Shown here: positions 1 through 40,015 of the stretch, in pieces | Layout: every line of letters starts with the position of its first letter | Numbering within the stretch: the stretch's first letter is position 1 | Sequence record: PV889368.1 | Direction: 5' to 3' (one strand) | Source of the DNA: a phage | DNA length: 40,015 nt | Notes under the pieces: generated by a model | What the model was told of the DNA's origin: nothing | Database searches by the model: none | What the model saw: the letters and a program-made list of their open reading frames with translations, nothing else | Translations under genes and position numbers: made by a program

Positions 1-1483
1 GGCCTAATCCGACGCTTCCAAAATACTTGTTTCTAATAACCTTGATAGTACCAGCATGACTATAACGACAGTCAAAGCCACCCCCGCTTGCACCAGAGTT
101 CTCTACGTTAGCATACAGTAGGTTATTGTAGTCACCGGAGAATTGGAAACCGCTGTACTCCTGCCCGTTGGAACTAGGATCGCCTAACGCTAAACCTAGA
201 GCCATTACGGAGTAGTTAGTCTTATTAGCCATAATACCTTCCCGACCCCAATTCTCAATTCGGTCAGCGATGAATTGCGAGTAGTGGCATTCATGGAAGA
301 ACAGGGCACCCGCAGATTCAGTACGGAACCCATCGGGGGACAGTACAGGCGTATAGGTACGGCTGAAGTAGTTACTGTGCGCGTACTTAACGTATACATT
401 CACTTTCGGGCATTGTATTAAATACAATAAGTGCGTACCTACGTTAGCGCCGGACTGGCCAGCCTTATTACCGTCCACTTCATTAATATACACCTGAAGA
501 CCCCGCGTGTTGTTGTACGCATACAGGGCCCGGTCAAAGTCAACGCAACCATCTGGTAAGCTCATCTTGCCATAGATGAATACTTCTTTTGCATTAGATA
601 AATTAATATTCTTGGCTACCAAATTAAATCCGGCAGGCACAATTAAAGTCCCTGTTTCATCAACCATAGCCTGAGCAGCAGCAGAAGATTCTACCCCATT
701 TACTGCACCCCAATCTGCAACAGTAGGCTGCTCTTCATTTTTATCATGCTGAGTACGTGGTACCGCGCTATAAGATGACAGTCTTACACCAACTATCCTA
801 TCTCCTAACATTTCGTCTTGAGTTGATGACAGATCTGAACGCAACGATGCGTCGCCAACACTAACCCACGCGCCTAACCCAATGCCACCAGACGTTTCAG
901 GTGTTGAACCAGCAGGAACGTTCTTTGGAAGAGTACCATCCCAGCGGTAATACTCACCATCCTCTTCCCATAGCAGTACCTCGTTCAATTTTGTAACGTT
1001 GAAGCCTTTTTCAAAGGATCGACGGGTCATATAGCCAAGTTTACTGGCTGCCTTGATATTCTCAGCGATTCGTCGTGCTTCGTCCTCACTATCCTTAGCG
1101 TTGCTAGCATAGCTACCAGCAGCATCGGAATATTCCTTCGCTAAGTCAACAGTTTGGTCTCGACCTTCTTCTGCAATATGGATAGCCTGAAGCTCTGCAT
1201 TTGTCAGGTCACTAGCTGTCAACACTGAGCCATTCCTGAAGTCTACCACTAAGTCAGTTCCAGTCTGACGGTGAATACGAACGATGTCGAAACCTGATTG
1301 GTCAACCAACATCTCAATCTTCGTTGGATCAAGGAATCGGTAATCTCTACCAGCTTCCAGTACCCGGTTCAGGGCAGGGTTAGAGCTATTCACCAGCGTA
1401 ACAACAACAAACGTTCTGGCTAGGTAGTCGAACTCAATCCTGTACTGAGTGTTTCCTGAAGGGAATTGTGTAATCGTGGACAT
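1..1483 (-). CDS. Tail fiber/tailspike gp17, 5' portion (N-terminal ~494 aa). The ORF runs off the window start and continues at 39888..39320 through the end overlap, about 683 aa in total
   Basis: ATG at 1483..1481 preceded by AAGGAGG; N-terminus [30 protein letters not shown] resembles the T7 gp17 N-terminal adaptor domain; no stop before the window edge; the frame continues exactly into the 39320..39862 ORF. Confidence 0.85.
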
Positions 1484-1529
1484 TATGCCTCCTTTGTGAT
1501 TTAAATGGAGACCTATGGTAGCGCCTCCC

Positions 1530-1552
1530 GTTTCCTATAGTGATAGTTTAGT
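1530..1552 (-). promoter_or_regulatory. Phage RNAP promoter (phi17-like) upstream of the tail fiber gene
   Basis: Minus strand reads CTAAACTATCACTATAGGAAA; one of 11 copies of the motif, each placed upstream of a gene block. Confidence 0.8.
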
Positions 1553-4500
1553 CCTTGATGTGGATACCTTGCTCCTCAAACGTTCCAAGTAATAGCTTCT
1601 GGGTAATTGGGTCGTTCGGAACCAGTTCACGGAACGTATTATACATCCCGGTCATGTAGTCACGCTCGTTGACACGAGTATCAGCCTTGAGGTAGCCAGC
1701 CAAGTTGTAAGCCGAAGCACCAACGTTAGCAGCATATCCGAAAGCTGGAACCTGCTCCAAGAAGTTACCAACAACATTCATCACAGGGTCGCTTGTAGCT
1801 GCACCATACGCGATGGCACGTTCAGTCTTCTCTGTAGGTGAACGAGGTAGTATAGACGAACGGAGCATCTTAGTGTCCTCATACCCAGCGATGCCACCCA
1901 GAATGTTAGCGACCCCAAGTGGGCCACCCAGATGTGAACTACGGGACAGGGCAGCATACCCAATCATCGTCGGGTTTAGAGCTTGCTTGAGGTAGTCACG
2001 GTCTCGACCATCCTGCATAGCGTAAGCCTTGACGTGCGCCTGAGCCATGTAGTAGATACCAGCTAGACCCATAGACATCACAGTGGACAGAGCAGCGTCC
2101 ATCGCTCGGTTGTTCTTCGTGGCGTTATAGAAGGTTCGCATGGTTCGCCCATTGATGGACTTGATGACGAAGTTCTTAAACTGAAGGACAGTCTTAGCGA
2201 GAGGGCCGTAAGCCTTGGCATCCATGTTAGACAGCTTATAAGGTCGTAGTAACGTTTCATCAGCGATGGTGTCACCCATACGCCACAGGTCCATAGCCCT
2301 TGGGTCCTGACTGAACGCCTTCTTATCCTTGATGGTGTACTTACCGTCTGGACCACGAGTCACTGACTCACGGATTAGGGACTTAATTCCCTTCCACTGC
2401 TCGTCAGAGATACCAGCGGTCTTCAGCCATCGGTCATCGAACTTACGCTTACTACCAGTCAGACTATGCTCCACGATGTCAGACAGGAATCCCTGACGTC
2501 CAGCATCTAACAGGTAGTTGGTCGTACCGTTGAGGACTTTAGTGAACGGAGAGCGTACTGCAAGTTCACCAGTGTAATACTTGGCAGTCCCCAGAGCTGT
2601 AGCCGTACCACGACCGAGGTCACTGTAAGACCGCAGACGGTCGATGACATCCTGTTTAGACGGACGGATTGAGTCATCAAGTTCCTTACCGAAGAGAACA
2701 TTGTGAAGGTCCTTAATCTCTGAGGCGCCTACCTTCTTGTTACGGAAGGCTAGGTCACGGAACATCGGGACTCCATGAAGCAGCGCACGAACGTTACCAC
2801 GAGCCAGCATACCACCAATCTCCGTTAAGTTCTGAACACCCATGTAGGCATTCTTAGCGAAGAACGATAGGTCTGTCATTGTGCGCATCACGGTAGCGAA
2901 GGCTGCATCATCAGCACCATCACGTCGAGCACGACCAGTGAGAATCTTCAAGGTGTCACGTAAGGTAGATACTTCACCTTTCAACTTACCGTCATCCCCA
3001 GCCTTGTTCATCATGGTCTCAACCAAGTCCTTCATGTCCTTCGTGGTTTTGCCTGTACCAGCCATGATAGCAATATCGCCATTAACTCGACGGTTGTAGG
3101 CCGGGACAATCTTGTCCATGTCCCACTCACGAAGGTTGTTGACACTGAAGGTCTGACCGTTAGGCAGGACGATTGACATGTCACTATCGAATAGGTTACG
3201 AGCCTCAAGGAAGCTGTTGTTCTCCAGACCAACCAGACCGTTGATATTCTCTTCCATTACGGATGAGCGTTCGAACTTCTCGGTGTGAGAGATACCGTAA
3301 GCCTTATCGTTGGCGTACTTATCGACCGCAGCCGCAAGTCCTTCTGGAGTCAACGTAGGGTCAGCCTCTGAGAGTGCCTCGTCCACACGTTTCTTGACTT
3401 CAGGTCGAGACGCATAGCTTGTCAACCATGACTTCTTGATGGCCTCCTGCAACGCCTCTGGACTCCCAAGCTCCTTGATATACAGCTCCTTCATCTGTTT
3501 GCTATACACATGAGGGACGTAGGTCCCCTTGAATCGGCTACCCGGAAAGATAGACTTAGCGTCTGGGCGACCAAACATAGCTGGGTTCTCCATCATCTCA
3601 CGCTTGGCGTCAAACTGGTTCTTCAGCAGGTCATAGACTTTCAGTTCTCCCGGAGTCAGTTCAGCCTTAAGGTTTCCGCTACCATCTTCGATAGCCATAG
3701 ACACACGCTGGTAGATGTCCTGACGGAATGCTCCGGAGTCTCGCCAGAATGCTGTCTGGAAGTACGGGTCCTTTAGTGCCTCAGTAACCGCATCGTCGAT
3801 GTCATTGTAGAACCGATGGTCCACTGCACGAAGTCGCTCGAACACGTCTGACGCTGTAGTCCCAATCTTCCCGCTCGCACCTGACTGCATACCTGTGGGG
3901 GAACGCACCAAGTCAGCGGCAAGTCCGCGAATCTCAGGGTTCTCAGACCTCAAGAGCTTCAAGCCAATCTCGGTAAGTCCACCAAGGTTTACACCAGCAG
4001 CAGCACGTTCAGGCTCAATCACCTCGTCGAAGACTTGGCGTGTCTTAGGGTTTAGTGGGTTCTCGCCAATCAGGATTGAACCATCTTCCAGTCGTACACT
4101 ACCCGGCTCATTCGGAACTTCAGCGAACTTAACACCTTGATGACTAAATGTCTGCTCACCTTCCTGAATAGGGAGACGAGACAGGTCCTGACCATCAACG
4201 TTACGAGCGGTCTCACGAGCTTCCAGACGTGTAGCTGGGCCAGCGAACTCATTAGAGTTGCGGCCTAAGGCTCTGCCTAATCCATCAGCGATAGCAGTCA
4301 TACCTGCACCGAATAGAGCACCACCAAGGATAGCTTCAGCCACATGAGCATCACCACCAGCCACTGAGGTACGGGCAACCTCAGACACACCAGATAGTGC
4401 TCCAGCTTGGGCAGCCACTGTGAACATCTTGTTGACCAGTTTACCGCCTTTACCCACCTGTCCAGCGATAGGAACGTAGGTCAGTGGGTCCACGCCAGCA

Positions 4501-5435
4501 CCAATAACACCAGCCGCCAGTTGAGCGCCAGTCCCAGCCTTGGCCTTCTCTTGGTCCAACTTCTGGTTCTCCAGCGCCAAGTTAATAAGCTCGGTCAGGT
4601 TCTGAGGAGAGCCGCCAGTAATGACTCCGTAATACTGAGGCAGAACCCCAGCGTTACGAATCTGGTCCAGCTCCTCGCGAGTCCACTTATGGTTGTTCCA
4701 TCTGGTAGGGTTGAACACGTCACCAATGACATCCAGTGAGTCCTCGGTCTTACCAGCGCGGATAGCAACGCCGACCATAGAGTTCTTCACTTCAGCTTCT
4801 GTAGCCGCACCGAAACCGAACCACGTAGAGCGGCCCTCTCGTTCCTGCATGGTCTCTCCAGTAGCCTTATAGAACATCTCACCGAACGATTCGTTGGGAG
4901 CTTCAGGTGCTTGACCCTCAATGTTAAGACCAGCAGCGGTCGGAAGGTTCTCACCAAGAGCTACTTTAGGTTTAGCCTTGAGTCCTTCCGTGAGTGCGTC
5001 AAATACGTTTGCGCTTACTGGTGGAGTCTTTGGGCTGATACCGTTAAGTGCTCTTTCGACTCCCTTCTGATAGACTTCAGGGTCGTACCGGGAGCCTGTC
5101 TCATGGAAGCCGATAGCTTGCGCCAGAGAAGACAGGGTGTCAGGGTCCGTCAGGTCGAGACTCTGGGTAGCTGGAATACCAGTAGCAGATACAACCGAGT
5201 CGATGTAGGACTTAGTGTCGTTCTCGTTCGGAGGTGCCCAACGGTTGATAATCTTCTCGATGGAGTCATAACCTTGGCGACCGTAGCTTTGAAGGTTTTT
5301 CGCTAATGCTCTTACTCCTGATTCAGGACTATCGAAGATAACGAATGCACCATCATCTCCCACAGCACCTTCCCATTGGTCCTTACTTACCCGGAGGTTA
5401 CCCAGATTATTATTGCGAATACCACGAGTCGCCAT
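1548..5435 (-). CDS. Internal virion protein D (gp16-like, ~1295 aa)
   Basis: Large ORF in the T7 gene 16 position; C-terminal two thirds resemble T7 gp16 from memory (e.g. VRSPTGMQSGASGK, NPAMFG, KGTYVPHVY); start moved to ATG 5435..5433 with AAGGAG RBS. Confidence 0.85.
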   Translation of the reverse strand: MATRGIRNNNLGNLRVSKDQWEGAVGDDGAFVIFDSPESGVRALAKNLQSYGRQGYDSIEKIINRWAPPNENDTKSYIDSVVSATGIPATQSLDLTDPDTLSSLAQAIGFHETGSRYDPEVYQKGVERALNGISPKTPPVSANVFDALTEGLKAKPKVALGENLPTAAGLNIEGQAPEAPNESFGEMFYKATGETMQEREGRSTWFGFGAATEAEVKNSMVGVAIRAGKTEDSLDVIGDVFNPTRWNNHKWTREELDQIRNAGVLPQYYGVITGGSPQNLTELINLALENQKLDQEKAKAGTGAQLAAGVIGAGVDPLTYVPIAGQVGKGGKLVNKMFTVAAQAGALSGVSEVARTSVAGGDAHVAEAILGGALFGAGMTAIADGLGRALGRNSNEFAGPATRLEARETARNVDGQDLSRLPIQEGEQTFSHQGVKFAEVPNEPGSVRLEDGSILIGENPLNPKTRQVFDEVIEPERAAAGVNLGGLTEIGLKLLRSENPEIRGLAADLVRSPTGMQSGASGKIGTTASDVFERLRAVDHRFYNDIDDAVTEALKDPYFQTAFWRDSGAFRQDIYQRVSMAIEDGSGNLKAELTPGELKVYDLLKNQFDAKREMMENPAMFGRPDAKSIFPGSRFKGTYVPHVYSKQMKELYIKELGSPEALQEAIKKSWLTSYASRPEVKKRVDEALSEADPTLTPEGLAAAVDKYANDKAYGISHTEKFERSSVMEENINGLVGLENNSFLEARNLFDSDMSIVLPNGQTFSVNNLREWDMDKIVPAYNRRVNGDIAIMAGTGKTTKDMKDLVETMMNKAGDDGKLKGEVSTLRDTLKILTGRARRDGADDAAFATVMRTMTDLSFFAKNAYMGVQNLTEIGGMLARGNVRALLHGVPMFRDLAFRNKKVGASEIKDLHNVLFGKELDDSIRPSKQDVIDRLRSYSDLGRGTATALGTAKYYTGELAVRSPFTKVLNGTTNYLLDAGRQGFLSDIVEHSLTGSKRKFDDRWLKTAGISDEQWKGIKSLIRESVTRGPDGKYTIKDKKAFSQDPRAMDLWRMGDTIADETLLRPYKLSNMDAKAYGPLAKTVLQFKNFVIKSINGRTMRTFYNATKNNRAMDAALSTVMSMGLAGIYYMAQAHVKAYAMQDGRDRDYLKQALNPTMIGYAALSRSSHLGGPLGVANILGGIAGYEDTKMLRSSILPRSPTEKTERAIAYGAATSDPVMNVVGNFLEQVPAFGYAANVGASAYNLAGYLKADTRVNERDYMTGMYNTFRELVPNDPITQKLLLGTFEEQGIHIKD

Positions 5436-5439
5436 TATG

Positions 5440-7722
5440 TTACTCCTTACCAATTAGTGCGTTTGCGATACCCTCCAGTGATACGTCATTGTACATCCCA
5501 CCGCGCTTCTCGATGTTGGCCTCTCGGTCAGCTCGACGTTTGTCACCAGCAGCTTTAGTCCCGACGATACGCGCTCGCTTGTTGGCGTCACGTTCTGCCT
5601 GAGCATATGCGGCATCTTGTGCCTTCTGCTGTTGTTCGCGGTAGAGTTTACCTACAAGTTCTTTATCGTAGCGAATACGAATAGTCCCTGTAGCGTCTTG
5701 GAGGAAGATAGAGCCGTTCTGTTCAACAACGGACAACTGAGAGTTCACTACCCAAGGGTTGGCCTTAACGAGCTGCTTACGAGCGGTGTCGATAATGTCT
5801 CGACCTACCTGCCACGACTCTGGGTTATCCCCGACCATAAGCTGGTGCTTGGACACCATGCCGATGGACTTACCGTCAGAGCCTTCAGACTGGAACGTTA
5901 CAGTGTTCTCATTCAGCCAGCGTTGAGTCTGCTGAGTTGCAGCGTCAGCGTTACCTGTACGATAGTACCATGAGTCCCAGACCTTACGAGCACTTGAATC
6001 CAGAGACGTTGGGAGGCGAGACAACTGGGTGTTCTTGGAGTCGTTCTTCAACTCCTGCCACGCCTTGTCTGACTCAATGCGCATCTCACGGCTTTGACTT
6101 GCAGCTTGCTTATCAGCTTCAATCATCGTCTGAGGGTCCAGACCCATCTTGTCCATCTGGTCGAACGTAGAGAACAACTGAGCTTGGTCAGGATACAGAG
6201 CAGCAAAACTTGAAGGGTCCTGAGTGTAGGCACGACGAAGAGATTCGAAGCGTTGCATCTTTTCTGGGTCGTACTGCCCACGGATGACCGCAGCTTGCCA
6301 CTCACCAGCAGCGTCCTGAGTCAGAGTCTGGAAGGCATTACGGAACGGACCGTTGTTAGTGTCGGCTCTTAACAATGCCACCTTCTGAGCGTCTTTAGCA
6401 GCCTCAGGGATGTCCATCTGGTCAATCTGCTGTAGCTTGGCAGACGCATAGTTGTTCATGTCTGAACGCTTGAACTCTCCTGTAGCTTCAGAGACCGGAA
6501 GGTCCTCATAGTTGGTGGACACGTTGTCCCCAGCCAGACGTCGCTGATAAACTTGGTCAATGACCAATTGCTTGTTCTGGGTCTGGATTAACTTAGTGTT
6601 CTCCTTCGCCTGTTCAGCTGACTTACGCTTGACCGCTTCCAGTAAGCTGGCTTCGGCATTAATAAGCATCTGACGCTGAGGCGTGAGTTCTTCGCCGGGT
6701 TGAAGCTGGTTGTTCTGCTCCTTGAGTTTTTGAATCTGGGCCAGACCGATGGTTGGGTCATCCTGAAGAATCGCAGACTGGACGCCTAACGCTAAGTCTT
6801 CCTGATACTTAGCCACCAGCTTGTACTCAGTTCCTTGTGCCTCAACAATAGCAGCGTTGAAGACATCAGGTCCTACAATCTCTTCGACTGTAGCGTCCAC
6901 ACCGTTAAGGGTGATTCTCTCGCCTCGTACTTGCTGTAGGAAGTTTGAGCCGCCAGACTTCTGGATTGCGTCACGGACCGTCTGGGTAATGACCTCTCGT
7001 GCTCGCTGGTCCGAAGGGATAGCAGCAGTCGTCAGTCCATCCCGAAGGTAGGCCATGAAGGTCTTTCCAGACTCAGGCGAGCGCATCAAGTCCCCATCGT
7101 TAAGGAACGAGTTCATCTCAATACGAGTGTTCAACATTGCTGTCTCTTCAGACTGCTTGCTGAAATACTTATTGAAGGACCCGTAGATAGCGATGTTTCG
7201 GTCCGTGATGTTATCGTTGAATCCCCGCTGGAAGAACTCGTCGGTAGGGTTGATACCCGCCTCTTCAGCATAGGACTTAGCGGCATCCTGAAGTCGCTGG
7301 TGGCGATACTCTTCCATGTCCTGACGTGTTCGGAACTCACCGTTCTGAATCTTAACGTTAATCTCGTCGTCTACGGCAAAGGCAGCATTACGACCAGTCT
7401 TGACTCGAAGTGCTTCCATAGCGTAAGGGTCATCCTGATACAGCAATGTGCCGTTCTGGATAGCCTCACGTCTTTGCTGAGGTGTCAGCTTACGGATAAT
7501 CTCGTTAGACCTCTCGTCAGCTCTGGTCTTCTCCTCGTCCTTGAACTGCTTGTACAATCCAGTCCCAGACTCAACGAAGTTGGTTAATGCACGAGCCAGA
7601 CCGGAGTCACCAGTCGGAGCCTGAACGTTGGCTGCTTGATAGTTGACGGCGATAGTTTTACCCGGCGCTCTGCCACGACCTATAGTCCGATTAGCAAGAG
7701 CTGATTCAATATTACTAGCCAT
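5440..7722 (-). CDS. Internal core protein C (gp15-like, 760 aa)
   Basis: Large ORF between gp14 and gp16 homologs, ATG with RBS; positional and size match to T7 gp15. Confidence 0.75.
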   Translation of the reverse strand: MASNIESALANRTIGRGRAPGKTIAVNYQAANVQAPTGDSGLARALTNFVESGTGLYKQFKDEEKTRADERSNEIIRKLTPQQRREAIQNGTLLYQDDPYAMEALRVKTGRNAAFAVDDEINVKIQNGEFRTRQDMEEYRHQRLQDAAKSYAEEAGINPTDEFFQRGFNDNITDRNIAIYGSFNKYFSKQSEETAMLNTRIEMNSFLNDGDLMRSPESGKTFMAYLRDGLTTAAIPSDQRAREVITQTVRDAIQKSGGSNFLQQVRGERITLNGVDATVEEIVGPDVFNAAIVEAQGTEYKLVAKYQEDLALGVQSAILQDDPTIGLAQIQKLKEQNNQLQPGEELTPQRQMLINAEASLLEAVKRKSAEQAKENTKLIQTQNKQLVIDQVYQRRLAGDNVSTNYEDLPVSEATGEFKRSDMNNYASAKLQQIDQMDIPEAAKDAQKVALLRADTNNGPFRNAFQTLTQDAAGEWQAAVIRGQYDPEKMQRFESLRRAYTQDPSSFAALYPDQAQLFSTFDQMDKMGLDPQTMIEADKQAASQSREMRIESDKAWQELKNDSKNTQLSRLPTSLDSSARKVWDSWYYRTGNADAATQQTQRWLNENTVTFQSEGSDGKSIGMVSKHQLMVGDNPESWQVGRDIIDTARKQLVKANPWVVNSQLSVVEQNGSIFLQDATGTIRIRYDKELVGKLYREQQQKAQDAAYAQAERDANKRARIVGTKAAGDKRRADREANIEKRGGMYNDVSLEGIANALIGKE

Positions 7723-7733
7723 TAGTCCTCCTC

Positions 7734-8321
7734 TTAGCTATGACCTGTAGGTGTACCTTTAGCAGCACTAATTGGTGCAGAACCACCAGAGCTGGACTCT
7801 CCCGAGATTGACTTACCAGCGGCGTAGCCCATCGCCCCGGCGTTAGCAACATTAAGTGCATGAGCCAGTGGGCTGGTCTTAATGATTTTACCTTGACCAC
7901 GGATAGCAGACTTGGTGTTCTCAATGTTGGCTATACGGTTCCCGAAGATAGCCGCATAGTCTCGGTTGTAACTTTCGGTAATCCCTGCTCGCTCCTTGAC
8001 TGTATCTCCTTTGACCTGACGTTCAATCCTGTCCATAGAGTTACCTTCCAGACCCGACTCAGCCACCGCAGCTCGGACCATACCCTGATTGCGTATACCG
8101 TTGAGCGTTGTCTCTGTCAGTTCAGCCATCTGCTGCTCCTTCAGGTCTCGCTCCTGCATCCTCAGGTTGGCGTCAGAGTAGTTCATCTGCTTAACCATTT
8201 CCTGAGCCTGTCGGTTCTGAGCGTCAATTGCTGCACCTTCGGCTTTGGCCTGCTGGGATGCGGACATAGTGGCCCCGGCTACAGCCATGATACCCATGCC
8301 GATACTTACGGGTTCACACAT
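7734..8321 (-). CDS. Internal virion protein B (gp14-like)
   Basis: Begins MCEP..., contains EGNSMDRIERQVKG and ends with AAKGTPTGHS, similar to T7 gp14 (MCWAA..., EGSSMDRIKR, VAAKGTKTGR). Confidence 0.8.
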   Translation of the reverse strand: MCEPVSIGMGIMAVAGATMSASQQAKAEGAAIDAQNRQAQEMVKQMNYSDANLRMQERDLKEQQMAELTETTLNGIRNQGMVRAAVAESGLEGNSMDRIERQVKGDTVKERAGITESYNRDYAAIFGNRIANIENTKSAIRGQGKIIKTSPLAHALNVANAGAMGYAAGKSISGESSSGGSAPISAAKGTPTGHS

Positions 8322-8776
8322 ACGTCCTCCTTAGAGATAGTGAATAATTGAAAACGCTCACCAGTTACCGGGCTGATAGTCCAATCATCATGGAACTTAG
8401 CGCCAAGCAACTTCAAGAATTTAATGTGAGACTTATTGCCTGACCACACGTAGTTCCAGATGGTCCCGTATTGGTCTAACATTAAGTCCCTGTACTCAGA
8501 GATACGCTTTATGAACTCTCGCTTCTCTTTAGGTCTCAGCTTGTGGACCAGACCTGAAGTCAAGAACCATACGCTATCCCCTTTGTTTCCACCATAGGCA
8601 AACACTTCGCCTACACCGTTCGTTAAAACCACAGATGACGGTGATAAATGCTTAAGCAGTCTTTCAGATAGACCCACGGTTGACCCATAGTTTGCTTTGC
8701 ACTCATTAACATCATCTGCTGAAAGATGCCACAGAAAGTAGTGGACATCTGGTTCAGTAGCCTTGCGAATATACAT
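8306..8776 (-). CDS. Internal virion protein A (gp13-position, 156 aa)
   Basis: ATG with AAGGAGA RBS, located between gp12 and gp14 homologs directly downstream of a phi13-like promoter; assignment is positional. Confidence 0.5.
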   Translation of the reverse strand: MYIRKATEPDVHYFLWHLSADDVNECKANYGSTVGLSERLLKHLSPSSVVLTNGVGEVFAYGGNKGDSVWFLTSGLVHKLRPKEKREFIKRISEYRDLMLDQYGTIWNYVWSGNKSHIKFLKLLGAKFHDDWTISPVTGERFQLFTISKEDVCVNP

Positions 8777-8805
8777 AAAGTCTCCTTATAACCTTAAGGG
8801 CCTAT

Positions 8806-8828
8806 AGTCCCTATAGTGATAGTTAAGG
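8806..8828 (-). promoter_or_regulatory. Phage RNAP promoter (phi13-like)
   Basis: Minus strand CTTAACTATCACTATAGGGACTATAGG. Confidence 0.8.
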
Positions 8829-8852
8829 TAAATCTATAGGCCCTTCAATAAG

Positions 8853-11210
8853 TTAGACGGAACGAGCTTTCTTAGCGTATGACGCCTCCCAGCCACACCC
8901 AACGATGGACACTGGGGTAGGATAGTCTGACTCTAAGGTTAGACTCGTGGTTAATGCGTTACCATTCATAGCGAAGCGATACTGACCATCCCCAATGTTG
9001 GTAGTCCCGATGGTTTGCTGACCAAGGGTGTACCCGTTGAAGGTATTCACGAACTCCCGCTCACCGTTTCTGACAATGAGTCTCAGAGCGCCAGTGTCCC
9101 TGTAGTTGACCCAAGCCCGACGAAGCTGTAGACGACCAGTGTCTTCAGACTGAGTGCCACTATCATCTTCAATCTTAATCAGGAACCGTGAGAACTTGTA
9201 GGACATCAGATAGGACCGTCCGATGAACACTGTATGTCCTGACCAATCGCCGTTGAGGGTAATCACAGTAGAGATACTGGTCAAGTCCCCAAGGTCCACA
9301 TAAGCACCCTGACTGTCAATCAGATAGTACCGACCGGGAGACGGAGCGTTGCCACCATAAGCAGAACCAATGTCAACCGTAGTCTTATAGGTGTCAACGT
9401 TGTATGAGCCAATTGGTATTACCATAGACACCTTGGAGTCAACGTGGAGTCTATACGGCTCTAATGGAAAGTCAGTTGCCTCCTTGATGAACTTAAGGTG
9501 CTCAAGGTCCACTCCGCCTTGGTGCTGACGAACAATGAACATGGTAGAGCCAATCGACGCAGACGCCAGAATCTTATCAGCTTTAGGGAACTCCCAGTGC
9601 GACCAAGAGGCTTGAAGCTGTACGCCGTCCTTAAACAAGAACTTGTAGATGTAGATTCGGTTGTATGCACCTGTAGAGTTGACGCAGATGTAGTTCTCAG
9701 TTCCTGTACCTTGAATGTCAAAAACCCCGTTAGGAATATAGGACAGTACGTGGCCAGTGGTATCATCAGCATCCTTCACATCAGACACATCCGCTACAGC
9801 GAAGTATCGCTTAATGCTGGTGAATGATCCACGAGGCGCTGAGAAGAAGACTGAGCGTCCTACAGCGAATGGTCTGGCATTATCGCCTAAGGCAAACTCT
9901 GAGCCTACATCAAGCTGGATAGACTTCGAGGTAAGGACCCCAGAGCTTGTCATTACGAACTGAACCTCATCCGACCAAAGTAGTAGCTGCTCGCTAAACG
10001 GAACGGCATACTTAAGGATTGAGATTCTAGGGTGACTTACAGCTACATCAATAGGGTCATCATCACTCAGTGTCGCCACACTCTTAGGGAAGAACGCAAA
10101 GTAGCTGGCTGAACGGCTCATGATTACATTCTCACCAGACAAGAACCCAAGTCTGTTCCTGTAGAAGAACACATCATTAATCGCAGCATCCACGAAGCTA
10201 GGCATAGGGTTTGTGTCATCGTTACCAGCACCACGCTTGGACCAATCCAGAGTCTTGAACTCAAAGGAGCCATCAGACTGTCTTACCAGAGCATGTGGCA
10301 TTGTGGTTACATCGAACCCAGTGACAACTCCCGGCTCCACTGTCTCCTTCCACGTCTTAGTGTTGGAGTCATACATCACGTAGTATTCATCGGCGCTACT
10401 GTTTGTCTCACCTTGAATCTTAATGATATACCCATTAGGAGCTGCAAGAGGTAGCTTAGAGATTGTCTGCACAGTGTCTAGGACTGGGCTTATTAGCTGG
10501 TTAGCGTACCCATCCTCCGTCTCCACTGAGTTAATGTCGGTCCCTGAAGGAGCTGTGATTAGCAGGAAGCCAGACCCAAGGTCAAACGTGAAGGTCGGAT
10601 AGGAAGCAACAAGAAGGTCTCTCAGAGCTGCACCAATGGCTTGAGCGTCCACCTTAGGTGGGTCATTCTCGGCATCATTACCTGCTGGTAGCTTATGCAC
10701 GACCTTAACGCCACCGTTGATTCCCACCTTAAGGGTTCGACCATACTGTCCACCACGCAGGTTAATTAAAGCTCGTGATTTGCGGTTATAACCAGAGTGT
10801 GACTTCTCGCTTCCACCTTTGACGACAACCTTACGGTTAACGACGAACGTATAGTCTGCCACGGTAACGACACGGATGTCATCTCGTGGGTTGGAGGACT
10901 TAACGTAATCTACCGAACCTGACACTGAGTATTGATTGCCACTCAAGTCAACTACCTGAACGTTGGACCCGTTGAACACGATGTAATACTGCTCATGCTC
11001 GTCACGGTTAATCAGGTGGAACTTAGGGTTGCTCCCAACGTCGATGTTAAGACGTCGCTTGAAGACTGTAGGTGGGCGCTTCTGGAGGCCATCACTCTCG
11101 GATGACCAGCAGTTAACCTGTGCCTCGCCTTGGTCTGAGAACCTCAGTATATCAGGCTGCTGGCTAATGCCACCTTTAAGATTTTTTATGCTTTGCGTGA
11201 TAAGCGGCAT
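8853..11210 (-). CDS. Tail tubular protein B (gp12)
   Basis: N-terminus MPLITQSIKNLKGGISQQPDILRF matches T7 gp12 MALISQSIKNLKGGISQQPDILRY; also GRLQLRRAWVNY and IVGCGWE near the C-terminus. Confidence 0.93.
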   Translation of the reverse strand: MPLITQSIKNLKGGISQQPDILRFSDQGEAQVNCWSSESDGLQKRPPTVFKRRLNIDVGSNPKFHLINRDEHEQYYIVFNGSNVQVVDLSGNQYSVSGSVDYVKSSNPRDDIRVVTVADYTFVVNRKVVVKGGSEKSHSGYNRKSRALINLRGGQYGRTLKVGINGGVKVVHKLPAGNDAENDPPKVDAQAIGAALRDLLVASYPTFTFDLGSGFLLITAPSGTDINSVETEDGYANQLISPVLDTVQTISKLPLAAPNGYIIKIQGETNSSADEYYVMYDSNTKTWKETVEPGVVTGFDVTTMPHALVRQSDGSFEFKTLDWSKRGAGNDDTNPMPSFVDAAINDVFFYRNRLGFLSGENVIMSRSASYFAFFPKSVATLSDDDPIDVAVSHPRISILKYAVPFSEQLLLWSDEVQFVMTSSGVLTSKSIQLDVGSEFALGDNARPFAVGRSVFFSAPRGSFTSIKRYFAVADVSDVKDADDTTGHVLSYIPNGVFDIQGTGTENYICVNSTGAYNRIYIYKFLFKDGVQLQASWSHWEFPKADKILASASIGSTMFIVRQHQGGVDLEHLKFIKEATDFPLEPYRLHVDSKVSMVIPIGSYNVDTYKTTVDIGSAYGGNAPSPGRYYLIDSQGAYVDLGDLTSISTVITLNGDWSGHTVFIGRSYLMSYKFSRFLIKIEDDSGTQSEDTGRLQLRRAWVNYRDTGALRLIVRNGEREFVNTFNGYTLGQQTIGTTNIGDGQYRFAMNGNALTTSLTLESDYPTPVSIVGCGWEASYAKKARSV

Positions 11211-11219
11211 GTGCCCTCC

Positions 11220-11447
11220 TTAAATCATACTCATTAGGACGTATCCTTCAGCGATGTCACCAACGTCAGCAATGTGGACAACCTTACGAGCTACCTGCTG
11301 CCCCGTATACCCGTTGTCCCACTCATTCAGGATAAGCCAGTCGCCAACCTTAAAGTCCCGGTCGTTAAGTCTCAGCTCTGCTGTCTTTAGACCTAGCTGT
11401 ACCGGACCAAAGTGCTGGCGGTGAATCTTCAGGTTGTGACTAGCCAT
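11220..11447 (-). CDS. Small ASCH/PUA-like (DUF3850-like) protein, 75 aa, with no T7 counterpart
   Basis: ATG overlapping the gp11 stop (TAATG) with GGGAGG RBS; pattern HxLKIxxxxFxxVxxGxKTxExRxNDRDFxVGD...GYTG is typical of short ASCH-like proteins (recalled, not searched). Confidence 0.55.
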   Translation of the reverse strand: MASHNLKIHRQHFGPVQLGLKTAELRLNDRDFKVGDWLILNEWDNGYTGQQVARKVVHIADVGDIAEGYVLMSMI

Positions 11448-12013
11448 TAGTCCCTCCCGATGTCAGACATCATGTTGTAGCGACCAGTGTCCATCTCGTA
11501 CTCCATAACCTGCTGATAGAGTTCTGCTTCCTGCTCACGAAGGTATAGCTCTGACTCTGGGCTGCCGAAGAACTTAGCGTTGAACTCACGGCTAGCTTTA
11601 GTGACGATGTAGTCCCTGAAGACCACAGGCATCTCGGAGAATGGCTTCATCTCCACAAGCTCTACCGTGATAGGGTCGGTGAAAGTGGTTGACTGGGTGG
11701 ACAGGTCGTACAGGTATCCCCCCATGTTGCTGTAGTAGCTGGTGGCCCCAGCGGTCATTACACGAAGGTATGACGGCAAGAATCGAATCCTGTTGTCTTG
11801 GATATCGGGTGTCAGTACAGCAGCTTCGTTGATGTTAAAGTTCCAGCCTTTAGCTTGGACCTGACGATTGACACGATGCAGGATACGTTGAGCATTCGAG
11901 ACGTCAGCATTGCCTTCGTCAAGCTGTAGGACTGCTGGTTCACCGATAGCAGCTAACATATCGTTGATGGCATCTAAGTCATCGTTAGCATTCAGTGGAA
12001 TGTATTGAGCCAT
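11447..12013 (-). CDS. Tail tubular protein A (gp11)
   Basis: Start moved to ATG 12013..12011 (GGAGGA RBS); AINDMLAAIGEP, GWNFNI, IVTKASREFNAKFFG and MEYEMD match T7 gp11. Confidence 0.9.
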   Translation of the reverse strand: MAQYIPLNANDDLDAINDMLAAIGEPAVLQLDEGNADVSNAQRILHRVNRQVQAKGWNFNINEAAVLTPDIQDNRIRFLPSYLRVMTAGATSYYSNMGGYLYDLSTQSTTFTDPITVELVEMKPFSEMPVVFRDYIVTKASREFNAKFFGSPESELYLREQEAELYQQVMEYEMDTGRYNMMSDIGRD

Positions 12014-12026
12014 AATTAATCCTCCG

Positions 12027-12068
12027 AAAAAAAACCCCTCAAGCACCCGAAGGCACCCAAGGGGTTTC
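12027..12068 (-). terminator. Tphi-like terminator for the phage RNAP downstream of the capsid gene
   Basis: Minus strand AACCCCTTGGGTGCC-TTCG-GGTGCTTGAGGGGTT hairpin followed by TTTTTTTT, closely resembling the T7 Tphi sequence. Confidence 0.8.
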
Positions 12069-12070
12069 AA

Positions 12071-12223
12071 TTAGTTGTTGGACTCAGCCAGTTTAGCGGC
12101 CCTGTTCGCAGCACGAGTACGCGCAGCTTTCTGTTGAGGAGTTAGAGTCTCCTCTTCAGGTACAGCCGCTACTGTAGCGACGTTAGGTTGGCTAAAGGTG
12201 CTTACGCCGCTGGGCTGAAAACC
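12071..12223 (-). CDS. Capsid 10B C-terminal extension reached by a -1 programmed frameshift
   Basis: Slippery heptamer G GTT TTC sits five codons before the 10A stop; the -1 frame stays open for ~50 codons (GFQPSGVSTF...AAKLAESNN) up to TAA at 12073..12071. Confidence 0.7.
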   Translation of the reverse strand, partial: GFQPSGVSTFSQPNVATVAAVPEEETLTPQQKAARTRAANRAAKLAESNN

Positions 12224-13245
12224 AGTGCGCCAGCCGCTTCAGGACGCAGACCACCATGACCCATAGCGTATTTACCAACAATCAGGTCGCCCTGAGCATC
12301 GACGTCACGGTCACGTTCCAGCGCCAAGTCACGCAGCTTAACGGTACCCACAGCAGAACGGTGAGAGAACAGACCAACAACGTTGTCCAGAGCAACTTTA
12401 ACGTCACCAGTAGCAGTAGCTGGGAAGGCGTGCTTCTGACCAGTCGCAATAGTGATACCATCATCACCACGAGTTTCACCAGCACCACCCTGAGTCAAGT
12501 GTGGAACTTCAACAACCACGAAGCCCATTACGTTACGGATGTTACCAGTCTCTGGGTCAATCAGCGCAGCATAGTTAGCAGCGTTCGGCATCAGAGCAGC
12601 GAGGATTGCAGAGTAGTTGTCCGGCGTTGTATAGAAATAACGGTCGCCAGCAGGAACGTAGTTGGAGGTCAGCTTCGCACGAGCAATGGTCAATTGACCG
12701 ATGATTGCTTCACCCAGTTTAGCCGGGGTGTCGAGGTCAGCTTTCTTACCAACTTCCAGTACGGACGCAGTACCCAGACCAGCGATGTTCTCGTTGGATG
12801 CAGCCGGTAGGTTACACAGGATAGCCATTTCAGCTAAAACCGCACCATCGGCAGCGATAGCCAGAGCTTCACCCAACTGGTTGGAATACTCGCCAGCCAC
12901 GTCATAGTGGTTCATCGCGTCTTCAATGTCGAAAATCATCACATCGGCAGTCAGCAGACCATCAATGGTAATCACTTTCTCGGTATGTTTAATACCTTTA
13001 CGCTTATCGGACAGTCGCTCGCCAGGAGCCAGATACACACCAGAGGTGCGACCCATGACCGGGAACTGAGCAGACTTACCGTTCTGAATGGTACGGACAA
13101 TATGCTTGTCAGCAGTTACAGAGCGGCGAGTGAATGCGGTCAGGACTTCACCAGCAAATACCTTCAGGAACAACGCAAGAGCGTCGGAACTGGATTTGCC
13201 TTTACCTTGGTCTGTACCAATTTTCTGACCCGGAACGTTTGCCAT
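12202..13245 (-). CDS. Major capsid protein 10A
   Basis: LALFLKVFAGEVLTAFTRRSVT, EKVITIDGLLTADV, DIEDAMNHYDV, ALMPNAANYAALIDPE and YAMGHGGLRPEAAGA match T7 gp10A. Confidence 0.95.
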   Translation of the reverse strand: MANVPGQKIGTDQGKGKSSSDALALFLKVFAGEVLTAFTRRSVTADKHIVRTIQNGKSAQFPVMGRTSGVYLAPGERLSDKRKGIKHTEKVITIDGLLTADVMIFDIEDAMNHYDVAGEYSNQLGEALAIAADGAVLAEMAILCNLPAASNENIAGLGTASVLEVGKKADLDTPAKLGEAIIGQLTIARAKLTSNYVPAGDRYFYTTPDNYSAILAALMPNAANYAALIDPETGNIRNVMGFVVVEVPHLTQGGAGETRGDDGITIATGQKHAFPATATGDVKVALDNVVGLFSHRSAVGTVKLRDLALERDRDVDAQGDLIVGKYAMGHGGLRPEAAGALVFSPAA

Positions 13246-13357
13246 ATGATAATTCTCCTATTCAATTGAAAGATAAAGTTTATTACTTACTGTACGCCCA
13301 ATCCGTATGGACTGAAGTAATAGGGAAACCTTGAGTCTTTCTCTTGGTCTCCCTATA

Positions 13358-13380
13358 GTGATAGTTTAGTCCTACAGGCT
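13358..13380 (-). promoter_or_regulatory. Phage RNAP promoter (phi10-like)
   Basis: Minus strand CTAAACTATCACTATAGGGAGACC upstream of the capsid gene. Confidence 0.85.
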
Positions 13381-14256
13381 TGAGGCAGCTACCTTAGCGC
13401 GAACTTCCATCGTGTACTTAGCGTCACGCAGGTATCGCGGGTCACTCATAGCCTTAATCATGTCAGCCTTGGAGCTGAATGCTTCTGTCTGAGGAGCCTT
13501 AGGTGCGACCACAGGTTTAGCTTGAGTGGTGATGGTACGCTGAGGTTTAACACCCACAGCTTTACCCAGAGTCTTGCCAGCCAGATTCAGAAGAGCCTTG
13601 GTAGTCGCAATGTCCTTACGAACGATAGCAGCTTCCAGTGCTTCACGAGTTGACGGGTCGTTGGACTCAAGGTGTGACAGGATGCGATTAAACTGTTCAG
13701 CACCCCCAGCGTAGCGAACCACACCAGCAGCATACTGTTCAGCCAGAGCTTCCTGACCACGGACAAACGAATCTACGAAACGCTTGGTGTAACCTGCTTC
13801 CTGCAACTTAGCGTAGGATGCGTCAGACAGCTTACCGTCCTTGGCGTATTCAGCCTTGATAGCGGTAATTTCATCAGCAGTGACCTTGCCAGCTTCTACA
13901 GCAGAAGACACCATGTCGTCGAATGCAGCTTCGTTTTCATCCAGAGCAGTGACACTTTCAGTCAGCTCTTTCGGTGCATCACCTAGTTCGATGAACTCCG
14001 GCTGCTCACCATCGGTATCAGACTCTTCGTCATCTGACTCGTGGTCTTCTTCACCTTCAGTCTCTTCGACGTTCTCGTCTTCTTCGGTCGCCTCTTCGTT
14101 TTCGGCTTCCAGTTGCTTGAAGGTAATAGCGTCATCGCCATCGCGAACAGCTACGTCCTGTTCAAGCATAGACTTCTGGTGTTCGTTCAGGTCCTCAACG
14201 GAACCAGTGATTGCATTAGAGCTAACGCCAAACTCGGCATAAACTGATTGAGACAT
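13372..14256 (-). CDS. Scaffolding protein (gp9)
   Basis: Start moved to ATG 14256..14254 (AAGGAG RBS); acidic protein with VAVRDGDDAI and C-terminal IKAMSDPRY matching T7 gp9. Confidence 0.88.
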   Translation of the reverse strand: MSQSVYAEFGVSSNAITGSVEDLNEHQKSMLEQDVAVRDGDDAITFKQLEAENEEATEEDENVEETEGEEDHESDDEESDTDGEQPEFIELGDAPKELTESVTALDENEAAFDDMVSSAVEAGKVTADEITAIKAEYAKDGKLSDASYAKLQEAGYTKRFVDSFVRGQEALAEQYAAGVVRYAGGAEQFNRILSHLESNDPSTREALEAAIVRKDIATTKALLNLAGKTLGKAVGVKPQRTITTQAKPVVAPKAPQTEAFSSKADMIKAMSDPRYLRDAKYTMEVRAKVAASSL

Positions 14257-14346
14257 TGAGTCATTCTCCTTTAAGTCGTTAATAGGTAACACAGCAACCT
14301 GCCCGCCAGTTACGGCTGGTTGTGCTTTCTCTCACCCAAGCTGTGT

Positions 14347-14369
14347 TGTTCCTATAGTGATAGTTTAGG
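14347..14369 (-). promoter_or_regulatory. Phage RNAP promoter (phi9-like), overlapping the portal gene 3' end
   Basis: Minus strand CTAAACTATCACTATAGGAACAAC. Confidence 0.8.
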
Positions 14370-15933
14370 CTTGAGCCATGTCCTCACCAGCTCCCTGACC
14401 TACAGCAGCGCCCATGTTAGCACCAGCAGCAGACGCACCGTTGACCACAGCTCCTTGAGCGGATTGTTCAGCAATACGTTGCATCTTCTCGTCCTGAGTC
14501 AGCAGAAGACCAGCAGTGTCAATGCCTAAGGCATTCAGCAGTCGCAGCTTCAGGGTCGGCAAGTTAATGTCTGGGTCCTGAGCGAGAGGCTGAAGACCAG
14601 TCATCATGTTGACTGCCTGAGTCAGCTTCTCCAAGTCCTGACCACGACCTAACGCTTCAAGACCAGTGGATACCGTAGGCTCTACCGCTTCTTTCGGAAG
14701 GTCAGGAATCATGCCAGCAGACTGAAGTTGGTTCATCAGTACACGGACGATAGGTAACTGAAGCTCTTGTGACTGTACTGAGTACACGCCACCTAAGGTC
14801 GCCTCCAGTTCGCCAGCAACATAACGAATCTCTTCAGCAGTTACTCGCTCGGCATTACGCTGAACAGCACTATTAAGAAGGAAGGCCCAGCCTAAACGTT
14901 GCTCGATAGCGTCAGCCACCGACTTGGCAATCGTAAAGTCCTGACCTTTCGTCAGTTGCAGGAAGTTGATGTCCTCGACGCGACCAGCCACGAACTCACC
15001 TGTAGCCGCCTTGTTCAGACGACGAGGTTGCGTGATACCGTTCGGGTTAACGAGGCCCACCACCTTGGAGGCTACCTTAGCCATTTTGGTGATAGCTTCT
15101 GTAATCGTCTCCAGCGAGTTCAGGTCTCCCAGATACTCCTCGCAATAAGAACGACCATAGTCTTCACCATCCAGTCGAACCATTCGTACCGGGATGTATG
15201 GACATGCAGTCAGTGGGTAAGAACCCTCGGTCCCTGCTACCTCAATGCCTTCCACTTCCTCGTAGCGCAGATACTCGTCGTCCTGACGATAGATGTGCGT
15301 ATACACTTCCAGCTCGGTGTCAGGCTCATAGTCGTCTGCGTTGAGTTGTGACTTCACGTCTTCCGGTAGAGCACTAAACGCTACCTTGTCGAGAGTCACA
15401 ATCTGCAAGATGTTGCCGAAAGCATCACGCTGAACAACGTATGACACTAAGCGGTACATTCGCATAGGACTGTAAGTACCTTGTTCAGGCTCTGGAATGT
15501 AGAGCAGACAGTTACCGGAGACGATAAGCTGCTTCAGAGCTTCGAACAGTGGCACACGGAAACTGTTAGTCTCCATGTAGGCCATCAACACACGCTCGAC
15601 CATAGCCAGCCCTTCATCAACACGAGCAGCAGCCTCTGAGTCCTGACTCAAGGTCTTGGCCTCATATTCTGAGACTGTCAGTCGCATCCACGGTGACTGA
15701 GGGAATAGTGCCAACATCAGCTTTGCAGCCAAGTTGTTCAAGCAGCGAGCACCTACAGCTTGCCACGGAGTTGTGTACTCAGTAGACGAGTTATCGGACT
15801 CCTTAGGAAACAGTGACGGGATAGTGACAGCAGCACAGTTCTGAGCGCGTGTCTCATATGGCTGTCTACCGTTCTTCAGTCGGTCATAGACCGCTTTGGC
15901 TCCTTCAGCAGCGAACCCTTCACGTTCAGCCAT
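14365..15933 (-). CDS. Portal / head-to-tail connector (gp8)
   Basis: RLKNGRQPYETRAQNCA, TIPSLFPK and TPWQAVGAR match the T7 gp8 N-terminus. Confidence 0.93.
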   Translation of the reverse strand: MAEREGFAAEGAKAVYDRLKNGRQPYETRAQNCAAVTIPSLFPKESDNSSTEYTTPWQAVGARCLNNLAAKLMLALFPQSPWMRLTVSEYEAKTLSQDSEAAARVDEGLAMVERVLMAYMETNSFRVPLFEALKQLIVSGNCLLYIPEPEQGTYSPMRMYRLVSYVVQRDAFGNILQIVTLDKVAFSALPEDVKSQLNADDYEPDTELEVYTHIYRQDDEYLRYEEVEGIEVAGTEGSYPLTACPYIPVRMVRLDGEDYGRSYCEEYLGDLNSLETITEAITKMAKVASKVVGLVNPNGITQPRRLNKAATGEFVAGRVEDINFLQLTKGQDFTIAKSVADAIEQRLGWAFLLNSAVQRNAERVTAEEIRYVAGELEATLGGVYSVQSQELQLPIVRVLMNQLQSAGMIPDLPKEAVEPTVSTGLEALGRGQDLEKLTQAVNMMTGLQPLAQDPDINLPTLKLRLLNALGIDTAGLLLTQDEKMQRIAEQSAQGAVVNGASAAGANMGAAVGQGAGEDMAQA

Positions 15934-15944
15934 TCGTCACCTCC

Positions 15945-16193
15945 TTAAATAGAAATACCGCCACCAGAGGTACGAGAGACCTGAAGGCTACGCTTACCGG
16001 AACGCTTCACTTTCTTCTCGTCAGATGCGGTTGATTCAGTATCCACATCCTCCACTTTTTCGTTCGGTACTTCCACTGGTGCTGCTGGGGTCTGAGCCTC
16101 AACAACCTTAGGCGCATCGTCAGAGCCAAGGCCAACGGTCCCTAATGTACTTTTCACCACTTTCTTGAAAGCCTTACTGATTGATTTACCCAC
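15945..16193 (-). CDS. gp7.3-like virion protein
   Basis: GTG start with AAGGAG RBS; MGKSISKAFKK... and C-terminal SGGGISI resemble T7 gp7.3 (MGKKVKK... SGGGINI). Confidence 0.7.
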   Translation of the reverse strand: MGKSISKAFKKVVKSTLGTVGLGSDDAPKVVEAQTPAAPVEVPNEKVEDVDTESTASDEKKVKRSGKRSLQVSRTSGGGISI

Positions 16194-16608
16194 GATTAAT
16201 CTCCTTGTTCGTGCTAACGCACTTGGTTGTTACGATATCTACCGACCCAGAAACATGCTTGACACGAGAATACCAGCCAAGACCCCAACGCTTGCACTCT
16301 TCGTCTATGATGTGTCTGACAGTCTCAAGAACCTTGCGGGAGGACTGCGAGTCACGACGAATAGCGATGATTGAAAGGTCAAGACCGGGAGTCGGTCGGT
16401 GCCAAGATGCGGTAGCCAGCATGTAGAGATACGCTACTGGTTGACCTGAGACATCGTAGATTGTGTACTCTTCACCATCGAACTCGTCAGCCATACGGTA
16501 AGTATGAGCCTTGAAGTCCTCGAATGACTTGAAGTTAGACTGCCCGTCTTCCCAGAGGCGACAAGCGCACATGTGGCGACCTTCGCGTGAGTTGAGATAT
16601 GGTAGCAT
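16186..16608 (-). CDS. Hypothetical protein in the gene 7 position (140 aa)
   Basis: ATG start, located between gp6.7 and gp7.3 homologs; positional only. Confidence 0.45.
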   Translation of the reverse strand: MLPYLNSREGRHMCACRLWEDGQSNFKSFEDFKAHTYRMADEFDGEEYTIYDVSGQPVAYLYMLATASWHRPTPGLDLSIIAIRRDSQSSRKVLETVRHIIDEECKRWGLGWYSRVKHVSGSVDIVTTKCVSTNKEINRG

Positions 16609-16612
16609 TGTC

Positions 16613-16837
16613 TTACCCCATGTTGACGCCAGAGGCTCGCATAGCGCGGCTAACTGACGATTTATCTTTAGGTGCAGACTCCTTCTTGACCTTCAGGTCT
16701 TTGATACCTTTGGTCTCGTTGGTGTCCACATCCGATTCAGCCCCGATGTCAACTGACGCAACTTCCTCACTCAGTGGTGCTGGTTCAGGTGCTTGGACCG
16801 AAGGCTTCGGAGTGCTAATCTTTGGACTGAAACACAT
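16613..16837 (-). CDS. gp6.7-like protein
   Basis: N-terminus MCFSPKI identical to the T7 gp6.7 start; GGAGGG RBS. Confidence 0.75.
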   Translation of the reverse strand: MCFSPKISTPKPSVQAPEPAPLSEEVASVDIGAESDVDTNETKGIKDLKVKKESAPKDKSSVSRAMRASGVNMG

Positions 16838-16851
16838 AGTCCCTCCTACAG

Positions 16852-17124
16852 TTAATCGAACTGAACGGTATCTTTCAGCTCACGACGCATAGCAATCGCA
16901 GAGTCGAGAGTGTCAGAGCAATACTGGAGACCCTTGATAAACCCGGCAATGAACGCATCGCTGTAGCCCTGCTGCTTGAGGAGACTGATAGCTCCCATCT
17001 TCTCAGCGTAGCTTGCGTTGAACAGTACGTGCAGAAACTGGATGGCAGACTGGGAGATGTTAGGGACATCAAGTCTTTCTTCCTGTAACTGCTTAACAAC
17101 GTTTTCAATAGCATTAATCGCCAT
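16852..17124 (-). CDS. gp6.5-position protein (90 aa)
   Basis: ATG start directly downstream of the phi6.5-like promoter; positional. Confidence 0.5.
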   Translation of the reverse strand: MAINAIENVVKQLQEERLDVPNISQSAIQFLHVLFNASYAEKMGAISLLKQQGYSDAFIAGFIKGLQYCSDTLDSAIAMRRELKDTVQFD

Positions 17125-17185
17125 CTTGAATCTCCTCTTTAAGTTAAGACTAAAGTCTATCTTATAGTCATATCTTAGGGCCTAA

Positions 17186-17208
17186 AGTCCCTATAGTGAT
17201 AGTTTAGT
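17186..17208 (-). promoter_or_regulatory. Phage RNAP promoter (phi6.5-like)
   Basis: Minus strand CACTAAACTATCACTATAGGGACTTTAGG. Confidence 0.85.
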
Positions 17209-17334
17209 GTTTCACCTATGGATGACTGTTGGATTGATAGGATATGACTATCGGTTAGACTCAGTGTTTAGGGCGGTTGTTCGACCCGAACCACTTGTAC
17301 ATGCAGTAAAGGGCCAGAAGTCCGGCCCAGTAGA

Positions 17335-18204
17335 TCACATGGATGGTGTCCACAGGATGACCTCCTTGGACTTAGGGTCATAGTCAGAGGCTCGACAAAT
17401 ACGAGCGACCTGAGCTTGGACCAGAAGTTCCTCCTCGGTCATGCCAGCCTTAGCAGCCAGTGTAACCATGCAGTCCCACAGCGTCATGTCTTCACGCTTA
17501 GGATACTTCTTCCACTCAGTCTTAATCTGTCCTTTGTTCTTGCCAGTCTTAAGCTCACGGCTCTCCTGCACGAAGTAGTACGGATCGTTAAGGAATGCAC
17601 GAGTGGTGTCCTCACCCATTCCCGGAATGCCACCGTAGCCATCTGTAGTATCACCCTTGATGGTCTGCTCCATGTGCCAGTAGTCTGCCTCGGCAGTCGT
17701 ATGACTCAGGATTTCACCAGTGGTTAACCAGAAGAACTCACAGTTCGGGATTGTCTTGAAGTCCTTGTCACAGGACACCAGAACCGCATGGTCGCAACCT
17801 ACAATCTGAGGTCGTGTCCCGATGATACCCATACAGTCATCACCCTCAAGCGTAGGACGCAGGAAGCTGTTGAACCGTGGGTCAGCCATTACTTCGGCTA
17901 CGAACTTCTTGTAACCTACAGGCTTGCGAGAACCTTTACGGTTGGCCTTATAGGTAGGCAGAACGTCCTTACGCCAGTTGTTATCGTCCGTAAAGCACAT
18001 CACAATCTTAGCGTCTTTCCACGCCTTGCGCTTCTTAACGATTTCAGCGATGGTGTTCTCAAGGATACGGCGAGCCTTCTCGTGGTCGCAGATAAGGGTC
18101 CAGATGTCATCTCCCCAGTCTGTCTCGTCCTCGGCAGCAGCCATAGAAGAGAAGACCAGATAGTCACCATCCAGAACCAGAGCTATCTTCTTATTCGAAG
18201 TCAT
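17335..18204 (-). CDS. 5'-3' exonuclease (gp6)
   Basis: DGDYLVFSSMAAAE, CDHEKARRILE, SCDKDFKTIPNC, TIKGDTTDGYGGI and KAGMTEE match T7 gp6. Confidence 0.93.
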   Translation of the reverse strand: MTSNKKIALVLDGDYLVFSSMAAAEDETDWGDDIWTLICDHEKARRILENTIAEIVKKRKAWKDAKIVMCFTDDNNWRKDVLPTYKANRKGSRKPVGYKKFVAEVMADPRFNSFLRPTLEGDDCMGIIGTRPQIVGCDHAVLVSCDKDFKTIPNCEFFWLTTGEILSHTTAEADYWHMEQTIKGDTTDGYGGIPGMGEDTTRAFLNDPYYFVQESRELKTGKNKGQIKTEWKKYPKREDMTLWDCMVTLAAKAGMTEEELLVQAQVARICRASDYDPKSKEVILWTPSM

Positions 18205-18631
18205 CGTCCAGACCTCCAGTAGCCATAGCGACCGTAGCTGGCATCACGGAAACTTTCGGCTCCTTAATACGTTCGAGAGTCACCTCAGGCTTCAGCCATT
18301 TGTTGGCGAACTCATGGGCCATGTCGTTGTCCTCTGAGTTGAGGTGTGACATCAGGTTCCAGAAGTTTGAAGACATCTCAGTCTCCTTCTCAACCGGGCG
18401 ATATACGCCCCAGTCATTTACCTCTGAACCATAGCGGTCACTCCACATGCCACTGGCTACGATGGTCAGCCCGATGAACGGACGCCACTCATAAGCCTCA
18501 GCGGGAGACTCGGTGCATGACTCAACGTCCTTCTCGGTCAAGGTGTATGACCAAGATGCGTAGAACTCAGCGTACTTGCGGCACTCACCCATTTCAAGGA
18601 CCAGCTCTTTCAGACTTTCAGGTATCTTCAT
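18191..18631 (-). CDS. Hypothetical acidic protein in the gene 5.9 position (146 aa), not similar to T7 gp5.9
   Basis: ATG 18631..18629 with GGAGG RBS, ATGA overlap with the gp5.7 stop; ends LDDDFE. Confidence 0.55.
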   Translation of the reverse strand: MKIPESLKELVLEMGECRKYAEFYASWSYTLTEKDVESCTESPAEAYEWRPFIGLTIVASGMWSDRYGSEVNDWGVYRPVEKETEMSSNFWNLMSHLNSEDNDMAHEFANKWLKPEVTLERIKEPKVSVMPATVAMATGGLDDDFE

Positions 18632-18837
18632 AGACAGCCTCCGTGTTGGTTCAGGAACTTGGTGCCAGCAGCGGTAATCTCCCACGCACCGTTGTTACGC
18701 CCATCCATAGACAGGCAGCTTAGATGTCCACGACTCGCAGCCTCAGCCACCAGTGCTGCATTATTGCGCACGTAGTTGGACTGAAAGGTCTTCGGGCAGG
18801 ACTTAAGGGCCGCTAGGACCCGTAAGTATTCACTCAT
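18628..18837 (-). CDS. gp5.7
   Basis: MSEYLRVLAALKSCPKTFQSNYVRNNAALVAEAASRGHLSCLS... is near-identical in pattern to T7 gp5.7. Confidence 0.9.
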   Translation of the reverse strand: MSEYLRVLAALKSCPKTFQSNYVRNNAALVAEAASRGHLSCLSMDGRNNGAWEITAAGTKFLNQHGGCL

Positions 18838-19118
18838 TGCTTGACCTCGAATCTCAGGTTGGACACGCCGAACTGGCCATCACCAAAGGTGTCTACCAGC
18901 TCCTCTTTGATGCTCTTCTTGGCGACAATTTCAAGGGCAGACTCAGGGCCTGACTCGATTGCTGCTTTGACCAGAGCCAACTGAAGCCCATCCAGCTTCT
19001 CACCATCAGCGTAGGCTTTAGTCATCTCAGCCAGTTGGCGACACATGGTCTCTTCTTCATTTGAGTTGACAACCATCTTCAGGTCGAAACTTACACGAAT
19101 ACGTTTAGTAATAGCCAT
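18834..19118 (-). CDS. gp5.5-like (H-NS-binding protein family)
   Basis: Start moved to ATG 19118 (AAGGAG RBS); MAITKRIRVSFDL resembles T7 gp5.5 MAMTKKFKVSFDV. Confidence 0.7.
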   Translation of the reverse strand: MAITKRIRVSFDLKMVVNSNEEETMCRQLAEMTKAYADGEKLDGLQLALVKAAIESGPESALEIVAKKSIKEELVDTFGDGQFGVSNLRFEVKQ

Positions 19119-19135
19119 TAGTGTTACTCCTTTCG

Positions 19136-19291
19136 TTAATGACATTCTTTCCACGTGGGTCCAATCTTACCCTCAGTATCAAGAACACATTTAAAGTTAT
19201 AGAACTCACCCACCTTACGCATAGCAAGTTGAGCAATCTTGACGACTTCTTCGGCAATCTCCTGAGTACGACACGCAATTTGTAACTCATC
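19136..19291 (-). CDS. DNA polymerase gp5, exon 2 (C-terminal 51 aa)
   Basis: Translates to DELQIACRTQEIAEEVVKIAQLAMRKVGEFYNFKCVLDTEGKIGPTWKECH, matching the T7 DNAP C-terminus DEIQVGCRTEEIAQ...NFRCLLDTEGKMGPNWAICH; in frame with exon 1 once the intron is removed. Confidence 0.8.
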   Translation of the reverse strand, partial: DELQIACRTQEIAEEVVKIAQLAMRKVGEFYNFKCVLDTEGKIGPTWKECH

Positions 19292-19641
19292 CTTTCTGTA
19301 TTCTCCCATTACTGGAAGTGTCGGACTATATCATCAGTCTTTGAGGTGACTGTCTGGCGCTTCGGGTTACGTGGGAATCTCACCCACGGCCCTACTCCTT
19401 TCGGATAGTCTCTACGCCTTCCACTCTCTAATCCACCCACAGGCGGCTGAGAACGCCACATTGAATATTTCGGAAGTATCCATCCTGATTCAATTTATGT
19501 GACGTAGGGATTATGCAGCCAGTCTCAGTGGCCTCAAGAATTAACTTCTTGCCTCTCATACATCCTCCCTATGGCTTGGCTCGGTATTGTCCCATTAGGA
19601 GTTCACCGAGTTCACCAGATTTAATGTGCACCATGATGTTA
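19292..19641 (-). ncRNA. Candidate ORF-less group I intron (350 nt) interrupting the DNA polymerase gene
   Basis: Exon 1 ends in U (..GUGCAU); the intron contains GUGCAC able to pair with it including a terminal U-G wobble (P1); the last intron base is G; R-like GUAGAGACUAUCC and S-like GAUAUAGUCC elements occur in that order ~30 nt from the 3' end; no ORF inside. Confidence 0.7.
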
Positions 19642-21657
19642 ATGCACCCATGCCATGTACGCAAAGTCACCTTCCCAGCCGTGAACATACCCTGCCTCTT
19701 CGAGCATACGTTCAGTCTCCACAATCCAGTGCTTACAGACTACCGCACCATCACCTTGAAGTAAGGCGTTCAGTGCTGAGTGTGGAGACCGGATGTGGAT
19801 ACGGCGACCATCAAGTCCACGCAACCAACGGCGCTTCCACTTGACGATATTCTCACCGTCCACCCACTTAGAGTCCGAGATTAACGTATTACTCACAGCT
19901 TCCCTGAGGTCCTTGATGGCTGGTGTACCCTCAATGAATTTCTTCATGAGAGCTGAACCTTCCTTCTTACCACCTCCTACTATCAGTCCAATCTTAGCGG
20001 CCCCTGCACCATACAGGAACGCATAGATGAACGTCTTAGCGTTGTTACGGAAAGCCTCATGGTCGTGGTTAGACTTATCGCGTGGGACGTTAGGTGCTAA
20101 CCCAGCGTTTACTGCGTTGGCCCAGTGGATGTCACCTTCGACCACAGTCTTCGCATAGTCACCACCATCAAACGGAGCCGCTCGGTTCCCCAGACAACGA
20201 AGCTCAAGACCTGAGGCATCCACACCCACTTGAATCCAAGGGTCTGGCTTACCATCCGTCTTGTTCCAAGCTGCACCGAAAGCACCACGGCAAGTCTCAC
20301 CATATGGAGCACCGTTAGCCGGGACCTGAGCCATGTTTGGTGCGCTATGAGTCGCACGTCCGGTTACTGCCCCGCATGGGTTGATTGAACCGTGCATACG
20401 TCCGTCTGGACCTACAAGTTTCAACCATGCGTTCTTACCTTCAGCCGCCTGACCGATTCGCTTCTGTACTACCAGATACTCACGGACCAGCTCTACGCAA
20501 GCCTGAGCCTCTGCGTCTGGTAGCTTAACGTGTTCTAACGTCTCGTCATCGACTACAGGTTTCCCGGTGTCAGTGAAGTCAACAGGCTCCCAGCCACGCT
20601 CCATCAAGACTTTTGCCAAGTGGTCTCCGCTTCCCGGATTAAACTCAACGTAAATGATTGGCGTGAATGGTGCTCCCTCCATCGTGTCTCGCGTATCGAG
20701 TTCACAAGGTTCAAGACCTAAGCGTTGAGCTTTGTTCTTCGGCTTCTTAAATATGCCACCGACCTTAGGATACACGACTCGCGGATACTTCGGAAGGTCC
20801 TTACCTGTCCGTGGATGCCTGAAGAACTCCTTGCCACCCTTCGGTGCGTACCAGCTACCGAAAGTCGAACGCAGCTTGTCAAGCAACTCCGCACGCTTGA
20901 CGGTGAGTTCACGATATAAGCCTTCGACCATCTCGGTGTTCATCGGATAGCCATTACGTTCCATCTTCGCACAGGTCCACGCAGCATCATGTTCCAGACG
21001 CAACGCATAAATCTGGTCGAAAGCGAACTGTTCAGACTGGAAGTAATACTTGTCAGTCAGGAACTTCTTGAACAACGCCAGTGTGACCACAACGTCTTGA
21101 ACGTTATAGTCCAGCATCTCCTGAGACGGGAACAACCATTCGTCCCCAGCCTTATATTCGATACCTTCAGCCTTGCACTTGGCAATGTAATCGTGTTTGT
21201 ACTCACCTTTCATCTCACCGAGACGATAACCCCAAGCCTCAAGAGATTGACGTCCCATCATATTAGGTGGCAGACGACCAGCTTTCACCGCGCCCATGTC
21301 GGAGAACTTAATGTTTGGATACATCAAGCGGCCCAGCACCAAGGTATCAATCATCTTGTGTTTCGGGAAGTTAAAGCGTTTCCCAAAGTACAGACGCTTC
21401 AGCTTGTCAATAGCCGGGACGTCGTAGTTGATACCGTTGTGGAATACCAGCATACCATCAGGTGATGCGGCAATCTCTTCCACCTTCTGCACATACTCTT
21501 TGAAGCCCCCGACGATACCGACCATCGGAGCTACCCCATACTTAAGGGTCTCATTCGACTCGGCGTTAATCAGGACCCCACAGTGGAACTGGGATACTGT
21601 ATCAAGGAGACCGTTTGTCTCGATGTCAGAACCCCAGATACTCTTAAGGTCAAACAT
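19642..21657 (-). CDS. DNA polymerase gp5, exon 1 (672 aa)
   Basis: Start moved to ATG 21657 (GGAGGA RBS); GSDIETNGLL, FHNG..YDVPA, EAWGYRLGEMKGEYK, GRATHSAPNMAQVP, GLELRCL, NAKTFIYAFLYGAG and GDFAYMAWVH match T7 gp5; TAA follows WVH where T7 continues. Confidence 0.92.
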
Positions 21658-21679
21658 GGTTAATCCTCCGTTTAGTCTA

Positions 21680-21720
21680 ATCATAAAGGCCACTCGATGT
21701 GAATGACCTTGAGTCTAGAC
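21680..21720 (-). promoter_or_regulatory. Conserved late intergenic element, copy 1 (candidate RNase III site, R4.7-like position)
   Basis: Plus strand aatcataaaggccac-N-gaatgaccttgagtcta; near-identical copies at 28685..28727 and 38668..38715. Confidence 0.4.
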
Positions 21721-23600
<1,880 letters not shown>

Positions 23601-23646
23601 TCACTCCTTAATCATAAATGCGAACAAAGGGACAGGACTCATTGTC

Positions 23647-23669
23647 CCATCCCTAAGGTGATAGTTTAG
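23647..23669 (-). promoter_or_regulatory. Phage RNAP promoter variant (phi4-like)
   Basis: Minus strand CTAAACTATCACCTTAGGGATGGG; differs from the consensus at two positions. Confidence 0.6.
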
Positions 23670-23881
23670 GCTTTGAAGAACTGAGCCAATTGGTCAGCTT
23701 TGGTGTCAGCTTGACGTGCCTTCATGCCAGCTTCCAGTGACGCGATGGTCAGCTTGTCAGCCAGAGCAGCAGCATCAGCCGCACCATCAGCAGTCTTCTT
23801 TTCTACCTTTCGTTCCAGTACCGCAGCACGACGATAACCACGCACCACCAGACGACCAAGAAATTCGATAAGTTTAATCAC
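23666..23881 (-). CDS. Hypothetical protein (71 aa) in the gene 3.8 position
   Basis: The ORF track entry 23666..23971 overlaps lysozyme by 66 nt; trimmed to GTG 23881 with AAGGAG RBS 9 nt upstream. Confidence 0.45.
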   Translation of the reverse strand: MIKLIEFLGRLVVRGYRRAAVLERKVEKKTADGAADAAALADKLTIASLEAGMKARQADTKADQLAQFFKA

Positions 23882-23904
23882 TGAGTTGTTCTCCTTATAG
23901 TTTA

Positions 23905-24363
23905 TTAGCCTCGGTCGGAAGTGACCAGTTCGTTGGTAGTCAACCAGCGTTGCAAGTCGAAACTTGGACACGCCTTCGGTGCTATGTCATGATGTGCTTT
24001 GATTTCTGCCTGAGGATACAGGGCCTTCAGGTCAGCCAGCTTGTTGCGCAGGGAGTCCATCTGGGCTGGAGTGAAGTTAGCTTCAAACTGACCCTTAGCG
24101 TTGATTCCACCTACAAGGCAGACGCCTACAGACCGTGAGTTCCAGTCCTTAACGTGTGACCCTACGACATTTACCGGACGTCCCTCTTCCACAGTCCCAT
24201 CGCGTTTGATGATAAAGTGGTAGCCAATTGCCAGCCAGCCCTGCTGCTTATGCCACATCTCAATGGTCTCACGACCAATGTCCATAGTCGGCGGGGTCGC
24301 TGAACAGTGGACGAAGATTGCGTCTGTAGCTTGACGCGGTTTGAATTGTACCTTACTTCCCAT
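23905..24363 (-). CDS. N-acetylmuramoyl-L-alanine amidase / T7 lysozyme (gp3.5)
   Basis: VQFKPRQATDAIFVHCSAT, GYHFIIKRDGTVEEGR, GVCLVGGI, FTPAQM and C-terminal HHDIAPKACPSFDLQRW..NELVTSDRG match T7 gp3.5. Confidence 0.95.
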   Translation of the reverse strand: MGSKVQFKPRQATDAIFVHCSATPPTMDIGRETIEMWHKQQGWLAIGYHFIIKRDGTVEEGRPVNVVGSHVKDWNSRSVGVCLVGGINAKGQFEANFTPAQMDSLRNKLADLKALYPQAEIKAHHDIAPKACPSFDLQRWLTTNELVTSDRG

Positions 24364-24826
24364 TGTAAACCACCAGTTCTACTACCACCAGATTCAGATG
24401 TGACTGGAAGCGCTGTGCGTCAGTCGTGTGCATCTGGAGCAACTTATGGTTGAAGACGTGAGAGTTGCTAATCTTCACGTACACTTCGTCAGGCTTACCG
24501 TGGACGATGAACGTCTGACCTACACCAATCTTGTTGATGGTCAGGACTTCACGTTTAACGGTGACAGGAGGGACACTAGAGGCTGGCAGGACTTGAGGTT
24601 TATCCTCTACGATTTCCTCAAGATTTCTTTCTAAAACCCACGCCCCCCACATACCGTCAGGCTGAGTGTCATGACCTGCTGCTCCGTGTTTGTAGGCTCC
24701 ACGCTCAGTGGATTCCACCAGAACAAGTCCAGGTGATGGTGCAGGGTCTTTCGCACATTTCGTAACGATAGTACCTTTGGGCCACCCGTAGCCACTAACC
24801 TTAAGTCTATATTTCTGAGTCATCAT
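24353..24826 (-). CDS. Hypothetical protein (157 aa) inserted between endonuclease I and lysozyme; no T7 counterpart
   Basis: ATG with AAGGAG RBS, ATGA overlap with the gp3 stop and overlap with the gp3.5 start, i.e. tightly embedded in the operon. Confidence 0.6.
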   Translation of the reverse strand: MMTQKYRLKVSGYGWPKGTIVTKCAKDPAPSPGLVLVESTERGAYKHGAAGHDTQPDGMWGAWVLERNLEEIVEDKPQVLPASSVPPVTVKREVLTINKIGVGQTFIVHGKPDEVYVKISNSHVFNHKLLQMHTTDAQRFQSHLNLVVVELVVYNGK

Positions 24827-25275
24827 TTAACTCCTTTCTTCTTGGGAATGAGTATACCTGAAGGCAGACGTACAGTCTCCTCCCGCAGCCACTCAACCGG
24901 GATGAACTTATCGGCATACTTATAGCCGTTCTTTTCGCACCATGCGCCATACGTGGTCGGAGACCCTTTGTATAGCTTGGAGCGGGAACTTGAGAACACG
25001 AACCGAATGTCTAACTCGGGGTGCTGTTCTCGTACCAGAAGGTGCTTCTTCCTGTCATCTGAGTCGAAGATACCTTTGGTCTCCACGATGATACCGTTAG
25101 GAAGGATAAAGTCTGGTGTGTACTTGTGGTCGGAAGCCGGAATCACATAGTTGATATAATGGCTTTCGTACTCCGCTTTGACGCCGTTCTGTTCCAGCCA
25201 CTGCTGGTTCTTGGCTTCAAGTCCAGAGCGGTAGGCACCCACAGAGTGCCCCCGTTTTGCAGACCATTGGGCCAT
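24823..25275 (-). CDS. Endonuclease I (gp3), Holliday junction resolvase
   Basis: VGAYRSGLE, YVIPASDHKYTPDF, LPNGIIVETKG, SDDRKKHLLVREQHPELDIRFVFSSSRSKLYKGSPTTYG match T7 gp3. Confidence 0.95.
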   Translation of the reverse strand: MAQWSAKRGHSVGAYRSGLEAKNQQWLEQNGVKAEYESHYINYVIPASDHKYTPDFILPNGIIVETKGIFDSDDRKKHLLVREQHPELDIRFVFSSSRSKLYKGSPTTYGAWCEKNGYKYADKFIPVEWLREETVRLPSGILIPKKKGVK

Positions 25276-25973
25276 TAGAAGTCGTAATCGCCACCAGAGT
25301 TGGAGTCGTCACCGCCTTCGGAACCATCGTCACCAAAGTCATCAGACCCGAAGTCACCATCGGTTGACGCTTTGTAGCCAGTACCGAGGTCTTCATCATC
25401 ACCCCAGCCGCCATCGCCACCAGCACCATCACCTTTCCACTCCTTCAGTTCTACCAGAAGGCAGGACTCAAGCTGGAGCTTAACGCTTGCACCAGTCGCA
25501 GCGTTCCACTTGAACGGCAGGACTTTAAACTTGACCTTCAGTTTGGAGCCAGCGCCAATATTCGGGACGTCACGGATTAACTTAGCATCGGTGTCGTAGA
25601 ACCGTAATATGATAGGCTCTGACTTACCATCCTTCAGGTAAGACGCGAAGCATTTAAACTTCAGGGTAACAGTACCATCACCATTCTCAATCCACGGCAT
25701 ATCGCCTTCTCGTGGTTCAATAGGCTTCTTGCCACGCTGAACCTGAGGTGGGTTCTTCTCGTGGTCTGCGAGTGCTTTCGCATACGCATCGTCGTGAATC
25801 TTCTGTAAGACATCAATCATCTTACGGACCTTCGGGTTGCTCAGGTCGAATGTCAGGTTAACCTTATGCTCACCACGCTCGTTAAACTTGGTGTCTGCTT
25901 TGTTCAGCCATGCGTAAGGCTCAACGATACCAGCTACCGGAGTGGTGAAAGTCTTCAGTTGCTCTTTAGCCAT
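25275..25973 (-). CDS. ssDNA-binding protein (gp2.5)
   Basis: EPYAWL, NPPQVQRGKKP, EGDMPW, NGDGT, GAGSKLKVKFKVLPFKWNAATGASVKLQLES and acidic C-terminus ending DYDF match T7 gp2.5. Confidence 0.95.
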   Translation of the reverse strand: MAKEQLKTFTTPVAGIVEPYAWLNKADTKFNERGEHKVNLTFDLSNPKVRKMIDVLQKIHDDAYAKALADHEKNPPQVQRGKKPIEPREGDMPWIENGDGTVTLKFKCFASYLKDGKSEPIILRFYDTDAKLIRDVPNIGAGSKLKVKFKVLPFKWNAATGASVKLQLESCLLVELKEWKGDGAGGDGGWGDDEDLGTGYKASTDGDFGSDDFGDDGSEGGDDSNSGGDYDF

Positions 25974-26013
25974 CGGTGTAAATCTCCTAATTTAAAAGTT
26001 ACGAACTGGACGT

Positions 26014-26036
26014 CTGTCCTACAGTGATAGTTTAGG
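26014..26036 (-). promoter_or_regulatory. Phage RNAP promoter variant (phi2.5-like)
   Basis: Minus strand CTAAACTATCACTGTAGGACAG. Confidence 0.65.
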
Positions 26037-26190
26037 CCTCAGGACGAATCCGTCCGACAACAAAACCAGCGTCCTCATACTCTTGGGACTTCAGGGTAGC
26101 CTCTTCAAGAGACTTTGCGTACACCGGAACCTCGAAGGACTGAACGCGACCCTCAAGCTCCACGATGTATTTCTTCTCAACCTCAGTCAT
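26032..26190 (-). CDS. gp2-like inhibitor of host RNA polymerase (52 aa)
   Basis: Not in the ORF track (<60 aa); ATG 26190 with AAGGAG RBS; [16 protein letters not shown]...[10 protein letters not shown] resembles T7 gp2 SFEVPIYAETLDEALE...AGFEVTRVRP. Confidence 0.7.
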
Positions 26191-26268
26191 AAACCGCGCT
26201 CCTTCCATAAGTTGTAGAGCTGAAGGTAATCGACGTTACCTGTCTCCTCAAATTTACGCTCGCACCAC

Positions 26269-26709
26269 TCACTTGGGAGCATAGCACTTACCTTTATGTA
26301 GGTCGAACAGCTCCTGATAGAAGGCTGCTTTGTTCAGGTCCTTCTCCATAGTGGCCAGCTCGGACTTCTTACCAGCTCGGAGTCGATACTTCAGGACGTT
26401 ACCCATGCAGAAGCCACGGAACTCAATGACAGTCATGGACCGGGCGATAATCTCAATGGATTCCACACCATCAAAGACCTGATAGTGGGACGGCTTGCGT
26501 ACACCATCGTCACGGACTTCTGGTTTATCCTGAACACGATTGGTGATAATTAGTGCGGCTTTACCGTGTCTAACTGGCTGCATAATCCCCGGCCATTCCA
26601 CCTCTACTGAGTCATCTGATGTACATACGCTAAGAACCTTACCATCACAGCGGCCACTAAATTGACCATGAGTCCCAACGTAGCGCACAACATCCCCGAC
26701 CTTAATCAT
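26269..26709 (-). CDS. gp1.7-like nucleotide kinase
   Basis: C-terminal KPSHYQVFDGVESIEIIARSMTVIEFRGFCMGNVLKYRLRAGKKSELA..EKDLNKAAFYQELFDLHKGKCYA matches T7 gp1.7; N-terminal part differs. Confidence 0.85.
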   Translation of the reverse strand: MIKVGDVVRYVGTHGQFSGRCDGKVLSVCTSDDSVEVEWPGIMQPVRHGKAALIITNRVQDKPEVRDDGVRKPSHYQVFDGVESIEIIARSMTVIEFRGFCMGNVLKYRLRAGKKSELATMEKDLNKAAFYQELFDLHKGKCYAPK

Positions 26710-26962
26710 TGAACACCTCCTTCACGAACTCAACGAACAGACGAACGCGAGGCCACTTGGTGTAGACCACAGGTACGTTGGTCTCACGCTTCTGGCGAGC
26801 CTCTTCAGCTTTGCCAGGAGTAATCAGAGCGAAGACTGTAGGTGACAGCTTAACGGCCTTCCCGAAGTAGCCCAGCTTCTCGTTGCGCTTAATGCAAGCG
26901 AACGGGTTGTTGGACAGGTGGAATGTACTGGTATAACGATTGAACATTAAGTTCTTAAACAT
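26702..26962 (-). CDS. gp1.6-position protein (86 aa)
   Basis: ATG with AAGGAGG RBS downstream of a phage promoter; positional. Confidence 0.45.
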   Translation of the reverse strand: MFKNLMFNRYTSTFHLSNNPFACIKRNEKLGYFGKAVKLSPTVFALITPGKAEEARQKRETNVPVVYTKWPRVRLFVEFVKEVFND

Positions 26963-26989
26963 GTCGGCCTCCTTAGGTCGAATTTATGG

Positions 26990-27012
26990 TTGTCCTATAG
27001 TGATAGCTTAGG
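26990..27012 (-). promoter_or_regulatory. Phage RNAP promoter (phi1.5/1.6-like)
   Basis: Minus strand CTAAGCTATCACTATAGGACAACC. Confidence 0.7.
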
Positions 27013-27049
27013 GTCAGACTGATGGCCCAGACGATAGCTTGCTAGCATA

Positions 27050-27083
27050 AGCAAAGAAACCCAGCAGTCCGAAGACCACTGGG
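27050..27083 (-). terminator. Intrinsic terminator (TE-like) for host RNAP after the ligase gene
   Basis: Minus strand CCCAGUGGUC-UUCG-GACUGCUGGG (10-bp stem, UUCG loop) followed by UUUCUUUGCUU; same position as T7 TE. Confidence 0.75.
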
Positions 27084-27094
27084 TTGACGTCTAG

Positions 27095-28159
27095 TTAGCT
27101 CTTAACGGTTGGATTGTCTTCCGTTCCACGCCAGCACTTGAAGCTAGGGTGACGTAGTGATCCATCCGGGAAGCGCTCCATGAATAGGACTTCCACCTGA
27201 TTACCCGCAAACGGGTTTCCATAAATAGTGCTTGAGCATAACCCCTTACGCCAGTTTAGAACGGAAGCGGTGAACTCATCCTTCTGCTCCTCAGTAAGAC
27301 CGCAGGCGTTAACCACCATGCCGTCTTCCAAGAGAACCTCGAAGCCAATGACCTTACCTTCGTTGGCCTTACCCGGAGTCCCCCACACGAGGCCGCACAC
27401 TGTCCCGTCGATGGTCTCCTCAGGCTTCATTTTCCACATGCCAGACTTCTTGCCACGCTTGTATTTGCCAAGCGGGTCCTTGACTACCAGACCCTCGTGT
27501 CCTTCCAGACGCTTCTGTTCGTACAGGGAGTTGAGCGACTCAAGGTCATAGACCGTGTGTGACTCAGACAGAACCCAGTCGATTTCCGGGAAGTATTTCT
27601 GGAGGAGAGGGACGATAGCTTCTGCCTTCAGGCGTGTGACGCTATGGATAGGACCTTCGGCTTTCGGGTCAAGGATGACGTTAAGGTCGATGACCCCGTA
27701 TACGACAACTTTGATGAACCTCTGGTCCAGACAGAATGGTAGCTTCTCTTTCTTCCTGTCCTTACCCCAGTGCTCACCAGTTGAAAACTCAAAGTTCTTT
27801 TGCTTCAACCACTTCGTTCGGATGAGACCTGAGGAGGTGTTGAAATCCACACCTTTGATCATGACCTCGCCATCGATCATCAGGCCGATACCTTCATAGC
27901 CAGCTTTACGAAGGAACCACCGCCAGTCAGCCTGAGTCCATGCATTGCCTAACTCAGAGTTCATCCACTCCAGTGCTGGAAGTGGTTTAGACTCACGGCT
28001 TAACCAATAAGTCTCACCCTCTCGCAGCACTAGAAGGTTCAACCGGACACCATCGTACTTCACTTCAGCTTCGAGAGACCCGGCAGCATCCAGTGCCTTC
28101 TTAACGCCAGCCTCAGAGTAATCTACAGCGCGGTGCGGGTTAGTTTTAATAGTTGTCAT
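27095..28159 (-). CDS. ATP-dependent DNA ligase (gp1.3)
   Basis: IKTNP, adenylation motif KYDGVR, WLSR.SK..PALE, DGE.MIKGVDFNTSSGL.RTKW, EGHEGLVVKDP, YKRGKKSGMWKMKPE, GKVIGFEVLLE and PDGSLRHPSF match T7 ligase. Confidence 0.95.
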   Translation of the reverse strand: MTTIKTNPHRAVDYSEAGVKKALDAAGSLEAEVKYDGVRLNLLVLREGETYWLSRESKPLPALEWMNSELGNAWTQADWRWFLRKAGYEGIGLMIDGEVMIKGVDFNTSSGLIRTKWLKQKNFEFSTGEHWGKDRKKEKLPFCLDQRFIKVVVYGVIDLNVILDPKAEGPIHSVTRLKAEAIVPLLQKYFPEIDWVLSESHTVYDLESLNSLYEQKRLEGHEGLVVKDPLGKYKRGKKSGMWKMKPEETIDGTVCGLVWGTPGKANEGKVIGFEVLLEDGMVVNACGLTEEQKDEFTASVLNWRKGLCSSTIYGNPFAGNQVEVLFMERFPDGSLRHPSFKCWRGTEDNPTVKS

Positions 28160-28176
28160 CGTTAGTGTCTCCAGAA

Positions 28177-28464
28177 TTAAAGGAATCGACCAGTGTAGTC
28201 GTTGAACTGTTTGTTAAACCAAGTGGCAACCGCTACTGTCTGCACATCTTCGTCATGAATATTCGGGTACTCCGTGAAGTCCTTCTCGATGAGGACCTCT
28301 TGCGTATGACTGTGGACGATAACCGCCCGGACGCAGTTCCTGTTCATCACCGGGTCAAACCAAGTGCTGACCTCTGCATTGTAGCCCGTCTCGGTCTGCC
28401 AGTTGTGGATGGCTGTACGCAGAGTGTTCATGTTGCCACTATGCGCTCTTGAGAACATGCCCAT
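28177..28464 (-). CDS. gp1.2-like (dGTPase inhibitor family)
   Basis: Position after gp1.1; weak similarity to T7 gp1.2 including HDEDV. Confidence 0.6.
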   Translation of the reverse strand: MGMFSRAHSGNMNTLRTAIHNWQTETGYNAEVSTWFDPVMNRNCVRAVIVHSHTQEVLIEKDFTEYPNIHDEDVQTVAVATWFNKQFNDYTGRFL

Positions 28465-28466
28465 GT

Positions 28467-28646
28467 TTACGCTCCTACGAAGTATTTCTCTTGGTTGACC
28501 ATAGAGTCTTTGCCTTCAGCGTTACGGAAAGCACCCTTGACACCACCGCCACGCTTGGTCTTGTTCAGCTTGCGGCCCTTCGGAATGTAATCTTCAGTCT
28601 GCTGACGTTCACGGATGCGCTCGAAGTTGATAGTGTTCTGATACAT
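28467..28646 (-). CDS. gp1.1-like small basic protein (59 aa)
   Basis: Not in the ORF track; ATG 28646 with GGAG RBS; KGRKLNKTKRG matches T7 gp1.1 KGRKLNKTKRD. Confidence 0.65.
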   Translation of the reverse strand: MYQNTINFERIRERQQTEDYIPKGRKLNKTKRGGGVKGAFRNAEGKDSMVNQEKYFVGA

Positions 28647-28684
28647 GTGGTTGAATCTCCAGTAGTTTACGTTAGGTTAGGGTT

Positions 28685-28727
28685 AATCATGAAGGCCACG
28701 ACTTTGAGTCATGACCTTGAGTCTAAT
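28685..28727 (-). promoter_or_regulatory. Conserved late intergenic element, copy 2 (candidate RNase III site, R1.1-like position)
   Basis: aatcatgaaggccac-N-catgaccttgagtctaatc; see copies at 21680 and 38668. Confidence 0.4.
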
Positions 28728-28746
28728 CCTATAGTGATAGTTTAGG
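28724..28746 (-). promoter_or_regulatory. Phage RNAP promoter (phi1.1-like)
   Basis: Minus strand CCTAAACTATCACTATAGGATTAGAC. Confidence 0.8.
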
Positions 28747-28820
28747 TTAACCTCTTCTGCGTTGGGTTAAAGTGAATACTGCGAGTGCTCCCAGCCACAG
28801 GGCCAGTAACTGTAGGTCTG

Positions 28821-29036
28821 TCATTTGGTCTGCTCCAGCTCGGACACTGCGTCTTTCAGGTATTTCTCGTGGCTAGATTCCACAAGATAGACGAGGGTCT
28901 TGAATGGGACGTTAAGCTGCTTTGACATTTCGGTAGGAATGACCGTGGTCTTCACCAGACCCTTGCCGTTGTGTTCTGTTACGGTCACGATTTGAGTCCC
29001 GCCCTTAACGCCAGCCTGCTTGTGTGCAAATTTCAT
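28821..29036 (-). CDS. Hypothetical protein (71 aa) directly after the RNAP gene; no T7 counterpart
   Basis: ATG with AGGAGAG RBS, 12 nt after the RNAP stop. Confidence 0.6.
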   Translation of the reverse strand: MKFAHKQAGVKGGTQIVTVTEHNGKGLVKTTVIPTEMSKQLNVPFKTLVYLVESSHEKYLKDAVSELEQTK

Positions 29037-29048
29037 AACTCTCTCCTG

Positions 29049-31730
29049 TTAAGCGAATGCAAAGTCTGAAGACAAGATGTCTTCGATATTCAGTTCACCT
29101 TTCTTCGGAAGCTCAGGCAACTTGTCGCGCTGACTCTCGTGAAGCTGGTATTCAAACTGCTCGTAGAAGTCAAGCAGCACATCGTTGTCGCGGTATGTCT
29201 CTACCATCGTCTCACGGACACCACGGAACAGATACTCAGCGTCAGCCGGGATGGTCCCGAAGCTATCGTGAATCACTGCGAATGACATCACACCATACTT
29301 GCGGTGCGTGTGGACTACAGTCTTGCGGAGGTGGCTACCATCTTGTGAGTGGACGAAGTTCGGGCTAATGCCTGACTCCTGCTTGTGTTTGTCCAGCTCT
29401 TTCTTTGTGCCTTTGTTGACTGTAGGCTGAAGGTTGAATGACCCTAAGAACATCAGGTTCAGACGAGTGGTATCCTTCTTGCGGTATTCCTGCCATACCG
29501 GGAAACCATCAGGTGTGACCCAGTGTACCGGAAGGCAAGGCTTCAGGATTTCACCAGTCTTCTTGTCCTTCACTTCAGCAGCCAGCAGCTTGGCAGCGCC
29601 TTGAAGCCACTTCATCGCGTCAACCGCAGCAACTACGGTCACACTCACAGCCTCCCAAATCATCTTGGCCATGAAGCGAGACGCTTGGCTTGGCTCAGTG
29701 AACATAGCGCCAGACCCTGAGTCAATCGCTGGCATTACGATGTCCTCGTAAACTTGGTCTGCGAAGCCGTACTCTTTCGACCCGTAGGCCAGAGTCATGA
29801 CCGAACGCTTAGTGACCTTGCGTGACATACCGTAAGTCAGCCACTGACGGGCCAGCTCTCGTGTCCCCAGCTTGAGACGCTCGGTAATCTCACCTGTTTT
29901 CTTGTCCTCGTGAGTCACCACCTCGTTGTCCGTACCGTTAACCAGCAGGACTTTAAGTTCCTCCTCAATGCGGTCGGACACAATGCGGTAGATGTCTTGG
30001 ACCTTACCGGATGGCGTCAGGTTTACTGCATGTCCACCGATGTGGTCACGAAGCATCGCGCTGAAGTGCTGAATCCCAGAGCATGACCCATCGAACGCTA
30101 TCGGAAGCGAGCATGAGTAAGACAATCCGTGGTGCATTACGCCAGCATACTCGAAGCAGAACGCAAGGAAGCAGAACGGAGAGTCTAACTTGCCCCACCA
30201 CTCAATGCTATCCATCGGTGCTTTGGCAGCAGCCATGATGTTGTCGTGGTTGTCTTCCACCCATTTGATGCGCTCCTCGAAGGTGACTTTATCGACACCA
30301 GCACAGTTTGCACCGTGGACCTTCAGCCATTTAAAACCATCAGCGCCAATAGGCTTGCCGACTGCCAGAGTCAGGAGACCCTTCTGCATGTCGTTGCCCT
30401 GAGGGTTGAACATCGGTACAGCGTAGACGCGGCCGCGCCAATCCATGTTATATGGGAACCATATGGCCTTGAACTGAGAGAACTTGTTTGCTTGGTTAAC
30501 GATAAAGCTCAGTGATAATCTGCGTGACTGTCTGGCCTTCTCGCGGCGATAGATACCAGCAGCAGCCTTCTTCCATGCCTTGAGTTCTTCTTCAGTCTCA
30601 CCCGCATAGTCCTCAGGCTTCAGTGGTTCCATCTGAGGGATGTCATCAATAGGCGTGTTGTTCAGCTTCTCGACCATGTTCACAACGTCCAGGACCTTCT
30701 TGTTCACTTTCCAAGGTGTACTCTGAATGATGTTCACAGCGTCGTAGACTTCAGGCATGTACACGTCTTCGTAACGTGCTACCGCAGACTTAGACCCTAA
30801 GCGAATCAGTGGTAATGGTCTGCGACCTTTGGCCCAATACCCACCACCTACGACACCCGTCCACGGCTTAGGTGGAACGACGCAAGGCTGATAGACTGGT
30901 GCGATACCCGCAAGGCTGAATCCACGTTGTGCCATCTTCTTTACCCAGAAGTCTGACAGGTGGACCATCTCAACGTCAGCCGCCGCATTGCCAGCACCAT
31001 AACGCTTAAGCTCAACCAGTTGTGTAGACTGAATGACAATCTCAAGCATCTTGATGCCAACGTGTACCGCCTCGGTAGGACTCCAAGTTCCCCAAGCATC
31101 TTCCAGTTGGCCCTGCTCCAGCATGGATGTCTCAACCGCTTGCATGTAGGCTTTCTTGTAGGATGCCCCGGCTCGCTTGTTCAGGTTCTCAGCTATCGCC
31201 TTCTTGAAGTGCTCCTGCTCCTTGTCACGGATGCGACCGAAGCGGATTTCATCTTCAAGAGTGCGACCTATCGCGGAGGCCATAGGTGTAATCGGTATCC
31301 CTTCAGGCTTGACCAGCTTAGAGAGAATGACCTTCAGTATGATAACCGCAGCAGACTCGCAGGAGATGCGCAGAGAGCGGTCCTTGACAGCCTTCCCTTC
31401 AGTGCTCAACATGGTGAACGCTACGCTCGGACGAGAGATTGACAGCTTCCCGTCTGTGCCTTCATGCCACTCCTTGACGGCTTGCGCAATCTTAGGGACC
31501 AGAGTCTGCATCAAAGGCTTGGCGACCTGATTGTCTGCCAGTTCCCCGCGCTCCGTCTGGCGCTCAAGGTTCTTGATGAAACGTCGCTCGCCTTCAGTGT
31601 ATGCCTCATGCTCAAGCTGAAGCTGTTTGACTGCAAGGTCTTGCCCGTAGTGGTCAGCCAGCAGGTTAAACGGCTCAATGGCGTTCGACACATCAGAGAA
31701 GTCGTGTTTGTCAATAGAGATGACGCTCAT
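29049..31730 (-). CDS. Single-subunit DNA-dependent RNA polymerase (gp1)
   Basis: Collinear with T7 RNAP across 893 aa, e.g. FSDV...PFN.LADHYG, RFGRIRD, PCVVPPKPWTG, AIWFPYNMDWRGRVYA, DGSCSGIQHFSAMLRD, VTKRSVMTLAYGSKE, HDSFGT, C-terminal FAFA. Confidence 0.97.
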   Translation of the reverse strand: MSVISIDKHDFSDVSNAIEPFNLLADHYGQDLAVKQLQLEHEAYTEGERRFIKNLERQTERGELADNQVAKPLMQTLVPKIAQAVKEWHEGTDGKLSISRPSVAFTMLSTEGKAVKDRSLRISCESAAVIILKVILSKLVKPEGIPITPMASAIGRTLEDEIRFGRIRDKEQEHFKKAIAENLNKRAGASYKKAYMQAVETSMLEQGQLEDAWGTWSPTEAVHVGIKMLEIVIQSTQLVELKRYGAGNAAADVEMVHLSDFWVKKMAQRGFSLAGIAPVYQPCVVPPKPWTGVVGGGYWAKGRRPLPLIRLGSKSAVARYEDVYMPEVYDAVNIIQSTPWKVNKKVLDVVNMVEKLNNTPIDDIPQMEPLKPEDYAGETEEELKAWKKAAAGIYRREKARQSRRLSLSFIVNQANKFSQFKAIWFPYNMDWRGRVYAVPMFNPQGNDMQKGLLTLAVGKPIGADGFKWLKVHGANCAGVDKVTFEERIKWVEDNHDNIMAAAKAPMDSIEWWGKLDSPFCFLAFCFEYAGVMHHGLSYSCSLPIAFDGSCSGIQHFSAMLRDHIGGHAVNLTPSGKVQDIYRIVSDRIEEELKVLLVNGTDNEVVTHEDKKTGEITERLKLGTRELARQWLTYGMSRKVTKRSVMTLAYGSKEYGFADQVYEDIVMPAIDSGSGAMFTEPSQASRFMAKMIWEAVSVTVVAAVDAMKWLQGAAKLLAAEVKDKKTGEILKPCLPVHWVTPDGFPVWQEYRKKDTTRLNLMFLGSFNLQPTVNKGTKKELDKHKQESGISPNFVHSQDGSHLRKTVVHTHRKYGVMSFAVIHDSFGTIPADAEYLFRGVRETMVETYRDNDVLLDFYEQFEYQLHESQRDKLPELPKKGELNIEDILSSDFAFA

Positions 31731-31799
31731 ACTTAAAGTCCTTGTTATTAGTCTTTCACTTAGAGTCTCTTTGGTCTTTCACTTGGAGTCTTAGACCTT

Positions 31800-31822
31800 G
31801 AGTCCTATAGTGATAGTTAAGT
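31800..31822 (-). promoter_or_regulatory. Phage RNAP promoter immediately upstream of the RNAP gene
   Basis: Minus strand GACTTAACTATCACTATAGGACTCAAGG, about 75 nt upstream of the gene 1 ATG; the leader carries a duplicated AAGTGAAAGAC. Confidence 0.7.
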
Positions 31823-31827
31823 CAGAA

Positions 31828-32220
31828 TTACTTGCATATCAGAGGGTTAGCGTGAAGATGACTGAAGTCACCGTGAGTCGTGTGCTTGATGGTCGACCGT
31901 TGGTCTATCGCCTTCCAGCCTGAGACCAGAAGTTTACCGTCGTCTGTGATTGGTCGTCCACCATACGCCAGATACATCAGCTCGGACTTATGGCCCTCGG
32001 CCCGGAGTCGTGCCTGAAGTACACGGTCTCGCTCCTGCTGTTGACGCTTAGTGTGTGATGAGTGGCGGTGTACATAAGTGCCCTTTCTCCCGGTCTTCTC
32101 CCAGTAGTTGCGGCCACGCGAGTCAGTTCCAACATACTTCCACTCTACGCCGTTCTTATCAGTGAATTTGCGAAACGCTAGGGTTGAGTCCATTGCGTGT
32201 ACCAGATTTAACATATTCAT
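31828..32220 (-). CDS. Hypothetical early protein (130 aa) where T7 has the gp0.7 kinase; no kinase motifs seen
   Basis: ATG with GGGAG RBS; TAATG overlap with the upstream ORF. Confidence 0.6.
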   Translation of the reverse strand: MNMLNLVHAMDSTLAFRKFTDKNGVEWKYVGTDSRGRNYWEKTGRKGTYVHRHSSHTKRQQQERDRVLQARLRAEGHKSELMYLAYGGRPITDDGKLLVSGWKAIDQRSTIKHTTHGDFSHLHANPLICK

Positions 32221-32417
32221 TACAGTTTACTCCCAAGTGTTGCTATATCCCAGACGTTCGCTAAGTTACGCGTGAATCGTCCGTTAGGTTGACGCACAGT
32301 CCAGCGACCCAGACGTGCATAGTTGAATTTATAGACTTTACATGCCTTGTTGATGTCTCTCACCAGCACGTAGGCGATAAGTCCATAGCCTATGGCTATC
32401 AATAGTGCAGATATCAT
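32220..32417 (-). CDS. Small early protein with an N-terminal transmembrane helix (65 aa)
   Basis: ATG start; hydrophobic N-terminus MISALLIAIGYGLIAYVLV. Confidence 0.5.
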   Translation of the reverse strand: MISALLIAIGYGLIAYVLVRDINKACKVYKFNYARLGRWTVRQPNGRFTRNLANVWDIATLGSKL

Positions 32418-32420
32418 AGC

Positions 32421-32588
32421 TTACCCCGCCAGTCCAATCCATATCAGTAGACCGCGCACGACCCCTACCGGAGAGAATATTATATCCACTGCCAGCCAGC
32501 CAAGACGCAGTGCATTCCCATCAGCTATGACCGCAGTCAGCCAAGACAGAATGATGGTGACGTAAAGTGCGATGACTGTAAGTTTCAT
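32421..32588 (-). CDS. Small early membrane protein (55 aa, two predicted TM helices)
   Basis: Not in the ORF track; ATG 32588 with AGGAG RBS; MKLTVIALYVTIILSWLTAVIADG...VGVVRGLLIWIGLAG. Confidence 0.45.
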   Translation of the reverse strand: MKLTVIALYVTIILSWLTAVIADGNALRLGWLAVDIIFSPVGVVRGLLIWIGLAG

Positions 32589-32594
32589 AGTTAA

Positions 32595-32660
32595 CTCCTA
32601 TCAATTTAAGTGATAATCTTTGAGGCCACATATCAGTTAGATGACCTCTCGTCTATCACT
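32595..32660 (-). promoter_or_regulatory. Conserved early intergenic element, copy D
   Basis: Shares ...gaggccac...atcagt...gacct...tctatcactc... with copies at 33045, 33785 and 34375; lies in the 5' leader of the downstream ORF. Confidence 0.4.
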
Positions 32661-32661
32661 C

Positions 32662-33039
32662 CTACACTTCCACTGCGATGGTTGTCATCTTGGTCACAGT
32701 AAGACCACCAGCAAGCTCAACAGCATAGCGTATCGCCTCGTCTTTGGACCTGAAATCTTTTCCAGCAAGGTGGTAAATATCGCCGTTTATTACTTTGGTC
32801 GGCTTGCGGCTGACTGCTATGGCGTTGCTGAGGGAAAGCTCGCCTTTCGACCACTGAGAGTGCCAGCGAAGCACGCTCTTACTGGATACGTTGAAGTCAC
32901 TTGCCACCATCTCAAGCATGGAGTCAAGTCGAGAGGTGCCATATTGAGGCTGGCGCACCAAGTCGTATGCCTGTGCTACTCGGATTTTAAACTCTACAGA
33001 ATACTGATTGCGGGTCTTAGGTTGTGCTGGTGTAAACAT
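32662..33039 (-). CDS. Early protein with a transposase-type helix-turn-helix-like N-terminus (125 aa)
   Basis: ATG with AAGGA RBS; YSVEFKIRVAQAY....YGTS......VSSKSVLRWHSQW resembles IS3-OrfA-type HTH (from memory, unverified). Confidence 0.55.
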   Translation of the reverse strand: MFTPAQPKTRNQYSVEFKIRVAQAYDLVRQPQYGTSRLDSMLEMVASDFNVSSKSVLRWHSQWSKGELSLSNAIAVSRKPTKVINGDIYHLAGKDFRSKDEAIRYAVELAGGLTVTKMTTIAVEV

Positions 33040-33044
33040 TTGGC

Positions 33045-33125
33045 ATTCCTTCTGGTTAATTTAAATTAAGTGACAATCAGTCAGGCCACCAGCATTGATG
33101 ACCTGTAGTCTATCACTCAGCGTGC
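33045..33125 (-). promoter_or_regulatory. Conserved early intergenic element, copy C
   Basis: ttaatttaaattaagtgacaatcagtcaggccacc...gacctgtagtctatcactcag. Confidence 0.4.
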
Positions 33126-33262
33126 AAGCTGCCGAGTATACTCTTGCGGCCCTTATAGACCGCTTTCAGGAGACGCATAGCCACATCGTGGTTTAACTGC
33201 CCGGTCTTGACCATAAGCCGGGCGTTGTTGACGTGATGCTGGCAGAGACCATAAGTTACCAT
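33116..33262 (-). CDS. gp0.4-like small protein (48 aa; T7 gp0.4 is an FtsZ inhibitor)
   Basis: Not in the ORF track; ATG overlaps the ocr stop (TAATG); MVTYGLCQHH...AMRLLKAVYKG..SILGSLHG resembles T7 gp0.4 ..VQYGLTAQ...AMAQLKELYEN..AIALESAE. Confidence 0.55.
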
Positions 33263-33771
33263 TACTCGCAGTCCTCTTCAGCAGCCGCAGGGTCGAACAC
33301 TACGTTATCGTTGACGTCTTCGACCTTCAGGTGGCGACCAATCGCATAGTGGTCTTTGGCACATGCGGTAGCGACCTCAAGAGACACAGCTTGCTCAATT
33401 ATTGCTCCTGTTTTAGCGTCAACTACCCAATACTCAGCCTCTTCGTCGCTCTCTTCAGCCTCAAACCATACCACATCCGAGCTATTAGACACATCGTTAT
33501 ACAGTGCCTCATAGATACGAGCTTGCAGTATACGCGTCACATCCTTGGTCTCAGGCATCAGCCCAGAGTCTTCAAACTCATGGTCAATACCATCAGCAGC
33601 CATCACCGTGAAAATCTCGTGGTAATAGTGCGGTACCTGACCGTCTACGACCTCATGCAGCGCATCATGGTAGTCGTCACCTTCAGCTATTTCGTCGTAC
33701 TGAATGCGCTCGTTAAATGCTTCAACAGTTGCAGCCAGCAGGTCATAGTATGCGCTAGCGTTACGTTCCAT
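33262..33771 (-). CDS. ocr: Ocr-like DNA mimic (gp0.3 family), 169 aa with an extended C-terminus
   Basis: [53 protein letters not shown] closely matches T7 Ocr [53 protein letters not shown]; about 50 aa longer than T7 Ocr (117 aa). Confidence 0.9.
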   Translation of the reverse strand: [169 protein letters not shown]

Positions 33772-33784
33772 AGTTATATCCTCT

Positions 33785-33860
33785 CAAAGTTAATTATGTG
33801 TGTGTTAGTGACTATCAGTCAGGCCGCTATGAGTCTAACGACCTGTAGTTAATCACTAGA
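33785..33860 (-). promoter_or_regulatory. Conserved early intergenic element, copy B (ocr leader)
   Basis: ctctcaaagttaattatgtgtgtgttagtgactatcagtcaggcc...gacctgtagttaatcact; near-identical to copy A. Confidence 0.45.
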
Positions 33861-34134
33861 AGGCTACATCTTTAAGCGCGTTCTTGAGCATGGTCTCTAT
33901 GTTTGAATCATTCACGTTGGTCATATACCCACCCACCTCTTGCACTTCCGCATTGTTGCTGGTGATTAATTCCTGCGCCTTTTTATGGCCCACTCCATGA
34001 TAGCAATCCCACACGAAGCGCTTGAACGTTAGACCCTTCTCTTTGTAGAGCGCGGCGGAGTCCGCCACTCCACGCAATAATCTTGATTCTAACTCCTTGC
34101 GGAAGGCGTCTGCTGTAGCTTTGTTCAGTCTCAT
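33856..34134 (-). CDS. Hypothetical early protein (92 aa) upstream of ocr
   Basis: ATG with AAGAGGA RBS, 12 nt after the upstream ORF. Confidence 0.6.
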   Translation of the reverse strand: MRLNKATADAFRKELESRLLRGVADSAALYKEKGLTFKRFVWDCYHGVGHKKAQELITSNNAEVQEVGGYMTNVNDSNIETMLKNALKDVAF

Positions 34135-34145
34135 AATGAATCCTC

Positions 34146-34352
34146 TTAGTAAATGTAAGTTTCGACACTATCAATGATTACGAAATGCTGTGGGCGGCGA
34201 CTATTGAAGTCTACAAGCATTACTTGCAACCACTTACCGTTAATCTTAACTTTGTAGTTAGAGTAAGCCTGGCCTTTAACCATATCTTCAGTAGTTACTT
34301 TAACCTTGCGGCATTCCAGTTTAACAGTCTTCTCTTTATCTGCGTAGAACAT
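34146..34352 (-). CDS. Hypothetical early protein (68 aa), first gene of the early operon
   Basis: Start moved to ATG 34352 (MFYADKEK...) with GAGAGGA RBS inside conserved element A. Confidence 0.55.
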   Translation of the reverse strand: MFYADKEKTVKLECRKVKVTTEDMVKGQAYSNYKVKINGKWLQVMLVDFNSRRPQHFVIIDSVETYIY

Positions 34353-34374
34353 ACTAAATCCTCTCAAAGTTAAT

Positions 34375-34450
34375 TGTGTGTTAGTGACTATCAGTCAGGG
34401 CCTTCAGATGTAGACTCAAAGACCCTGTAGTTAGTCGCTATCGGCGCACA
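34375..34450 (-). promoter_or_regulatory. Conserved early intergenic element, copy A
   Basis: cctctcaaagttaattgtgtgttagtgactatcagtcagggcc...gaccctgtagttagtcgct. Confidence 0.45.
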
Positions 34451-34550
34451 TTAAGAGTTTATCCAGATTGTTAAAGAGCATTCGCGTTGGCTGTCGTCGC
34501 CGTGCTATCCCGTTTCAGTGTTGGGACTCACCGTCGTTTCAGTGTGGTAC

Positions 34551-34579
34551 AGCTTACAGCTTTTAAAGGAGGCTGTCAA
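34551..34579 (-). promoter_or_regulatory. Candidate host sigma70 early promoter (A-type), proximal
   Basis: Minus strand TTGACA, 17-nt spacer, TAAGCT, then GTACCAC; resembles T7 A2/A3 (TTGACA...TAAGAT). Confidence 0.5.
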
Positions 34580-34697
34580 CCTGTTATTCTTTTATGCGGT
34601 GAGTGACCGAATTCGACTCACAGCTGGTGCCTTATCCTTGGCTGGTCTCGGGCAGGCTTCTCGGTTCCTATCCCTACGCCATCTTGCTACGTGGTAC

Positions 34698-34727
34698 ATA
34701 CTACTTTAAGTCGGTACTACTTGTCAA
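34698..34727 (-). promoter_or_regulatory. Candidate host sigma70 early promoter (A-type), distal
   Basis: Minus strand TTGACA, 18-nt spacer, TAGTAT, then GTACCAC; same downstream GTACCAC as the proximal copy. Confidence 0.5.
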
Positions 34728-34939
34728 CTACTTTCTGTCATCTGCCTGTTGTTCGTATGACTTATCAGGCTGTCTACTTAACCGGGATGACCCGGCGTCT
34801 TCACTATCCGGTTGTTGCCGTGTCGTGTTGACGGAAGCTATTAAGCCACAGTCGATACCTATAGTCAATAGTCAATTTGAAATAATATTGATTAAGCTAT
34901 CGTCGGCCTCATAGTGACTAAGAAGATAGTCTTTGACTA

Positions 34940-35460
34940 ACATGTATTTGACCTTAAGTCTATAGCTTTGTGTCTATTAACTGTAGGTCTTTGACTGTAG
35001 GTTAATCGGATTAACTGGTAGATGACGTAAGGTTGATGACTTGAGGTGATAGGTTGATACAGATAGAGACTCAGAGAAGACAAATAGTCCCAACCTATCG
35101 TCTCAGCCCCAACCGATAGTCATGACCTATCGTTGACCTGAAGTCTTGACCATCGGTCCAACCTTATGATAGACTGGGGTGGGCCTTTGGTCTGGACTAA
35201 AAGAGGGCCTATGGGGAGACTTGAGGTTCTTGAACTGTGAGATGTGGTCTCAAACTTTTGGTCCAAAACTCATCGAAGACTGTAGGTGGCAGCTACTGTA
35301 GGTCAAGGACCGTAGGTCAGGCGACACTAGGATAGACCAATAAGTAGGATGACCCTAAGTGAGCTTCTATTAAGGTGTTACCTAAAGTCCTTGACTACAG
35401 TAGCTAAGGTCAGTAGAGTGAGTCTTTATCCACGTACTGACCTTAGGTCTTCAGCCTTCG
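34940..35460. repeat. Non-coding region rich in short dispersed repeats; likely contains the genome termini / concatemer junction
   Basis: Many copies of CTGTAGGTC, ACCGTAGGTC, CCTTAGGTC, CCTAAAGTCC and similar within ~500 bp lacking ORFs, placed between the phiOR/19.5 end and the early promoters, as with T7 terminal short repeats. Confidence 0.5.
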
Positions 35461-35509
35461 CCATAACCGATCATACTACCTCCTTTCATGAATCGTTACC
35501 ATGATTGCG

Positions 35510-35668
35510 TTAATTACACTGAGAGACCAGAGAACATACGAGAGTCTCGACCCTCCCGACCCACTGACTTCCAGCAGTAACGCCAGCAGCAAGTAGAACA
35601 GCAGCAAGAAACCTGTATGTAGCTCGATTGGTCGCCAGAGCTTTAAGTACAGCTTTGGTCTTTGCCAT
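35510..35668 (-). CDS. gp19.5-position small protein (52 aa)
   Basis: Not in the ORF track; ATG 35668 with AGGAGG RBS, downstream of the phiOR-like promoter; hydrophobic middle segment. Confidence 0.4.
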   Translation of the reverse strand: MAKTKAVLKALATNRATYRFLAAVLLAAGVTAGSQWVGRVETLVCSLVSQCN

Positions 35669-35816
35669 ATGCTACATACCTCCTGTATCTATGGTCGGTG
35701 ACTATCTGTATTGGAGGGTGATATTAATCATAATCCCTCCGACTATATGGAGACCTAGAGTCCTTACCTATATGCTAACTTTTAGTCGGCATACTATAAG
35801 GTCCCCCCGGTCCCCC

Positions 35817-35839
35817 CATCCCTATAGTGATAGTTAAGT
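35817..35839 (-). promoter_or_regulatory. Phage RNAP promoter (phiOR-like) near the right genome end
   Basis: Minus strand CTTAACTATCACTATAGGGATGGGGGG, flanked by the direct repeat GGGGGGACCGGGGGGACC. Confidence 0.8.
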
Positions 35840-35852
35840 TAACCTATTGAAT

Positions 35853-36395
35853 TTACTTGTGGTTTCTATGGGTCCTATCACGCTTAGGGGACCGTCGGTT
35901 TACTGCGTATTCCTTGTGCTTCTCAGTGCGTAGAGCATCAAGCCACACCTCTAGTTCCTCTATTGAATCTGAGGTCTTCGTGAAGCACTTACCTTGTAGG
36001 CGCAACTGAGCGCGATACTTTCCGGTAGGCTTGAAAAAGCTGATACCTTTGGGTAGACCATTAGTCTCGCCACCTCCTGAGTTCCATCTGTTCTCTAATG
36101 CTGTTACTAACCTGTAGTTATCTGGCCTGTCGTCAAGTCTATCACCATTGATATGGTCAACCATCATGCCAGAAGGTATACGACCCACTACTAGGCTGTA
36201 GATGATTCTGGCACGCCTATAGCGGCTACCAAGAACCTTCACGATTGCGTACCCAGACGGATGGACTGAATGTCCCATGACCTCGCCTGGCTTCTTGTTA
36301 GAGCCTTTATAGGGCTTCTTGCACACCAACTCACCATCTACATAAGCATAGTGATTAAAGAGGGCCACCCTGTCGATGGCCTTCTGTTTACTCAT
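35853..36395 (-). CDS. HNH homing endonuclease with an AP2-like DNA-binding domain (180 aa)
   Basis: HNH motif region VDHINGDRLDDRPDNYRLVTALENRWN; GISFFKPTGKYRAQLRLQGK resembles an AP2 domain; ATG with GGAGGA RBS 14 nt after the terminase stop. Confidence 0.8.
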   Translation of the reverse strand: MSKQKAIDRVALFNHYAYVDGELVCKKPYKGSNKKPGEVMGHSVHPSGYAIVKVLGSRYRRARIIYSLVVGRIPSGMMVDHINGDRLDDRPDNYRLVTALENRWNSGGGETNGLPKGISFFKPTGKYRAQLRLQGKCFTKTSDSIEELEVWLDALRTEKHKEYAVNRRSPKRDRTHRNHK

Positions 36396-36408
36396 GTTTC
36401 TCCTCCTA

Positions 36409-38172
36409 TTAGTGGAACGTAACGTATGACCCTAGTCCCATCTCGTCGTCCGTATCGTGAGTTACCCGGACCCCATTGTCCCAGAACTCAGTGTGGATGG
36501 ACTCGAATCCTTTACGTGGGTTCTCCATCTGTTCCTCCAGCCATTCCTCAGTGACTTCACGTTCGCCTTTGTTGGCATCCTTAGCCATAGACTCAACGAA
36601 GAACTGTACACCGATAGCCAGCGCATCAAGTCGGTCATCGTGTGCCAAGGCTCCACGTTCACGAGAGATACGGGTCATCTGGTAGAAGAGAGAGTAGATA
36701 GGGTTACGAACACCATCCTTATCAGAGGCTGACTGATAGTCTTGGACGATAGCAGCAGCGTTGACGATAAGTCGGTGAGACCCCATGATAGGCTCCAGAA
36801 CGTCGCAGATGCGGAGTTCCTTCTGACCCTTACTCTTCACTTCTGTTACAGCAGCAGGATGGATACGGGCCGCTACAGGCTTGAATAGCTCAAGGTACAT
36901 ACCATCACCGAAGTTACCCTCAATGACGTATTCGTTGACCTTCCACTTACGACCAATCTTAGCCAAGGCTTCCAGAGTAGAGTCTTCATAACCACCACGC
37001 ATACCACCCACTTCCATAGCGAAGATGTAGCCGTTGAGCTGATACAGTACCGCATATCCAGTTTCATCCTTACCACGACCACTGGGGTCAATGACCAGAA
37101 TCTTCTGGGTGTATGAACTGAAGGCAGAACCTACAGTCTGATACGTGTGGTACGAGTCACCCATAAGTCCAACGTTAGGAACGTCCTCACGCTTGTTCTG
37201 AGGGTTCGGCAACCATTGGTAGACCATTGGGCTGGACTCTGGGTCCAAGTCTGCTACGATAAGGTCACGTAGCTTCAGAGGGTACTTCTCAGCATCACTC
37301 AGGTTCGGGTTAAGCATGAACTGTAGAGCGAAGCCAGCTTTACCGTATGACAGCTCACGTTCCTTCAGGTCCGTATCATCAAATCGTACCTCATCGGTCG
37401 GACGCCAGTAGAAGGACTCAGGGTCCTCTTCTAGTTCTGCCTGAAGCATAGGAGCCAGACGGTCGCCGTAAGACTGCCAGTCCTTCCTGTCGCGTGGATA
37501 ACGAGCGGGCCAAATAGTAGTGGTATACCCACGACCTTCCAGCTCACGATACAGGGTCATCTCGTTCTGAGGAGTACCCAGATAGATGATTGTACCTCCC
37601 GGCTTCAGGATAGCGTCGAACTCTTTCACAAGCTCTGACAGTCGGTCTCGCGCAGCCTGAGTCGCAGAGTTGTTAGGAACCTCCACGTCATCGGCAATCA
37701 GGATGTCAGCACGGCTACCAGTCAACTGACCAGTGATACCAACTGACTTAACAGAAGGTGAGTGGTCTGGCTTGGCTGGCCCAACGTCGAAGCTGATAAC
37801 CGCATCCCGCTGTCCCTGCTTAGGTTTGAGTTCCTGAAGCTGAGGCATGAGGTCGATGATTCGCTTGATGAAGATGGAGTTAGCATCGGCTCGCTCCTTT
37901 GAGGCCGACACAATCATGAACTTCAAGTCTGGGTTGTTCCATAGCTTCCAGACCACGAAGGCACACGTAATGAAGGACTTCCCGATACCACGGAACGCCT
38001 GTAGGATGAAACGCCTGTTGTCCCCAGCCGATAGTTTCTTCGCCATGTCAATCTGACAGCGAGTCGGGACTGGGAGTGACAGAGCTTTCCATAGAACGAA
38101 CAGGAAGAACACGAAGTCTGCCTTCATACGGGCAGTCATTAGCGCCTGACGCGCCACTAAGTCTTTACTCAA
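36409..38172 (-). CDS. Terminase large subunit (gp19)
   Basis: [128 protein letters not shown] match T7 gp19; probable TTG start with AAGGAGG RBS. Confidence 0.95.
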
Positions 38173-38618
38173 TGCTTCACCTCCTTATCTTGCTGCAAGG
38201 CTCTAACGGTGTCCTGAAGGGCATTAATCCACTTGTCTCCTTTCAGTCCGATGGCGATAAGACGTTTAGCATCTCGTTCGTCAAGTTCGGCGTAACCATT
38301 AATGACGCATCTACCGTCACTTTGCGTGGTTCCACTCGTGGGTTTGACTCGGATGCGCAGCCGCTTATTGTCAGACTGAAGGTCAGAAATAATCCTATCA
38401 GTGCTGCCTTCCAGCGAGGACATTTCGTCCTGAAACCGCTTGGACACTTTGTTGACTTCAGCTTGGACAGCAAGCCTTGTATCTTCCGATGCCTTAAGAT
38501 TCGAGGTGTATTCTGCATTGACCTTAGCCTCCCACTTATTGTTAGCGGTGTGGTAGCCACCAGCAAACATCACTGCTGCAAGTAACCACGGAGCCGCTCT
38601 CTTTAAAAATTTGAGCAT
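38169..38618 (-). CDS. i-spanin (gp18.5, Rz-like)
   Basis: N-terminal TM segment [11 protein letters not shown] followed by a charged coiled-coil-like periplasmic domain; position as T7 18.5. Confidence 0.8.
38243..38518 (-). CDS. o-spanin (gp18.7, Rz1-like) embedded in +1 frame within gp18.5
   Basis: Lipobox LTISGC within [26 protein letters not shown], similar to T7 gp18.7; start ambiguous (ORF track begins at 38566). Confidence 0.65.
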   Translation of the reverse strand: MQNTPRILRHRKIQGLLSKLKSTKCPSGFRTKCPRWKAALIGLFLTFSLTISGCASESNPRVEPRKVTVDASLMVTPNLTNEMLNVLSPSD

Positions 38619-38667
38619 AGTTGCCCTCCCGGTTTATCAGATTTCACGTAGAGTCGCCTCCACTAGT

Positions 38668-38715
38668 TAGTGTTAACCATAAAGGCCACTACATATAGTA
38701 ATGACCTTGAGTCTA
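38668..38715 (-). promoter_or_regulatory. Conserved late intergenic element, copy 3 (candidate RNase III site, R18.5-like position)
   Basis: aaccataaaggccac-N-taatgaccttgagtctaaca. Confidence 0.4.
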
Positions 38716-38719
38716 ACAC

Positions 38720-38983
38720 TTATTGAACACCATACCCTGTGTCATTATCCTCAGTCGCTGAAAGCACCTTATCGTACTCTGCGTTAAGGGCCTCCATATC
38801 AGCCAGCGTCTTCTCGTCCACAGACACCTTGCTTAACACAAAGTTGTGACGAGCTAGTAGCTTCTCAATGGCGTTGTAGAGCTGAGGTGAACGCTTAGAG
38901 TCATCCCGCAGATCTTGCAGCATGAGTCGAGCACGTTCAGTATCTAGCATTAAGAGGAACTTCTCTAAGTCCATCTGCGTCAT
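38720..38983 (-). CDS. Terminase small subunit (gp18)
   Basis: FLLMLDTERARLMLQDLRDDSKRSPQLYNAIEKLLARH resembles T7 gp18 FLEMLDTAMAQRMLADLSDHERRSPQLYNAIKLLDRH. Confidence 0.85.
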   Translation of the reverse strand: MTQMDLEKFLLMLDTERARLMLQDLRDDSKRSPQLYNAIEKLLARHNFVLSKVSVDEKTLADMEALNAEYDKVLSATEDNDTGYGVQ

Positions 38984-39174
38984 GTTTTACCACCTCCTTT
39001 AATCGTTTTGTAGACTAGCACACCAATCTGGACAACGGTGTATGCAATAGCTGCAACGTAGAACCATTCGTTCAGTGTAAGTCCGAAGAAGAACCGACTG
39101 GCACCATCAGCCGCAGCGGTCCCGACTATAGGAGAGGCTTTAAGGACCTCATTCTTGAAGTCTAACTCAATCAT
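38980..39174 (-). CDS. Holin (gp17.5)
   Basis: MIELDFKNEVLKASPIVGTAAADGASRFFFGLTLNEWFYVAAIAYTVVQIG closely matches T7 gp17.5. Confidence 0.92.
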   Translation of the reverse strand: MIELDFKNEVLKASPIVGTAAADGASRFFFGLTLNEWFYVAAIAYTVVQIGVLVYKTIKGGGKT

Positions 39175-39298
39175 AAAACCTCCAGTTTAAAGCTGGTCGT
39201 CCGTGACCAAAAGTTGTTACCATACGTTGGTCAGCTTGTAGTTAGCCTCTACCTTCACAACCCTCGATGACGACATTCCGTTTTGATGATAGAACTAA

Positions 39299-39312
39299 CC
39301 CTCCGAAGAGGG
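39299..39312 (-). terminator. Stable UUCG-tetraloop hairpin just downstream of the tail fiber stop (possible RNA 3' stability element or weak terminator)
   Basis: Minus strand CCCUC-UUCG-GAGGG; no strong U-tract follows. Confidence 0.3.
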
Positions 39313-39319
39313 AAATAAA

Positions 39320-40015
39320 TTAAACCACCATATACCTAAAACTAGCCCCCGACCCAGCAGGAGAACCAGAAGCTGTAGCTATAGTACAAGAGCCGTTATT
39401 AACTGCTGATACGTAGGCATTTGCCAATGCCCCATTTGCATTAGCGGGTACAAGGATTATATGTGACCAAACATTTATGTTTGCGTCCACTATATTTGCC
39501 GTGGAGTTTCCGGCTAAGCCATTGAAGCCGCGCATATGGAGTGGTTTTTCGGGGTCCAATTGGACGTTTCTAAGTATGAACTTTCCTGTCCCTACGGCGT
39601 TTAGCCTGGTCTTGTTGTTGGCGTTGCTTGTTAAGTCGCCATTCGTTAGCGTTAACGTAGAGTTAAAAGCTGTTACGTGGGCGGAGCCGGGGTCTTTAAC
39701 TATGAAGTTGTCAACACTATTGTTATCAGCGCCGTCTGATTGGTTTATGCCTACACCCGCTGGATTTATTACGGTTGCCGATAGTACACGGTTGTTATTG
39801 CTGTTGGCTGCGAACTGGAAACCGTTAGCAGCGGAGTTAATGCTAATGATACAATCAATCACATTGTACTCGGAAGGTGAACTAGGACGGCCTAATCCGA
39901 CGCTTCCAAAATACTTGTTTCTAATAACCTTGATAGTACCAGCATGACTATAACGACAGTCAAAGCCACCCCCGCTTGCACCAGAGTTCTCTACGTTAGC
40001 ATACAGTAGGTTATT
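39320..40015 (-). CDS. Tail fiber/tailspike gp17, 3' portion (C-terminal Asn/Gly/Ser/Ala/Val-rich beta-helix-like domain); 39889..40015 duplicates 1..127
   Basis: Same frame as the ORF leaving the window at position 1; composition and repeated N.V.N / N-G-S patterns suggest a right-handed beta-helix tailspike domain (inference); stop at 39322..39320. Confidence 0.8.
   Translation of the reverse strand, partial: NNLLYANVENSGASGGGFDCRYSHAGTIKVIRNKYFGSVGLGRPSSPSEYNVIDCIISINSAANGFQFAANSNNNRVLSATVINPAGVGINQSDGADNNSVDNFIVKDPGSAHVTAFNSTLTLTNGDLTSNANNKTRLNAVGTGKFILRNVQLDPEKPLHMRGFNGLAGNSTANIVDANINVWSHIILVPANANGALANAYVSAVNNGSCTIATASGSPAGSGASFRYMVV
39889..40015. repeat. 127-bp exact duplicate of positions 1..127 (circular-assembly overlap, not a biological terminal repeat)
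   Basis: The text at 39889..40015 is identical to 1..127 and lies inside the gp17 coding sequence. Confidence 0.9.

Follow-up and report, generated by a model that had tools for sequence, protein, structure and literature searches.

The window analysed here comprises an entire phage genome (40,015 bp), presented in reverse orientation with every large ORF on the minus strand. Exact direct terminal repeats of 127 bp at both ends (1..127 and 39889..40015) identify it as the whole linear genome; they are shorter than the 179-190 bp given for K1F and SH3-5 (PMC4925675). Megablast placed the genome in Kayfunavirus, among the K1F-like members of the Studiervirinae, and 222 GenBank phage records match the 1.4-kb region around a 75-aa ORF, the best full-length matches being ~97% identical. 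The features at this locus, in the direction of transcription, are:

13352..13368, minus strand: phage-RNA-polymerase promoter, the nearest upstream and the equivalent of phi10, called by its match to TAAACTATCACTATAGG
12027..12068, minus strand: Tphi-like intrinsic terminator with a hairpin (12068-12031) and U-tract, from a terminator scan (RNA fold -25.2 kcal/mol, z -3.6)
11447..12013, minus strand: gp11, tail tubular protein A/adaptor, 188 aa (phrog_446, E 2.9e-67; relatives' annotation)
11450..11458, minus strand: Shine-Dalgarno sequence (SD) GGGAGGGAC of the 75-aa ORF, within the last Gly-Arg-Asp codons of gp11, from carrier comparison
11445..11449, minus strand: TAATG overlap, in which the final A of the gp11 TAA is also the A of the ATG of the 75-aa ORF, read from the sequence
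11220..11447, minus strand: stand-alone DUF3850/ASCH-fold coding sequence, 75 codons from an ATG, then a TAA stop (11222-11220)
11211..11219, minus strand: SD and spacer of gp12, GGAGGGCAC, directly after the stop codon of the 75-aa ORF
8853..11210, minus strand: gp12, tail tubular protein B/nozzle, 785 aa (phrog_457, E 4.3e-281)
8810..8826, minus strand: phage promoter, the next downstream and the equivalent of phi13, ending the unit of gp11, the 75-aa ORF and gp12

Upstream gp11 and downstream gp12 belong to the same transcription unit as the 75-aa ORF. An earlier note had singled out an ORF at 11220..11447; these coordinates are exact, and the strand, which the note left unstated, is minus. 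It had also set the ORF between tail tubular genes 11 and 12 at a point where T7 has nothing. This is confirmed by the PHROG matches of both flanks and by the T7 spacer, in which merely 23 non-coding nucleotides separate the two genes that here enclose the 75-aa ORF.

That the ORF is a real DUF3850/ASCH gene is virtually certain, and purifying selection acts on it. In pairwise comparison with 12 orthologues, dN/dS ranges from 0 to 0.2; an 85%-identical allele gives a dS of 1.1 and a dN of 0.11, and alleles of only 68% identity give a pN of 0.19 against a pS of 0.75. Variable alignment columns number 11, 11 and 42 at codon positions 1, 2 and 3, respectively. Third-position substitutions in the minus-strand frame, together with the Pfam match in that frame, ruled out a chance ORF, and the same two observations led us to reject the antisense ORFs at 11254..11424 and 11274..11390 (both plus strand). 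Recent horizontal acquisition was rejected, as the GC content (0.50) and synonymous codon usage of the ORF are indistinguishable from those of the remaining genome and its alleles have diverged as much as those of gp12. A transposon-like or homing insertion was also rejected: the junctions are without repeats or target duplication, and an HNH gene lies alongside in some genomes only. An RNA element was considered as well, and a gathering-level Rfam scan of the entire window returned nothing in the region of the 75-aa ORF.

Elsewhere in the genome, a group I intron region (19136..19651, minus strand) splits the DNA polymerase gene. The Rfam group I intron RF00028 matches at 19302..19651 (minus strand) over the full model, with 54.7 bits against a gathering score of 50 (E 2.5e-11). 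Exon 1 (19639..21693) ends in ...AYMAWVH, and the C-terminus of the polymerase, DELQIACRTQEIAEEVV...GPTWKECH-stop, resumes in the ORF at 19136..19309. Introns at this conserved polymerase motif have already been described in some T7-like phages.

The 75-aa protein consists of one domain, a minimal ASCH/PUA-like beta-barrel that belongs to the DUF3850 subfamily. The earlier note had read it as a short ASCH/PUA-like protein and had named a DUF3850/ASCH profile search as one check; both Pfam families are matched above cut-off, and profile, solved-structure match and predicted fold agree on this identity. DUF3850 (PF12961) aligns residues 4-73 with positions 2-76 of a 77-position profile (E 1.9e-19; 70.1 bits against a cut-off of 22.9), ASCH (PF04266, PUA-like clan) scores 26.2 bits against a gathering score of 21.2 (E 1.4e-5) and PHROG 986 is matched at E 2.8e-35, with no match in an NCBIfam search. 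An AlphaFold model made with 75 homologues as input (pLDDT 95.4) has the same fold as the solved DUF3850 member 3IUW, a beta-barrel with a helix after strand 1 that is superposable on characterised ASCH proteins, and all strong structural matches are ASCH/PUA proteins. The sole solved relative by sequence is this same PDB entry, 3IUW, a structural-genomics entry for an 83-aa 'activating signal cointegrator' (NP_814290) of Enterococcus faecalis that is assigned to Pfam DUF3850. It is bacterial or prophage-borne, not from a T7-like phage, and its function is likewise unassigned, so it anchors the fold and not the mechanism. The 75-aa protein has a pI of 6.4, the family median being 5.8.

Signals around the gene make late, gp11-coupled expression probable, on the strength of sequence features and analogy with T7. 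The promoter core TAAACTATCACTATAGG has 11 matches in the genome, every one on the minus strand (0.05 would be expected by chance), and no phage promoter lies between 12013 and 8853. A sigma-70 promoter belonging to the 75-aa ORF itself was rejected, the scan being at chance level (5 found, 5.8 expected). The Tphi-like terminator lies between the capsid gene and gp11, the equivalent of the place where the T7 annotation has Tphi, and from this position it follows that gp11, the 75-aa ORF and gp12 can be reached only by read-through transcription, as in T7. Because no phage promoter separates this hairpin from the end of gp12, the promoterless ORF would be transcribed late by phage RNA polymerase, together with gp11 and gp12, on a read-through transcript from phi10/phi9.

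A TAATG stop/start overlap is a classic arrangement for translational coupling, and each of the 18 distinct carrier loci examined has this same junction. In all 18, the final Gly-Arg codons of gp11 read GGG AG(G/A), giving GGGAGG five bases upstream of the ATG of the 75-aa ORF. Ribosomes ending gp11 would thus initiate the 75-aa ORF through TAATG, using an SD embedded in gp11 codons. Ten of 12 non-carriers instead have GGT CGA or AGC CGA as gp11 Gly-Arg codons and a separate intergenic SD, TAGGAGGTGATATG, for gp12. The two exceptions, K1F and the locus L083, have kept GGGAG(G/A) with gp12 fused onto TAATG, the gp12 ATG being placed exactly at the position of the ATG of the 75-aa ORF. The carrier-type GGGAG(G/A)GAC TAATG junction, here serving gp12, lies at 1890..1990 of K1F (L115, NC_007456) and at 3520..3620 of L083; from its sequence it looks like a precise secondary ATG-to-ATG deletion between two similar SD-ATG motifs.

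Carriage of the gene varies within the K1F-like clade. K1F is without the 75-aa ORF, and its gp11 and gp12 are 99.5% and 97.5% identical to those of the window. The ORF is also missing from L083 and from ten IMG/VR relatives (L092, L095, L096, L099-L104 and L106), and tables in PMC4925675 have Citrobacter phages SH3-5 and Cronobacter phage Dev2 without it. In GenBank, the ORF is found at ≥80% identity in 155 phage records and gp11 at ≥80% identity in about 218; judged by sequence, with divergent alleles included, about 70-80% of K1F-like GenBank genomes appear to carry the gene at the gp11/gp12 site. Allele identities at this site range from 100% down to 85%, 68%, 61% and 45%. Nucleotide identity to L109 is 94% in gp11, drops to 69% exactly at the start of the ORF and is ~70% in gp12, a step from which we infer that the ORF lies on the gp12 side of a mosaic junction and moves with it, and that it has long been resident and was lost several times. 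The 45%-identical allele (L105, 3567..3785; IMG/VR 2700988881) keeps the first five codons, K21, R26, G35-D36 and E42, has an E24D change and has SIPE instead of N28-D29-R30; its function may have shifted, or the variant may be decaying. Akin to this allele is a 44%-identical protein in Citrobacter phage CR44b (BFVD W6PP16).

Virion proteomics has been published for the non-carriers SH3 and SH4 (PMC4925675), and that of carrier B1 consists of eight gel bands, among which even gp11 and gp12 were missed (PMC12785254). Because K1F and others build near-identical tails without the gene, its product is best regarded as not a tail part, and the gene is very probably non-structural and dispensable. 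By genome comparison, it is unnecessary for tail building and behaves as a gain/loss module.

The gp11/gp12 junction is a recurrent insertion site, since phages yong1 and B1 carry a second gene there. In Hafnia phage vB_HpaA_yong1 (L002, MK610268; 1986..2426, minus strand), the interval from the DUF3850 gene to gp12 holds a gene annotated as an HNH endonuclease (146 aa); in phage B1 it holds ORF41, which encodes a hypothetical protein of 158 aa (PMC12785254). HNH homing endonucleases in the T7-family structural cluster use the same junction and show the same presence/absence behaviour as the 75-aa gene; unlike them, the 75-aa protein is without a nuclease domain, and its gene is under purifying selection and integrated into the translation signals of the operon. 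This T7-family cluster often has small accessory genes or homing endonucleases squeezed into it, and for that reason the finding of the 75-aa gene, correct and tidy, would surprise a T7 specialist only mildly. Some relatives have an extra annotated 40-aa ORF in the interval from the Tphi terminator to gp11, as in phage Penshu1 (L001, 2880..3002, minus strand), which explains length differences of 100-185 bp in several two-piece BLAST matches.

DUF3850 is widespread beyond this clade. Profile searching gave 4,406 DUF3850 proteins, mostly stand-alone and of 75-95 aa, tblastn found the domain in 561 GenBank phage records and structural matches in BFVD reach a TM-score of 0.97. Other phages with the domain (PHROG 986) include T1-like, Kagunavirus, P2-like, P22-like, Listeria, Enterococcus and Gordonia phages, and there are also ParB-CTPase-DUF3850 prophage proteins. 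The genes most often annotated beside it in 49 non-redundant viral loci encode helicases, primases, P2 gpA-type nickases, HNH proteins, endonuclease VII and regulators; a P22-like phage has its homologue between NinB and NinG. DUF3850 genes of other phages are thus located in early, replication or nin modules, many of them with extensions or fusions, whereas only the K1F-like clade has the bare domain between two tail genes, with predicted gp11 coupling. The earlier note had found an ASCH-like protein in the tail module unexpected: a tail address is indeed atypical for the DUF3850 family, but within K1F-like genomes the arrangement is common. Several longer DUF3850 proteins (among L018, L019, L020, L025, L032, L063, L079 and L071) have C-terminal extensions of 70-190 aa with no Pfam match. 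Of the extensions in ten longer homologues, nine hold no further Pfam domain and one a DnaA_C HTH; in L071 (3533..4231), an N-terminal DnaA C-terminal HTH domain (E 1e-10) is joined to DUF3850.

The sequence of the 75-aa protein contains the octapeptide G19-L-K21-T-A-E24-L-R26, followed by N28-D29-R30. It fits the ASCH motif GxKxx[E/T/S]xR, which is defined as an octapeptide between helix 1 and strand 2 (bioRxiv 10.64898/2026.02.27.708502). In an alignment of 75 DUF3850 sequences, K21, R26, D29, G35, D36, E42 and G49 are present in every sequence, H4, K7, E24, N28 and R30 in 74 and G19 in 69. Aligned with Escherichia coli YqfB by hhalign (89.9% probability; the sequence alignment spans residues 8-47 only), this family places K21/E24/R26 on YqfB K21/T24/R26, and a HMMER alignment does likewise. 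Each of the three YqfB residues is essential for hydrolysis of N4-acetylcytidine (ac4C), K21A, T24A and R26A being inactive (PMC6972931). The phage protein has the 'GKER' variant of the motif (K21/E24/R26), as do EOLA1 and TthASCH; in the 'GKER' proteins TthASCH, EOLA1 and TRIP4, removal of ac4C from tRNA needs the Lys-Glu dyad (bioRxiv 10.64898/2026.02.27.708502), and EOLA1 relies on K21/E24/R26 (bioRxiv 10.64898/2026.08.01.741249). All 19 ASCH proteins assayed in vitro deacetylated E. coli tRNA, in a set without DUF3850 or phage members (bioRxiv 10.64898/2026.02.27.708502).

The phage protein also differs from these enzymes. The ac4C amidohydrolases YqfB, EOLA1 and TthASCH have 103-160 aa against 75 aa here, YqfB being longer by 28 residues, and the C-terminal elements with YqfB His70, Glu74 and Tyr89 have no demonstrable counterpart by sequence, the alignment extending to residue 47. 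Conserved Y12/F13 and Y69 are candidate counterparts of these residues or of TthASCH Tyr14/Tyr81. Conversely, H4, K7, N28-D29-R30, D36 and E42 are invariant extras of DUF3850 that the ac4C amidohydrolases do not share, and the 75-aa protein, unlike those enzymes, comes from a virulent phage with predicted late expression.

The invariant residues of the 75-aa protein form a dense polar and charged set with no obvious aromatic cage, and together with the acidic-to-neutral pI this favours a small pocket enzyme. A pocket of K21, E24 and R26 with the DUF3850-specific H4, K7, N28-D29-R30, D36 and E42 would hold a free or flipped-out cytosine-type base bearing an N4-acyl or similar group. Such a pocket would most likely hydrolyse that acyl group, the chemistry of YqfB, EOLA1 and TthASCH on nucleosides and tRNA. 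From the motif and the analogy with these enzymes, we tentatively propose that the protein is a catalytic N-acyl-base hydrolase rather than a mere binder, a best guess that we hold to be less likely than not and only slightly ahead of binding alone. For the whole explanation, a non-structural accessory gene with late gp11-coupled expression and an ASCH pocket that likely performs N-acyl hydrolysis, we put the chances at about even.

Several observations run counter to the catalytic reading or its tRNA substrate. ZmASCH is reported to be an ssRNA nuclease, the ASCH domain of TRIP4 contributes DNA binding and some GKER proteins act weakly. DUF3850 fusions to ParB-CTPase and to the DnaA C-terminal HTH point to DNA instead of tRNA, and the benefit to a lytic phage of removing ac4C late in infection is not evident. 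The divergent L105 allele, which keeps K, D and R but is without the NDR motif, also weighs against this reading. In the literature mentioning DUF3850, we found no functional test of any DUF3850 protein.

The main rival to the hydrolase is a non-catalytic reader or binder of RNA, ssDNA or a modified base, comparable to PUA, EVE, YTH and TRIP4-ASCH domains, which might influence how phage nucleic acid is translated, replicated or packaged, or tie up a nucleic acid of the host, without any chemistry. The wider PUA-like clan behaves as binders, and the DNA contacts of TRIP4 and the DUF3850 fusions just described are in keeping with such a role. Methyl-base readers typically have an aromatic cage, however, whereas the invariant positions here (H4, K7, K21, E24, R26, N28, D29, R30, D36 and E42) are densely polar or charged; the acidic-to-neutral character of protein and family is ill suited to backbone binding, and the exact catalytic triad of ASCH deacetylases is retained. 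The 'RNA-binding' label carried by some database entries is homology transfer only. On balance we hold a pure binder to be rather unlikely, and keep binding alone as the fallback.

Less probable again, and compatible with either catalysis or binding, is a counter-defence or host-range factor whose pocket erases or mops up an acyl mark or small molecule of a host immunity or toxin system, with GNAT-type acetyltransferase toxins and GNAT-EVE-ASCH modules as possible targets. ASCH genes are near-constant in GNAT-EVE operons (PMC7641849), ASCH homologues occur in restriction-modification operons with tRNA-cleaving endoRNases and ParB-DUF3850 fusions are enriched in prophages, where an anti-defence role has been suggested. 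The presence/absence polymorphism among phages with gp11 ≥97% identical, with alleles 45-100% identical, is typical of accessory host-interaction genes, and a counter-defence factor would account for it. Yet PADLOC-DB gave no significant match (best, PDC-M07B, E 0.0073, 14.4 bits over 34 residues), the protein matches no known anti-defence family and the dN/dS values speak for ordinary purifying selection, without any trace of an arms race. Anti-defence genes of the T7 family are normally early, whereas this gene is predicted to be late, and we judge the reading improbable.

A tail-related role, with the protein encoded at its place of use and serving as a minor part of the virion or as a chaperone in the assembly of the gp11 dodecamer and the gp12 hexamer, is very improbable indeed: K1F, L083, SH3-5, Dev2 and others make tails without the protein from gp11 and gp12 that are 97-99% identical, structural matches to hub proteins have only 7-14% identity, indicating a generic barrel, and siphoviruses, myoviruses, P2-like and lambdoid phages have their homologues in replication or nin regions instead of tail modules.

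Carried to its furthest, the hydrolase proposal would make the protein of this virulent phage the smallest known nucleic-acid or nucleoside 'eraser', a minimal late ASCH amidohydrolase stripping N4-acetyl or other N-acyl groups from host tRNA, RNA, DNA or nucleotides, an idea that we consider speculative and unlikely. If true, its purpose would be retuned decoding and salvage, or the undoing of an acylation-based host toxin or defence (GNAT-type), which would explain gain and loss among otherwise identical phages.

Neither as a sequence nor as a member of its family is the 75-aa gene new. Proteins 100% identical to its product are in GenBank, some annotated 'DUF3850 domain containing protein' or 'RNA-binding protein', and phage B1 has the same 75-aa ORF, entered as hypothetical (PMC12785254). 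The 'RNA-binding' name is an inherited annotation label and not a result; the protein is slightly acidic, the known fusions of the family are DNA-related and recent ASCH biochemistry points to an amidohydrolase pocket. In our literature search, no paper paired Kayfunavirus and 'RNA-binding protein', and none paired ASCH and 'tail tubular protein'.

The DUF3850 family, large in phages and prophages, is without an assigned function, and this locus offers a clean natural experiment: T7-type phages that are nearly identical and easy to engineer either have the bare domain or lack it precisely, and its gene lies in a defined operon that is predicted to be late. If the pocket is not catalytic, the value would be smaller and practical: the 'RNA-binding protein' label spread by annotation pipelines is without basis in data, and the gene is very probably not a tail component despite its address. 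If the K-E-R pocket is catalytic, ASCH ac4C-eraser chemistry would be extended to viruses and a minimal enzyme of 75 residues would be defined.

What the first reader, a model, noticed from the sequence alone, without database searches (positions are those of the whole stretch)
18191..18631. Non-homologous acidic protein at the gene 5.9 position
T7 gp5.9 (52 aa) at this position is a RecBCD inhibitor. Here the slot is occupied by an unrelated 146-aa protein ending in LDDDFE. An acidic C-terminal tail ending in aromatic residues recalls the gp2.5 (..DYDF) and gp4 (..DTDF) tails that dock onto DNA polymerase. This could be a positional analogue (anti-RecBCD or other defence counter-measure) or a replisome-associated factor.
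Basis: inference. Interest (0 to 1): 0.5.

Follow-up and report, generated by a model that had tools for sequence, protein, structure and literature searches.

The report
Uncharacterised acidic cassette gene before exonuclease

Summary
The ORF is real: 18191-18631, minus strand, 146 aa, ending LDDDFE. It is translationally coupled to gene 5.7 upstream and overlaps gene 6 (exonuclease) by 14 nt. The genome is a K1F-like (Kayfunavirus) T7 relative.

The protein belongs to phrog_4382 (function unknown). It has no Pfam or NCBIfam match and no significant neighbour among solved structures. The 124-residue alpha/beta domain is under strong purifying selection (dN/dS 0.16), and every family member is acidic (pI 4.2-4.8).

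The tail idea fails. Residues 125-146 are predicted disordered, weakly constrained (dN/dS 0.5) and absent from family members in other genera. Unrelated proteins in the same slot carry the same tail. The final D-D-F-E is the gene-6 start region read in another frame; an unrelated protein in phage EPr2 ends identically.

The 5.7|6 junction is a cassette hotspot: empty in 24 of 80 related loci (and in K1F), otherwise holding at least six unrelated families.

New link: residues 84-114 are homologous (hhalign 96.8 %, E 2e-10) to the N-terminal module of a widespread family whose C-terminal part, in the member tested, is a bona fide Pfam gp5.9 domain.

Best guess: a non-enzymatic inhibitor of a host DNA-handling complex, with RecBCD the first candidate. 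This is untested.

The parts
18191..18631 (-). Target CDS: 146 aa plus stop, a phrog_4382 family member
   Evidence: ORF and translation. phrog_4382 at E 4e-41. 56 phage relatives at 80-95 % DNA identity.
18260..18631 (-). Folded alpha/beta domain, residues 1-124 (H5-14, E23-30, H33-39, H43-52, E56-64, E68-82, H85-96, H103-112, E116-121)
18290..18382 (-). 'SHLN' helix-loop-helix module, residues 84-114 (TEMSSNFWNLMSHLNSEDNDMAHEFANKWLK), shared with phrog_6163 proteins; the member scanned has a Pfam gp5.9 domain as its C-terminal part
   Evidence: BLASTP to the L015 protein: 13/19 identical, E 3e-7. hhalign of A3 against A4: probability 96.8 %, E 2.2e-10, 31 columns. phrog_6163 at E 9e-4. It is the only significant hit for E2-type proteins in six-frame tblastn of the window.
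18191..18259 (-). C-terminal tail, residues 125-146 (PKVSVMPATVAMATGGLDDDFE) plus stop. This is a junction-encoded module, not part of the protein family.
   Evidence: pLDDT below 50. Homologous tails occur on unrelated class B and D occupants. Absent from family members in other genera. dN/dS 0.51.
18191..18204 (-). 14-nt overlap of the target's 3' end with the gene 6 start; it encodes the final D-D-F-E-stop
   Evidence: Sequence read directly. The same ending appears on an unrelated protein in EPr2 that carries the same gene-6 allele.
18213..18217 (-). Shine-Dalgarno GGAGG of gene 6, lying inside the target ORF where it encodes Gly-Gly
   Evidence: Sequence read directly.
18638..18642 (-). 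Shine-Dalgarno GGAGG of the target, inside the 3' end of gene 5.7. The target ATG (18629-18631) overlaps the 5.7 stop (18628-18630).
   Evidence: Sequence read directly. In empty-slot relatives this same GGAGG serves gene 6.
18580..18581 (-). Site of an in-frame 12-nt (4-aa, E-x-E-H) deletion seen in this genome only, in the loop between helix 1 and strand 1
   Evidence: Alignment A1. In every fully listed megablast row the matched stretch in the relative is 12-18 nt longer than the query stretch.
18628..18837 (-). Gene 5.7 homologue (69 aa), the conserved upstream flank of the slot
   Evidence: phrog_1334 / phrog_17900. T7 and K1F annotation.
17335..18204 (-). Gene 6 5'-3' exonuclease (289 aa), the conserved downstream flank of the slot
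   Evidence: PF02739 and phrog_107.
17189..17214 (-). Phage-promoter-family copy just downstream of gene 6, in the position of T7 phi6.5. The next copy upstream is at 23651-23676, so genes 4, 5, 5.5, 5.7, the target and 6 form one transcription unit.
   Evidence: Direct-repeat family D1/D2/D4. No terminator-like site lies between genes.

Best explanation
The gene is an accessory cassette in the hypervariable junction between genes 5.7 and 6 of T7-group phages. T7 keeps gp5.9 at this same junction.

**What it encodes.** A strongly acidic protein with no sign of enzymatic activity. It consists of a 124-residue alpha/beta domain that includes a helix-loop-helix 'SHLN' module, plus a disordered tail inherited from the junction.

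**How it is expressed.** It is transcribed with the class II DNA-metabolism genes and translated by coupling to gene 5.7.

**Proposed mechanism (inferred, not shown).** The protein binds and blocks a host DNA-handling complex through its acidic surface and the SHLN hairpin. RecBCD is the first candidate. This would protect the linear replicating phage DNA or disarm a defence. I put about 0.2-0.25 on RecBCD specifically and about 0.4 on the broader class of host-complex inhibitor or counter-defence protein.

**The tail.** The C-terminal tail is not the functional element. Its end is dictated by the gene-6 ribosome-binding site and start codon.
For: **Shown**
- It is a real gene under purifying selection, dN/dS 0.156.
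- It is co-transcribed and translationally coupled with genes 5.7 and 6.
- Presence is patchy among near-identical genomes. In 80 loci with gp5.7 relatives the slot is empty in 24 and otherwise holds six or more unrelated families. K1F itself has no gene there.
- Family members also occur in unrelated Ounavirinae myoviruses and in no bacterial genome scanned. This is the behaviour of an accessory gene.
- Acidity is conserved across the family down to 22-30 % identity: pI 4.2-4.8, net charge -10 to -19. Only K19 and three glycines are near-invariant, so there is no catalytic signature.
- The same slot carries gp5.9-type proteins: L015 scores 55.8 bits to PF25708, and classes E1/E2 fall in PHROG families named 'host RecBCD nuclease inhibitor' or overlapping them.
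- Target residues 84-114 are homologous to the N-terminal module of those chimeras.
- The window has no other gp5.9-type gene.
- In the 80 loci, family A never co-occurs with the other acidic classes D and E, although it does co-occur with the basic class C.

**Background.** T7 gp5.9 is an acidic DNA mimic that blocks the RecBCD DNA-binding site (PMC9836394).
Against: - No homologue has a tested function. Among the gp5.9-type proteins named here, T7 gp5.9 is to my knowledge the only one characterised experimentally.
- The shared module is not the part homologous to T7 gp5.9, and its role is unknown.
- The target itself does not match PF25708.
- The slot also holds basic proteins of unknown function (classes B, C, F) and is often empty. 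Position alone therefore does not imply function.
- The lack of co-occurrence with classes D and E is not significant: 0 observed against about 2.4 expected, and the genomes are phylogenetically non-independent.
- Chimeras could arise simply because alleles at one locus recombine.
Confidence: 0.4

Rival explanations
1. Counter-defence or host-takeover protein with a target unrelated to RecBCD. Candidates include another defence nuclease, an SMC-type complex such as MukBEF, a restriction system, or a host regulator. The SHLN module would be only a structural or dimerisation element.
For: The accessory-gene behaviour, conserved acidity and absence of a catalytic signature apply equally to this reading. 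The library lists two papers (a 2024 preprint and its 2025 Cell version) titled as MukBEF inhibition by 'a viral DNA mimic', with gp5.9 occurring more than 120 times in each; I did not read them. If that mimic is gp5.9, proteins of this slot can have more than one target. The N-terminal domain has no relation to gp5.9.
Against: Nothing points to any specific alternative target. There was no meaningful PADLOC or anti-defence family hit, and no match to this protein's sequence motifs was found in the supplements held as text for two accessory-gene screens.
Confidence: 0.3
2. Replisome-associated factor: the acidic C-terminal tail docks onto the phage DNA polymerase in the way the gp2.5 and gp4 tails do.
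For: The gene is expressed with the replication genes. Many Kayfunavirus relatives end ...GGLDDGF with a terminal Phe after acidic residues, which loosely resembles DTDF and DYDF.
Against: - The ending is dictated by the overlap with gene 6 and recurs on an unrelated protein.
- In the window, Phe is penultimate rather than terminal.
- Endings DDGC, RDE and VFGE also occur.
- The tail is absent from family members in three other genera.
- Net charge is only about -2 over the last 26 residues, against 11 acidic residues in 28 for gp2.5.
- The tail is weakly constrained, dN/dS 0.51.
- A terminal Phe is reported as essential for gp2.5 function (titles of Ghosh et al. 2009 and Marintcheva et al. 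2009, as cited).
Confidence: 0.05
3. Modulator of a phage or host nucleotide- or DNA-metabolism enzyme, for example the gp6 exonuclease or a ribonucleotide reductase, rather than an anti-host inhibitor.
For: The gene is translationally coupled to gene 6 in Studiervirinae. In Mooglevirus Michonne the homologue lies between nrdD and nrdG and overlaps the nrdG start. SHLN+gp5.9-domain proteins lie next to ligase, dNMP kinase and dUTPase genes, or SSB and endonuclease genes, in other phages.
Against: The neighbours differ between lineages, so there is no constant partner gene. In several Przondovirus loci another gene (class C) separates it from gene 6. K1F and 24 of 80 loci do without any occupant. 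Regions of small ORFs near nrd genes are, from general knowledge of large myoviruses, themselves variable.
Confidence: 0.12
4. The shared C-terminal peptide (L-x-P-A-T-V-A-M...) is itself a functional short linear motif that tethers different cargo domains of this slot to one common partner, for example the exonuclease made from the next cistron.
For: The motif is kept on three unrelated N-terminal domains, classes A, B and D. Conserved residues use different synonymous codons (Thr ACG/ACC/ACA; Ala GCT/GCG/GCA), which suggests some selection on the peptide rather than the DNA. It is also present in the 50 %-identical members P0029 and P0030.
Against: dN/dS is 0.51 within family A. AT is replaced by YA in many relatives. 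The motif is absent from family members outside Kayfunavirus and occurs nowhere else in the proteome. It could simply be the retained 3' end of an older occupant that carries the gene-6 ribosome-binding site.
Confidence: 0.08

Closest known systems
T7 gp5.9 (Pfam PF25708, phrog_9014), RecBCD inhibitor
   Same: Same genomic slot, immediately after gene 5.7 with the same 14-nt overlap into gene 6. Strongly acidic, pI 4.5 against 4.1. Non-essential accessory character.
   Different: No sequence similarity. 146 aa with a globular alpha/beta domain, against 52 aa forming a dimeric parallel coiled coil. Activity is untested.
phrog_6163 proteins (SHLN module + GVDNW / gp5.9 domain), e.g. Cronobacter phage GW1, Providencia phage EPr2, Pantoea phage SSEM1, Hafnia phage SPARTY
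   Same: Homologous 31-residue helix-loop-helix F..L.SHLN.E[DE]N..A.EF (hhalign 96.8 %, E 2e-10; up to 15/19 identical). Acidic. In Studiervirinae, found in the same slot.
   Different: In those proteins the module is N-terminal and, in the member scanned (L015), is followed by a Pfam gp5.9 domain. In the target it follows an unrelated ~85-residue alpha/beta core, and no gp5.9 domain is present.
phrog_4382 (function unknown), e.g. Shigella phage SFPH2 gp30, Klebsiella phage P509 QKY78337, Dickeya phage Mysterion AXY81964, Citrobacter phage Michonne gp13
   Same: Full-length homology: E 4e-41 to the profile and 80-93 % identity to Kayfunavirus members. Same slot in three Studiervirinae genera.
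   Different: The window's copy has a 4-aa deletion not seen in any relative examined. The tail is specific to the Kayfunavirus junction. The Mooglevirus copy sits between nrdD and nrdG.
Acidic C-terminal polymerase-docking tails of T7 gp2.5 and gp4
   Same: A few acidic residues and a Phe near the C-terminus.
   Different: The target's tail is short, has net charge of about -2, has a penultimate rather than terminal Phe, is variable, is dictated by overlap with gene 6, and is absent from most of the family.
Phage DNA-mimic inhibitors in general (Ocr, lambda Gam, Ugi)
   Same: Small, very acidic, early or middle-expressed, accessory. This genome also carries an Ocr-like gp0.3 at 33262-33771.

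Membership tests
T7 gp5.9 RecBCD inhibitor family (PF25708 / phrog_9014) | Sequence match to the family profile | tested here: not met
   No Pfam hit at E <= 1. No BLASTP alignment to T7 gp5.9 at E <= 100. The PHROG hits are phrog_4382 and a weak phrog_6163 only.
T7 gp5.9 RecBCD inhibitor family (PF25708 / phrog_9014) | Small (~50-70 aa), all-helical, parallel coiled-coil dimer | tested here: not met
   The AlphaFold2 model is a 124-residue alpha/beta globule plus a disordered tail, against the architecture described in PMC9836394. The oligomeric state was not testable.
T7 gp5.9 RecBCD inhibitor family (PF25708 / phrog_9014) | Gene lies between 5.7 and 6 and overlaps the gene 6 start | tested here: met
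T7 gp5.9 RecBCD inhibitor family (PF25708 / phrog_9014) | Binds RecBCD at the DNA site and inhibits its helicase-nuclease activity | not testable with these tools
   Needs biochemistry or genetics. No multimer prediction tool was available.
phrog_4382 (uncharacterised phage protein family) | Full-length profile match | tested here: met
   E 4.4e-41, residues 1-125 against profile positions 6-128 of 130. The Michonne, P0038 and P0040 relatives hit the same profile.
phrog_6163 (SHLN + gp5.9-domain proteins) | SHLN helix-loop-helix module | tested here: met
   hhalign probability 96.8 %, E 2.2e-10. BLASTP E 3e-7.
phrog_6163 (SHLN + gp5.9-domain proteins) | C-terminal GVDNW / PF25708 domain | tested here: not met
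   The alignment covers only residues 84-114. No PF25708 hit. No GVDNW-type sequence anywhere in the window.
gp2.5 / gp4-type polymerase-docking acidic tail | Extended, strongly acidic C-terminal segment | tested here: not met
   Residues 121-135 have net charge +2 and residues 136-146 have -4. The window's gp2.5 has 11 acidic and 0 basic residues in its last 28.
gp2.5 / gp4-type polymerase-docking acidic tail | Aromatic residue as the very last residue | tested here: not met
   The target ends ...DFE. Relatives end F, C or E. The genuine tails end ...DYDF and ...DTDF.
gp2.5 / gp4-type polymerase-docking acidic tail | Tail conserved as a property of the protein family | tested here: not met
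   The tail is absent in Przondovirus, Aarhusvirus and Mooglevirus members. It is shared with unrelated occupants instead. Its end is fixed by the gene-6 overlap.
Phage accessory-region gene (variable gene between conserved core flanks) | Presence, absence and replacement between conserved flanking genes in closely related genomes | tested here: met
   Of 80 loci, 24 are empty and the rest hold six or more unrelated classes. K1F is empty and K11 carries a different ORF.
Phage accessory-region gene (variable gene between conserved core flanks) | Horizontal spread across unrelated phage groups | tested here: met
   Members occur in Studiervirinae and in Ounavirinae (Michonne, Sf13-18, phiSUSP1).
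DNA-mimic proteins | Conserved high negative charge | tested here: met
   All 36 members have pI 4.18-4.83.
DNA-mimic proteins | Surface carboxylates arranged like DNA phosphates, or fold similarity to a known mimic | tested here: inconclusive
   There is no fold match.

The most novel reading that the evidence does not exclude
The gene 5.7|6 junction of T7-group phages is a module-shuffling site where independent pieces are recombined into different inhibitors. The pieces are alpha/beta 'head' domains, the SHLN hairpin, the gp5.9 coiled-coil domain, and a shared C-terminal peptide. On this reading phrog_4382 proteins are a structurally new class of RecBCD (or other DNA-machine) inhibitor that uses the SHLN hairpin as its common targeting element. 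The conserved L-x-P-A-T-V-A-M tail could additionally tether such cargo to the exonuclease made from the coupled downstream cistron.
Probability: 0.12. Interest if true: 0.7.

Novelty: new variant of a known kind. Interest (0 to 1): 0.42.

Why it matters
RecBCD is a central hub of bacterial immunity, and few structurally distinct phage inhibitors of it have been characterised. Many K1F-like, Klebsiella (Przondovirus) and Dickeya T7-relatives, several of them under consideration for phage therapy, lack T7-type gp5.9 and carry this family instead.

If the family inhibits RecBCD or another DNA-handling defence, that would add a new fold to the inhibitor repertoire. It would also define a short portable module (SHLN) shared with gp5.9-domain proteins. 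It could help explain host-range and defence-sensitivity differences between near-identical phages that differ only at this junction.

The analysis also gives a practical caution. C-terminal 'motifs' of phage proteins that overlap the next gene's ribosome-binding site and start codon can be coding by-products.

Tried and rejected
- **Direct homology to T7 gp5.9.** None by BLASTP, Pfam or six-frame tblastn of the window.
- **Curated family assignment.** Pfam, NCBIfam and PADLOC gave nothing meaningful. The weak hits (PDC-M02B E 0.01, ANT(4')-Ia E 0.011) lie far below cut-offs.
- **Solved-structure relatives by sequence profile.** None for A1 or A3.
- **Acidic tail as a docking motif.** Rejected for the reasons given above.
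- **Class D occupants (PWSxELP...GDHWQGYETEF) as distant homologues of the target's G.WSD..G.E core.** hhalign probability 1.2 %, so rejected.
- **Bacterial or prophage homologues.** Two GTDB scans found none. The first used only the tail pattern, and the second could reach only close relatives.
- **Literature.** No mention of this protein in the gp5.9 structure paper, the Gabija/RecBCD preprint or the AntiDefenseFinder paper, and no match to its sequence motifs in the text-held supplements of two accessory-gene screen papers.
- **Compositional anomaly of the cassette.** None: GC is 0.52 against 0.50 for the genome.
- **Alignment-based locus searches.** These failed for lack of a conserved 7-10-column stretch.
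- **Mutual exclusivity of family A with other acidic occupants.** Observed, but not statistically meaningful.
Full report
**What the window is.** The window is a T7-group phage genome lying in reverse orientation, with its genes on the minus strand. Around the finding the gene order is: primase-helicase (21897-23597), DNA polymerase (interrupted, see below), a gp5.5-like gene (18834-19154), gp5.7 (18628-18837), the target (18191-18631) and the gp6 exonuclease (17335-18204). The closest relatives by DNA are Kayfunavirus (K1F-like) phages such as Shigella phage SFPH2 and Escherichia phage ZG49, at 80-95 % identity over the target.

**Checking the observation.** The 146-aa ORF ending LDDDFE is there.
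- Its ATG (18629-18631) overlaps the gene 5.7 stop as ATGA, with a GGAGG six bases upstream.
- Its last 14 nt overlap the gene 6 start. T7 gene 5.9 has the same geometry.
- All homologues begin M[KN]IP at this ATG, so the longer GTG-initiated ORF in the mechanical list is not the gene.
- It is a genuine gene. It matches phrog_4382 at E 4e-41 and has 56 phage relatives. Its dN/dS over the folded domain is 0.156 among six Kayfunavirus alleles.
- Copies of the phage-promoter family lie at about 23651 and 17189 with none in between. No terminator-like site lies between the genes. The gene is therefore co-transcribed with genes 4, 5, 5.5, 5.7 and 6.
- Base composition is unremarkable.

**What the protein is.** No Pfam, NCBIfam or meaningful PADLOC family matches it or its relatives.
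- An exhaustive HMMER scan of 1.84 billion representative proteins found only 24 clusters at E <= 1e-3.
- Two scans of about 186,000 bacterial and archaeal genomes found none, although the first used only the tail pattern and the second could reach only close relatives.
- The wider family shares an N-terminal core of about 85 residues (EHRKYS.FYA ... G.WSD..G.E). A subset, including the target, adds a helix-loop-helix with the motif F..L.SHLN.E.N..A.EF.
- With the deeper alignment, AlphaFold2 gives a confident alpha/beta domain for residues 1-124 (mean pLDDT 80, most blocks 85-93) and a disordered tail for residues 125-146.
- Foldseek against viral models finds only uncharacterised family members.
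- Sequence profiles find no solved structure.
- All 36 aligned members are acidic, with pI 4.18-4.83 and net charge -10 to -19. The only near-invariant residues are K19 and three glycines. This looks like a binding protein rather than an enzyme.

**The tail.** That argument does not survive.
- (i) The final codons GAC-GAT-GAC-TTC-GAA-TAA contain the gene-6 start G-ATG-ACT-TCG-AAT-AA. The preceding Gly-Gly is the gene-6 Shine-Dalgarno GGAGGT.
- (ii) In Providencia phage EPr2 an unrelated protein reads into the same gene-6 allele (MTSNKK...) and also ends ...DDDDFE.
- (iii) Relatives end DDGF, DDGC, DDEF, RDE or VFGE, tracking the gene-6 N-terminal allele.
- (iv) Family members in Przondovirus, Aarhusvirus and Mooglevirus stop soon after the domain and have no such tail.
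- (v) In Kayfunavirus genomes the roughly 20-residue segment EEP..L.PATVAMA.GGL.. (or its variant LLAATVPAMSKAKAVSDE) is attached to unrelated N-terminal domains of classes A, B and D. It therefore belongs to the junction, not to the protein family.
- (vi) Its dN/dS is 0.51 against 0.156 for the domain.
- (vii) Its net charge is about -2 over 26 residues and Phe is penultimate. This genome's true docking tails are long acidic runs ending ...GGDYDF (gp2.5) and ...WEDTDF (gp4). The literature stresses the C-terminal Phe of gp2.5 (references cited).

One residual oddity remains. The conserved tail residues use different synonymous codons in the three tail types, so some peptide-level selection cannot be excluded.

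**The slot is a cassette hotspot.** I fetched 80 viral contigs that encode gp5.7 relatives and parsed what lies between 5.7 and gene 6. The counts below are per class, and some loci hold two or three occupants.
- The slot is empty in 24 loci. In the Kayfunavirus-like empty loci, and in K1F, gene 6 uses the GGAGG inside the 3' end of 5.7.
- Class A, the target family: 9 loci.
- Class B, a K11-ORF-like family (phrog_2251): about 19.
- Class C, a basic 58-aa family (phrog_12303): about 16.
- Class D, an acidic PWSxELP family (phrog_18166): 8.
- Class F: 3.
- Classes E1 and E2, small acidic gp5.9-type proteins: 7.
- None of classes B, C, D or F has a known function.
- T7-type gp5.9 itself is confined to T7, T3 and Yersinia-type phages.
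- Family A also occurs in unrelated myoviruses of about 90 kb. In Citrobacter phage Michonne it lies between nrdD and nrdG.

This is the behaviour of a horizontally mobile accessory gene. It also means that position alone does not establish function.

**A modular link to gp5.9-type proteins.** My family HMM unexpectedly hit two short acidic occupants of the slot. Following this up gave a chain of supported links.
- The target's residues 90-108 (FWNLMSHLNSEDNDMAHEF) match the N-terminus of the L015 protein (FDDLMSHLNGEDNSLAEEF), 13/19 identical, E 3e-7.
- L015 residues 21-66 score 55.8 bits to Pfam PF25708 'Phage T7 gp5.9 RecBCD inhibitor', against a cut-off of 24.5.
- The C-terminal half of L015 matches the phiYeO3-12-type gp5.9 protein from L080 at E 5e-12. 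The N-terminal half of L080 matches T7 gp5.9 at E 5e-8.
- PHROGs puts L080 and L042 in 'host RecBCD nuclease inhibitor' families and L015 and L087 in phrog_6163. That is the family whose first 28 positions gave the target's weak second hit.
- A tblastn with the full L015 protein matched 250 phage records. Hits that span the SHLN module as well come from Ounavirinae, Chaseviridae and several Studiervirinae genera, while phiYeO3-12-type gp5.9 phages match only the C-terminal half.
- A profile of seven diverse SHLN+GVDNW members aligns to the target family profile over 31 columns (target residues 84-114) with hhalign probability 96.8 % and E 2.2e-10.
- In six-frame tblastn of the window this is the only significant hit for the E2-type proteins; the E1-type queries gave none. 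The genome has no gp5.9 domain anywhere.

The target is therefore not a gp5.9 homologue. It does share a discrete module with proteins that are half gp5.9.

**Most likely mechanism.** T7 gp5.9 is a dimeric, very acidic coiled coil that occupies the DNA site of RecBCD. Its N-terminal end contacts the RecB/RecC core (PMC9836394). In the SHLN+gp5.9-domain proteins the SHLN hairpin sits at that N-terminal end, where T7-type and phiYeO3-12-type gp5.9 carry their own N-terminal segment.

Several facts come together here. The target family keeps that hairpin on a different acidic scaffold and lives in the same slot. It is non-catalytic in appearance and behaves as an accessory gene. In 80 loci it is never found together with the other acidic occupants. 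My best explanation is therefore a non-enzymatic inhibitor of a host DNA-handling complex, with RecBCD the first candidate.

This is inference. I give about 0.4 to the general class and about 0.2-0.25 to RecBCD specifically. The points against are these:
- no tested homologue exists;
- the shared module is not the part related to T7 gp5.9;
- the fold resembles no known inhibitor;
- the slot also holds basic proteins and is often empty;
- the co-occurrence pattern is not statistically meaningful;
- chimeras may simply reflect recombination between alleles at one locus.

Rival explanations are a different host target, a modulator of phage or host nucleotide and DNA enzymes, a functional shared tail peptide, and the polymerase-docking idea, which is largely refuted.

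**Novelty.** The family is uncharacterised. I found no mention of it in the papers searched, and no match to its sequence motifs in the text-held supplements of two accessory-gene screens. The general kind, an accessory and probably counter-defence cassette at a known hotspot, is familiar. The architecture (a fold with no detectable relative plus the SHLN module) and the module shuffling at this junction are new details. I rate it a new variant of a known kind, of moderate interest.

Noticed in passing
window 19292-19641 (minus strand); Rfam hit 19302-19651: The DNA polymerase gene is split by a group I intron of about 350 nt (RF00028, 54.7 bits, E 2.5e-11). Exon 1 ends at 19642 and exon 2 starts at 19291, giving a 723-aa spliced product. 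SFPH2 has an uninterrupted gene. K1F has a two-piece polymerase CDS with an HNH endonuclease ORF in the intervening sequence, whereas this intron shows no obvious endonuclease gene.
   Followed up: partly
window 1-127 and 39889-40015: The two ends of the window are an exact 127-nt direct repeat. This is either a true terminal repeat or the k=127 overlap of a circularised assembly.
   Followed up: no
window 18580/18581 (minus strand, between codons 17 and 18 of the target): This genome's copy of the target lacks 12 nt (4 aa, E-x-E-H) that are present in all aligned homologous proteins and all fully listed phage DNA matches. The deletion is in frame and lies in a predicted loop. The His it removes is common but not invariant in the wider family.
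   Followed up: partly
window 33262-33771 (minus strand): A 169-aa, very acidic (net charge -33, pI 4.08) Ocr-like gp0.3 protein. It appears to carry a C-terminal extension of about 50 residues relative to T7 Ocr (the T7 length is from memory).
   Followed up: no
Loci L008-L087 (junction between gene 5.7 and gene 6): Besides the target family, the junction carries at least five other unrelated occupant families of unknown function: phrog_2251 (K11-ORF-like, classes B and F), phrog_12303 (basic, 58 aa), phrog_18166 (acidic, PWSxELP...GDHWQGYETEF), and the gp5.9-type E1 and E2 classes. Two or three sometimes occur in tandem.
   Followed up: partly
L011, L013, L016, L017, L022, L025, L030 and window 18191-18259: A C-terminal peptide of about 20 residues (EEP..L.PATVAMA.GGL.. 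or LLAATVPAMSKAKAVSDE) is shared by unrelated occupants of the Kayfunavirus slot, with synonymous codon differences at the conserved residues. It could be a retained 3' end carrying the gene-6 RBS, or a functional linear motif.
   Followed up: partly
L004 (Citrobacter phage Michonne) 4001-4393; class D occupant in L013: The target's Mooglevirus homologue lies between nrdD and nrdG and overlaps the nrdG start. The unrelated class D occupant weakly matches a PHROG labelled 'ribonucleotide reductase' (phrog_2294, E 8e-8). Both slot families therefore have relatives in the nrd gene clusters of large myoviruses.
   Followed up: no
L088, L091, L092: SHLN+GVDNW (phrog_6163) proteins occur outside the 5.9 slot. 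In Hafnia phage SPARTY one lies two genes downstream of a PseT-like gene. In a Pseudomonas Pifdecavirus one lies upstream of the SSB and endonuclease genes. In Pantoea phage SSEM1 one follows the ligase, dNMP kinase and dUTPase genes.
   Followed up: partly
window 21678-21723, 28676-28731, 38666-38721: A repeated element of about 50 nt (TAATCATAAAGGCCAC ... ATGACCTTGAGTCTA) occurs three times in intergenic positions, each next to a promoter-family copy or a gene start. These could be RNA-processing or regulatory sites.
   Followed up: no

What the first reader, a model, noticed from the sequence alone, without database searches (positions are those of the whole stretch)
19136..21657. DNA polymerase gene split by a ~350-nt ORF-less group I-like intron
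The gp5 reading frame stops after ...GDFAYMAWVH, about 50 residues short of where T7 DNA polymerase ends. The missing C-terminus (DELQIACRTQEIAEE...CVLDTEGKIGPTWKECH, clearly homologous to the T7 DNAP C-terminus) is encoded in frame 350 nt downstream. The intervening sequence (19292..19641, minus strand) has group I hallmarks: the 5' exon ends in U that can pair as U-G within GUGCAU/GUGCAC (P1), the last intron base is G, and R-like (GUAGAGACUAUCC) and S-like (GAUAUAGUCC) elements sit in the expected order near the 3' end. Group I introns with an HNH ORF are known in gene 5 of T7-like phages; this one has no ORF, while a free-standing HNH gene sits elsewhere in the genome (35853..36395).
Basis: partly seen in the sequence, partly recalled or inferred. 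Interest (0 to 1): 0.8.

Follow-up and report, generated by a model that had tools for sequence, protein, structure and literature searches.

The report
Group I intron with deleted endonuclease gene

Summary
The gp5 frame stops after ...AWVH, and the last 51 codons resume 350 nt downstream. Removing 19292..19641 (-) gives a protein that aligns end to end with T7 DNA polymerase. The joined DNA matches intronless Kayfunavirus polymerase genes as one gap-free piece.

The intervening sequence is a group I intron. It passes Rfam's gathering score (54.7 bits against 50, E 2.5e-11). It has P1 with a U•G at the splice site, P10, P3-P9, P7.1/P7.2 joined by G-U-A (subgroup IA2) and a terminal G. Comparison supports the structure: 23 of 53 pairs show compensatory changes.

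It is not a new intron. It is 348-349/350 identical to the 598-nt intron annotated in phage K1F and relatives, at the His|Asp site of polymerase motif C used by the phiI/W31 introns.

"ORF-less" needs qualifying. A 248-bp deletion between two CCGAAA repeats removed the HNH domain of the intron's endonuclease gene, leaving a 43-codon stub. I found this deleted form nowhere else.

The free-standing HNH gene at 35853..36395 is unrelated to the intron's endonuclease.

Verdict: a real intron, a new member of a known kind, of low to moderate interest.

The parts
19642..21657 (-). DNA polymerase (gp5) exon 1, ending ...GDFAYMAWVH. The last exon base, U19642, forms the U•G pair of P1.
   Evidence: ORF listing and translation. 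The ATG at 21657 with a GGAGGA ribosome-binding site is the same start annotated in K1F. Alignment to T7 DNA polymerase.
19292..19641 (-). Group I intron, subgroup IA2, 350 nt. It begins UAA (an in-frame stop for unspliced RNA) and ends with the terminal G at 19292.
   Evidence: Rfam RF00028 at 54.7 bits against a gathering score of 50, E 2.5e-11. 348-349/350 identity to the K1F and ECO104 4-5-2 introns apart from the deletion. Covariation-supported structure. Removing it restores an uninterrupted polymerase gene.
19136..19291 (-). DNA polymerase exon 2: 51 codons (DELQIACRT...KECH) plus the stop. It begins with the catalytic Asp-Glu of motif C.
19626..19647 (-). P1: exon GUGCAU plus intron UA pairs with the internal guide UGGUGCAC. 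The loop holds CAUC (19635..19638), which can pair with the first four exon-2 bases GAUG (19288..19291) as P10.
   Evidence: Coordinates. The U•G pair at the splice site is kept in 9 of 9 homologs (pair 10-24). P10 is read directly from the sequence.
19581..19619 (-). P3 5' strand (19613..19619), then P4 (19604..19609 with 19581..19586) and P5 (19598..19600 with 19590..19592).
   Evidence: P3 has 4 of 7 pairs with compensatory changes, P4 has 2 of 6 and P5 has 2 of 3. P4 and P5 are 100% paired.
19416..19580 (-). P6 (GCC 19578..19580 with GGC 19416..19418) and its 159-nt terminal extension, which holds what is left of the endonuclease gene.
   Evidence: P6 is paired in 9 of 9 homologs. In the 225-nt relatives L017 and L018 this extension is about 24 nt, closed by a short hairpin, so it is dispensable by comparison.
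19428..19559 (-). Remnant of the HNH homing-endonuclease gene: 43 codons. The first 31 match the K1F endonuclease and are followed by a frameshifted tail (...IQCGVLSRLWVD). Its GGGAGG ribosome-binding site is at 19564..19569.
   Evidence: Alignment to K1F and CLB_P1. tblastn finds only residues 1-37 and 112-132 of the K1F protein. The remnant has no Pfam domain, whereas K1F has HNH_3 at residues 40-81.
19468..19473 (-). Deletion junction: the single surviving copy of the 6-bp direct repeat CCGAAA. The 248 bp that lie between the two copies in full-length introns are missing.
   Evidence: ECO104 4-5-2 has CCGAAA at both endpoints; K1F has CCGAAA and CCGAAG. Coordinates.
19364..19410 (-).
   Evidence: P7 has 2 compensatory pairs and is 100% paired. 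The inner helix of P7.2 has 3 of 5 compensatory pairs. The P7.1/G-U-A/P7.2 criterion for subgroup IA2 is quoted in PMC3428280.
19303..19359 (-).
   Evidence: P8 has 3 of 4 and P9 has 4 of 6 pairs with compensatory changes.

Best explanation
[quoted passage not shown] It sits between the His and Asp codons of the catalytic motif C (WVH|DE). After transcription, the ribozyme folds. The last exon-1 base U pairs with G in P1. An external guanosine bound at P7 attacks the 5' splice site. The free exon-1 end then attacks behind the terminal G, with exon 2 held by P10, and an mRNA for a full-length, T7-like polymerase results. Unspliced RNA would stop at the UAA formed by the first three intron bases and lack the catalytic Asp-Glu. 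The intron belongs to the known mobile family found in K1F, 13a and (by insertion site) phiI/W31. That family normally carries an HNH homing-endonuclease gene in the loop of P6. In this genome a 248-bp deletion between two CCGAAA direct repeats removed the whole HNH domain and shifted the frame. The intron can therefore still splice but can no longer drive its own spread. What is shown: the boundaries, family membership, the comparative support for the structure, and the deletion with its endpoints. What is inferred: actual splicing, loss of mobility, and the repeat-mediated mechanism of the deletion.
For: Rfam group I model above its gathering score, matched over the full model length. The joined exons align colinearly to T7 gp5 residues 4-704. 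The joined DNA matches intronless relatives (CY1, YZ1, PE3-1, Mt1B1_P3, pO2, phiHAO1-1, EcoDS1 and others) as one gap-free 345-nt piece. For the structure P1, P3-P9, P7.1 and P7.2 on nine homologs, 96.4% of cells are paired against 33-47% when partners are slid. 23 of 53 pairs have changes on both sides, and 0 of 500 shuffles reach the observed covariation score. The intron is identical to K1F's except for one or two bases and a clean 248-bp gap. The K1F polymerase CDS is annotated as a join with a homing endonuclease inside, and a paper calls it a putative group I intron (PMC4925675). The phiI/W31 introns are reported as IA2, with the ORF in P6a, at Pol I site 881, the same His|Asp position (PMC3428280). 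The HNH_3 domain lies at residues 40-81 of the K1F protein, and the window keeps only residues 1-31 in frame. A perfect CCGAAA repeat sits at both deletion endpoints in the closest intron, ECO104 4-5-2. 225-nt members of the same family at the same site have no ORF at all and only a short hairpin closing P6, so the deleted region is dispensable for the core. The polymerase is essential to a T7-like phage, so an unspliceable insertion at the active site would not persist (established knowledge).
Against: No RNA or biochemical data exist, so splicing is inferred. The 350-nt deleted form was found in no other sequence: 41 phage records all carry the long form, the IMG/VR junction scan found nothing, and the one metagenome hit was a chance 21-mer. 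The deletion therefore rests on this single assembly. The 159-nt leftover P6 extension could in principle misfold and slow splicing. The MFE fold z-score of -2.63 is modest, and a nested fold cannot show P3 and P7 together. The phiI and W31 sequences themselves could not be compared.
Confidence: 0.88

Rival explanations
1. The 248-bp deletion is an assembly or sequencing artefact, and the real phage carries the full 598-nt intron with an intact endonuclease gene.
For: The deleted form is unique to this window among all collections searched.
Against: The endpoints fall exactly on a 6-bp direct repeat with one copy retained, the classic footprint of a biological short-repeat deletion. Six bases are far too short to cause an assembler to collapse a repeat (inference). 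The rest of the intron is clean, with one further substitution.
Confidence: 0.06
2. The endonuclease-less intron is still mobile because an endonuclease is supplied in trans (collaborative homing), either by the window's own free-standing HNH gene at 35853..36395 or by a co-infecting K1F-like or T3-like phage.
For: [quoted passage not shown] T3 gp5.3, next to its intronless polymerase gene, is 48% identical to the K1F intron endonuclease.
Against: The window's own free-standing HNH is not of that lineage (30% over 40 residues, E 0.002; E 0.005 against T3 gp5.3). It lies after the terminase gene, not next to gp5, and it co-occurs with an endonuclease-bearing intron in Ro45lw. No gp5.3-like gene lies between exon 2 and gp5.5. 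Help from a co-infecting phage is possible but cannot be tested here.
Confidence: 0.15
3. The interruption is not spliced at the RNA level. The polymerase is either made as two polypeptides (684-residue ORF plus the 57-residue ORF MGEYRK...) or is a pseudogene.
For: Several database records annotate exon 2 as a separate small gene (gp5.4, 'DNA polymerase'). A 57-codon ATG ORF covering exon 2 exists at 19136..19309.
Against: The break falls between His and Asp of the catalytic motif C. The intervening RNA has a complete, covariation-supported ribozyme. Its boundaries reproduce the intronless gene exactly. The ATG of the 57-codon ORF lies inside P9 of the ribozyme. Introns at the same site in phiI and W31 are reported to splice in vivo and in vitro (from my recollection of Bonocora & Shub 2004's abstract; the paper could not be opened).
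Confidence: 0.02

Closest known systems
[quoted passage not shown]
   Same: Same insertion site. The sequence is 348-349/350 identical outside the deletion, with the same ribozyme core, the same ribosome-binding site and the same first 31 codons of the endonuclease gene.
   Different: Those introns are 598 nt with an intact 131-codon HNH gene. The window's is 350 nt, with the HNH domain deleted and the frame broken.
Self-splicing IA2 introns of T7-like phages phiI and W31 (Bonocora & Shub 2004) with the endonuclease I-TslI
   Same: Subgroup IA2, ORF position in P6a, and insertion at Pol I site 881, i.e. between His and Asp of motif C (PMC3428280). The K1F-type endonuclease is 77% identical to that of the Teseptimavirus 13a intron and 48% identical to T3 gp5.3.
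   Different: The phiI and W31 sequences could not be compared directly because they are not in the collections available. Those introns encode a working endonuclease and this one does not.
Endonuclease-decayed or ORF-less phage group I introns, such as the T4 nrdB intron with a truncated I-TevIII (own knowledge), and the degeneration stage of the homing cycle
   Same: The ribozyme is retained while the endonuclease gene is inactivated by deletion. Introns that lack ORFs or encode defunct endonucleases, and are mobilised in trans, are described for T4-type phages (PMC3984707).
   Different: A different host gene, phage family and endonuclease family. Here the deletion is very recent, with only one other substitution relative to an intact relative, and its repeat-mediated origin is visible.
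225-nt ORF-less introns at the same WVH|DE site in IMG/VR contigs (L017, L018)
   Same: Same site, same core sequence and no endonuclease gene.
   Different: Those have a short hairpin closing P6 and no trace of an ORF. The window's intron still carries both ends of the endonuclease gene, so it clearly derives from an endonuclease-bearing form.

Membership tests
Group I intron (Rfam RF00028) | Covariance-model score at or above the curated gathering threshold | tested here: met
   54.7 bits against 50, E 2.5e-11, model positions 1-253 of 253, at 19302..19651 (-).
Group I intron (Rfam RF00028) | P1 formed by the 5' exon end and an internal guide sequence, with a U•G wobble at the 5' splice site | tested here: met
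   GUGCAU|UA pairs with UGGUGCAC. The U•G pair is kept in 9 of 9 homologs.
Group I intron (Rfam RF00028) | Terminal G as the last intron base, and P10 pairing with the 3' exon | tested here: met
   G at 19292. Intron CAUC (19635..19638) is complementary to exon-2 GAUG (19288..19291).
Group I intron (Rfam RF00028) | Conserved core P3-P9, including the P3/P7 pseudoknot, supported by covariation | tested here: met
   53 pairs, 96.4% paired against 33-47% in slid controls. 23 pairs have compensatory changes, including 4 in P3 and 2 in P7. 0 of 500 shuffles reach the observed score.
Group I intron (Rfam RF00028) | Guanosine-binding site in P7 | tested here: inconclusive
   The conserved AGACUA/UAGUC P7 sequences, with a G-C pair at the start of the helix, are present and invariant. 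Binding itself cannot be tested computationally.
Group I intron (Rfam RF00028) | Self-splicing with exact exon ligation | not testable with these tools
   Only the in-silico ligation could be checked. It restores a colinear T7-like polymerase and the intronless DNA sequence of relatives.
Subgroup IA2 | Extra helices P7.1 and P7.2 between P7 and P3', joined by G-U-A (criterion as quoted in PMC3428280) | tested here: met
   UCC-GAAA-GGA, then GUA, then GGG..GUGGG-loop-CCCAC..CCC at 19364..19404. The inner helix of P7.2 has 3 of 5 compensatory pairs.
K1F / phiI / W31-type intron of T7-like DNA polymerase genes | Insertion between the His and Asp codons of motif C (Pol I site 881; T7 His653|Asp654) | tested here: met
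   ...AWVH|DELQ aligns to T7 ...AWVH|DEIQ. Site 881 for phiI and W31 is stated in PMC3428280. All 8 IMG/VR relatives have the same site.
K1F / phiI / W31-type intron of T7-like DNA polymerase genes | Sequence homology of the ribozyme | tested here: met
   99.4% identity to K1F, 99.7% to ECO104 4-5-2 and about 89% to 13a. The phiI and W31 sequences themselves were not available.
K1F / phiI / W31-type intron of T7-like DNA polymerase genes | Intact HNH homing-endonuclease gene in P6a | tested here: not met
   248 bp are deleted. The remnant has 43 codons and no HNH_3 domain.
Autonomously mobile (homing) intron | Encodes a functional endonuclease that cuts the intronless allele | tested here: not met
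   The catalytic domain is absent, and there is no other I-TslI/gp5.3-like gene in the window.
Collaborative homing pair (intron plus free-standing endonuclease, as with T3 gp5.3) | A free-standing endonuclease gene of the same lineage next to the target gene | tested here: not met
   gp5.5 starts 18 nt after exon 2 with no gene between them. The only free-standing HNH (35853..36395) is unrelated and lies after the terminase gene.

The most novel reading that the evidence does not exclude
The endonuclease-deleted intron is more than a decaying relic. It may be kept because it disrupts the WVHDE target site and so protects this phage's polymerase gene from the I-TslI/gp5.3-type endonucleases of co-infecting relatives, without the cost of making an endonuclease. 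It could still be copied into intronless genomes whenever such a relative supplies the enzyme in trans. On this reading, the spectrum of 225-nt, 350-nt and 598-622-nt forms at one site would be a natural series for testing the Bonocora-Shub model, in which introns and endonuclease genes join and separate repeatedly.
Probability: 0.25. Interest if true: 0.4.

Novelty: new member of a known kind. Interest (0 to 1): 0.22.

Why it matters
For annotation, gp5 of this phage should be written as a join of 19642..21657 and 19136..19291. The small ORFs inside the intron (19309..19461) and over exon 2 (19136..19309) should not be called as genes.

For biology, the locus gives an unusually clean snapshot of the loss stage of the homing-endonuclease life cycle in a T7-like phage. 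The intron is still about 99.7% identical to mobile copies, its endonuclease gene was removed by a single repeat-mediated deletion, and the ribozyme is untouched. Together with the 225-nt ORF-less and 598-622-nt endonuclease-bearing forms at the same site, it could be used to compare splicing efficiency, fitness cost and trans-mobilisation. It does not reveal a new mechanism.

Tried and rejected
1. I looked for the same deleted form elsewhere. The phage collection holds only long forms. The IMG/VR scan for the junction found nothing. The metagenome scan gave one hit (L014), which is a chance 21-mer with unrelated flanks and no BLAST similarity to the window. An exact lookup of the 43-aa remnant found nothing on record.

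2. I tried to read the primary papers: Bonocora & Shub 2004 (PMC529087 and by DOI), Bonocora & Shub 2009 (by DOI and PMC2856452) and Scholl & Merril 2005 (PMC1317022). None is held. Statements about them rest on secondary papers or are marked as my own recollection.

3. I considered that the free-standing HNH at 35853..36395 might be the intron's displaced endonuclease. I rejected this on sequence and on its position in relatives.

4. I considered two-polypeptide polymerase, pseudogene, intein and translational-bypass readings. I rejected them because a complete ribozyme is present and its removal is exact.

5. The single-sequence MFE fold recovers P1, P4, P5, P7.1, P7.2, P8 and P9, but not the P3/P7 pseudoknot, and has only a modest z-score of -2.63. 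I therefore relied on the comparative test instead.

6. I did not infer a co-conversion tract from the identical flanks (21 nt upstream, 11 nt downstream of the intron), because that stretch encodes the highly conserved motif C and may be identical for that reason.
Full report
**What is in the sequence.** On the minus strand, the gp5 reading frame runs from the ATG at 21657 to ...GDFAYMAWVH and then meets a TAA at 19639..19641. That ATG follows a GGAGGA ribosome-binding site and is the start annotated in K1F. Exactly 350 nt further on, at 19291, the frame resumes with DELQIACRT...KECH: 51 codons and a stop at 19136..19138. Joining 19642|19291 gives a 723-residue protein that aligns with T7 DNA polymerase residues 4-704 in one block with no gap at the junction (E 2e-271). 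The break lies between T7 His653 and Asp654, inside the catalytic motif C. At the DNA level, the last 189 nt of exon 1 joined to exon 2 match the uninterrupted polymerase genes of many Kayfunaviruses as a single 345/345-nt piece at 91-94% identity. Examples are CY1, YZ1, PE3-1, Mt1B1_P3, pO2, phiHAO1-1 and EcoDS1.

**It is a group I intron.** A scan of the whole window against Rfam found a single family above its gathering score: RF00028 at 19302..19651 (-), 54.7 bits against 50, E 2.5e-11, over the full model.

I assigned the helices from that alignment and by eye (coordinates):
- P1: exon GUGCAU plus UA pairs with UGGUGCAC, with the splice-site U in a U•G pair.
- P10: CAUC in the P1 loop pairs with the first exon-2 bases GAUG.
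- There is no P2.
- P3, P4, P5 and P6 follow.
- P7: GACUAU pairs with AUAGUC.
- P7.1 and P7.2 are joined by G-U-A. PMC3428280 quotes this as the mark of subgroup IA2.
- P8, then P9 with a GUAA loop, then the terminal G at 19292.

I tested this structure on nine distinct homologs from Escherichia, Salmonella, Aeromonas, Edwardsiella and Klebsiella phages, with the ORF region cut out (alignment A2). 96.4% of cells form standard pairs, against 33-47% when the 3' partners are slid by 1-3 columns. 23 of 53 pairs show changes on both sides. No shuffle out of 500 reaches the observed covariation score. Every helix except the 2-bp P7.1 and the outer part of P7.2 has compensatory pairs, including both strands of the P3/P7 pseudoknot. 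A single-sequence MFE fold recovers P1, P4, P5, P7.1, P7.2, P8 and P9 (z = -2.63).

**It is a known intron with a piece missing.** The window is a Kayfunavirus (Autographiviridae, Studiervirinae), about 94-95% identical to its nearest database relatives over 25 kb. The intron region matches K1F, CLB_P1, Ro45lw and others, but there the same query spans about 913 bases instead of 665.

In K1F the polymerase CDS is annotated as a join, with a 131-codon "homing endonuclease" inside. A published comparison calls this a putative group I intron (PMC4925675). Aligning the window with K1F and CLB_P1 shows identity at every intron position but one, plus one clean 248-bp gap inside that endonuclease gene.

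The K1F protein has its Pfam HNH_3 domain at residues 40-81. The window keeps the ribosome-binding site, the ATG and codons 1-31. It then shifts frame (248 is not a multiple of 3) and stops after 43 codons (19428..19559). Only residues 1-37 and 112-132 of the K1F protein can be found by tblastn. So "ORF-less" means that the endonuclease gene has been deleted, not that the intron never had one.

**How the deletion arose.** The closest intron is ECO104 4-5-2, 349/350 identical. It has the hexamer CCGAAA at both deletion endpoints, and the window has exactly one copy, at 19468..19473. K1F has CCGAAA and CCGAAG. Loss of the DNA between two short direct repeats with one copy retained is the usual footprint of replication slippage or short-homology recombination. 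I infer that mechanism here. It also argues against an assembly error.

The deletion is probably recent, since the intron carries only one other substitution (position 186, in the remnant and not in the core). The flanking exon 1, by contrast, is only 94.7% identical to K1F's. An intron far more conserved than the gene it sits in, and present in only some Kayfunaviruses, fits recent horizontal spread by homing before the endonuclease gene was lost.

**Does the deleted form occur elsewhere?** I did not find it in any collection searched:
- All 41 phage records that hold at least 80% of the intron have the long form, spanning about 592-623 nt.
- The junction 21-mer has no match in IMG/VR.
- Its single match in the JGI metagenome contigs is a chance hit with unrelated flanks.
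- The 43-residue remnant is not on record as a called protein.

**The family has other lengths at the same site.** Scanning IMG/VR with a conserved core segment gave eight loci, all interrupted at WVH|DE. Six are 598-622 nt with a 131-138-codon HNH ORF starting MRGK. Two are only 225 nt, with no ORF and a short hairpin closing P6: L017 9375..9599 and L018 2608..2832. The L017 copy passes Rfam's gathering score at 61.2 bits. By comparison, then, everything the window has lost, and more, is dispensable for the ribozyme. That supports the inference that the 350-nt form still splices.

**Relation to the described systems.** PMC3428280 states that the phiI and W31 introns are subgroup IA2, carry their HNH ORF in P6a, and sit at Pol I site 881, which is the His of VHDE. 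All three statements fit the K1F-type intron. The K1F endonuclease is 77% identical to that of the 13a (Teseptimavirus) intron. It is 48% identical (E 5e-33) to T3 gp5.3, the free-standing HNH gene next to T3's intronless polymerase gene. This matches the relationship that Bonocora & Shub 2009 reported between I-TslI and T3 gene 5.3. That statement is from my recollection of the abstract, because the paper could not be opened. PMC10448857 summarises the arrangement as collaborative homing.

The gene at 35853..36395 (-) encodes 180 residues with an HNH_3 domain. It is not of the same lineage: 30% identity over 40 residues to the K1F protein and E 0.005 against T3 gp5.3. In PE3-1, JSS1, Ro45lw and others it lies at the genome end after the terminase gene. 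Ro45lw carries both it and the full endonuclease-bearing intron. I treat it as an independent selfish gene.

**Mechanism and confidence.**
- Shown: the exact boundaries, the ribozyme family and subgroup features, the comparative support for the fold, homology to the K1F intron, and the deletion with its repeat endpoints.
- Inferred: the RNA self-splices by the standard two-step guanosine-initiated pathway and so yields a full-length polymerase. Supporting this, an unspliced message would end at the intron's UAA and lack the catalytic Asp-Glu, which would be lethal for a T7-like phage. Also inferred: the intron can no longer home by itself.
- Overall confidence is 0.88.
- Rivals: the deletion is an assembly artefact (0.06); the intron is mobilised in trans (0.15, compatible with the main reading); there is no RNA splicing (0.02).

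**Novelty and interest.** The intron family, its site and its endonuclease are already described. Endonuclease decay is the expected next stage for a fixed homing element. Introns that lack ORFs or encode defunct endonucleases are known in phages (PMC3984707). What is new is this particular deleted allele and its clearly legible origin. I rate it a new member of a known kind, with interest of about 0.2.

Noticed in passing
window 35853..36395 (-): Free-standing 180-aa HNH_3 endonuclease gene just downstream of the 587-aa ORF at 36409..38172 (-), which I take to be the terminase large subunit from its position. It is 84-98% identical to genes at the right genome end of PE3-1, JSS1, SR04 and Ro45lw, and is absent from many other Kayfunaviruses. 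It is probably an independent homing element whose target is unknown.
   Followed up: partly
window 19309..19461 (-) and 19136..19309 (-); K1F DQ111067 15365..15517: Small ORFs lie on the ribozyme core (50 aa) or cover exon 2 from an ATG inside P9 (57 aa). Several GenBank records annotate their equivalents as genes ('unknown', 'gp5.4', 'DNA polymerase'). These look like annotation artefacts caused by the intron.
   Followed up: partly
L001 2650..3247 (K1F); also L005, L006, L008, L003: The full-length endonuclease-bearing introns score only 34-45 bits with Rfam RF00028, below the gathering score of 50, because of the roughly 400-nt insertion in P6. The window's shortened intron scores 54.7. 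Automated Rfam annotation would therefore miss the intact introns and find only the decayed one.
   Followed up: yes
L017 9375..9599 and 8689..8917; L018 2608..2832 (IMG/VR UViG 3300045988_051581 and _087812): Truly ORF-less 225-nt introns of the same family sit at the same WVH|DE site. L017 also has a second ORF-less group I intron about 450 nt upstream in the same polymerase gene (69.1 bits). I found no description of ORF-less forms at this site in the papers searched.
   Followed up: partly
L007 (Citrobacter phage NS1, MN715150.2 872..1479): This copy of the intron looks damaged. The P7 3' strand reads AUACUC instead of AUAGUC, there are changes in P7.1/P7.2, and there is a 10-nt insertion before P6. 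The sequence after the terminal G is not polymerase exon 2. The record starts near here, so this may be a permutation or an assembly problem.
   Followed up: no
L011 1149..1420 (Salmonella phage Arash); L012 191..442 and 818..1449 (Aeromonas phage MQM1); L003 621..902 (Aeromonas phage PT2): Related group I introns occur in polymerase genes of unrelated phages. Arash has a 272-nt ORF-less one (58.9 bits). MQM1 has two, one ORF-less and one with an HNH ORF. PT2's intron endonuclease is annotated at only 93 aa and may also be truncated.
   Followed up: no
window 1..40015: The window appears to be a complete Kayfunavirus genome, reverse-complemented and circularly permuted relative to the T7 convention. 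On the minus strand, the probable terminase ORF (36409..38172) and the HNH gene come before the 893-aa ORF at 29049..31730, which I take to be the RNA polymerase. It is below about 95% identity to any record in the August 2025 phage collection.
   Followed up: partly

What the first reader, a model, noticed from the sequence alone, without database searches (positions are those of the whole stretch)
21680..21720. Conserved late-region element at three T7 RNase III-site positions
A ~45-nt element (AAYCATRAAGGCCAC-N8-10-ATGACCTTGAGTCTA on the plus strand) occurs upstream of gene 5 (21680..21720), upstream of gene 1.1 (28685..28727) and between genes 18 and 18.5 (38668..38715), matching the relative positions of T7 RNase III sites R4.7, R1.1 and R18.5.
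Basis: partly seen in the sequence, partly recalled or inferred. Interest (0 to 1): 0.4.

Follow-up and report, generated by a model that had tools for sequence, protein, structure and literature searches.

The report
T7-type RNase III processing hairpins

Summary
The window is a reverse-complemented, permuted genome of a K1F-like phage (Kayfunavirus, T7 group), about 93% identical to phages ST31 and CR44b.

**Observation.** The three copies exist exactly as described, at + strand 21679-21717, 28685-28725 and 38675-38715.

**Structure.** On the sense (minus) strand each reads UAGACUCAAGGUCAU-loop-GUGGCCUUYAUGRUU. Each folds into a lower stem, an asymmetric internal loop and an upper stem of 10-12 bp.

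**Homology to T7 and T3.**
- The same sequence boxes sit at T7 sites R0.3, R0.5, R1.1, R1.3, R4.7, R6.5 and R18.5.
- A covariance model built from the window and T7 sites recovers 8 of the 10 RNase III sites independently annotated in T3, with no extra hits.

**Covariation.** Across 67 distinct sequences, 94% of cells pair and 14 of 18 pairs show compensatory changes.

**Position.** The sites lie before gene 1.1 (right after a phage promoter), before gene 5, and between genes 18 and 18.5. This is the arrangement annotated in T3.

- Four more family members in the early region.
- Three promoter-associated hairpins resembling T3 R3.8, R6.5 and R13.

**Verdict.** These are new members of a known kind, and interest is low. 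Cleavage itself is inferred, not shown.

The parts
21674..21721 (-). RNase III-type hairpin before gene 5 (counterpart of T3/T7 R4.7). Lower stem GUCUA/UAGAC, internal loop GACUC/UAUGAU, upper stem AAGGUCAUUC/GAGUGGCCUU. Predicted cut between 21683 and 21682, +/-1 nt.
   Evidence: Fold -19.4 kcal/mol, z -3.5. Covariance model 61.0 bits, E 1.6e-10. DNA polymerase ATG at 21657, preceded by GGAGG. Conserved in 226 phage records.
28678..28731 (-). RNase III-type hairpin before gene 1.1 (counterpart of R1.1). Predicted cut between 28689 and 28688, +/-1 nt.
   Evidence: Fold -20.2 kcal/mol, z -4.1. Covariance model 62.0 bits. gp1.1 (28467-28646) and the gp1.2 dGTPase inhibitor lie downstream.
28724..28746 (-). 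Phage RNA polymerase promoter (…CTATCACTATA|GGATTA, +1 at about 28729). Its transcript begins inside the 5' arm of the R1.1-type hairpin.
   Evidence: Promoter core ATCACTATAGG recurs 10 times exactly on the minus strand. CR44b annotates a promoter at the same place. T3 phi1.1 and R1.1 overlap in the same way.
38669..38720 (-). RNase III-type hairpin between gene 18 (small terminase) and gene 18.5 (Rz-like spanin), counterpart of R18.5. Predicted cut between 38679 and 38678, +/-1 nt.
   Evidence: Fold -23.4 kcal/mol, z -5.6. Covariance model 66.2 bits in sense against 11.8 bits antisense. Flanking genes confirmed.
33802..33861 (-). Early-region family member directly before the ocr-like gene 0.3 (R0.3 counterpart).
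   Evidence: 51.7 bits, E 1.5e-8, and not part of the model's training set. Downstream ORF is ocr-like.
34378..34443 (-). Divergent early-region family member with a longer loop, upstream of two small early ORFs.
   Evidence: 31.3 bits, E 3e-4, not in the training set. Orthologous hits in K1F (705-770) and EcoDS1 (899-964).
33064..33121 (-). Early-region family member with a CAGG/CCUG upper stem (compensatory change relative to AAGG/CCUU), before an orphan 125-aa ORF.
   Evidence: 62.4 bits. Fold -24.4 kcal/mol, z -4.3.
32604..32664 (-). Early-region family member with a GAGG/CCUC upper stem (compensatory change), before a 55-aa ORF and gene 0.6.
   Evidence: 54.6 bits. Fold -19.6 kcal/mol, z -3.2. 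Ortholog at K1F 1764-1823.
17153..17262 (-). Candidate non-canonical site (R6.5-like, lower confidence). A 7-bp lower stem, small internal loop and 11-bp upper stem enclose the phi6.5 promoter.
   Evidence: Fold -29.9 kcal/mol, z -3.9. Same architecture as the annotated T3 R6.5. Nearly invariant across four Kayfunavirus genomes. Not detected by the covariance model.
8796..8845 (-). Candidate non-canonical site (R13-like, lower confidence). A perfect 12-bp stem encloses the phi13 promoter.
   Evidence: T3 annotates R13 as a stem enclosing phi13.
23628..23654 (-). Candidate non-canonical site (R3.8-like, lower confidence). An 11-bp hairpin right after the promoter before gene 4, followed by CCCUUUGUUCGCAU, which is shared with T7.
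   Evidence: and the alignment with the T7/T3 phi3.8-R3.8 region.

Best explanation
The three elements, and at least four further copies in the early region, are RNA-level processing signals for the host's RNase III. They are homologous to the R sites of phages T7 and T3.

**Proposed mechanism**
1. The minus strand is transcribed into long polycistronic mRNAs. Host RNA polymerase does this from the early promoters, and the phage RNA polymerase from its own promoters.
2. Each element folds into a hairpin of about 50 nt. A 5-9 bp lower stem and a 10-12 bp upper stem stack into roughly two helical turns, interrupted by an asymmetric internal loop (GACUC on the 5' side, YAUGRU on the 3' side).
3. 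RNase III binds this helix. Because of the internal loop it cuts only one strand, within the 3' side of the loop (about UAU^GAUU).
4. The upstream mRNA is left ending in a protective 3' hairpin. The downstream mRNA (gene 1.1-1.2, gene 5, or gene 18.5-19) gets a short new 5' leader about 25-40 nt ahead of its ribosome-binding site.

**Shown here:** the repeats, the fold, the covariation, the homology to T7/T3 sites, the strand specificity and the synteny.

**Inferred:** the cleavage itself, its exact position, and its effects on stability and translation.
For: - Exact repeats far above chance.
- All fold into lower stem / internal loop / upper stem, with z-scores from -3.2 to -5.6.
- They share the boxes ACTCAAGGTC / GTGGCCTTTATGATT. 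In T7 these fall at the seven positions I recall as Dunn & Studier's RNase III cleavage coordinates.
- RNAalifold on 12 window and T7 sites gives 18 pairs, 10 of them with compensatory changes.
- Covariance model R1 gives seven window hits of 31-66 bits, all on the sense strand. The next best hit scores 14 bits.
- The model finds two window sites and T7 R6.5 that were not in its training set.
- It also finds 8 of the 10 stem_loops annotated 'RNase III recognition site' in T3 RefSeq, at the annotated coordinates, with no further T3 hit at E<1.
- On 67 distinct sequences from T7-group genomes and IMG/VR, 94.2% of cells pair, against 29-51% when the partner is slid. Fourteen of 18 pairs change on both sides, and no shuffle out of 500 reaches any measure.
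- Two conserved U-G wobbles make the fold strand-specific. At 38.7 kb the antisense score is 11.8 bits against 66.2 in sense.
- The positions match T3 R1.1, R4.7 and R18.5, including the promoter/R1.1 overlap.
- Literature: internal loops limit RNase III to a single cut and leave stabilising 3' hairpins (PMC1540722, PMC3867540). T7 R1.1 RNA is cut at one phosphodiester in vitro (PMC4858673). R4.7 and R18.5 are strong sites in T7 (bioRxiv 10.1101/106799, citing Dunn & Studier 1983).
Against: - No experimental data exist for this phage or, as far as I could find, for any Kayfunavirus (no paper). No related GenBank record listed annotates these sites.
- The T7 cleavage coordinates come from my memory of Dunn & Studier 1983. 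The RefSeq T7 table shown does not carry them.
- The early region has no ORF the size of T7's gene 0.7 kinase, and the PHROG and Pfam scans of its ORFs returned no kinase family. T7-style stimulation of RNase III is therefore probably absent, and processing efficiency could differ.
- Transcripts that start at the phi1.1 promoter contain only part of the lower stem of the 1.1 site.
- The A3 alignment was fitted to the model's structure, which inflates pair counts somewhat.
Confidence: 0.9

Rival explanations
1. The hairpins are functional RNA structures that act without RNase III cleavage. They might serve as 3' exonuclease barriers on read-through transcripts, or as translational operators that modulate access to the nearby ribosome-binding sites.
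For: The structure and covariation show only that the RNA fold is selected, not which enzyme reads it. The hairpins lie 15-40 nt upstream of strong Shine-Dalgarno sequences. RNase III can also bind without cleaving some substrates (PMC1540722, PMC3867540).
Against: Within the four base pairs next to the internal loop (AAGG/CCUU) and in the loop sequences, the elements are nearly identical to T7 R1.1. That RNA is cleaved in vitro (PMC4858673). Conservation of the unpaired loop sequences GACUC and UAUGAU across genera fits a specific enzyme-substrate geometry better than a generic barrier does.
Confidence: 0.06
2. The elements act at the DNA level. They could be weak host-RNA-polymerase promoters, protein-binding sites, or recombination hot spots, and the RNA fold would be incidental.
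For: There is one marginal 9/12 sigma-70-like match inside the gene 5 element. T7 has a minor E. coli promoter annotated 20 nt from R18.5. In the early region, indels between related phages begin and end in these hairpins.
Against: Two of the three elements have no sigma-70-like match, and such matches are fewer than in shuffles (13 against 18.4). Compensatory changes and conserved U-G wobbles show selection on pairing in the sense-strand RNA. All hits in the annotated genomes lie on the coding strand.
Confidence: 0.03
3. They are transcription terminators or pause sites for the phage or host RNA polymerase.
For: They are stable hairpins in intergenic positions.
Against: No U-tract follows any of them, and none was flagged by the terminator scan. 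The same scan did pick out a terminator-like hairpin with a T-rich tail just after the ligase gene, at 27085-27058, the position where EcoDS1 and T3 annotate the early terminator TE. The genes downstream of the 18.5 site have no promoter of their own, so termination there would be harmful.
Confidence: 0.01

Closest known systems
Phage T7 RNase III site R1.1, the standard model substrate 'R1.1 RNA' (Dunn & Studier 1983; Nicholson laboratory)
   Same: Position just after a phage promoter and before gene 1.1. Near-identical core ACUCAAGGUCAUUC...GAGUGGCCUUUAUGAUU. Lower stem / asymmetric internal loop / upper stem.
   Different: The lower-stem sequence and the terminal loop differ, with compensatory changes. 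T7 has a second promoter (phi1.1B) after the site, and the window does not. Cleavage is demonstrated for T7 and only inferred here.
Phage T3 annotated stem_loops R1.1, R4.7 and R18.5 (NC_003298)
   Same: Identical gene context for all three: R1.1 overlaps the phi1.1 promoter, R4.7 lies directly before gene 5, and R18.5 lies between genes 18 and 18.5. The model finds them at 55-61 bits.
   Different: A different genus (Teetrevirus against Kayfunavirus). T3 also has a canonical-type R1.3 and R1, for which the model finds no counterpart in the window.
Orthologous but unannotated hairpins in K1F, EcoDS1 and CR44b (Kayfunavirus)
   Same: Same sites at the same positions: K1F 5564-5624, 12851-12909 and 36444-36504; EcoDS1 6046-6106, 13039-13097 and 35934-35994.
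   Different: The number of early-region copies varies (K1F has 3, EcoDS1 has 2, the window has 4) because cassettes bounded by hairpins are present or absent.
E. coli rRNA-operon and phage lambda (N leader, sib) RNase III sites
   Same: Same enzyme, and the same requirement for about two helical turns of irregular duplex.
   Different: No sequence homology. The rRNA stems are formed by long-range pairing and are cut on both strands. The T7-type sites are local hairpins cut once.

Membership tests
T7-group (Studiervirinae) RNase III processing signals | Local hairpin of about two helical turns, built from a lower stem and an upper stem separated by an asymmetric internal loop | tested here: met
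   All three elements, and two early copies, fold this way. Energies -19.4 to -24.4 kcal/mol, z -3.2 to -5.6. Consensus structure.
T7-group (Studiervirinae) RNase III processing signals | Shared sequence boxes with experimentally defined T7 sites (ACUCAAGGUC / GUGGCCUUUAUGAUU) | tested here: met
   Alignments A1 and A2. In T7 the 3' box falls at 880, 1458, 5877, 6438, 13882, 18553 and 36846, which is at R0.3, R0.5, R1.1, R1.3, R4.7, R6.5 and R18.5 (the R coordinates are recalled from Dunn & Studier 1983).
T7-group (Studiervirinae) RNase III processing signals | Recognised by a profile that separates independently annotated RNase III sites from the rest of a genome | tested here: met
   Model R1 contains no T3 sequences. 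It finds 8 of 10 annotated T3 sites with no extra T3 hit at E<1. The three elements score 61-66 bits, against a noise ceiling of 14 bits in the window.
T7-group (Studiervirinae) RNase III processing signals | Base pairing maintained by compensatory substitutions, on the transcribed strand | tested here: met
   94.2% of cells paired, 14 of 18 pairs with double changes, slid controls 29-51%, and no shuffle out of 500 reaching the observed values. U-G wobbles conserved at two upper-stem positions.
T7-group (Studiervirinae) RNase III processing signals | Intercistronic location at syntenic positions (before 1.1, before 4.7/5, between 18 and 18.5) | tested here: met
   ORF map and PHROG assignments. 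T3 annotation.
T7-group (Studiervirinae) RNase III processing signals | Proximal and distal box base pairs free of antideterminants | tested here: inconclusive
   The four pairs next to the internal loop (AAGG/CCUU) are identical to T7 R1.1. The distal pairs near the terminal loop differ and were not scored against the published antideterminant rules (PMC1540722).
T7-group (Studiervirinae) RNase III processing signals | Single, site-specific cleavage by host RNase III in vivo and in vitro | not testable with these tools
   Requires end mapping in wild-type and rnc hosts, or an in-vitro assay.
Intrinsic (rho-independent) terminator | G+C-rich stem followed by a U-tract | tested here: not met
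   None of the three was flagged. The 3' flanks read UAAAC, CCUAAC and CUAACU.
   Only a marginal 9/12 match in one of the three elements. Region-wide counts are below the shuffle expectation.
Rfam families | Match at the gathering threshold | tested here: not met
   The only Rfam hit in the window is a group I intron. No curated family covers these hairpins.

The most novel reading that the evidence does not exclude
Besides being processing signals, the conserved hairpins may serve as homologous 'joints' at which early-gene cassettes (hairpin plus ORF) are gained, lost or swapped among Kayfunaviruses.

- Relative to K1F and EcoDS1, the window carries a 457-nt insertion made of one hairpin plus an orphan 125-aa ORF. 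It is bounded by the repeated 5' arm UGAGUGAUAGAC.
- EcoDS1 has a single chimeric hairpin where the window and K1F have two hairpins flanking extra ORFs.
Probability: 0.3. Interest if true: 0.4.

Novelty: new member of a known kind. Interest (0 to 1): 0.15.

Why it matters
- It allows correct annotation of the transcript architecture of K1F-like phages, which are used in K1 E. coli phage-therapy work. The mature mRNAs would end and begin at these seven to ten sites.
- GenBank records for this genus annotate promoters but not these sites.
- It changes nothing conceptually. RNase III processing of T7-group mRNAs has been textbook knowledge since the 1970s and 1980s.
- The covariance model built here could be used to annotate such sites across the Studiervirinae, because Rfam has no family for them.

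Tried and rejected
- **Rfam scan of the whole window.** No family covers the hairpins; the only hit is a group I intron.
- **T7 RefSeq annotation table.** It does not list RNase III sites, so I relied on the T3 RefSeq stem_loop features and on recalled T7 coordinates.
- **Fixed-spacer search for the joined motif.** Zero matches, because the spacers are 9 and 11 nt.
- **Literature searches for RNase III sites in K1F, Kayfunavirus or CR44b, and for a table of T7 R coordinates.** Nothing usable. The K1F genome paper is not held.
- **Promoter and terminator scans.** These elements are not explained as sigma-70 promoters or intrinsic terminators.
- **Cassette idea tested in more distant phages.** I checked phages carrying a homolog of the 125-aa ORF. 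It is flanked by hairpins in Penshu1 (Kayfunavirus), but not detectably in Klebsiella phage VLCpiA3d or Escherichia phage SRT7. The idea is therefore at best genus-local.
- **Pfam and PHROG scans of the orphan early ORFs.** No function found.
- **Python scripts on the T7 locus.** They failed because the file was not in /data. The built-in tools were used instead.

Full report
**What the window is.** All long ORFs lie on the minus strand. Megablast of 19000-31800 gives about 93% identity over more than 90% of the query to Escherichia phage ST31, pO2, P762 and Citrobacter phage CR44b, all Kayfunavirus (K1F-like, Studiervirinae, the T7 group). The window is therefore a reverse-complemented, circularly permuted genome of a K1F-like phage. 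Read on the minus strand, the gene order is T7-like:
- early genes at about 34.4-31.8 kb;
- RNA polymerase at 31730-29049;
- genes 1.1, 1.2 and ligase;
- primase/helicase;
- DNA polymerase at 21657-19642;
- then, across the permutation point, genes 17.5, 18, 18.5 and 19 at 39.2-36.4 kb.

**The observation.** It is correct.
- AAYCATRAAGGCCAC occurs at 21679, 28685 and 38675. ATGACCTTGAGTCTA occurs at 21703, 28711 and 38701. All are exact and on the + strand.
- With up to three mismatches each half has 14 matches, against 1.35 and 2.49 expected. No shuffle reached that number.
- The spacer is 9, 11 and 11 nt rather than 8-10.
- Because the genes are on the minus strand, the biologically relevant reading is 5'-UAGACUCAAGGUCAU-loop-GUGGCCUUYAUGRUU-3'.

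**Structure.** Each element folds on the sense strand into the same shape:
- a lower stem of 5-7 bp whose sequence differs between copies but stays complementary (GUCUA/UAGAC, GGAUUA/UAACCC, GUGUUA/UAACAC);
- an asymmetric internal loop (GACUC opposite YAUGRU);
- an upper stem of 10-12 bp that begins AAGGUCAU/GUGGCCUU with two U-G wobbles;
- a loop of 3-5 nt.

Energies are -19.4 to -23.4 kcal/mol, with z-scores of -3.5 to -5.6.

**Homology to T7 and T3 RNase III sites.**
- In T7 (NC_001604) the 3' box GTGGCCTTNATGATT matches at 880, 1458, 5877, 6438, 13882, 18553 and 36846. In each case this is 10 nt before the coordinates I recall from Dunn & Studier (1983) for R0.3 (890), R0.5 (1468), R1.1 (5887), R1.3 (6448), R4.7 (13892), R6.5 (18563) and R18.5 (36856). 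Those coordinates come from memory, because the RefSeq table shown does not list the R sites.
- Alignments of the window elements with these T7 regions show the shared core ACTCAAGGTC...GTGGCCTTTATGATT.
- RNAalifold on 12 sequences gives 18 pairs, 10 of them with compensatory changes.
- I built covariance model R1 from five window sites and seven T7 sites.
  - In the window it gives seven hits of 31-66 bits, all on the minus strand, and the next best hit scores 14 bits. Two of the seven (33802-33861 and 34378-34443) were not in the training set.
  - In T7 it also finds the held-out R6.5.
- The independent test is T3. Its RefSeq record annotates ten stem_loops as 'RNase III recognition site'. 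R1 has no T3 input, yet it recovers eight of them at the annotated coordinates (R0.3, R0.5, R1, R1.1, R1.3, R4.7, R6.5, R18.5) and produces no other T3 hit at E<1. It misses only the short, atypical R3.8 and R13.
- K1F, EcoDS1 and K11 have hits at the orthologous positions.

**Covariation.**
- A pattern scan of IMG/VR plus the reference genomes gave 79 model hits, 67 of them distinct.
- On these, 94.2% of cells form standard pairs, against 29-51% when the 3' partner is slid by 1-3 columns.
- Fourteen of 18 pairs show changes on both sides, and no shuffle out of 500 reaches any measure.
- The alignment is fitted to the model, which favours the structure somewhat, but the margin is large.
- The IMG/VR pattern fixed the upper-stem sequence and left the lower stem free, and eight of nine lower-stem pairs covary.
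- The two conserved U-G pairs would be C-A mismatches on the opposite strand. Accordingly, the antisense score at 38.7 kb is 11.8 bits against 66.2 in sense. The selected structure is therefore in the transcript.

**Position.** The arrangement is exactly the one annotated in T3.
- *Site before gene 1.1.*
  - It follows a phage promoter (…ATCACTATA|GG, +1 at about 28729). CR44b annotates a promoter at the same place.
  - The hairpin's 5' arm begins at the transcription start.
  - In T3, phi1.1 (5984-6006) and R1.1 (6003-6053) overlap in the same way.
- *Site at 21.7 kb.* It lies between a small 65-aa ORF and the DNA polymerase ATG at 21657. In T3, R4.7 (12970-13018) lies directly before gene 5 (13043).
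- *Site at 38.7 kb.* It lies between the small terminase gene (38983-38720) and the Rz-like spanin gene (38618-38169). In T3, R18.5 lies between genes 18 and 18.5.

Gene identities rest on PHROG hits with E-values of 1e-27 to 1e-148.

**Mechanism.**
- From the literature:
  - RNase III needs about two helical turns. Internal loops restrict cleavage to a single phosphodiester, and the resulting 3' hairpin protects the upstream RNA from 3'-5' exonucleases (PMC1540722, PMC3867540).
  - T7 R1.1 RNA is cut once in vitro (PMC4858673).
  - R4.7 and R18.5 are strong sites in vivo (bioRxiv 10.1101/106799, citing Dunn & Studier 1983).
- By homology I predict a single cut at about UAU^GAUU. In minus-strand coordinates this is between 21683 and 21682, 28689 and 28688, and 38679 and 38678 (+/-1 nt).
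- The cut would leave the hairpin on the upstream message and a leader of 25-40 nt on the downstream one.
- This step is inferred. Nothing here shows cleavage.

**Alternatives.**
- None of the three elements is terminator-like, and none is followed by a U-tract. The same scan did flag a terminator-like hairpin just after the ligase gene at 27085-27058, where EcoDS1 and T3 annotate the early terminator TE.
- Only one of the three has a marginal 9/12 sigma-70-like match, and such matches are fewer than in shuffles.
- A role as RNA structures that act without cleavage cannot be excluded computationally. It is unlikely given the near-identity to a proven substrate.

**Beyond the finding.**
- The early region holds four further members, before the ocr-like gene 0.3 and other small ORFs. 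Their upper stems carry compensatory variants (CAGG/CCUG and GAGG/CCUC).
- Together with the 1.1 site, that makes five sites in the presumed host-polymerase transcript. That transcript would run from a probable early promoter at about 34.7 kb to the terminator-like hairpin at about 27.06 kb. T7's early precursor also has five processing signals (PMC3867540).
- Three hairpins of different sequence resemble T3's atypical sites:
  - stems enclosing the phi6.5 promoter (17153-17262) and the phi13 promoter (8796-8845);
  - an 11-bp hairpin after the gene 4 promoter (23628-23654), followed by CCCUUUGUUCGCAU as in T7 R3.8.

  These three are candidates only.
- Comparison with K1F and EcoDS1 shows that early-region indels begin and end in the hairpins. 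The same ORF-between-hairpins arrangement recurs in phage Penshu1, but not in more distant phages.

**Verdict.** These are previously unannotated members of the long-known T7-type class of RNase III processing signals. Interest is low.

Noticed in passing
window 19302-19651 (-): A group I intron (Rfam RF00028, 54.7 bits, E 2.5e-11, full-length model match) lies immediately after the 672-aa DNA polymerase ORF (19642-21657), so gene 5 is split. The K1F RefSeq record also has a joined gene 5, there with an HNH endonuclease ORF inside the intron. The window's intron is only about 350 nt and appears to lack that ORF.
   Followed up: partly
window 32604-33121 (-), compared with L003 1715-1875 and L005 1440-1600: Relative to K1F and EcoDS1, the window has a 457-nt insertion made of one RNase III-type hairpin plus an orphan 125-aa ORF (32662-33039, no Pfam or PHROG match). 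It is bounded by the repeated hairpin 5' arm TGAGTGATAGAC. The ORF is sporadic, found in 24 phage records. In phage Penshu1 it is again flanked by two hairpins.
   Followed up: partly
window 33802-34443 (-), compared with L005 899-964 and L003 705-1087: EcoDS1 has a single hairpin whose 5' part matches window/K1F hairpin A and whose 3' flank matches hairpin B. The window and K1F have two hairpins separated by extra sequence, which in the window holds a 68-aa and a 92-aa ORF. This is another indel bounded by hairpins.
   Followed up: partly
window 17153-17262 (-), 8796-8845 (-), 23628-23654 (-): Three hairpins are associated with phage promoters. Two enclose the phi6.5 and phi13 promoters in their loops, and one directly follows the promoter before gene 4. 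In architecture they resemble the atypical T3-annotated RNase III sites R6.5, R13 and R3.8. They are nearly invariant among Kayfunaviruses and are not detected by the covariance model.
   Followed up: partly
window 31828-34443 (-): No ORF in the early region is near the size of T7's 359-aa gene 0.7 kinase (the largest early ORF is 169 aa), and the PHROG and Pfam scans of the early ORFs returned no kinase family. The phage therefore probably cannot stimulate RNase III by phosphorylation as T7 does (PMC4858673).
   Followed up: partly
window 38690-38702 (+), the loop of the 18.5 hairpin: On the sense strand the terminal loop and distal stem read UUACUAUAUG. This resembles the phage promoter core UCACUAUAGG (2 mismatches to the 11-mer) and is probably coincidental.
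   Followed up: no
window 34698-34727 (-) and 27058-27085 (-): The best sigma-70-like match in the scanned region (TTGACA-18-TAGTAT, 10/12) lies upstream of the early genes. A strong terminator-like hairpin with a T-rich tail lies just after the ligase gene. These are the probable early promoter and the early terminator TE, and they bound the host-polymerase transcript that contains five of the hairpins.
   Followed up: no
window 1534, 8810, 13352, 14351, 17190, 26994, 28728, 31804, 35821 (+ coordinates of CCTATAGTGAT), with one-mismatch and two-mismatch variants at 26018 and 23652: A set of about eleven phage RNA polymerase promoters has the core ATCACTATAGG on the minus strand, at T7-like positions: before genes 1, 1.1, 1.6, 2.5, 4, 6.5, 9, 10, 13 and 17, and at the right end.
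   Followed up: partly

What the first reader, a model, noticed from the sequence alone, without database searches (positions are those of the whole stretch)
24353..24826. Unknown 157-aa gene inserted between endonuclease I and lysozyme
T7 has genes 3 and 3.5 adjacent. Here a 157-aa ORF with a strong RBS is wedged between them, with ATGA overlap at its 5' end and overlap with the lysozyme start at its 3' end, a sign of translational coupling and a real gene. The sequence matches no family I recognise. Its position in the DNA metabolism/lysis module makes it a candidate accessory gene (moron).
Basis: partly seen in the sequence, partly recalled or inferred. Interest (0 to 1): 0.55.

Follow-up and report, generated by a model that had tools for sequence, protein, structure and literature searches.

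The report
K1F-type gene 3.2, function unknown
The ORF is a real, selected gene, the ortholog of phage K1F gene 3.2: it is present in essentially every K1F-like phage, makes a small two-barrel protein of unknown function with a swappable front half and a fixed back half, and is already annotated, so it is a modest lead and not a discovery.

Summary
On the minus strand, a 156/157-codon ORF (24353..24826) lies between endonuclease I and the lysozyme/amidase. It has an AAGGAG ribosome-binding site, an ATGA/TGATG overlap with the gene 3 stop, and an 11-nt overlap with the lysozyme start. T7 has no counterpart.

It is not a sporadic moron. The window is a Kayfunavirus genome and the ORF is the ortholog of K1F gene 3.2 (PHROG 16385, function unknown). 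Its C-terminal domain is found in 220 phage records, against 221 records with a Kayfunavirus-type endonuclease I. It has no promoter of its own and no compositional anomaly. Its dN/dS is 0.12-0.14, the same as its enzyme neighbours.

The protein is two small SH3-like beta-barrels. The basic C-terminal barrel (residues 87-156) is the fixed core and also occurs alone as a 74-aa protein. The N-terminal barrel (1-74) is a sharply bounded exchangeable cassette, with at least six unrelated versions in otherwise 97-100% identical genomes. Every member examined, including relatives at 35-60% identity, directly follows endonuclease I.

No homolog, fold match or paper gives a function. My best guess, at low confidence, is a non-enzymatic adaptor: the fixed barrel docks on a conserved partner and the cassette faces a variable host factor.

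The parts
24353..24823 (-). Gene 3.2 CDS (156 codons plus TAA stop at 24355-24353).
   Evidence: ORF list and sequence; phrog_16385 E 9e-94; homologs are 156 aa starting MTQ; K1F gene 3.2 ortholog.
24831..24836 (-). Shine-Dalgarno AAGGAG for gene 3.2, lying inside the 3' end of gene 3. It is 7 nt from the ATG at 24823 and 4 nt from the ATG at 24826.
   Evidence: Read from the sequence; AGAAAGGAG is present upstream of the start in most of the loci listed, with variants in the divergent ones.
24602..24823 (-). N-terminal module, type A (residues 1-74). SH3-like beta-barrel and an exchangeable cassette.
24566..24601 (-). Pro-rich linker (residues 75-86, KPQVLPASSVPP), shared by proteins carrying different N-modules. 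It marks the 3' boundary of the cassette.
   Evidence: Alignments A1 and A4; identity recovers to 98-100% from about 24560.
24356..24565 (-). Conserved C-terminal domain (residues 87-156). A basic small beta-barrel carrying the invariant signature VYVKISNSHVFNH..LQMHTT...RF. This is the fixed core of the family.
24361..24374 (-). SD-like GGTGG (24374-24370) and the ATG (24363-24361) of the lysozyme gene, embedded in the last codons of gene 3.2. The overlap is 11 nt.
   Evidence: Sequence; an 11-nt overlap in 25 of 29 loci.
24823..25275 (-). Gene 3, endonuclease I, the invariable upstream neighbour. Its stop overlaps the gene 3.2 start.
   Evidence: PF05367 E 3e-81; 64% identical to T7 gp3; immediately precedes gene 3.2 in every locus examined, including distant ones.
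23905..24363 (-). Gene 3.5, amidase/lysozyme, the downstream neighbour.
   Evidence: PF01510 E 1.6e-16; 66% identical to T7 gp3.5.
26014..26036 (-). Phage RNA polymerase promoter (phi2.5 type) that heads the transcription unit 2.5-3-3.2-3.5-3.7.
   Evidence: Exact 23/23 match to a promoter annotated in CR44b.
23648..23670 (-). The next phage promoter, upstream of gene 4. No phage promoter lies between it and 26014-26036, so gene 3.2 has none of its own.
   Evidence: Two mismatches to an annotated CR44b promoter.

Best explanation
What it is (near certain). This is gene 3.2 of a K1F-like (Kayfunavirus) phage. It is a middle-class, non-structural gene, co-transcribed from the phi2.5 promoter and translationally coupled to endonuclease I upstream and to the lysozyme downstream.

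How it is built (shown). It encodes a soluble 17-kDa protein made of two small SH3-like beta-barrels joined by a Pro-rich linker. The basic C-terminal barrel of about 70 aa is the fixed, strongly selected core and can exist alone. The N-terminal barrel is optional and is exchanged between phages by recombination.

How it most likely works (inferred, low confidence). It is a binding protein and not an enzyme. The conserved basic barrel docks on a conserved partner during the DNA-metabolism phase. That partner is either nucleic acid or the co-translated endonuclease I. The interchangeable N-terminal barrel engages a target that differs between hosts, and so tunes or redirects the core function from strain to strain.
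For: Identity: phrog_16385 E 9e-94, and the annotated K1F, EcoDS1 and CR44b orthologs in the same position.

Real and selected: dN/dS is 0.12-0.14 for the C-domain, equal to the lysozyme (0.12-0.14) and endonuclease I (0.15), with multiple synonymous codons at invariant residues.

Core gene: 220 records carry it, against 221 with a Kayfunavirus-type endonuclease I.

C-domain as the core: it occurs alone as 74-76 aa proteins, and natural N-terminal truncations and frameshifts keep it intact.

Basic charge of the C-barrel: pI 8.1-10.1 across the family.

Cassette behaviour: at least six N-module types show no detectable relationship (hhalign probability below 20%). The boundaries are sharp in genomes that are 97-100% identical on both sides. 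Tandem A+B modules exist in 226-aa forms. The N-modules occur nowhere else in phage genomes.

Link to endonuclease I: a 4-nt or 1-nt stop/start overlap in 27 of the 30 loci scored (the endonuclease stop was not located in the other three). The same position holds in four divergent relatives at 35-60% identity, in one of which two extra ORFs separate it from the amidase.
Confidence: 0.35

Rival explanations
1. A host-takeover or counter-defence inhibitor with no functional link to endonuclease I. The conserved barrel binds and blocks a conserved enterobacterial protein, for example one of the targets handled in T7 by genes that have no homolog here. The N-terminal cassettes are add-on decoys or inhibitors that track strain-specific defence systems.
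For: The N-module is the most divergent segment of the region, even between closely related phages, and is replaced wholesale. Its dN/dS is higher, at 0.32. Module types show some host bias: C' is in Salmonella Typhi/Paratyphi phages, C is mostly in Enterobacter phages, and A is mostly in E. coli phages. The window lacks detectable homologs of T7 host-directed genes 0.7, 1.2, 4.5, 5.5 and 5.9. The protein is small, phage-restricted and in no family.
Against: A genus-wide core gene under purifying selection as strong as that on replication enzymes is atypical for counter-defence genes, which are usually patchy. About 100 of the 220 phages carry no recognised N-module. No library of anti-defence proteins was available, and PADLOC, which holds defence systems only, gave nothing. 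The fixed position after gene 3 in distant lineages is left unexplained.
Confidence: 0.25
2. A dedicated regulator of endonuclease I, acting as an inhibitor, chaperone or specificity factor. It is made in fixed ratio with the toxic junction-resolving nuclease and either restrains it or directs it towards host DNA.
For: The stop/start overlap with gene 3 is invariable, including in distant relatives where the downstream neighbour differs. Record counts for gp3.2 and for Kayfunavirus-type endonuclease I are nearly equal. The small basic barrel could bind DNA junctions.
Against: T7 and about 1,270 other phage records with an endonuclease I at 42-69% identity do without such a partner. No structure of a complex could be predicted here. 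It does not explain why a regulator of a conserved enzyme would need interchangeable N-modules.
Confidence: 0.2
3. A lysis accessory protein. On this reading the SH3-like barrels bind the cell wall, like bacterial SH3b domains, and assist the amidase encoded by the overlapping downstream gene.
Against: Those matches are no better than matches to dozens of unrelated SH3-like proteins. No SH3b or other cell-wall-binding Pfam family matches. There is no signal peptide or membrane segment in the sequence. Adjacency to the amidase is broken by an HNH gene in PH1061 and by two ORFs in MN855780, while adjacency to gene 3 is kept.
Confidence: 0.05
4. One reading: a recently acquired, self-contained accessory gene (moron) specific to this phage or to a few relatives.
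For: The gene is absent from T7, where genes 3 and 3.5 abut. The N-terminal half is horizontally exchanged.
Against: It is present in essentially all Kayfunavirus genomes and in some more distant T7-like phages. It has no promoter or terminator of its own. Its GC content equals that of the flanks. It is under strong purifying selection.
Confidence: 0.04

Closest known systems
Gene 3.2 of coliphage K1F (NC_007636, 9706-10179; YP_424930), also gp3.2 of EcoDS1 and gene 3.01 of CR44b/CR8; PHROG 16385 (full length) and PHROG 15211 (C-domain alone)
   Same: Same position between genes 3 and 3.5, with the same 4-nt and 11-nt overlaps. Same length (156-157 aa). Same type A N-module (56% identical to K1F, 81% to CR44b) and a near-identical C-domain.
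   Different: Nothing essential; this is a sequence variant, and its closest records are 96-97% identical in DNA. The family has no assigned function in any database or in any paper held here.
SH3-like small beta-barrel fold (eukaryotic SH3, KOW, Tudor, FeoA, ribosomal L2 SH3-like domain, EF-P domain I)
   Different: Sequence identity is 2-25%. No SH3, KOW or Tudor Pfam model matches. The similarity is of fold class only and implies no shared ligand. The C-domain match is below the level usually taken as reliable.
T7 class II small host-directed proteins (for example gp2, gp5.5, gp5.7, gp5.9)
   Same: A small, non-structural protein expressed in the same middle or DNA-metabolism block of a T7-like genome.
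   Different: No sequence relationship to any T7 ORF in any frame. The modular architecture of fixed barrel plus exchangeable barrel is, to my knowledge, not described for those proteins.
Modular phage proteins with a conserved anchor and an exchangeable specificity module, such as tail fibres and tailspikes of T7-like phages (an analogy only, from general knowledge)
   Same: One part is fixed across the genus. The other part is replaced wholesale by recombination at conserved flanks, in otherwise near-identical genomes.
   Different: Here the protein is a small cytoplasmic middle-gene product and not a virion protein. The variable part is N-terminal and can be absent altogether. There is no evidence that it determines host range.

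Membership tests
K1F gp3.2 family (PHROG 16385 / 15211) | Significant full-length match to the family profile | tested here: met
   phrog_16385 E 9e-94, residues 2-157 on profile 1-157; phrog_15211 E 3.4e-40 for residues 88-157.
K1F gp3.2 family (PHROG 16385 / 15211) | Position directly after gene 3 (endonuclease I) with stop/start overlap, and before gene 3.5 | tested here: met
   Window coordinates. The arrangement in K1F is the same, with gene 3 at 9257-9709, gene 3.2 at 9706-10179 and gene 3.5 at 10169-10627. It holds in 27 of the 30 loci scored at the 5' junction (three unscored) and 25 of 29 at the 3' junction.
K1F gp3.2 family (PHROG 16385 / 15211) | C-terminal signature Y.V.SNSHVFN....QMHTT...RF | tested here: met
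   Present at residues 115-139. It is invariant across 36 diverse members, including relatives at 27-39% identity.
SH3-like small beta-barrel (fold class) | Confidently modelled five- or six-stranded barrel that superposes on SH3-type domains | tested here: met
SH3-like small beta-barrel (fold class) | The same, for the C-terminal domain | tested here: inconclusive
Canonical SH3 / KOW / Tudor / SH3b sequence families | Match to the Pfam models of these families | tested here: not met
   No Pfam family at E up to 1 for the window protein. Nothing recurs among 36 members at E up to 5.
   hmmsearch with both domain profiles against 817 six-frame T7 ORFs gives best E-values of 1.8 (C-domain) and 0.44 (N-domain). 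A T7 gp3.8-like HNH gene is elsewhere in the window, at 35904-36218.
HNH / His-Me finger nucleases (considered because of the SNSH..N.H..H motif next to a nuclease gene) | A beta-beta-alpha metal finger with His, then Asn, then His/Asn at family-typical spacing, and a match to HNH models or folds | tested here: not met
Moron (autonomous accessory gene inserted between core genes) | Own promoter and/or terminator | tested here: not met
   Phage promoters lie only at 26036-26014 and 23670-23648, with none in or next to the gene. Sigma-70-like and terminator-like sites are not above the shuffle expectation, and none flanks the gene.
Moron (autonomous accessory gene inserted between core genes) | Patchy distribution among close relatives, and deviant base composition | tested here: not met
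   220 records carry the C-domain, against 221 with endonuclease I at 80% identity or more. GC is 0.48-0.52 in the gene and 0.47-0.56 in the flanks. Only the N-module is patchy.
Known anti-defence proteins | Homology to a characterised anti-defence family | not testable with these tools
   No anti-defence library was available. PADLOC, which holds defence systems, gave no match, and BFVD fold matches are all uncharacterised proteins.

The most novel reading that the evidence does not exclude
gp3.2 may define an undescribed class of modular cytoplasmic phage proteins. In this reading, one fixed docking barrel, bound to DNA or to the phage's DNA-processing machinery, carries interchangeable small barrels. 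Each of those recognises a different strain-specific host factor, such as a defence system. That would make it an intracellular counterpart of tail-fibre modularity, exchanged as a cassette between otherwise identical phages.
Probability: 0.2. Interest if true: 0.65.

Novelty: already known. Interest (0 to 1): 0.33.

Why it matters
As an ORF it is already in the databases (K1F gene 3.2, two PHROG families), so finding it adds nothing by itself. The anatomy worked out here is what makes it usable. It is a core gene of the genus and as constrained as the replication enzymes, yet nobody knows what it does. It is also fused to a cassette that is swapped between phages that are otherwise 97-100% identical. 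Kayfunaviruses are widely isolated as therapeutic candidates against E. coli K1, Salmonella Typhi, Enterobacter and Citrobacter. If the cassette tunes intracellular host compatibility, it would be a second determinant of host range after the tailspike. The natural near-isogenic phage pairs that differ only in this cassette are ready-made experiments. If instead the protein works with endonuclease I, it would be, to my knowledge, the first partner described for that much-studied junction-resolving enzyme.

Tried and rejected
(1) Family searches gave nothing informative. Pfam, NCBIfam and PADLOC on the window protein and on diverse members returned no family, and only weak scattered Pfam hits appeared at E up to 5, such as Imm11 in 5 of 36 members with best E 0.037.

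(2) An exhaustive phmmer search of 1.84 billion representatives gave only 17 hits. All are the same phage family, apart from one repetitive 849-aa sequence (P0158) that I dismissed as low-complexity noise.

(3) A profile search of PDB sequences gave a best E of 0.47 (an ETS domain), which I rejected.

(4) Fold searches gave generic SH3-like barrels in PDB and only uncharacterised phage proteins in BFVD.

(5) A hidden cis element or dual coding could have explained the conserved C-domain. I rejected this because synonymous variation is abundant, no phage promoter lies inside and no Rfam family matches there. Only the last few codons double as the SD and start of the lysozyme gene. Synonymous variation is somewhat reduced at codons 116-132, which I noted and left unexplained.

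(6) The N-modules could have been fast-diverged homologs of one another or duplicates of the C-domain. I rejected this at the level hhalign can detect (all probabilities below 20%). The exception is the middle module of the 226-aa forms, which is type B (97%).

(7) The scan of bacterial and archaeal genomes gave one hit, in a Chloroflexota MAG. It lies antisense inside an mreB-like gene and is a chance pattern match.

(8) An HNH or His-Me nuclease reading of the SNSH..N.H..H motif was rejected (see the membership test).

(9) The literature gave no functional statement. The term 'gp3.2' appears only in a table of Citrobacter phage ORFs (PMC4925675). The K1F genome paper is not held. Searches for essentiality screens or anti-defence work in Kayfunavirus found nothing relevant.

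(10) The first full-length AF2 model failed on the C-domain (pLDDT below 50). It was rescued by a deeper alignment that included relatives at 27-61% identity.

Full report
OBSERVATION

The ORF is real and lies on the minus strand at 24353..24826. On that strand it follows endonuclease I (24823..25275; Pfam Phage_endo_I, E 3e-81) and precedes the amidase/lysozyme (23905..24363; Amidase_2, E 1.6e-16).

The sequence shows AGAAAGGAGTTAAATGATGA. The SD AAGGAG is at 24836-24831. A first ATG at 24826 overlaps the gene 3 TGA as ATGA, and a second in-frame ATG at 24823 overlaps it as TGATG. The lysozyme ATG (24363) lies 11 nt inside the 3' end of the ORF, and an SD-like GGTGG for it sits within the last codons of the ORF.

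Homologs are almost all 156 aa and start MTQ/MSK. In related loci the codon before that ATG is often GTG or part of AAATGA. The SD is 7 nt from the second ATG and 4 nt from the first. I therefore take 24823 as the likely start, giving 156 aa. T7 genes 3 and 3.5 do abut.

WHAT THE WINDOW IS

The window is a complete, circularly permuted, reverse-complemented genome of a K1F-like phage (genus Kayfunavirus). The ORF's DNA is 96-97% identical to phages TH16 and P762. T7 proteins gp1 to gp19 find their counterparts in T7 order on the minus strand. K1F-type phage promoters lie at 26036-26014 (before gene 2.5) and at 23670-23648 (before gene 4), with none in between. The ORF is therefore part of the transcription unit 2.5-3-3.2-3.5-3.7.

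IDENTITY

The protein matches no Pfam, NCBIfam or PADLOC family. It does match PHROG 16385 over its full length (E 9e-94), and residues 88-157 match PHROG 15211 (E 3.4e-40). Both PHROGs are of unknown function.

It is the ortholog of K1F gene 3.2 (NC_007636, 9706-10179), which has the same 4-nt and 11-nt overlaps. The same gene is called gp3.2 in EcoDS1 and gene 3.01 in CR44b.

The only paper held that uses the name lists it as an unannotated ORF (PMC4925675). The K1F genome paper is not held.

IS IT A SPORADIC ACCESSORY GENE?

No. A tblastn search with the C-terminal 70 residues finds 220 phage records. A tblastn search with the window's endonuclease I finds 221 records at 80% identity or more. 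The next 910 records all lie in the 60-80% band, and those sampled from it are at or below 69%. The two sets were compared by count and not record by record. The near-equality still shows the gene is present in essentially every Kayfunavirus and absent from the other roughly 1,270 endonuclease I-bearing records.

A few more distant T7-like phages carry diverged copies at 35-60% identity. In each one examined (MN855780 and three metagenomic contigs), the gene again starts 4 nt inside the end of the endonuclease I gene. This holds even where two extra ORFs separate it from the amidase.

Across the loci held, the start overlaps the gene 3 stop by 4 nt in 16 and by 1 nt in 11, and was not scored in 3. 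The lysozyme start overlaps the gene's end by 11 nt in 25 of 29.

The gene has no promoter or terminator of its own, and its GC content equals that of its flanks. It therefore fails every criterion for a moron.

The family does not occur outside such phages. An exhaustive search of 1.84 billion representative proteins gave 17 hits, all from this family apart from one repetitive artefact. A scan of 185,579 bacterial and archaeal genomes gave one chance match, antisense in an mreB-like gene.

ANATOMY

The protein has two parts.

Residues 87-156 form a domain that is almost unchanged across the genus. It keeps the signature Y.V.SNSHVFN....QMHTT...RF even in relatives at 27-39% identity. This domain also occurs on its own as 74-76 aa proteins in many phages. 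Natural truncations (87 and 107 aa) and a frameshifted copy keep it intact.

Residues 1-74 are one of at least six N-terminal module types, A to F, plus the type found in the distant clade. The types show no detectable relationship to one another or to the C-domain (hhalign probabilities below 20%). In 226-227 aa forms, two modules (A then B) precede the C-domain, and the middle module matches type B at 97% probability.

Among the 220 records, type A (this window, and K1F) is in 56, type B in 27, type C in 10, a Salmonella Typhi/Paratyphi type in 21, and type D in 4. The remaining hundred or so carry the standalone form or rare types. Each module is found only at this locus.

Against phages whose genes 2.5 and 3 and whose C-domain are 97-100% identical to the window, DNA identity falls to about 40% exactly between 24826 and about 24600. 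It returns to 98-100% from about 24560. The N-module is therefore a cassette exchanged by recombination between two conserved flanks: the 3' end of gene 3 and the linker KPQVLPASSVPP. Even against phages with the same module type, it is the most diverged segment of the region at 72-85% identity.

SELECTION

Invariant residues of the C-domain are encoded by two to four different codons across 26 distinct sequences. The conservation is therefore at the protein level and does not come from a DNA element or recent transfer.

Pairwise Nei-Gojobori estimates give the following dN/dS values:
- C-domain: 0.12-0.14
- Lysozyme: 0.12-0.14
- Endonuclease I: 0.15
- gp2.5: 0.10-0.19
- N-module type A: 0.32

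The C-domain is thus as constrained as its enzyme neighbours, not more so, and the N-module is more relaxed but still selected. Synonymous variation is somewhat low at codons 116-132. I found no promoter, Rfam family or terminator there and leave this unexplained.

STRUCTURE

The C-domain is consistently basic, with pI 8.1-10.1 and net charge +1 to +5. The N-modules are neutral to acidic. No membrane segment or signal peptide is apparent in the sequence.

I considered an HNH or His-Me reading of the His/Asn-rich motif and rejected it. No model matches, the spacing is too tight, and the following short helix has no conserved metal ligand.

HOW IT MOST LIKELY WORKS

Four things are shown:
- It is a real, expressed-looking gene and is core to the genus.
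- It encodes two small barrels, and the C-terminal barrel is the unit under constraint.
- The N-terminal barrel is an optional cassette that is exchanged horizontally.
- It always follows gene 3.

The mechanism is inferred. Small SH3-like barrels are overwhelmingly binding modules and not enzymes (general structural knowledge). I therefore read the protein as an adaptor. The fixed basic barrel docks on something that does not vary, which is either nucleic acid or the endonuclease I with which it is co-translated. The exchangeable barrel meets something that varies between hosts. I put this at about 0.35.

The main rival, at 0.25, is a host-takeover or counter-defence inhibitor unrelated to gene 3. 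The cassette behaviour favours it, but the gene's core status and strong constraint count against it, as does the roughly half of the genus that carries no recognised N-module.

A dedicated endonuclease I regulator (0.2) overlaps with the best explanation. It does not account for the cassettes, and T7 does without such a partner.

A cell-wall-binding helper of the amidase (0.05) and the moron reading (0.04) are poorly supported.

None of these could be tested directly.

COMPARISON WITH WHAT IS KNOWN, AND NOVELTY

The gene is a member of the already annotated but uncharacterised K1F gp3.2 family, and all defining features tested are met. It is not related to any T7 gene.

At the fold level it belongs with SH3-like barrels, which says little about function. 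The description of the family is, as far as the held literature shows, new. That description covers the fixed C-barrel, the cassette-like N-barrel, the one-to-one occurrence with Kayfunavirus endonuclease I, and the constant position after gene 3 in distant relatives. The object itself is not new.

VERDICT

Interest is modest (0.33). It is a well-defined, experimentally tractable unknown in a therapeutically used phage genus, and natural near-isogenic cassette variants are available. There is, however, no evidence yet of a new mechanism.

Noticed in passing
window 19139-19668 (- strand): A group I intron (Rfam RF00028, 54.7 bits, E 2.5e-11) at 19302-19651 splits the DNA polymerase gene at the conserved WVH|DE motif. 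Exon 1 ends at about 19642 (...DFAYMAWVH). Exon 2 runs 19300->19139 and is 57% identical to the C-terminus of T7 gp5. From memory, self-splicing introns in DNA polymerase genes of T7-like phages have been described, but I did not check that here.
   Followed up: partly
window ~24230-24380 (- strand), first ~45 codons of the lysozyme gene: A local mosaic patch. DNA identity is 72-78% to phages that are 93-100% identical on both sides. There are unusual residues (KPRQA, PPTMDIGRETIEMW, LAIG) that are partly shared with CR8 and with a metagenomic relative. In T7 the N-terminus of the lysozyme contributes to RNA polymerase binding (from memory), so this patch might matter. I did not pursue it.
   Followed up: partly
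window 24434-24481 (codons 116-132 of gene 3.2): Synonymous variation is lower here than in the rest of the C-domain: 8 of 17 codons are invariant across 26 distinct sequences. No promoter, Rfam match or terminator explains it.
   Followed up: partly
window 35853-36395 (- strand): An ORF of 180 aa with 35% identity to the T7 gp3.8 HNH endonuclease lies near the gene 19/19.5 region, not at the T7 position. It is probably a mobile homing endonuclease. Related phages carry HNH genes inserted right next to gene 3.2, for example PH1061.
   Followed up: no
window 23666-23971 (- strand): The 101-aa GTG ORF that overlaps the end of the lysozyme gene contains the ~70-aa gp3.7 (phrog_1950, E 1e-23; weak DUF5471 match). 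The true start is probably internal, since orthologs are 70-71 aa. This is another genus-typical gene of unknown function.
   Followed up: no
phage records MT350292 (Enterococcus phage EFA-1) and PV615262 (Acinetobacter phage vB_Aba_01KA): MT350292 matches this Kayfunavirus gene at 95% DNA identity (98.6% for the C-domain protein), and PV615262 matches the C-domain at 78.6% protein identity. Both have the same gene neighbourhood as here. Their labelled hosts look doubtful for enterobacterial K1F-like phages.
   Followed up: no
protein P0150 (metagenomic) and the ESh23 record ON528733: Natural frameshifted or 'nonfunctional' copies of gene 3.2 exist. In P0150 the N-module is read in another frame and the C-domain is restored in frame. 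This could be sequencing error or a tolerated loss of the N-module.
   Followed up: no

What the first reader, a model, noticed from the sequence alone, without database searches (positions are those of the whole stretch)
31741..31823. Phage-type promoter directly upstream of the RNA polymerase gene
A full match to the phage promoter motif (TTAACTATCACTATAGGAC) lies ~75 nt upstream of the gene 1 start. In T7 gene 1 is transcribed only by host RNAP and the first phage promoters lie downstream of gene 1. A phage promoter in front of the polymerase gene would create positive autoregulation. The leader also contains a tandem AAGTGAAAGAC repeat.
Basis: partly seen in the sequence, partly recalled or inferred. 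Interest (0 to 1): 0.5.

Follow-up and report, generated by a model that had tools for sequence, protein, structure and literature searches.

The report
Phage promoter before its own polymerase gene
The window is a K1F-like (Kayfunavirus) relative of phage T7. It carries a real, strongly conserved promoter for its own RNA polymerase just in front of the polymerase gene, which probably lets the enzyme boost its own production. The same site is already annotated in close relatives, so it is a known trait of this group and not a discovery.

Summary
On the minus strand, TTAACTATCACTATAGGAC lies at 31820..31802. The inferred start (+1) is 31805, 75 nt before the ATG of the 893-aa RNA polymerase gene (31730..29049). 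It is one of 11 same-strand copies of the phage promoter in a permuted Kayfunavirus genome, where chance expects none.

The site behaves like a working promoter:
- Its score is mid-range for the genome's promoter set.
- It is invariant across 15 distinct K1F-clade sequences, while its flanks vary.
- All 20 scorable Kayfunavirus/CR8-type loci have it, and none of 57 T7/T3/K11-type loci do.
- Where a lineage changed promoter specificity (GW1, CR8), this site changed too, together with the polymerase specificity loop.

It is not new. GenBank records for EcoDS1 and CR8 annotate it as a phage or predicted promoter, and PE3-1 annotates the same site but labels it a host promoter. Positive feedback is a sound inference but untested here: only gene 1 and a 71-codon ORF lie before the next phage promoter. 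The same logic has been proposed for phage LUZ100 and engineered as T7 autogenes.

The repeat is a 21-nt unit present twice at 23-nt spacing in an unstructured leader. That leader most resembles the T7 phi1.1B leader, which (from my own knowledge) is part of the T7 replication origin.

The parts
31800..31822 (-). Phage RNA polymerase promoter, positions -17 to +6 (ACTTAACTATCACTATA|GGACTC); inferred start (+1) at 31805
   Evidence: Exact match. Leave-one-out score 31.7 bits against a range of 25.5-36.1 for the 11 promoters of the window. 0 of 23 columns vary in 15 distinct K1F-clade sequences. The homologous site is annotated in EcoDS1, PE3-1 and CR8.
31731..31805 (-). 75-nt 5' leader of the predicted phage-polymerase transcript of gene 1; A-rich (32 of 75 bases are A; 61% A+T) and unstructured
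   Evidence: Composition. Folding z-scores +0.41 and +0.27. The consensus fold of 8 relatives gives -2.8 kcal/mol with no compensatory pairs. No Rfam match.
31771..31791 (-). Direct repeat, copy 1 (AGACTCCAAGTGAAAGACCAA)
31748..31768 (-). Direct repeat, copy 2 (AGACTCTAAGTGAAAGACTAA), 23 nt downstream of copy 1
31739..31743 (-). Shine-Dalgarno AAGGA, 8 nt before the ATG. The stretch AGGACTTTAAGT-ATG is shared with T7 gene 1.1.
   Evidence: Read from the sequence. The SD-to-ATG block is invariant in the clade.
29049..31730 (-). Gene 1: single-subunit RNA polymerase, 893 aa
   Evidence: Pfam RNA_pol 1.3e-106 and RPOL_N 4.3e-14. 99.3% identical to the polymerase of Escherichia phage vB_EcoP_SP7 and about 63% to that of T7.
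31828..32220 (-). Upstream early ORF (130 aa, at the position of gene 0.38). Its stop codon lies 5 nt before the promoter.
   Evidence: Position is homologous to gp0.38 of EcoDS1 and PE3-1. No Pfam family.
34543..34868 (-). Cluster of three sigma-70-type early host promoters that should give the first gene 1 transcripts by read-through
   Evidence: Homology to the three 'host RNAP promoter' features of EcoDS1. TTGACA-18-TAGTAT at 34727..34698. No terminator-like site on the minus strand between here and gene 1.
28724..28746 (-). Next phage promoter downstream (phi1.1-type, +1 at 28729), followed by a hairpin homologous to the one in the T7 phi1.1A leader
27058..27085 (-). Early terminator hairpin (TE homologue) after the ligase gene; the expected end of host-polymerase early transcripts
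   Evidence: Homology to the EcoDS1 feature 'TE'
23905..24363 (-). gp3.5-type amidase (T7 lysozyme family), the likely brake on the polymerase
   Evidence: Pfam Amidase_2 1.6e-16. Its role as a polymerase inhibitor is inferred from T7 (own knowledge).

Best explanation
The site is a genuine class-II-type promoter for the phage's own T7-like RNA polymerase, placed 75 nt before gene 1. It is a conserved trait of Kayfunavirus and its sister genus Caroctavirus.

Proposed sequence of events:
1. Shown from sequence: host RNA polymerase starts at three sigma-70 promoters near the left end. No terminator-like site lies between them and gene 1, so it should read through the early genes and gene 1 to the TE hairpin after the ligase gene. 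This would make the first polymerase.
2. Inferred: the new phage polymerase recognises this promoter and makes a transcript with an unstructured, A-rich 75-nt leader and a strong ribosome-binding site.
3. Inferred: gene 1 therefore joins the phage polymerase's own regulon. This gives positive feedback, and polymerase synthesis can continue after the gp2-type inhibitor has shut off host transcription.
4. Inferred from T7 biology: the loop is probably held in check by the gp3.5 amidase/lysozyme.

Only gene 1 and a 71-codon ORF lie between this promoter and the next phage promoter. The one thing this position adds is therefore phage-polymerase transcription of gene 1 itself.
For: - Match to the genome's own promoter set: exact match, with 10-11 copies on the coding strand only and 0 expected by chance. 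Positions -13 to +2 equal the consensus, and the leave-one-out score is mid-range (31.7 bits; range 25.5-36.1).
- Purifying selection: 0 of 23 promoter columns vary in 15 distinct K1F-clade sequences. By comparison, 4 of 8 columns vary in the adjacent spacer and 22% in the upstream coding sequence.
- Clade-wide presence: all 21 IMG/VR loci with polymerase at least 78% identical have a phage-type promoter 75-102 nt before gene 1. In a motif-blind test, 20 of 20 such loci share a 14-19-nt exact word between the region upstream and the region downstream of gene 1. In 57 of 57 T7/T3/K11-type loci the longest shared word is 8-12 nt and is not promoter-like.
- Co-variation with specificity: GW1-type genomes use AAACCCTCACTATA at all 12 promoters, including this one, and CR8 uses AAGGAAGGTACACTATA at all 11. 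The polymerase specificity loops differ in step: N/N/Q in the window, D/R/Q in GW1, K and a divergent loop in CR8.
- Independent annotators marked the same site in EcoDS1 ('phi'), CR8 ('predicted promoter') and PE3-1.
- A polymerase carrying the K1F specificity loop drives a promoter carrying the K1F-family consensus block in vivo (PMC3458549).
- No sigma-70-like site or terminator-like site lies at or just upstream of the promoter.
- Precedent: in phage LUZ100, promoter phi1 directly upstream of the polymerase gene was mapped by ONT-cappable-seq, and a positive feedback loop was proposed (PMC10134795). Engineered T7 autogenes work on the same principle (PMC6395690 and PMC1500874, listed).
Against: - No transcript 5' end, in vitro initiation or expression measurement exists for this site in any source I could read. 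The K1F genome paper (PMC1317022) is not held.
- In the Ro45lw subclade the site has A at -2 (TAAAGG) where most promoters of that genome have T, and the record's authors did not annotate it. Strength may therefore differ between lineages.
- The T7, T3, BA14, K11 and ICP3 types do without such a promoter, so it is not essential to the T7 way of life.
- The leader's similarity to the T7 phi1.1B leader allows a replication role, instead of or in addition to this one.
Confidence: 0.75

Rival explanations
1. The promoter and its reiterated, moderately A+T-rich leader act mainly as a transcription-primed replication origin. They would be the counterpart of the T7 primary origin (phi1.1A/B plus an A+T-rich region), placed in this lineage before gene 1 instead of after it. 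Autoregulation would then be a side effect. The two roles do not exclude each other.
For: Among 17 leaders tested (10 from the window, 7 from T7), the gene 1 leader aligns best with the T7 phi1.1B-to-gene 1.1 leader: global score 23.5, z = 7.2, 0 of 1000 shuffles as good; the next best has z = 3.6. A leader profile finds weak (E 0.056 or higher) plus-strand hits at that same position in 8 T7-type loci. Both leaders contain an internal direct repeat with 22-23-nt spacing. Downstream of gene 1 the window has only a phi1.1A-type module with its hairpin and no phi1.1B-type module. That the phi1.1B leader is the A+T-rich part of the T7 primary origin is my own knowledge (Saito et al. 1980; Fuller and Richardson 1985) and was not checked here.
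Against: A+T content is only 61-66%. That is no higher than several other promoter leaders in the window (the phi6.5-type leader reaches 70%) and lower than the 71% of the T7 leader. The profile hits are not significant on their own. Part of the similarity is the shared ribosome-binding block AGGACTTTAAGT. No replication data exist.
Confidence: 0.15
2. It is an ordinary middle-gene promoter that happens to sit one gene further left. Its value would be extra phage-polymerase transcription of the genes after gene 1 (1.1, 1.2, ligase and beyond), or a replacement for the missing phiOL. It would have no meaningful effect on polymerase level.
For: T7-type polymerases read through the host terminator TE (own knowledge), so transcripts would continue into the middle genes. 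Kayfunavirus genomes lack a phiOL at the left end, whereas T7 and BA14 have one.
Against: Another full-strength phage promoter already lies just after gene 1 (+1 at 28729), so the only sequence added is gene 1 plus a 71-codon ORF. The promoter has been kept at the same distance from gene 1 across three specificity changes. Any active promoter at this position must transcribe gene 1.
Confidence: 0.08
3. It is a host (sigma-70) promoter, as the PE3-1 record labels it, or an RNase III processing site like R1 before T7 gene 1, or a chance match.
For: The PE3-1 feature note reads 'host RNAP promoter'. T7 has E. coli promoter C, and from my own knowledge an RNase III site, at the equivalent position.
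Against: The PE3-1 feature spans exactly the 23-bp phage promoter. No sigma-70-like hexamer pair lies between 31800 and 32570 on the minus strand. No stable or conserved hairpin was found. The chance expectation is 0.00.
Confidence: 0.02

Closest known systems
The annotated promoter upstream of gene 1 in Escherichia phage EcoDS1 (EU734172, feature 'promoter, phi', 2244-2266). The same site is annotated in PE3-1 (KJ748011) and Citrobacter phage CR8 (HG818824).
   Same: Homologous site at the same distance from the ATG (75 nt; 87 nt in CR8). The 23-bp sequence is identical in EcoDS1 and PE3-1, the leader and ribosome-binding site are the same, and the flanking genes (0.38 and 1) are the same.
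   Different: Nothing material. The window is another genome of the same genus. CR8 carries a different specificity block (AAGGAAGGTACACTATA).
Promoter phi1 of Pseudomonas phage LUZ100 (Autographiviridae), PMC10134795
   Same: A phage-specific promoter directly upstream of the phage polymerase gene. Host read-through makes the first polymerase, which then amplifies its own transcription.
   Different: LUZ100 is a distant relative with temperate features. Its promoter was mapped experimentally and is proposed to be repressed by a MarR-like protein. No repressor or integrase is evident in the K1F-type genomes (gene lists).
T7 phiOL and the T7 gene 1 upstream region (NC_001604)
   Same: A phage promoter upstream of gene 1 on the same strand, so phage-polymerase transcripts can in principle cross gene 1.
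   Different: phiOL lies 2.8 kb upstream, before the host promoters. The slot immediately before T7 gene 1 holds the minor E. coli promoter C (3113). Kayfunavirus genomes have no phiOL.
Engineered T7 autogenes (T7 polymerase gene under a T7 promoter; Dubendorff and Studier 1991, from my own knowledge; later uses in PMC6395690 and PMC1500874)
   Same: A cognate promoter driving the polymerase gene, giving a self-amplifying loop.
   Different: Those are artificial constructs. Here the arrangement is natural, conserved across a genus, and embedded in a timed lytic programme.
T7 phi1.1B promoter with the gene 1.1 leader
   Same: Best sequence match to the window's leader, with a similar internal repeat and an identical ribosome-binding block.
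   Different: It lies after gene 1 and drives gene 1.1. It is more A+T-rich (71% against 61%). An origin function is not established for the window's element.

Membership tests
T7-group (Studiervirinae) phage RNA polymerase promoter | A 23-bp element (-17 to +6) that matches the multi-copy consensus of the same genome | tested here: met
   Exact 19-mer. 11 copies against 0 expected. Leave-one-out score 31.7 bits, within the range 25.5-36.1.
T7-group (Studiervirinae) phage RNA polymerase promoter | Lies on the transcribed strand, in an intergenic gap or at the 3' end of a gene, pointing at the next gene | tested here: met
   Minus strand like all the genes. It starts 5 nt after the stop of the 0.38-like ORF and 75 nt before gene 1.
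T7-group (Studiervirinae) phage RNA polymerase promoter | The specificity block (about -12 to -8) matches the specificity loop of the cognate polymerase and changes with it | tested here: met
   Three promoter dialects (window/EcoDS1, GW1, CR8). The gene 1 site carries the local dialect each time, and the loops differ in step.
T7-group (Studiervirinae) phage RNA polymerase promoter | Initiation by the phage polymerase at +1 | not testable with these tools
   No transcript data. The only related experiment is that a K1F-loop polymerase drives a K1F-consensus promoter (PMC3458549).
Autogene / positive feedback on the polymerase gene | A cognate promoter upstream of the polymerase gene with no terminator in between | tested here: met
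   75-nt unstructured leader with no terminator-like site.
Autogene / positive feedback on the polymerase gene | The polymerase raises the level of its own mRNA | not testable with these tools
   Needs expression measurements with and without the promoter.
T7-type primary replication origin (phage promoter plus A+T-rich region) | A phage promoter followed by a strongly A+T-rich stretch of about 60 bp | tested here: not met
   The best 61-nt window is 66% A+T, not exceptional among the window's leaders. The T7 leader is 71% overall.
T7-type primary replication origin (phage promoter plus A+T-rich region) | Sequence relationship to the T7 phi1.1B origin leader | tested here: inconclusive
   Pairwise z = 7.2, the best of 17 leaders, but profile E-values are 0.056 or higher.
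RNase III processing site (as R1 before T7 gene 1) | A stable, conserved hairpin | tested here: not met
   z-scores +0.41 and +0.27. Consensus fold -2.8 kcal/mol with no compensatory pairs.
Sigma-70 host promoter (PE3-1 label; analogue of T7 promoter C) | -35 and -10 hexamers with 16-18-nt spacing | tested here: not met
   No such site near 31800-31900. The nearest on the minus strand is at 32604..32575.

The most novel reading that the evidence does not exclude
The promoter and its reiterated leader are the Kayfunavirus counterpart of the T7 phi1.1B/A+T-rich origin module, moved to the 5' side of gene 1. One element would then both prime DNA replication and drive the polymerase gene, which would tie polymerase supply to the start of replication. 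The conserved pair of about 17-21-nt 'GACTYYAAGTG..GAC' units would be functional sites (for priming, or as translational enhancers) and not a neutral duplication.
Probability: 0.12. Interest if true: 0.55.

Novelty: already known. Interest (0 to 1): 0.28.

Why it matters
It shows that a whole genus of T7 relatives wires the polymerase gene differently from the textbook T7 scheme. In T7, gene 1 is served by host promoters (phiOL lies far upstream). In this genus, gene 1 sits directly behind a cognate phage promoter, which makes it a natural autogene. This bears on three things: how quickly these phages commit to the middle and late programme, how they tolerate shut-off of the host polymerase, and the use of the K1F polymerase and promoter pair in synthetic biology. 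The way the site tracks changes in polymerase specificity is a clear natural example of a promoter co-evolving with its polymerase. The site itself is already in public annotations, and the feedback idea has precedent, so the value lies in documenting it.

Tried and rejected
- Structured RNA or RNase III site in the leader: rejected. Folding z-scores are +0.41 and +0.27, the consensus fold has no covariation, and there is no Rfam hit.
- Host sigma-70 promoter at the site, as the PE3-1 label says: rejected.
- Strongly A+T-rich origin-like stretch: not found; A+T is only 61-66%.
- Profile search for the leader in other genera: only weak hits (E 0.056 or higher), though they fall at a consistent position.
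- K1F genome paper (Scholl and Merril 2005) and the promoter-model paper (Chen and Schneider 2005): not held, so I could not check whether they discuss this promoter.
- Papers on Kayfunavirus or K1F: none discusses the regulatory meaning of the site. One notes a promoter repeat at the 3' end of the gene numbered just before the polymerase gene (PMC13298934). The others say nothing relevant.
- One PHROGs scan failed on a wrong coordinate and was not repeated.

Full report
**What the window is.** All long ORFs lie on the minus strand. The 4-kb region around the finding is about 94-95% identical to Kayfunavirus genomes such as K1F, PE3-1, JSS1 and CLB_P1. The 893-aa ORF at 31730..29049 is a single-subunit RNA polymerase (Pfam RNA_pol 1.3e-106, RPOL_N 4.3e-14). 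It is 99.3% identical to the polymerase of Escherichia phage vB_EcoP_SP7 and about 63% identical to that of T7. Comparison with the annotated EcoDS1 genome shows that the window is a circularly permuted complete genome:
- The left terminal repeat begins near 35242.
- Three host-type promoters lie at about 34868-34543.
- An ocr gene and small early genes follow, then gene 1.
- The early terminator hairpin lies after the ligase gene, at 27085..27058.

**Check of the observation.** The 19-mer TTAACTATCACTATAGGAC is at 31820..31802 on the minus strand with no mismatch. With up to three mismatches there are 10 sites, all on the minus strand, against 0.00 expected. A core search adds an eleventh site. 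By analogy with T7 promoters the start is G 31805, and the ATG of gene 1 is at 31730, so the leader is 75 nt. The upstream ORF ends at 31828, 5 nt before promoter position -17. The 11-mer AAGTGAAAGAC occurs twice, at 31784..31774 and 31761..31751. Both copies sit inside a 21-nt unit repeated at a 23-nt period, and a 16/17 match was reached in 0 of 300 shuffles. The word 'tandem' should be read as a 23-nt period.

**Is it a real promoter?** Five lines of sequence evidence say yes.
- *Score.* I derived the promoter set of six complete genomes: the window, EcoDS1, PE3-1, Ro45lw, GW1 and CR8. Each has 11-12 sites, all on the coding strand and at the same relative positions (before genes 1, 1.1, 1.6, 2.5, 4, 6.5, 9, 10, 13 and 17, plus phiOR). 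The gene 1 site scores in the middle of each set; in the window it scores 31.7 bits against a range of 25.5-36.1. It equals the consensus from -13 to +2 and differs only at -17, -14 and +4 to +6. T at -14 is shared with two other promoters of the window.
- *Conservation within the clade.* Across 15 distinct K1F-clade sequences, none of the 23 promoter columns varies. In the same alignment 4 of 8 columns vary in the adjacent spacer, 22% in the upstream coding sequence, 9% in the rest of the leader and 11% at the start of gene 1.
- *Distribution.* All 21 IMG/VR loci whose polymerase is at least 78% identical carry a phage-type promoter 75-102 nt before gene 1. In a motif-blind test, 20 of 20 such loci share a 14-19-nt exact word, which is the promoter, between the 300 nt upstream and the region downstream of gene 1. 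In 57 of 57 T7/T3/K11-type loci the longest shared word is 8-12 nt and is not promoter-like. In GenBank, 220 records have a polymerase at least 80% identical, and 221 match the promoter-leader region, 219 of them over at least 80% of its length.
- *Co-variation.* The site follows changes in polymerase specificity. The GW1 lineage uses AAACCCTCACTATA and CR8 (genus Caroctavirus) uses AAGGAAGGTACACTATA. In both, the site before gene 1 carries the local version. The polymerase specificity loops differ in step at the positions equivalent to T7 N748, R756 and Q758: N, N, Q in the window and EcoDS1; D, R, Q (as in T3) in GW1; K and a divergent loop in CR8. A relic or chance site would not keep pace in this way.
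- *Experimental link.* A T7 polymerase carrying the K1F specificity loop drives a promoter carrying the K1F-family consensus block in vivo (PMC3458549).

**What it is not.**
- No sigma-70-like hexamer pair lies near the site. The 'host RNAP promoter' note in the PE3-1 record, which spans exactly the 23-bp phage element, therefore looks like a labelling slip.
- The leader has no significant or conserved secondary structure and no Rfam match. It is not an RNase III site of the kind that, from my own knowledge, precedes T7 gene 1.

**How it most likely works.**
- Shown from sequence: host promoters at the left end, no terminator-like site before gene 1, a TE homologue after the ligase gene, the phage promoter directly before gene 1, and the next phage promoter only after gene 1 (+1 at 28729). 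Only gene 1 and a 71-codon ORF lie between the two.
- Inferred: host polymerase makes the first gene 1 mRNA. The new phage polymerase then starts at 31805 and transcribes its own gene, which gives positive feedback and allows polymerase synthesis to continue after the host polymerase is shut off.
- Inferred from T7 biology: the A-rich, unstructured leader and the AAGGA ribosome-binding site should favour translation, and the gp3.5 amidase (24363..23905) is the likely brake.
- Because another promoter follows gene 1 immediately, this position adds nothing except phage-polymerase transcription of gene 1. That is the main argument for autoregulation over a general role in middle-gene transcription.

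**Comparison with what is known.**
- The T7 RefSeq record lists phiOL at nt 405, E. coli promoter C at 3113, gene 1 at 3171 and phi1.1A at 5848. It is true that T7 has no phage promoter adjacent to gene 1.
- BA14 has phiOL and nothing before gene 1. The vibriophage JSF24 (ICP3 type) also has nothing there. Kayfunavirus genomes have no phiOL.
- The site is already annotated: as promoter 'phi' in EcoDS1, as 'predicted promoter' in CR8, and in PE3-1. A 2026 paper on a Kayfunavirus notes a promoter repeat at the 3' end of the gene numbered just before the polymerase gene, without comment (PMC13298934).
- The regulatory idea has precedent. In LUZ100 a mapped phage promoter directly upstream of the polymerase gene was proposed to form a positive feedback loop (PMC10134795). 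Engineered T7 autogenes use the same principle.
- Pseudomonas phage Eino (Pifdecavirus) has a candidate phage-type promoter about 120 nt before its polymerase gene, so the arrangement recurs within the subfamily.
- I could not read the K1F genome paper.

**The leader and a rival reading.** Of 17 promoter leaders compared, the window's gene 1 leader is most like the T7 phi1.1B-to-gene 1.1 leader: global score 23.5, z = 7.2, with the next best at z = 3.6. A leader profile gives weak plus-strand hits at that same position in eight T7-type loci. Both leaders contain an internal direct repeat at 22-23-nt spacing, and leaders from Ro45lw, GW1 and CR8 also carry reiterated units of the GACTYYAAG type. 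Downstream of gene 1 the window has only a homologue of T7 phi1.1A with its hairpin, and no phi1.1B-type module. From my own knowledge, the T7 phi1.1B leader is the A+T-rich part of the primary replication origin. The element could therefore also serve in transcription-primed replication. Against this, A+T content is only 61-66%, which is unexceptional among the window's leaders, and the profile hits are not significant. I rate this reading at about 0.12-0.15. It does not exclude autoregulation.

**Verdict.** Positive autoregulation of the polymerase gene is the most likely consequence but remains untested. The feature is a known, annotated trait of Kayfunavirus and Caroctavirus, and the regulatory logic is already described elsewhere. 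Novelty: already known. Interest: modest (0.28).

Noticed in passing
window 31731..31805 (-) compared with L090 (T7) 5923..6006: The gene 1 leader is most similar to the T7 phi1.1B-to-gene 1.1 leader (z = 7.2; next best of 17 leaders z = 3.6). The two share the block AGGACTTTAAGT-ATG and an internal direct repeat at 22-23-nt spacing.
   Followed up: partly
window 28729..28670 (-): The leader of the phi1.1-type promoter after gene 1 forms a hairpin (-17.7 kcal/mol). It is homologous to the T7 phi1.1A leader, which from my own knowledge carries the R1.1 RNase III site: ACTCAAGGTCAT...GTGGCCTT.ATGATT. The window has no second, phi1.1B-type promoter there.
   Followed up: partly
L087 (Cronobacter phage GW1), L020, L040: Within Kayfunavirus, the GW1 lineage has switched all 12 promoters to a T3-like block (AAACCCTCACTATA). 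Its polymerase specificity loop has D and R where the K1F type has N and N.
   Followed up: partly
L089 (Ro45lw) 2400..2422; L014-L016, L022, L023: In the Ro45lw subclade the promoter before gene 1 has A at -2 (CACTAAAGG) where most promoters of that genome have T, and the leader is 81 nt. The GenBank record annotates other promoters but not this one.
   Followed up: partly
L005 / L001 (PE3-1, KJ748011) 2874..2896: The record labels the 23-bp phage-type promoter before gene 1 as 'host RNAP promoter', which looks like a mislabel.
   Followed up: yes
L093 (Pseudomonas phage vB_PpuP-Eino) about 3855..3880: A copy of that phage's own repeated promoter-like motif (AAAACCCTCACCCAAACAGG) lies at the end of the gene before the polymerase gene, about 120 nt before its ATG at 3976. 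The arrangement therefore recurs outside Kayfunavirus.
   Followed up: partly
window 35242..35059 (-), and the window ends: The window is a circularly permuted complete genome. A terminal-repeat homologue begins at 35242 and is followed by the concatemer-junction motif CTATCTGT at about 35066..35059. The window ends appear to fall inside the gene that follows the phi17 promoter (+1 at 1535), because no complete ORF is listed after it.
   Followed up: partly
window 35853..36395 (-): A 180-aa ORF lies directly after the 587-aa ORF that occupies the gene 19 (terminase) position. PE3-1 and Ro45lw annotate an HNH endonuclease at the equivalent position. I did not test this in the window.
   Followed up: no
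window 23653 (+1, minus strand): The promoter before the primase/helicase gene is the weakest of the set (CACCTTAGG; 25.5 bits). The same deviation is kept in EcoDS1, PE3-1 and Ro45lw, which suggests a deliberately weak promoter.
   Followed up: no
L092 (Vibrio phage JSF24) 1..216: About 18 tandem copies of a 12-nt unit (CTCACATTAAGA / CTCACATCAAGA) lie at the start of the locus, about 1.8-2.0 kb upstream of the polymerase gene.
   Followed up: no
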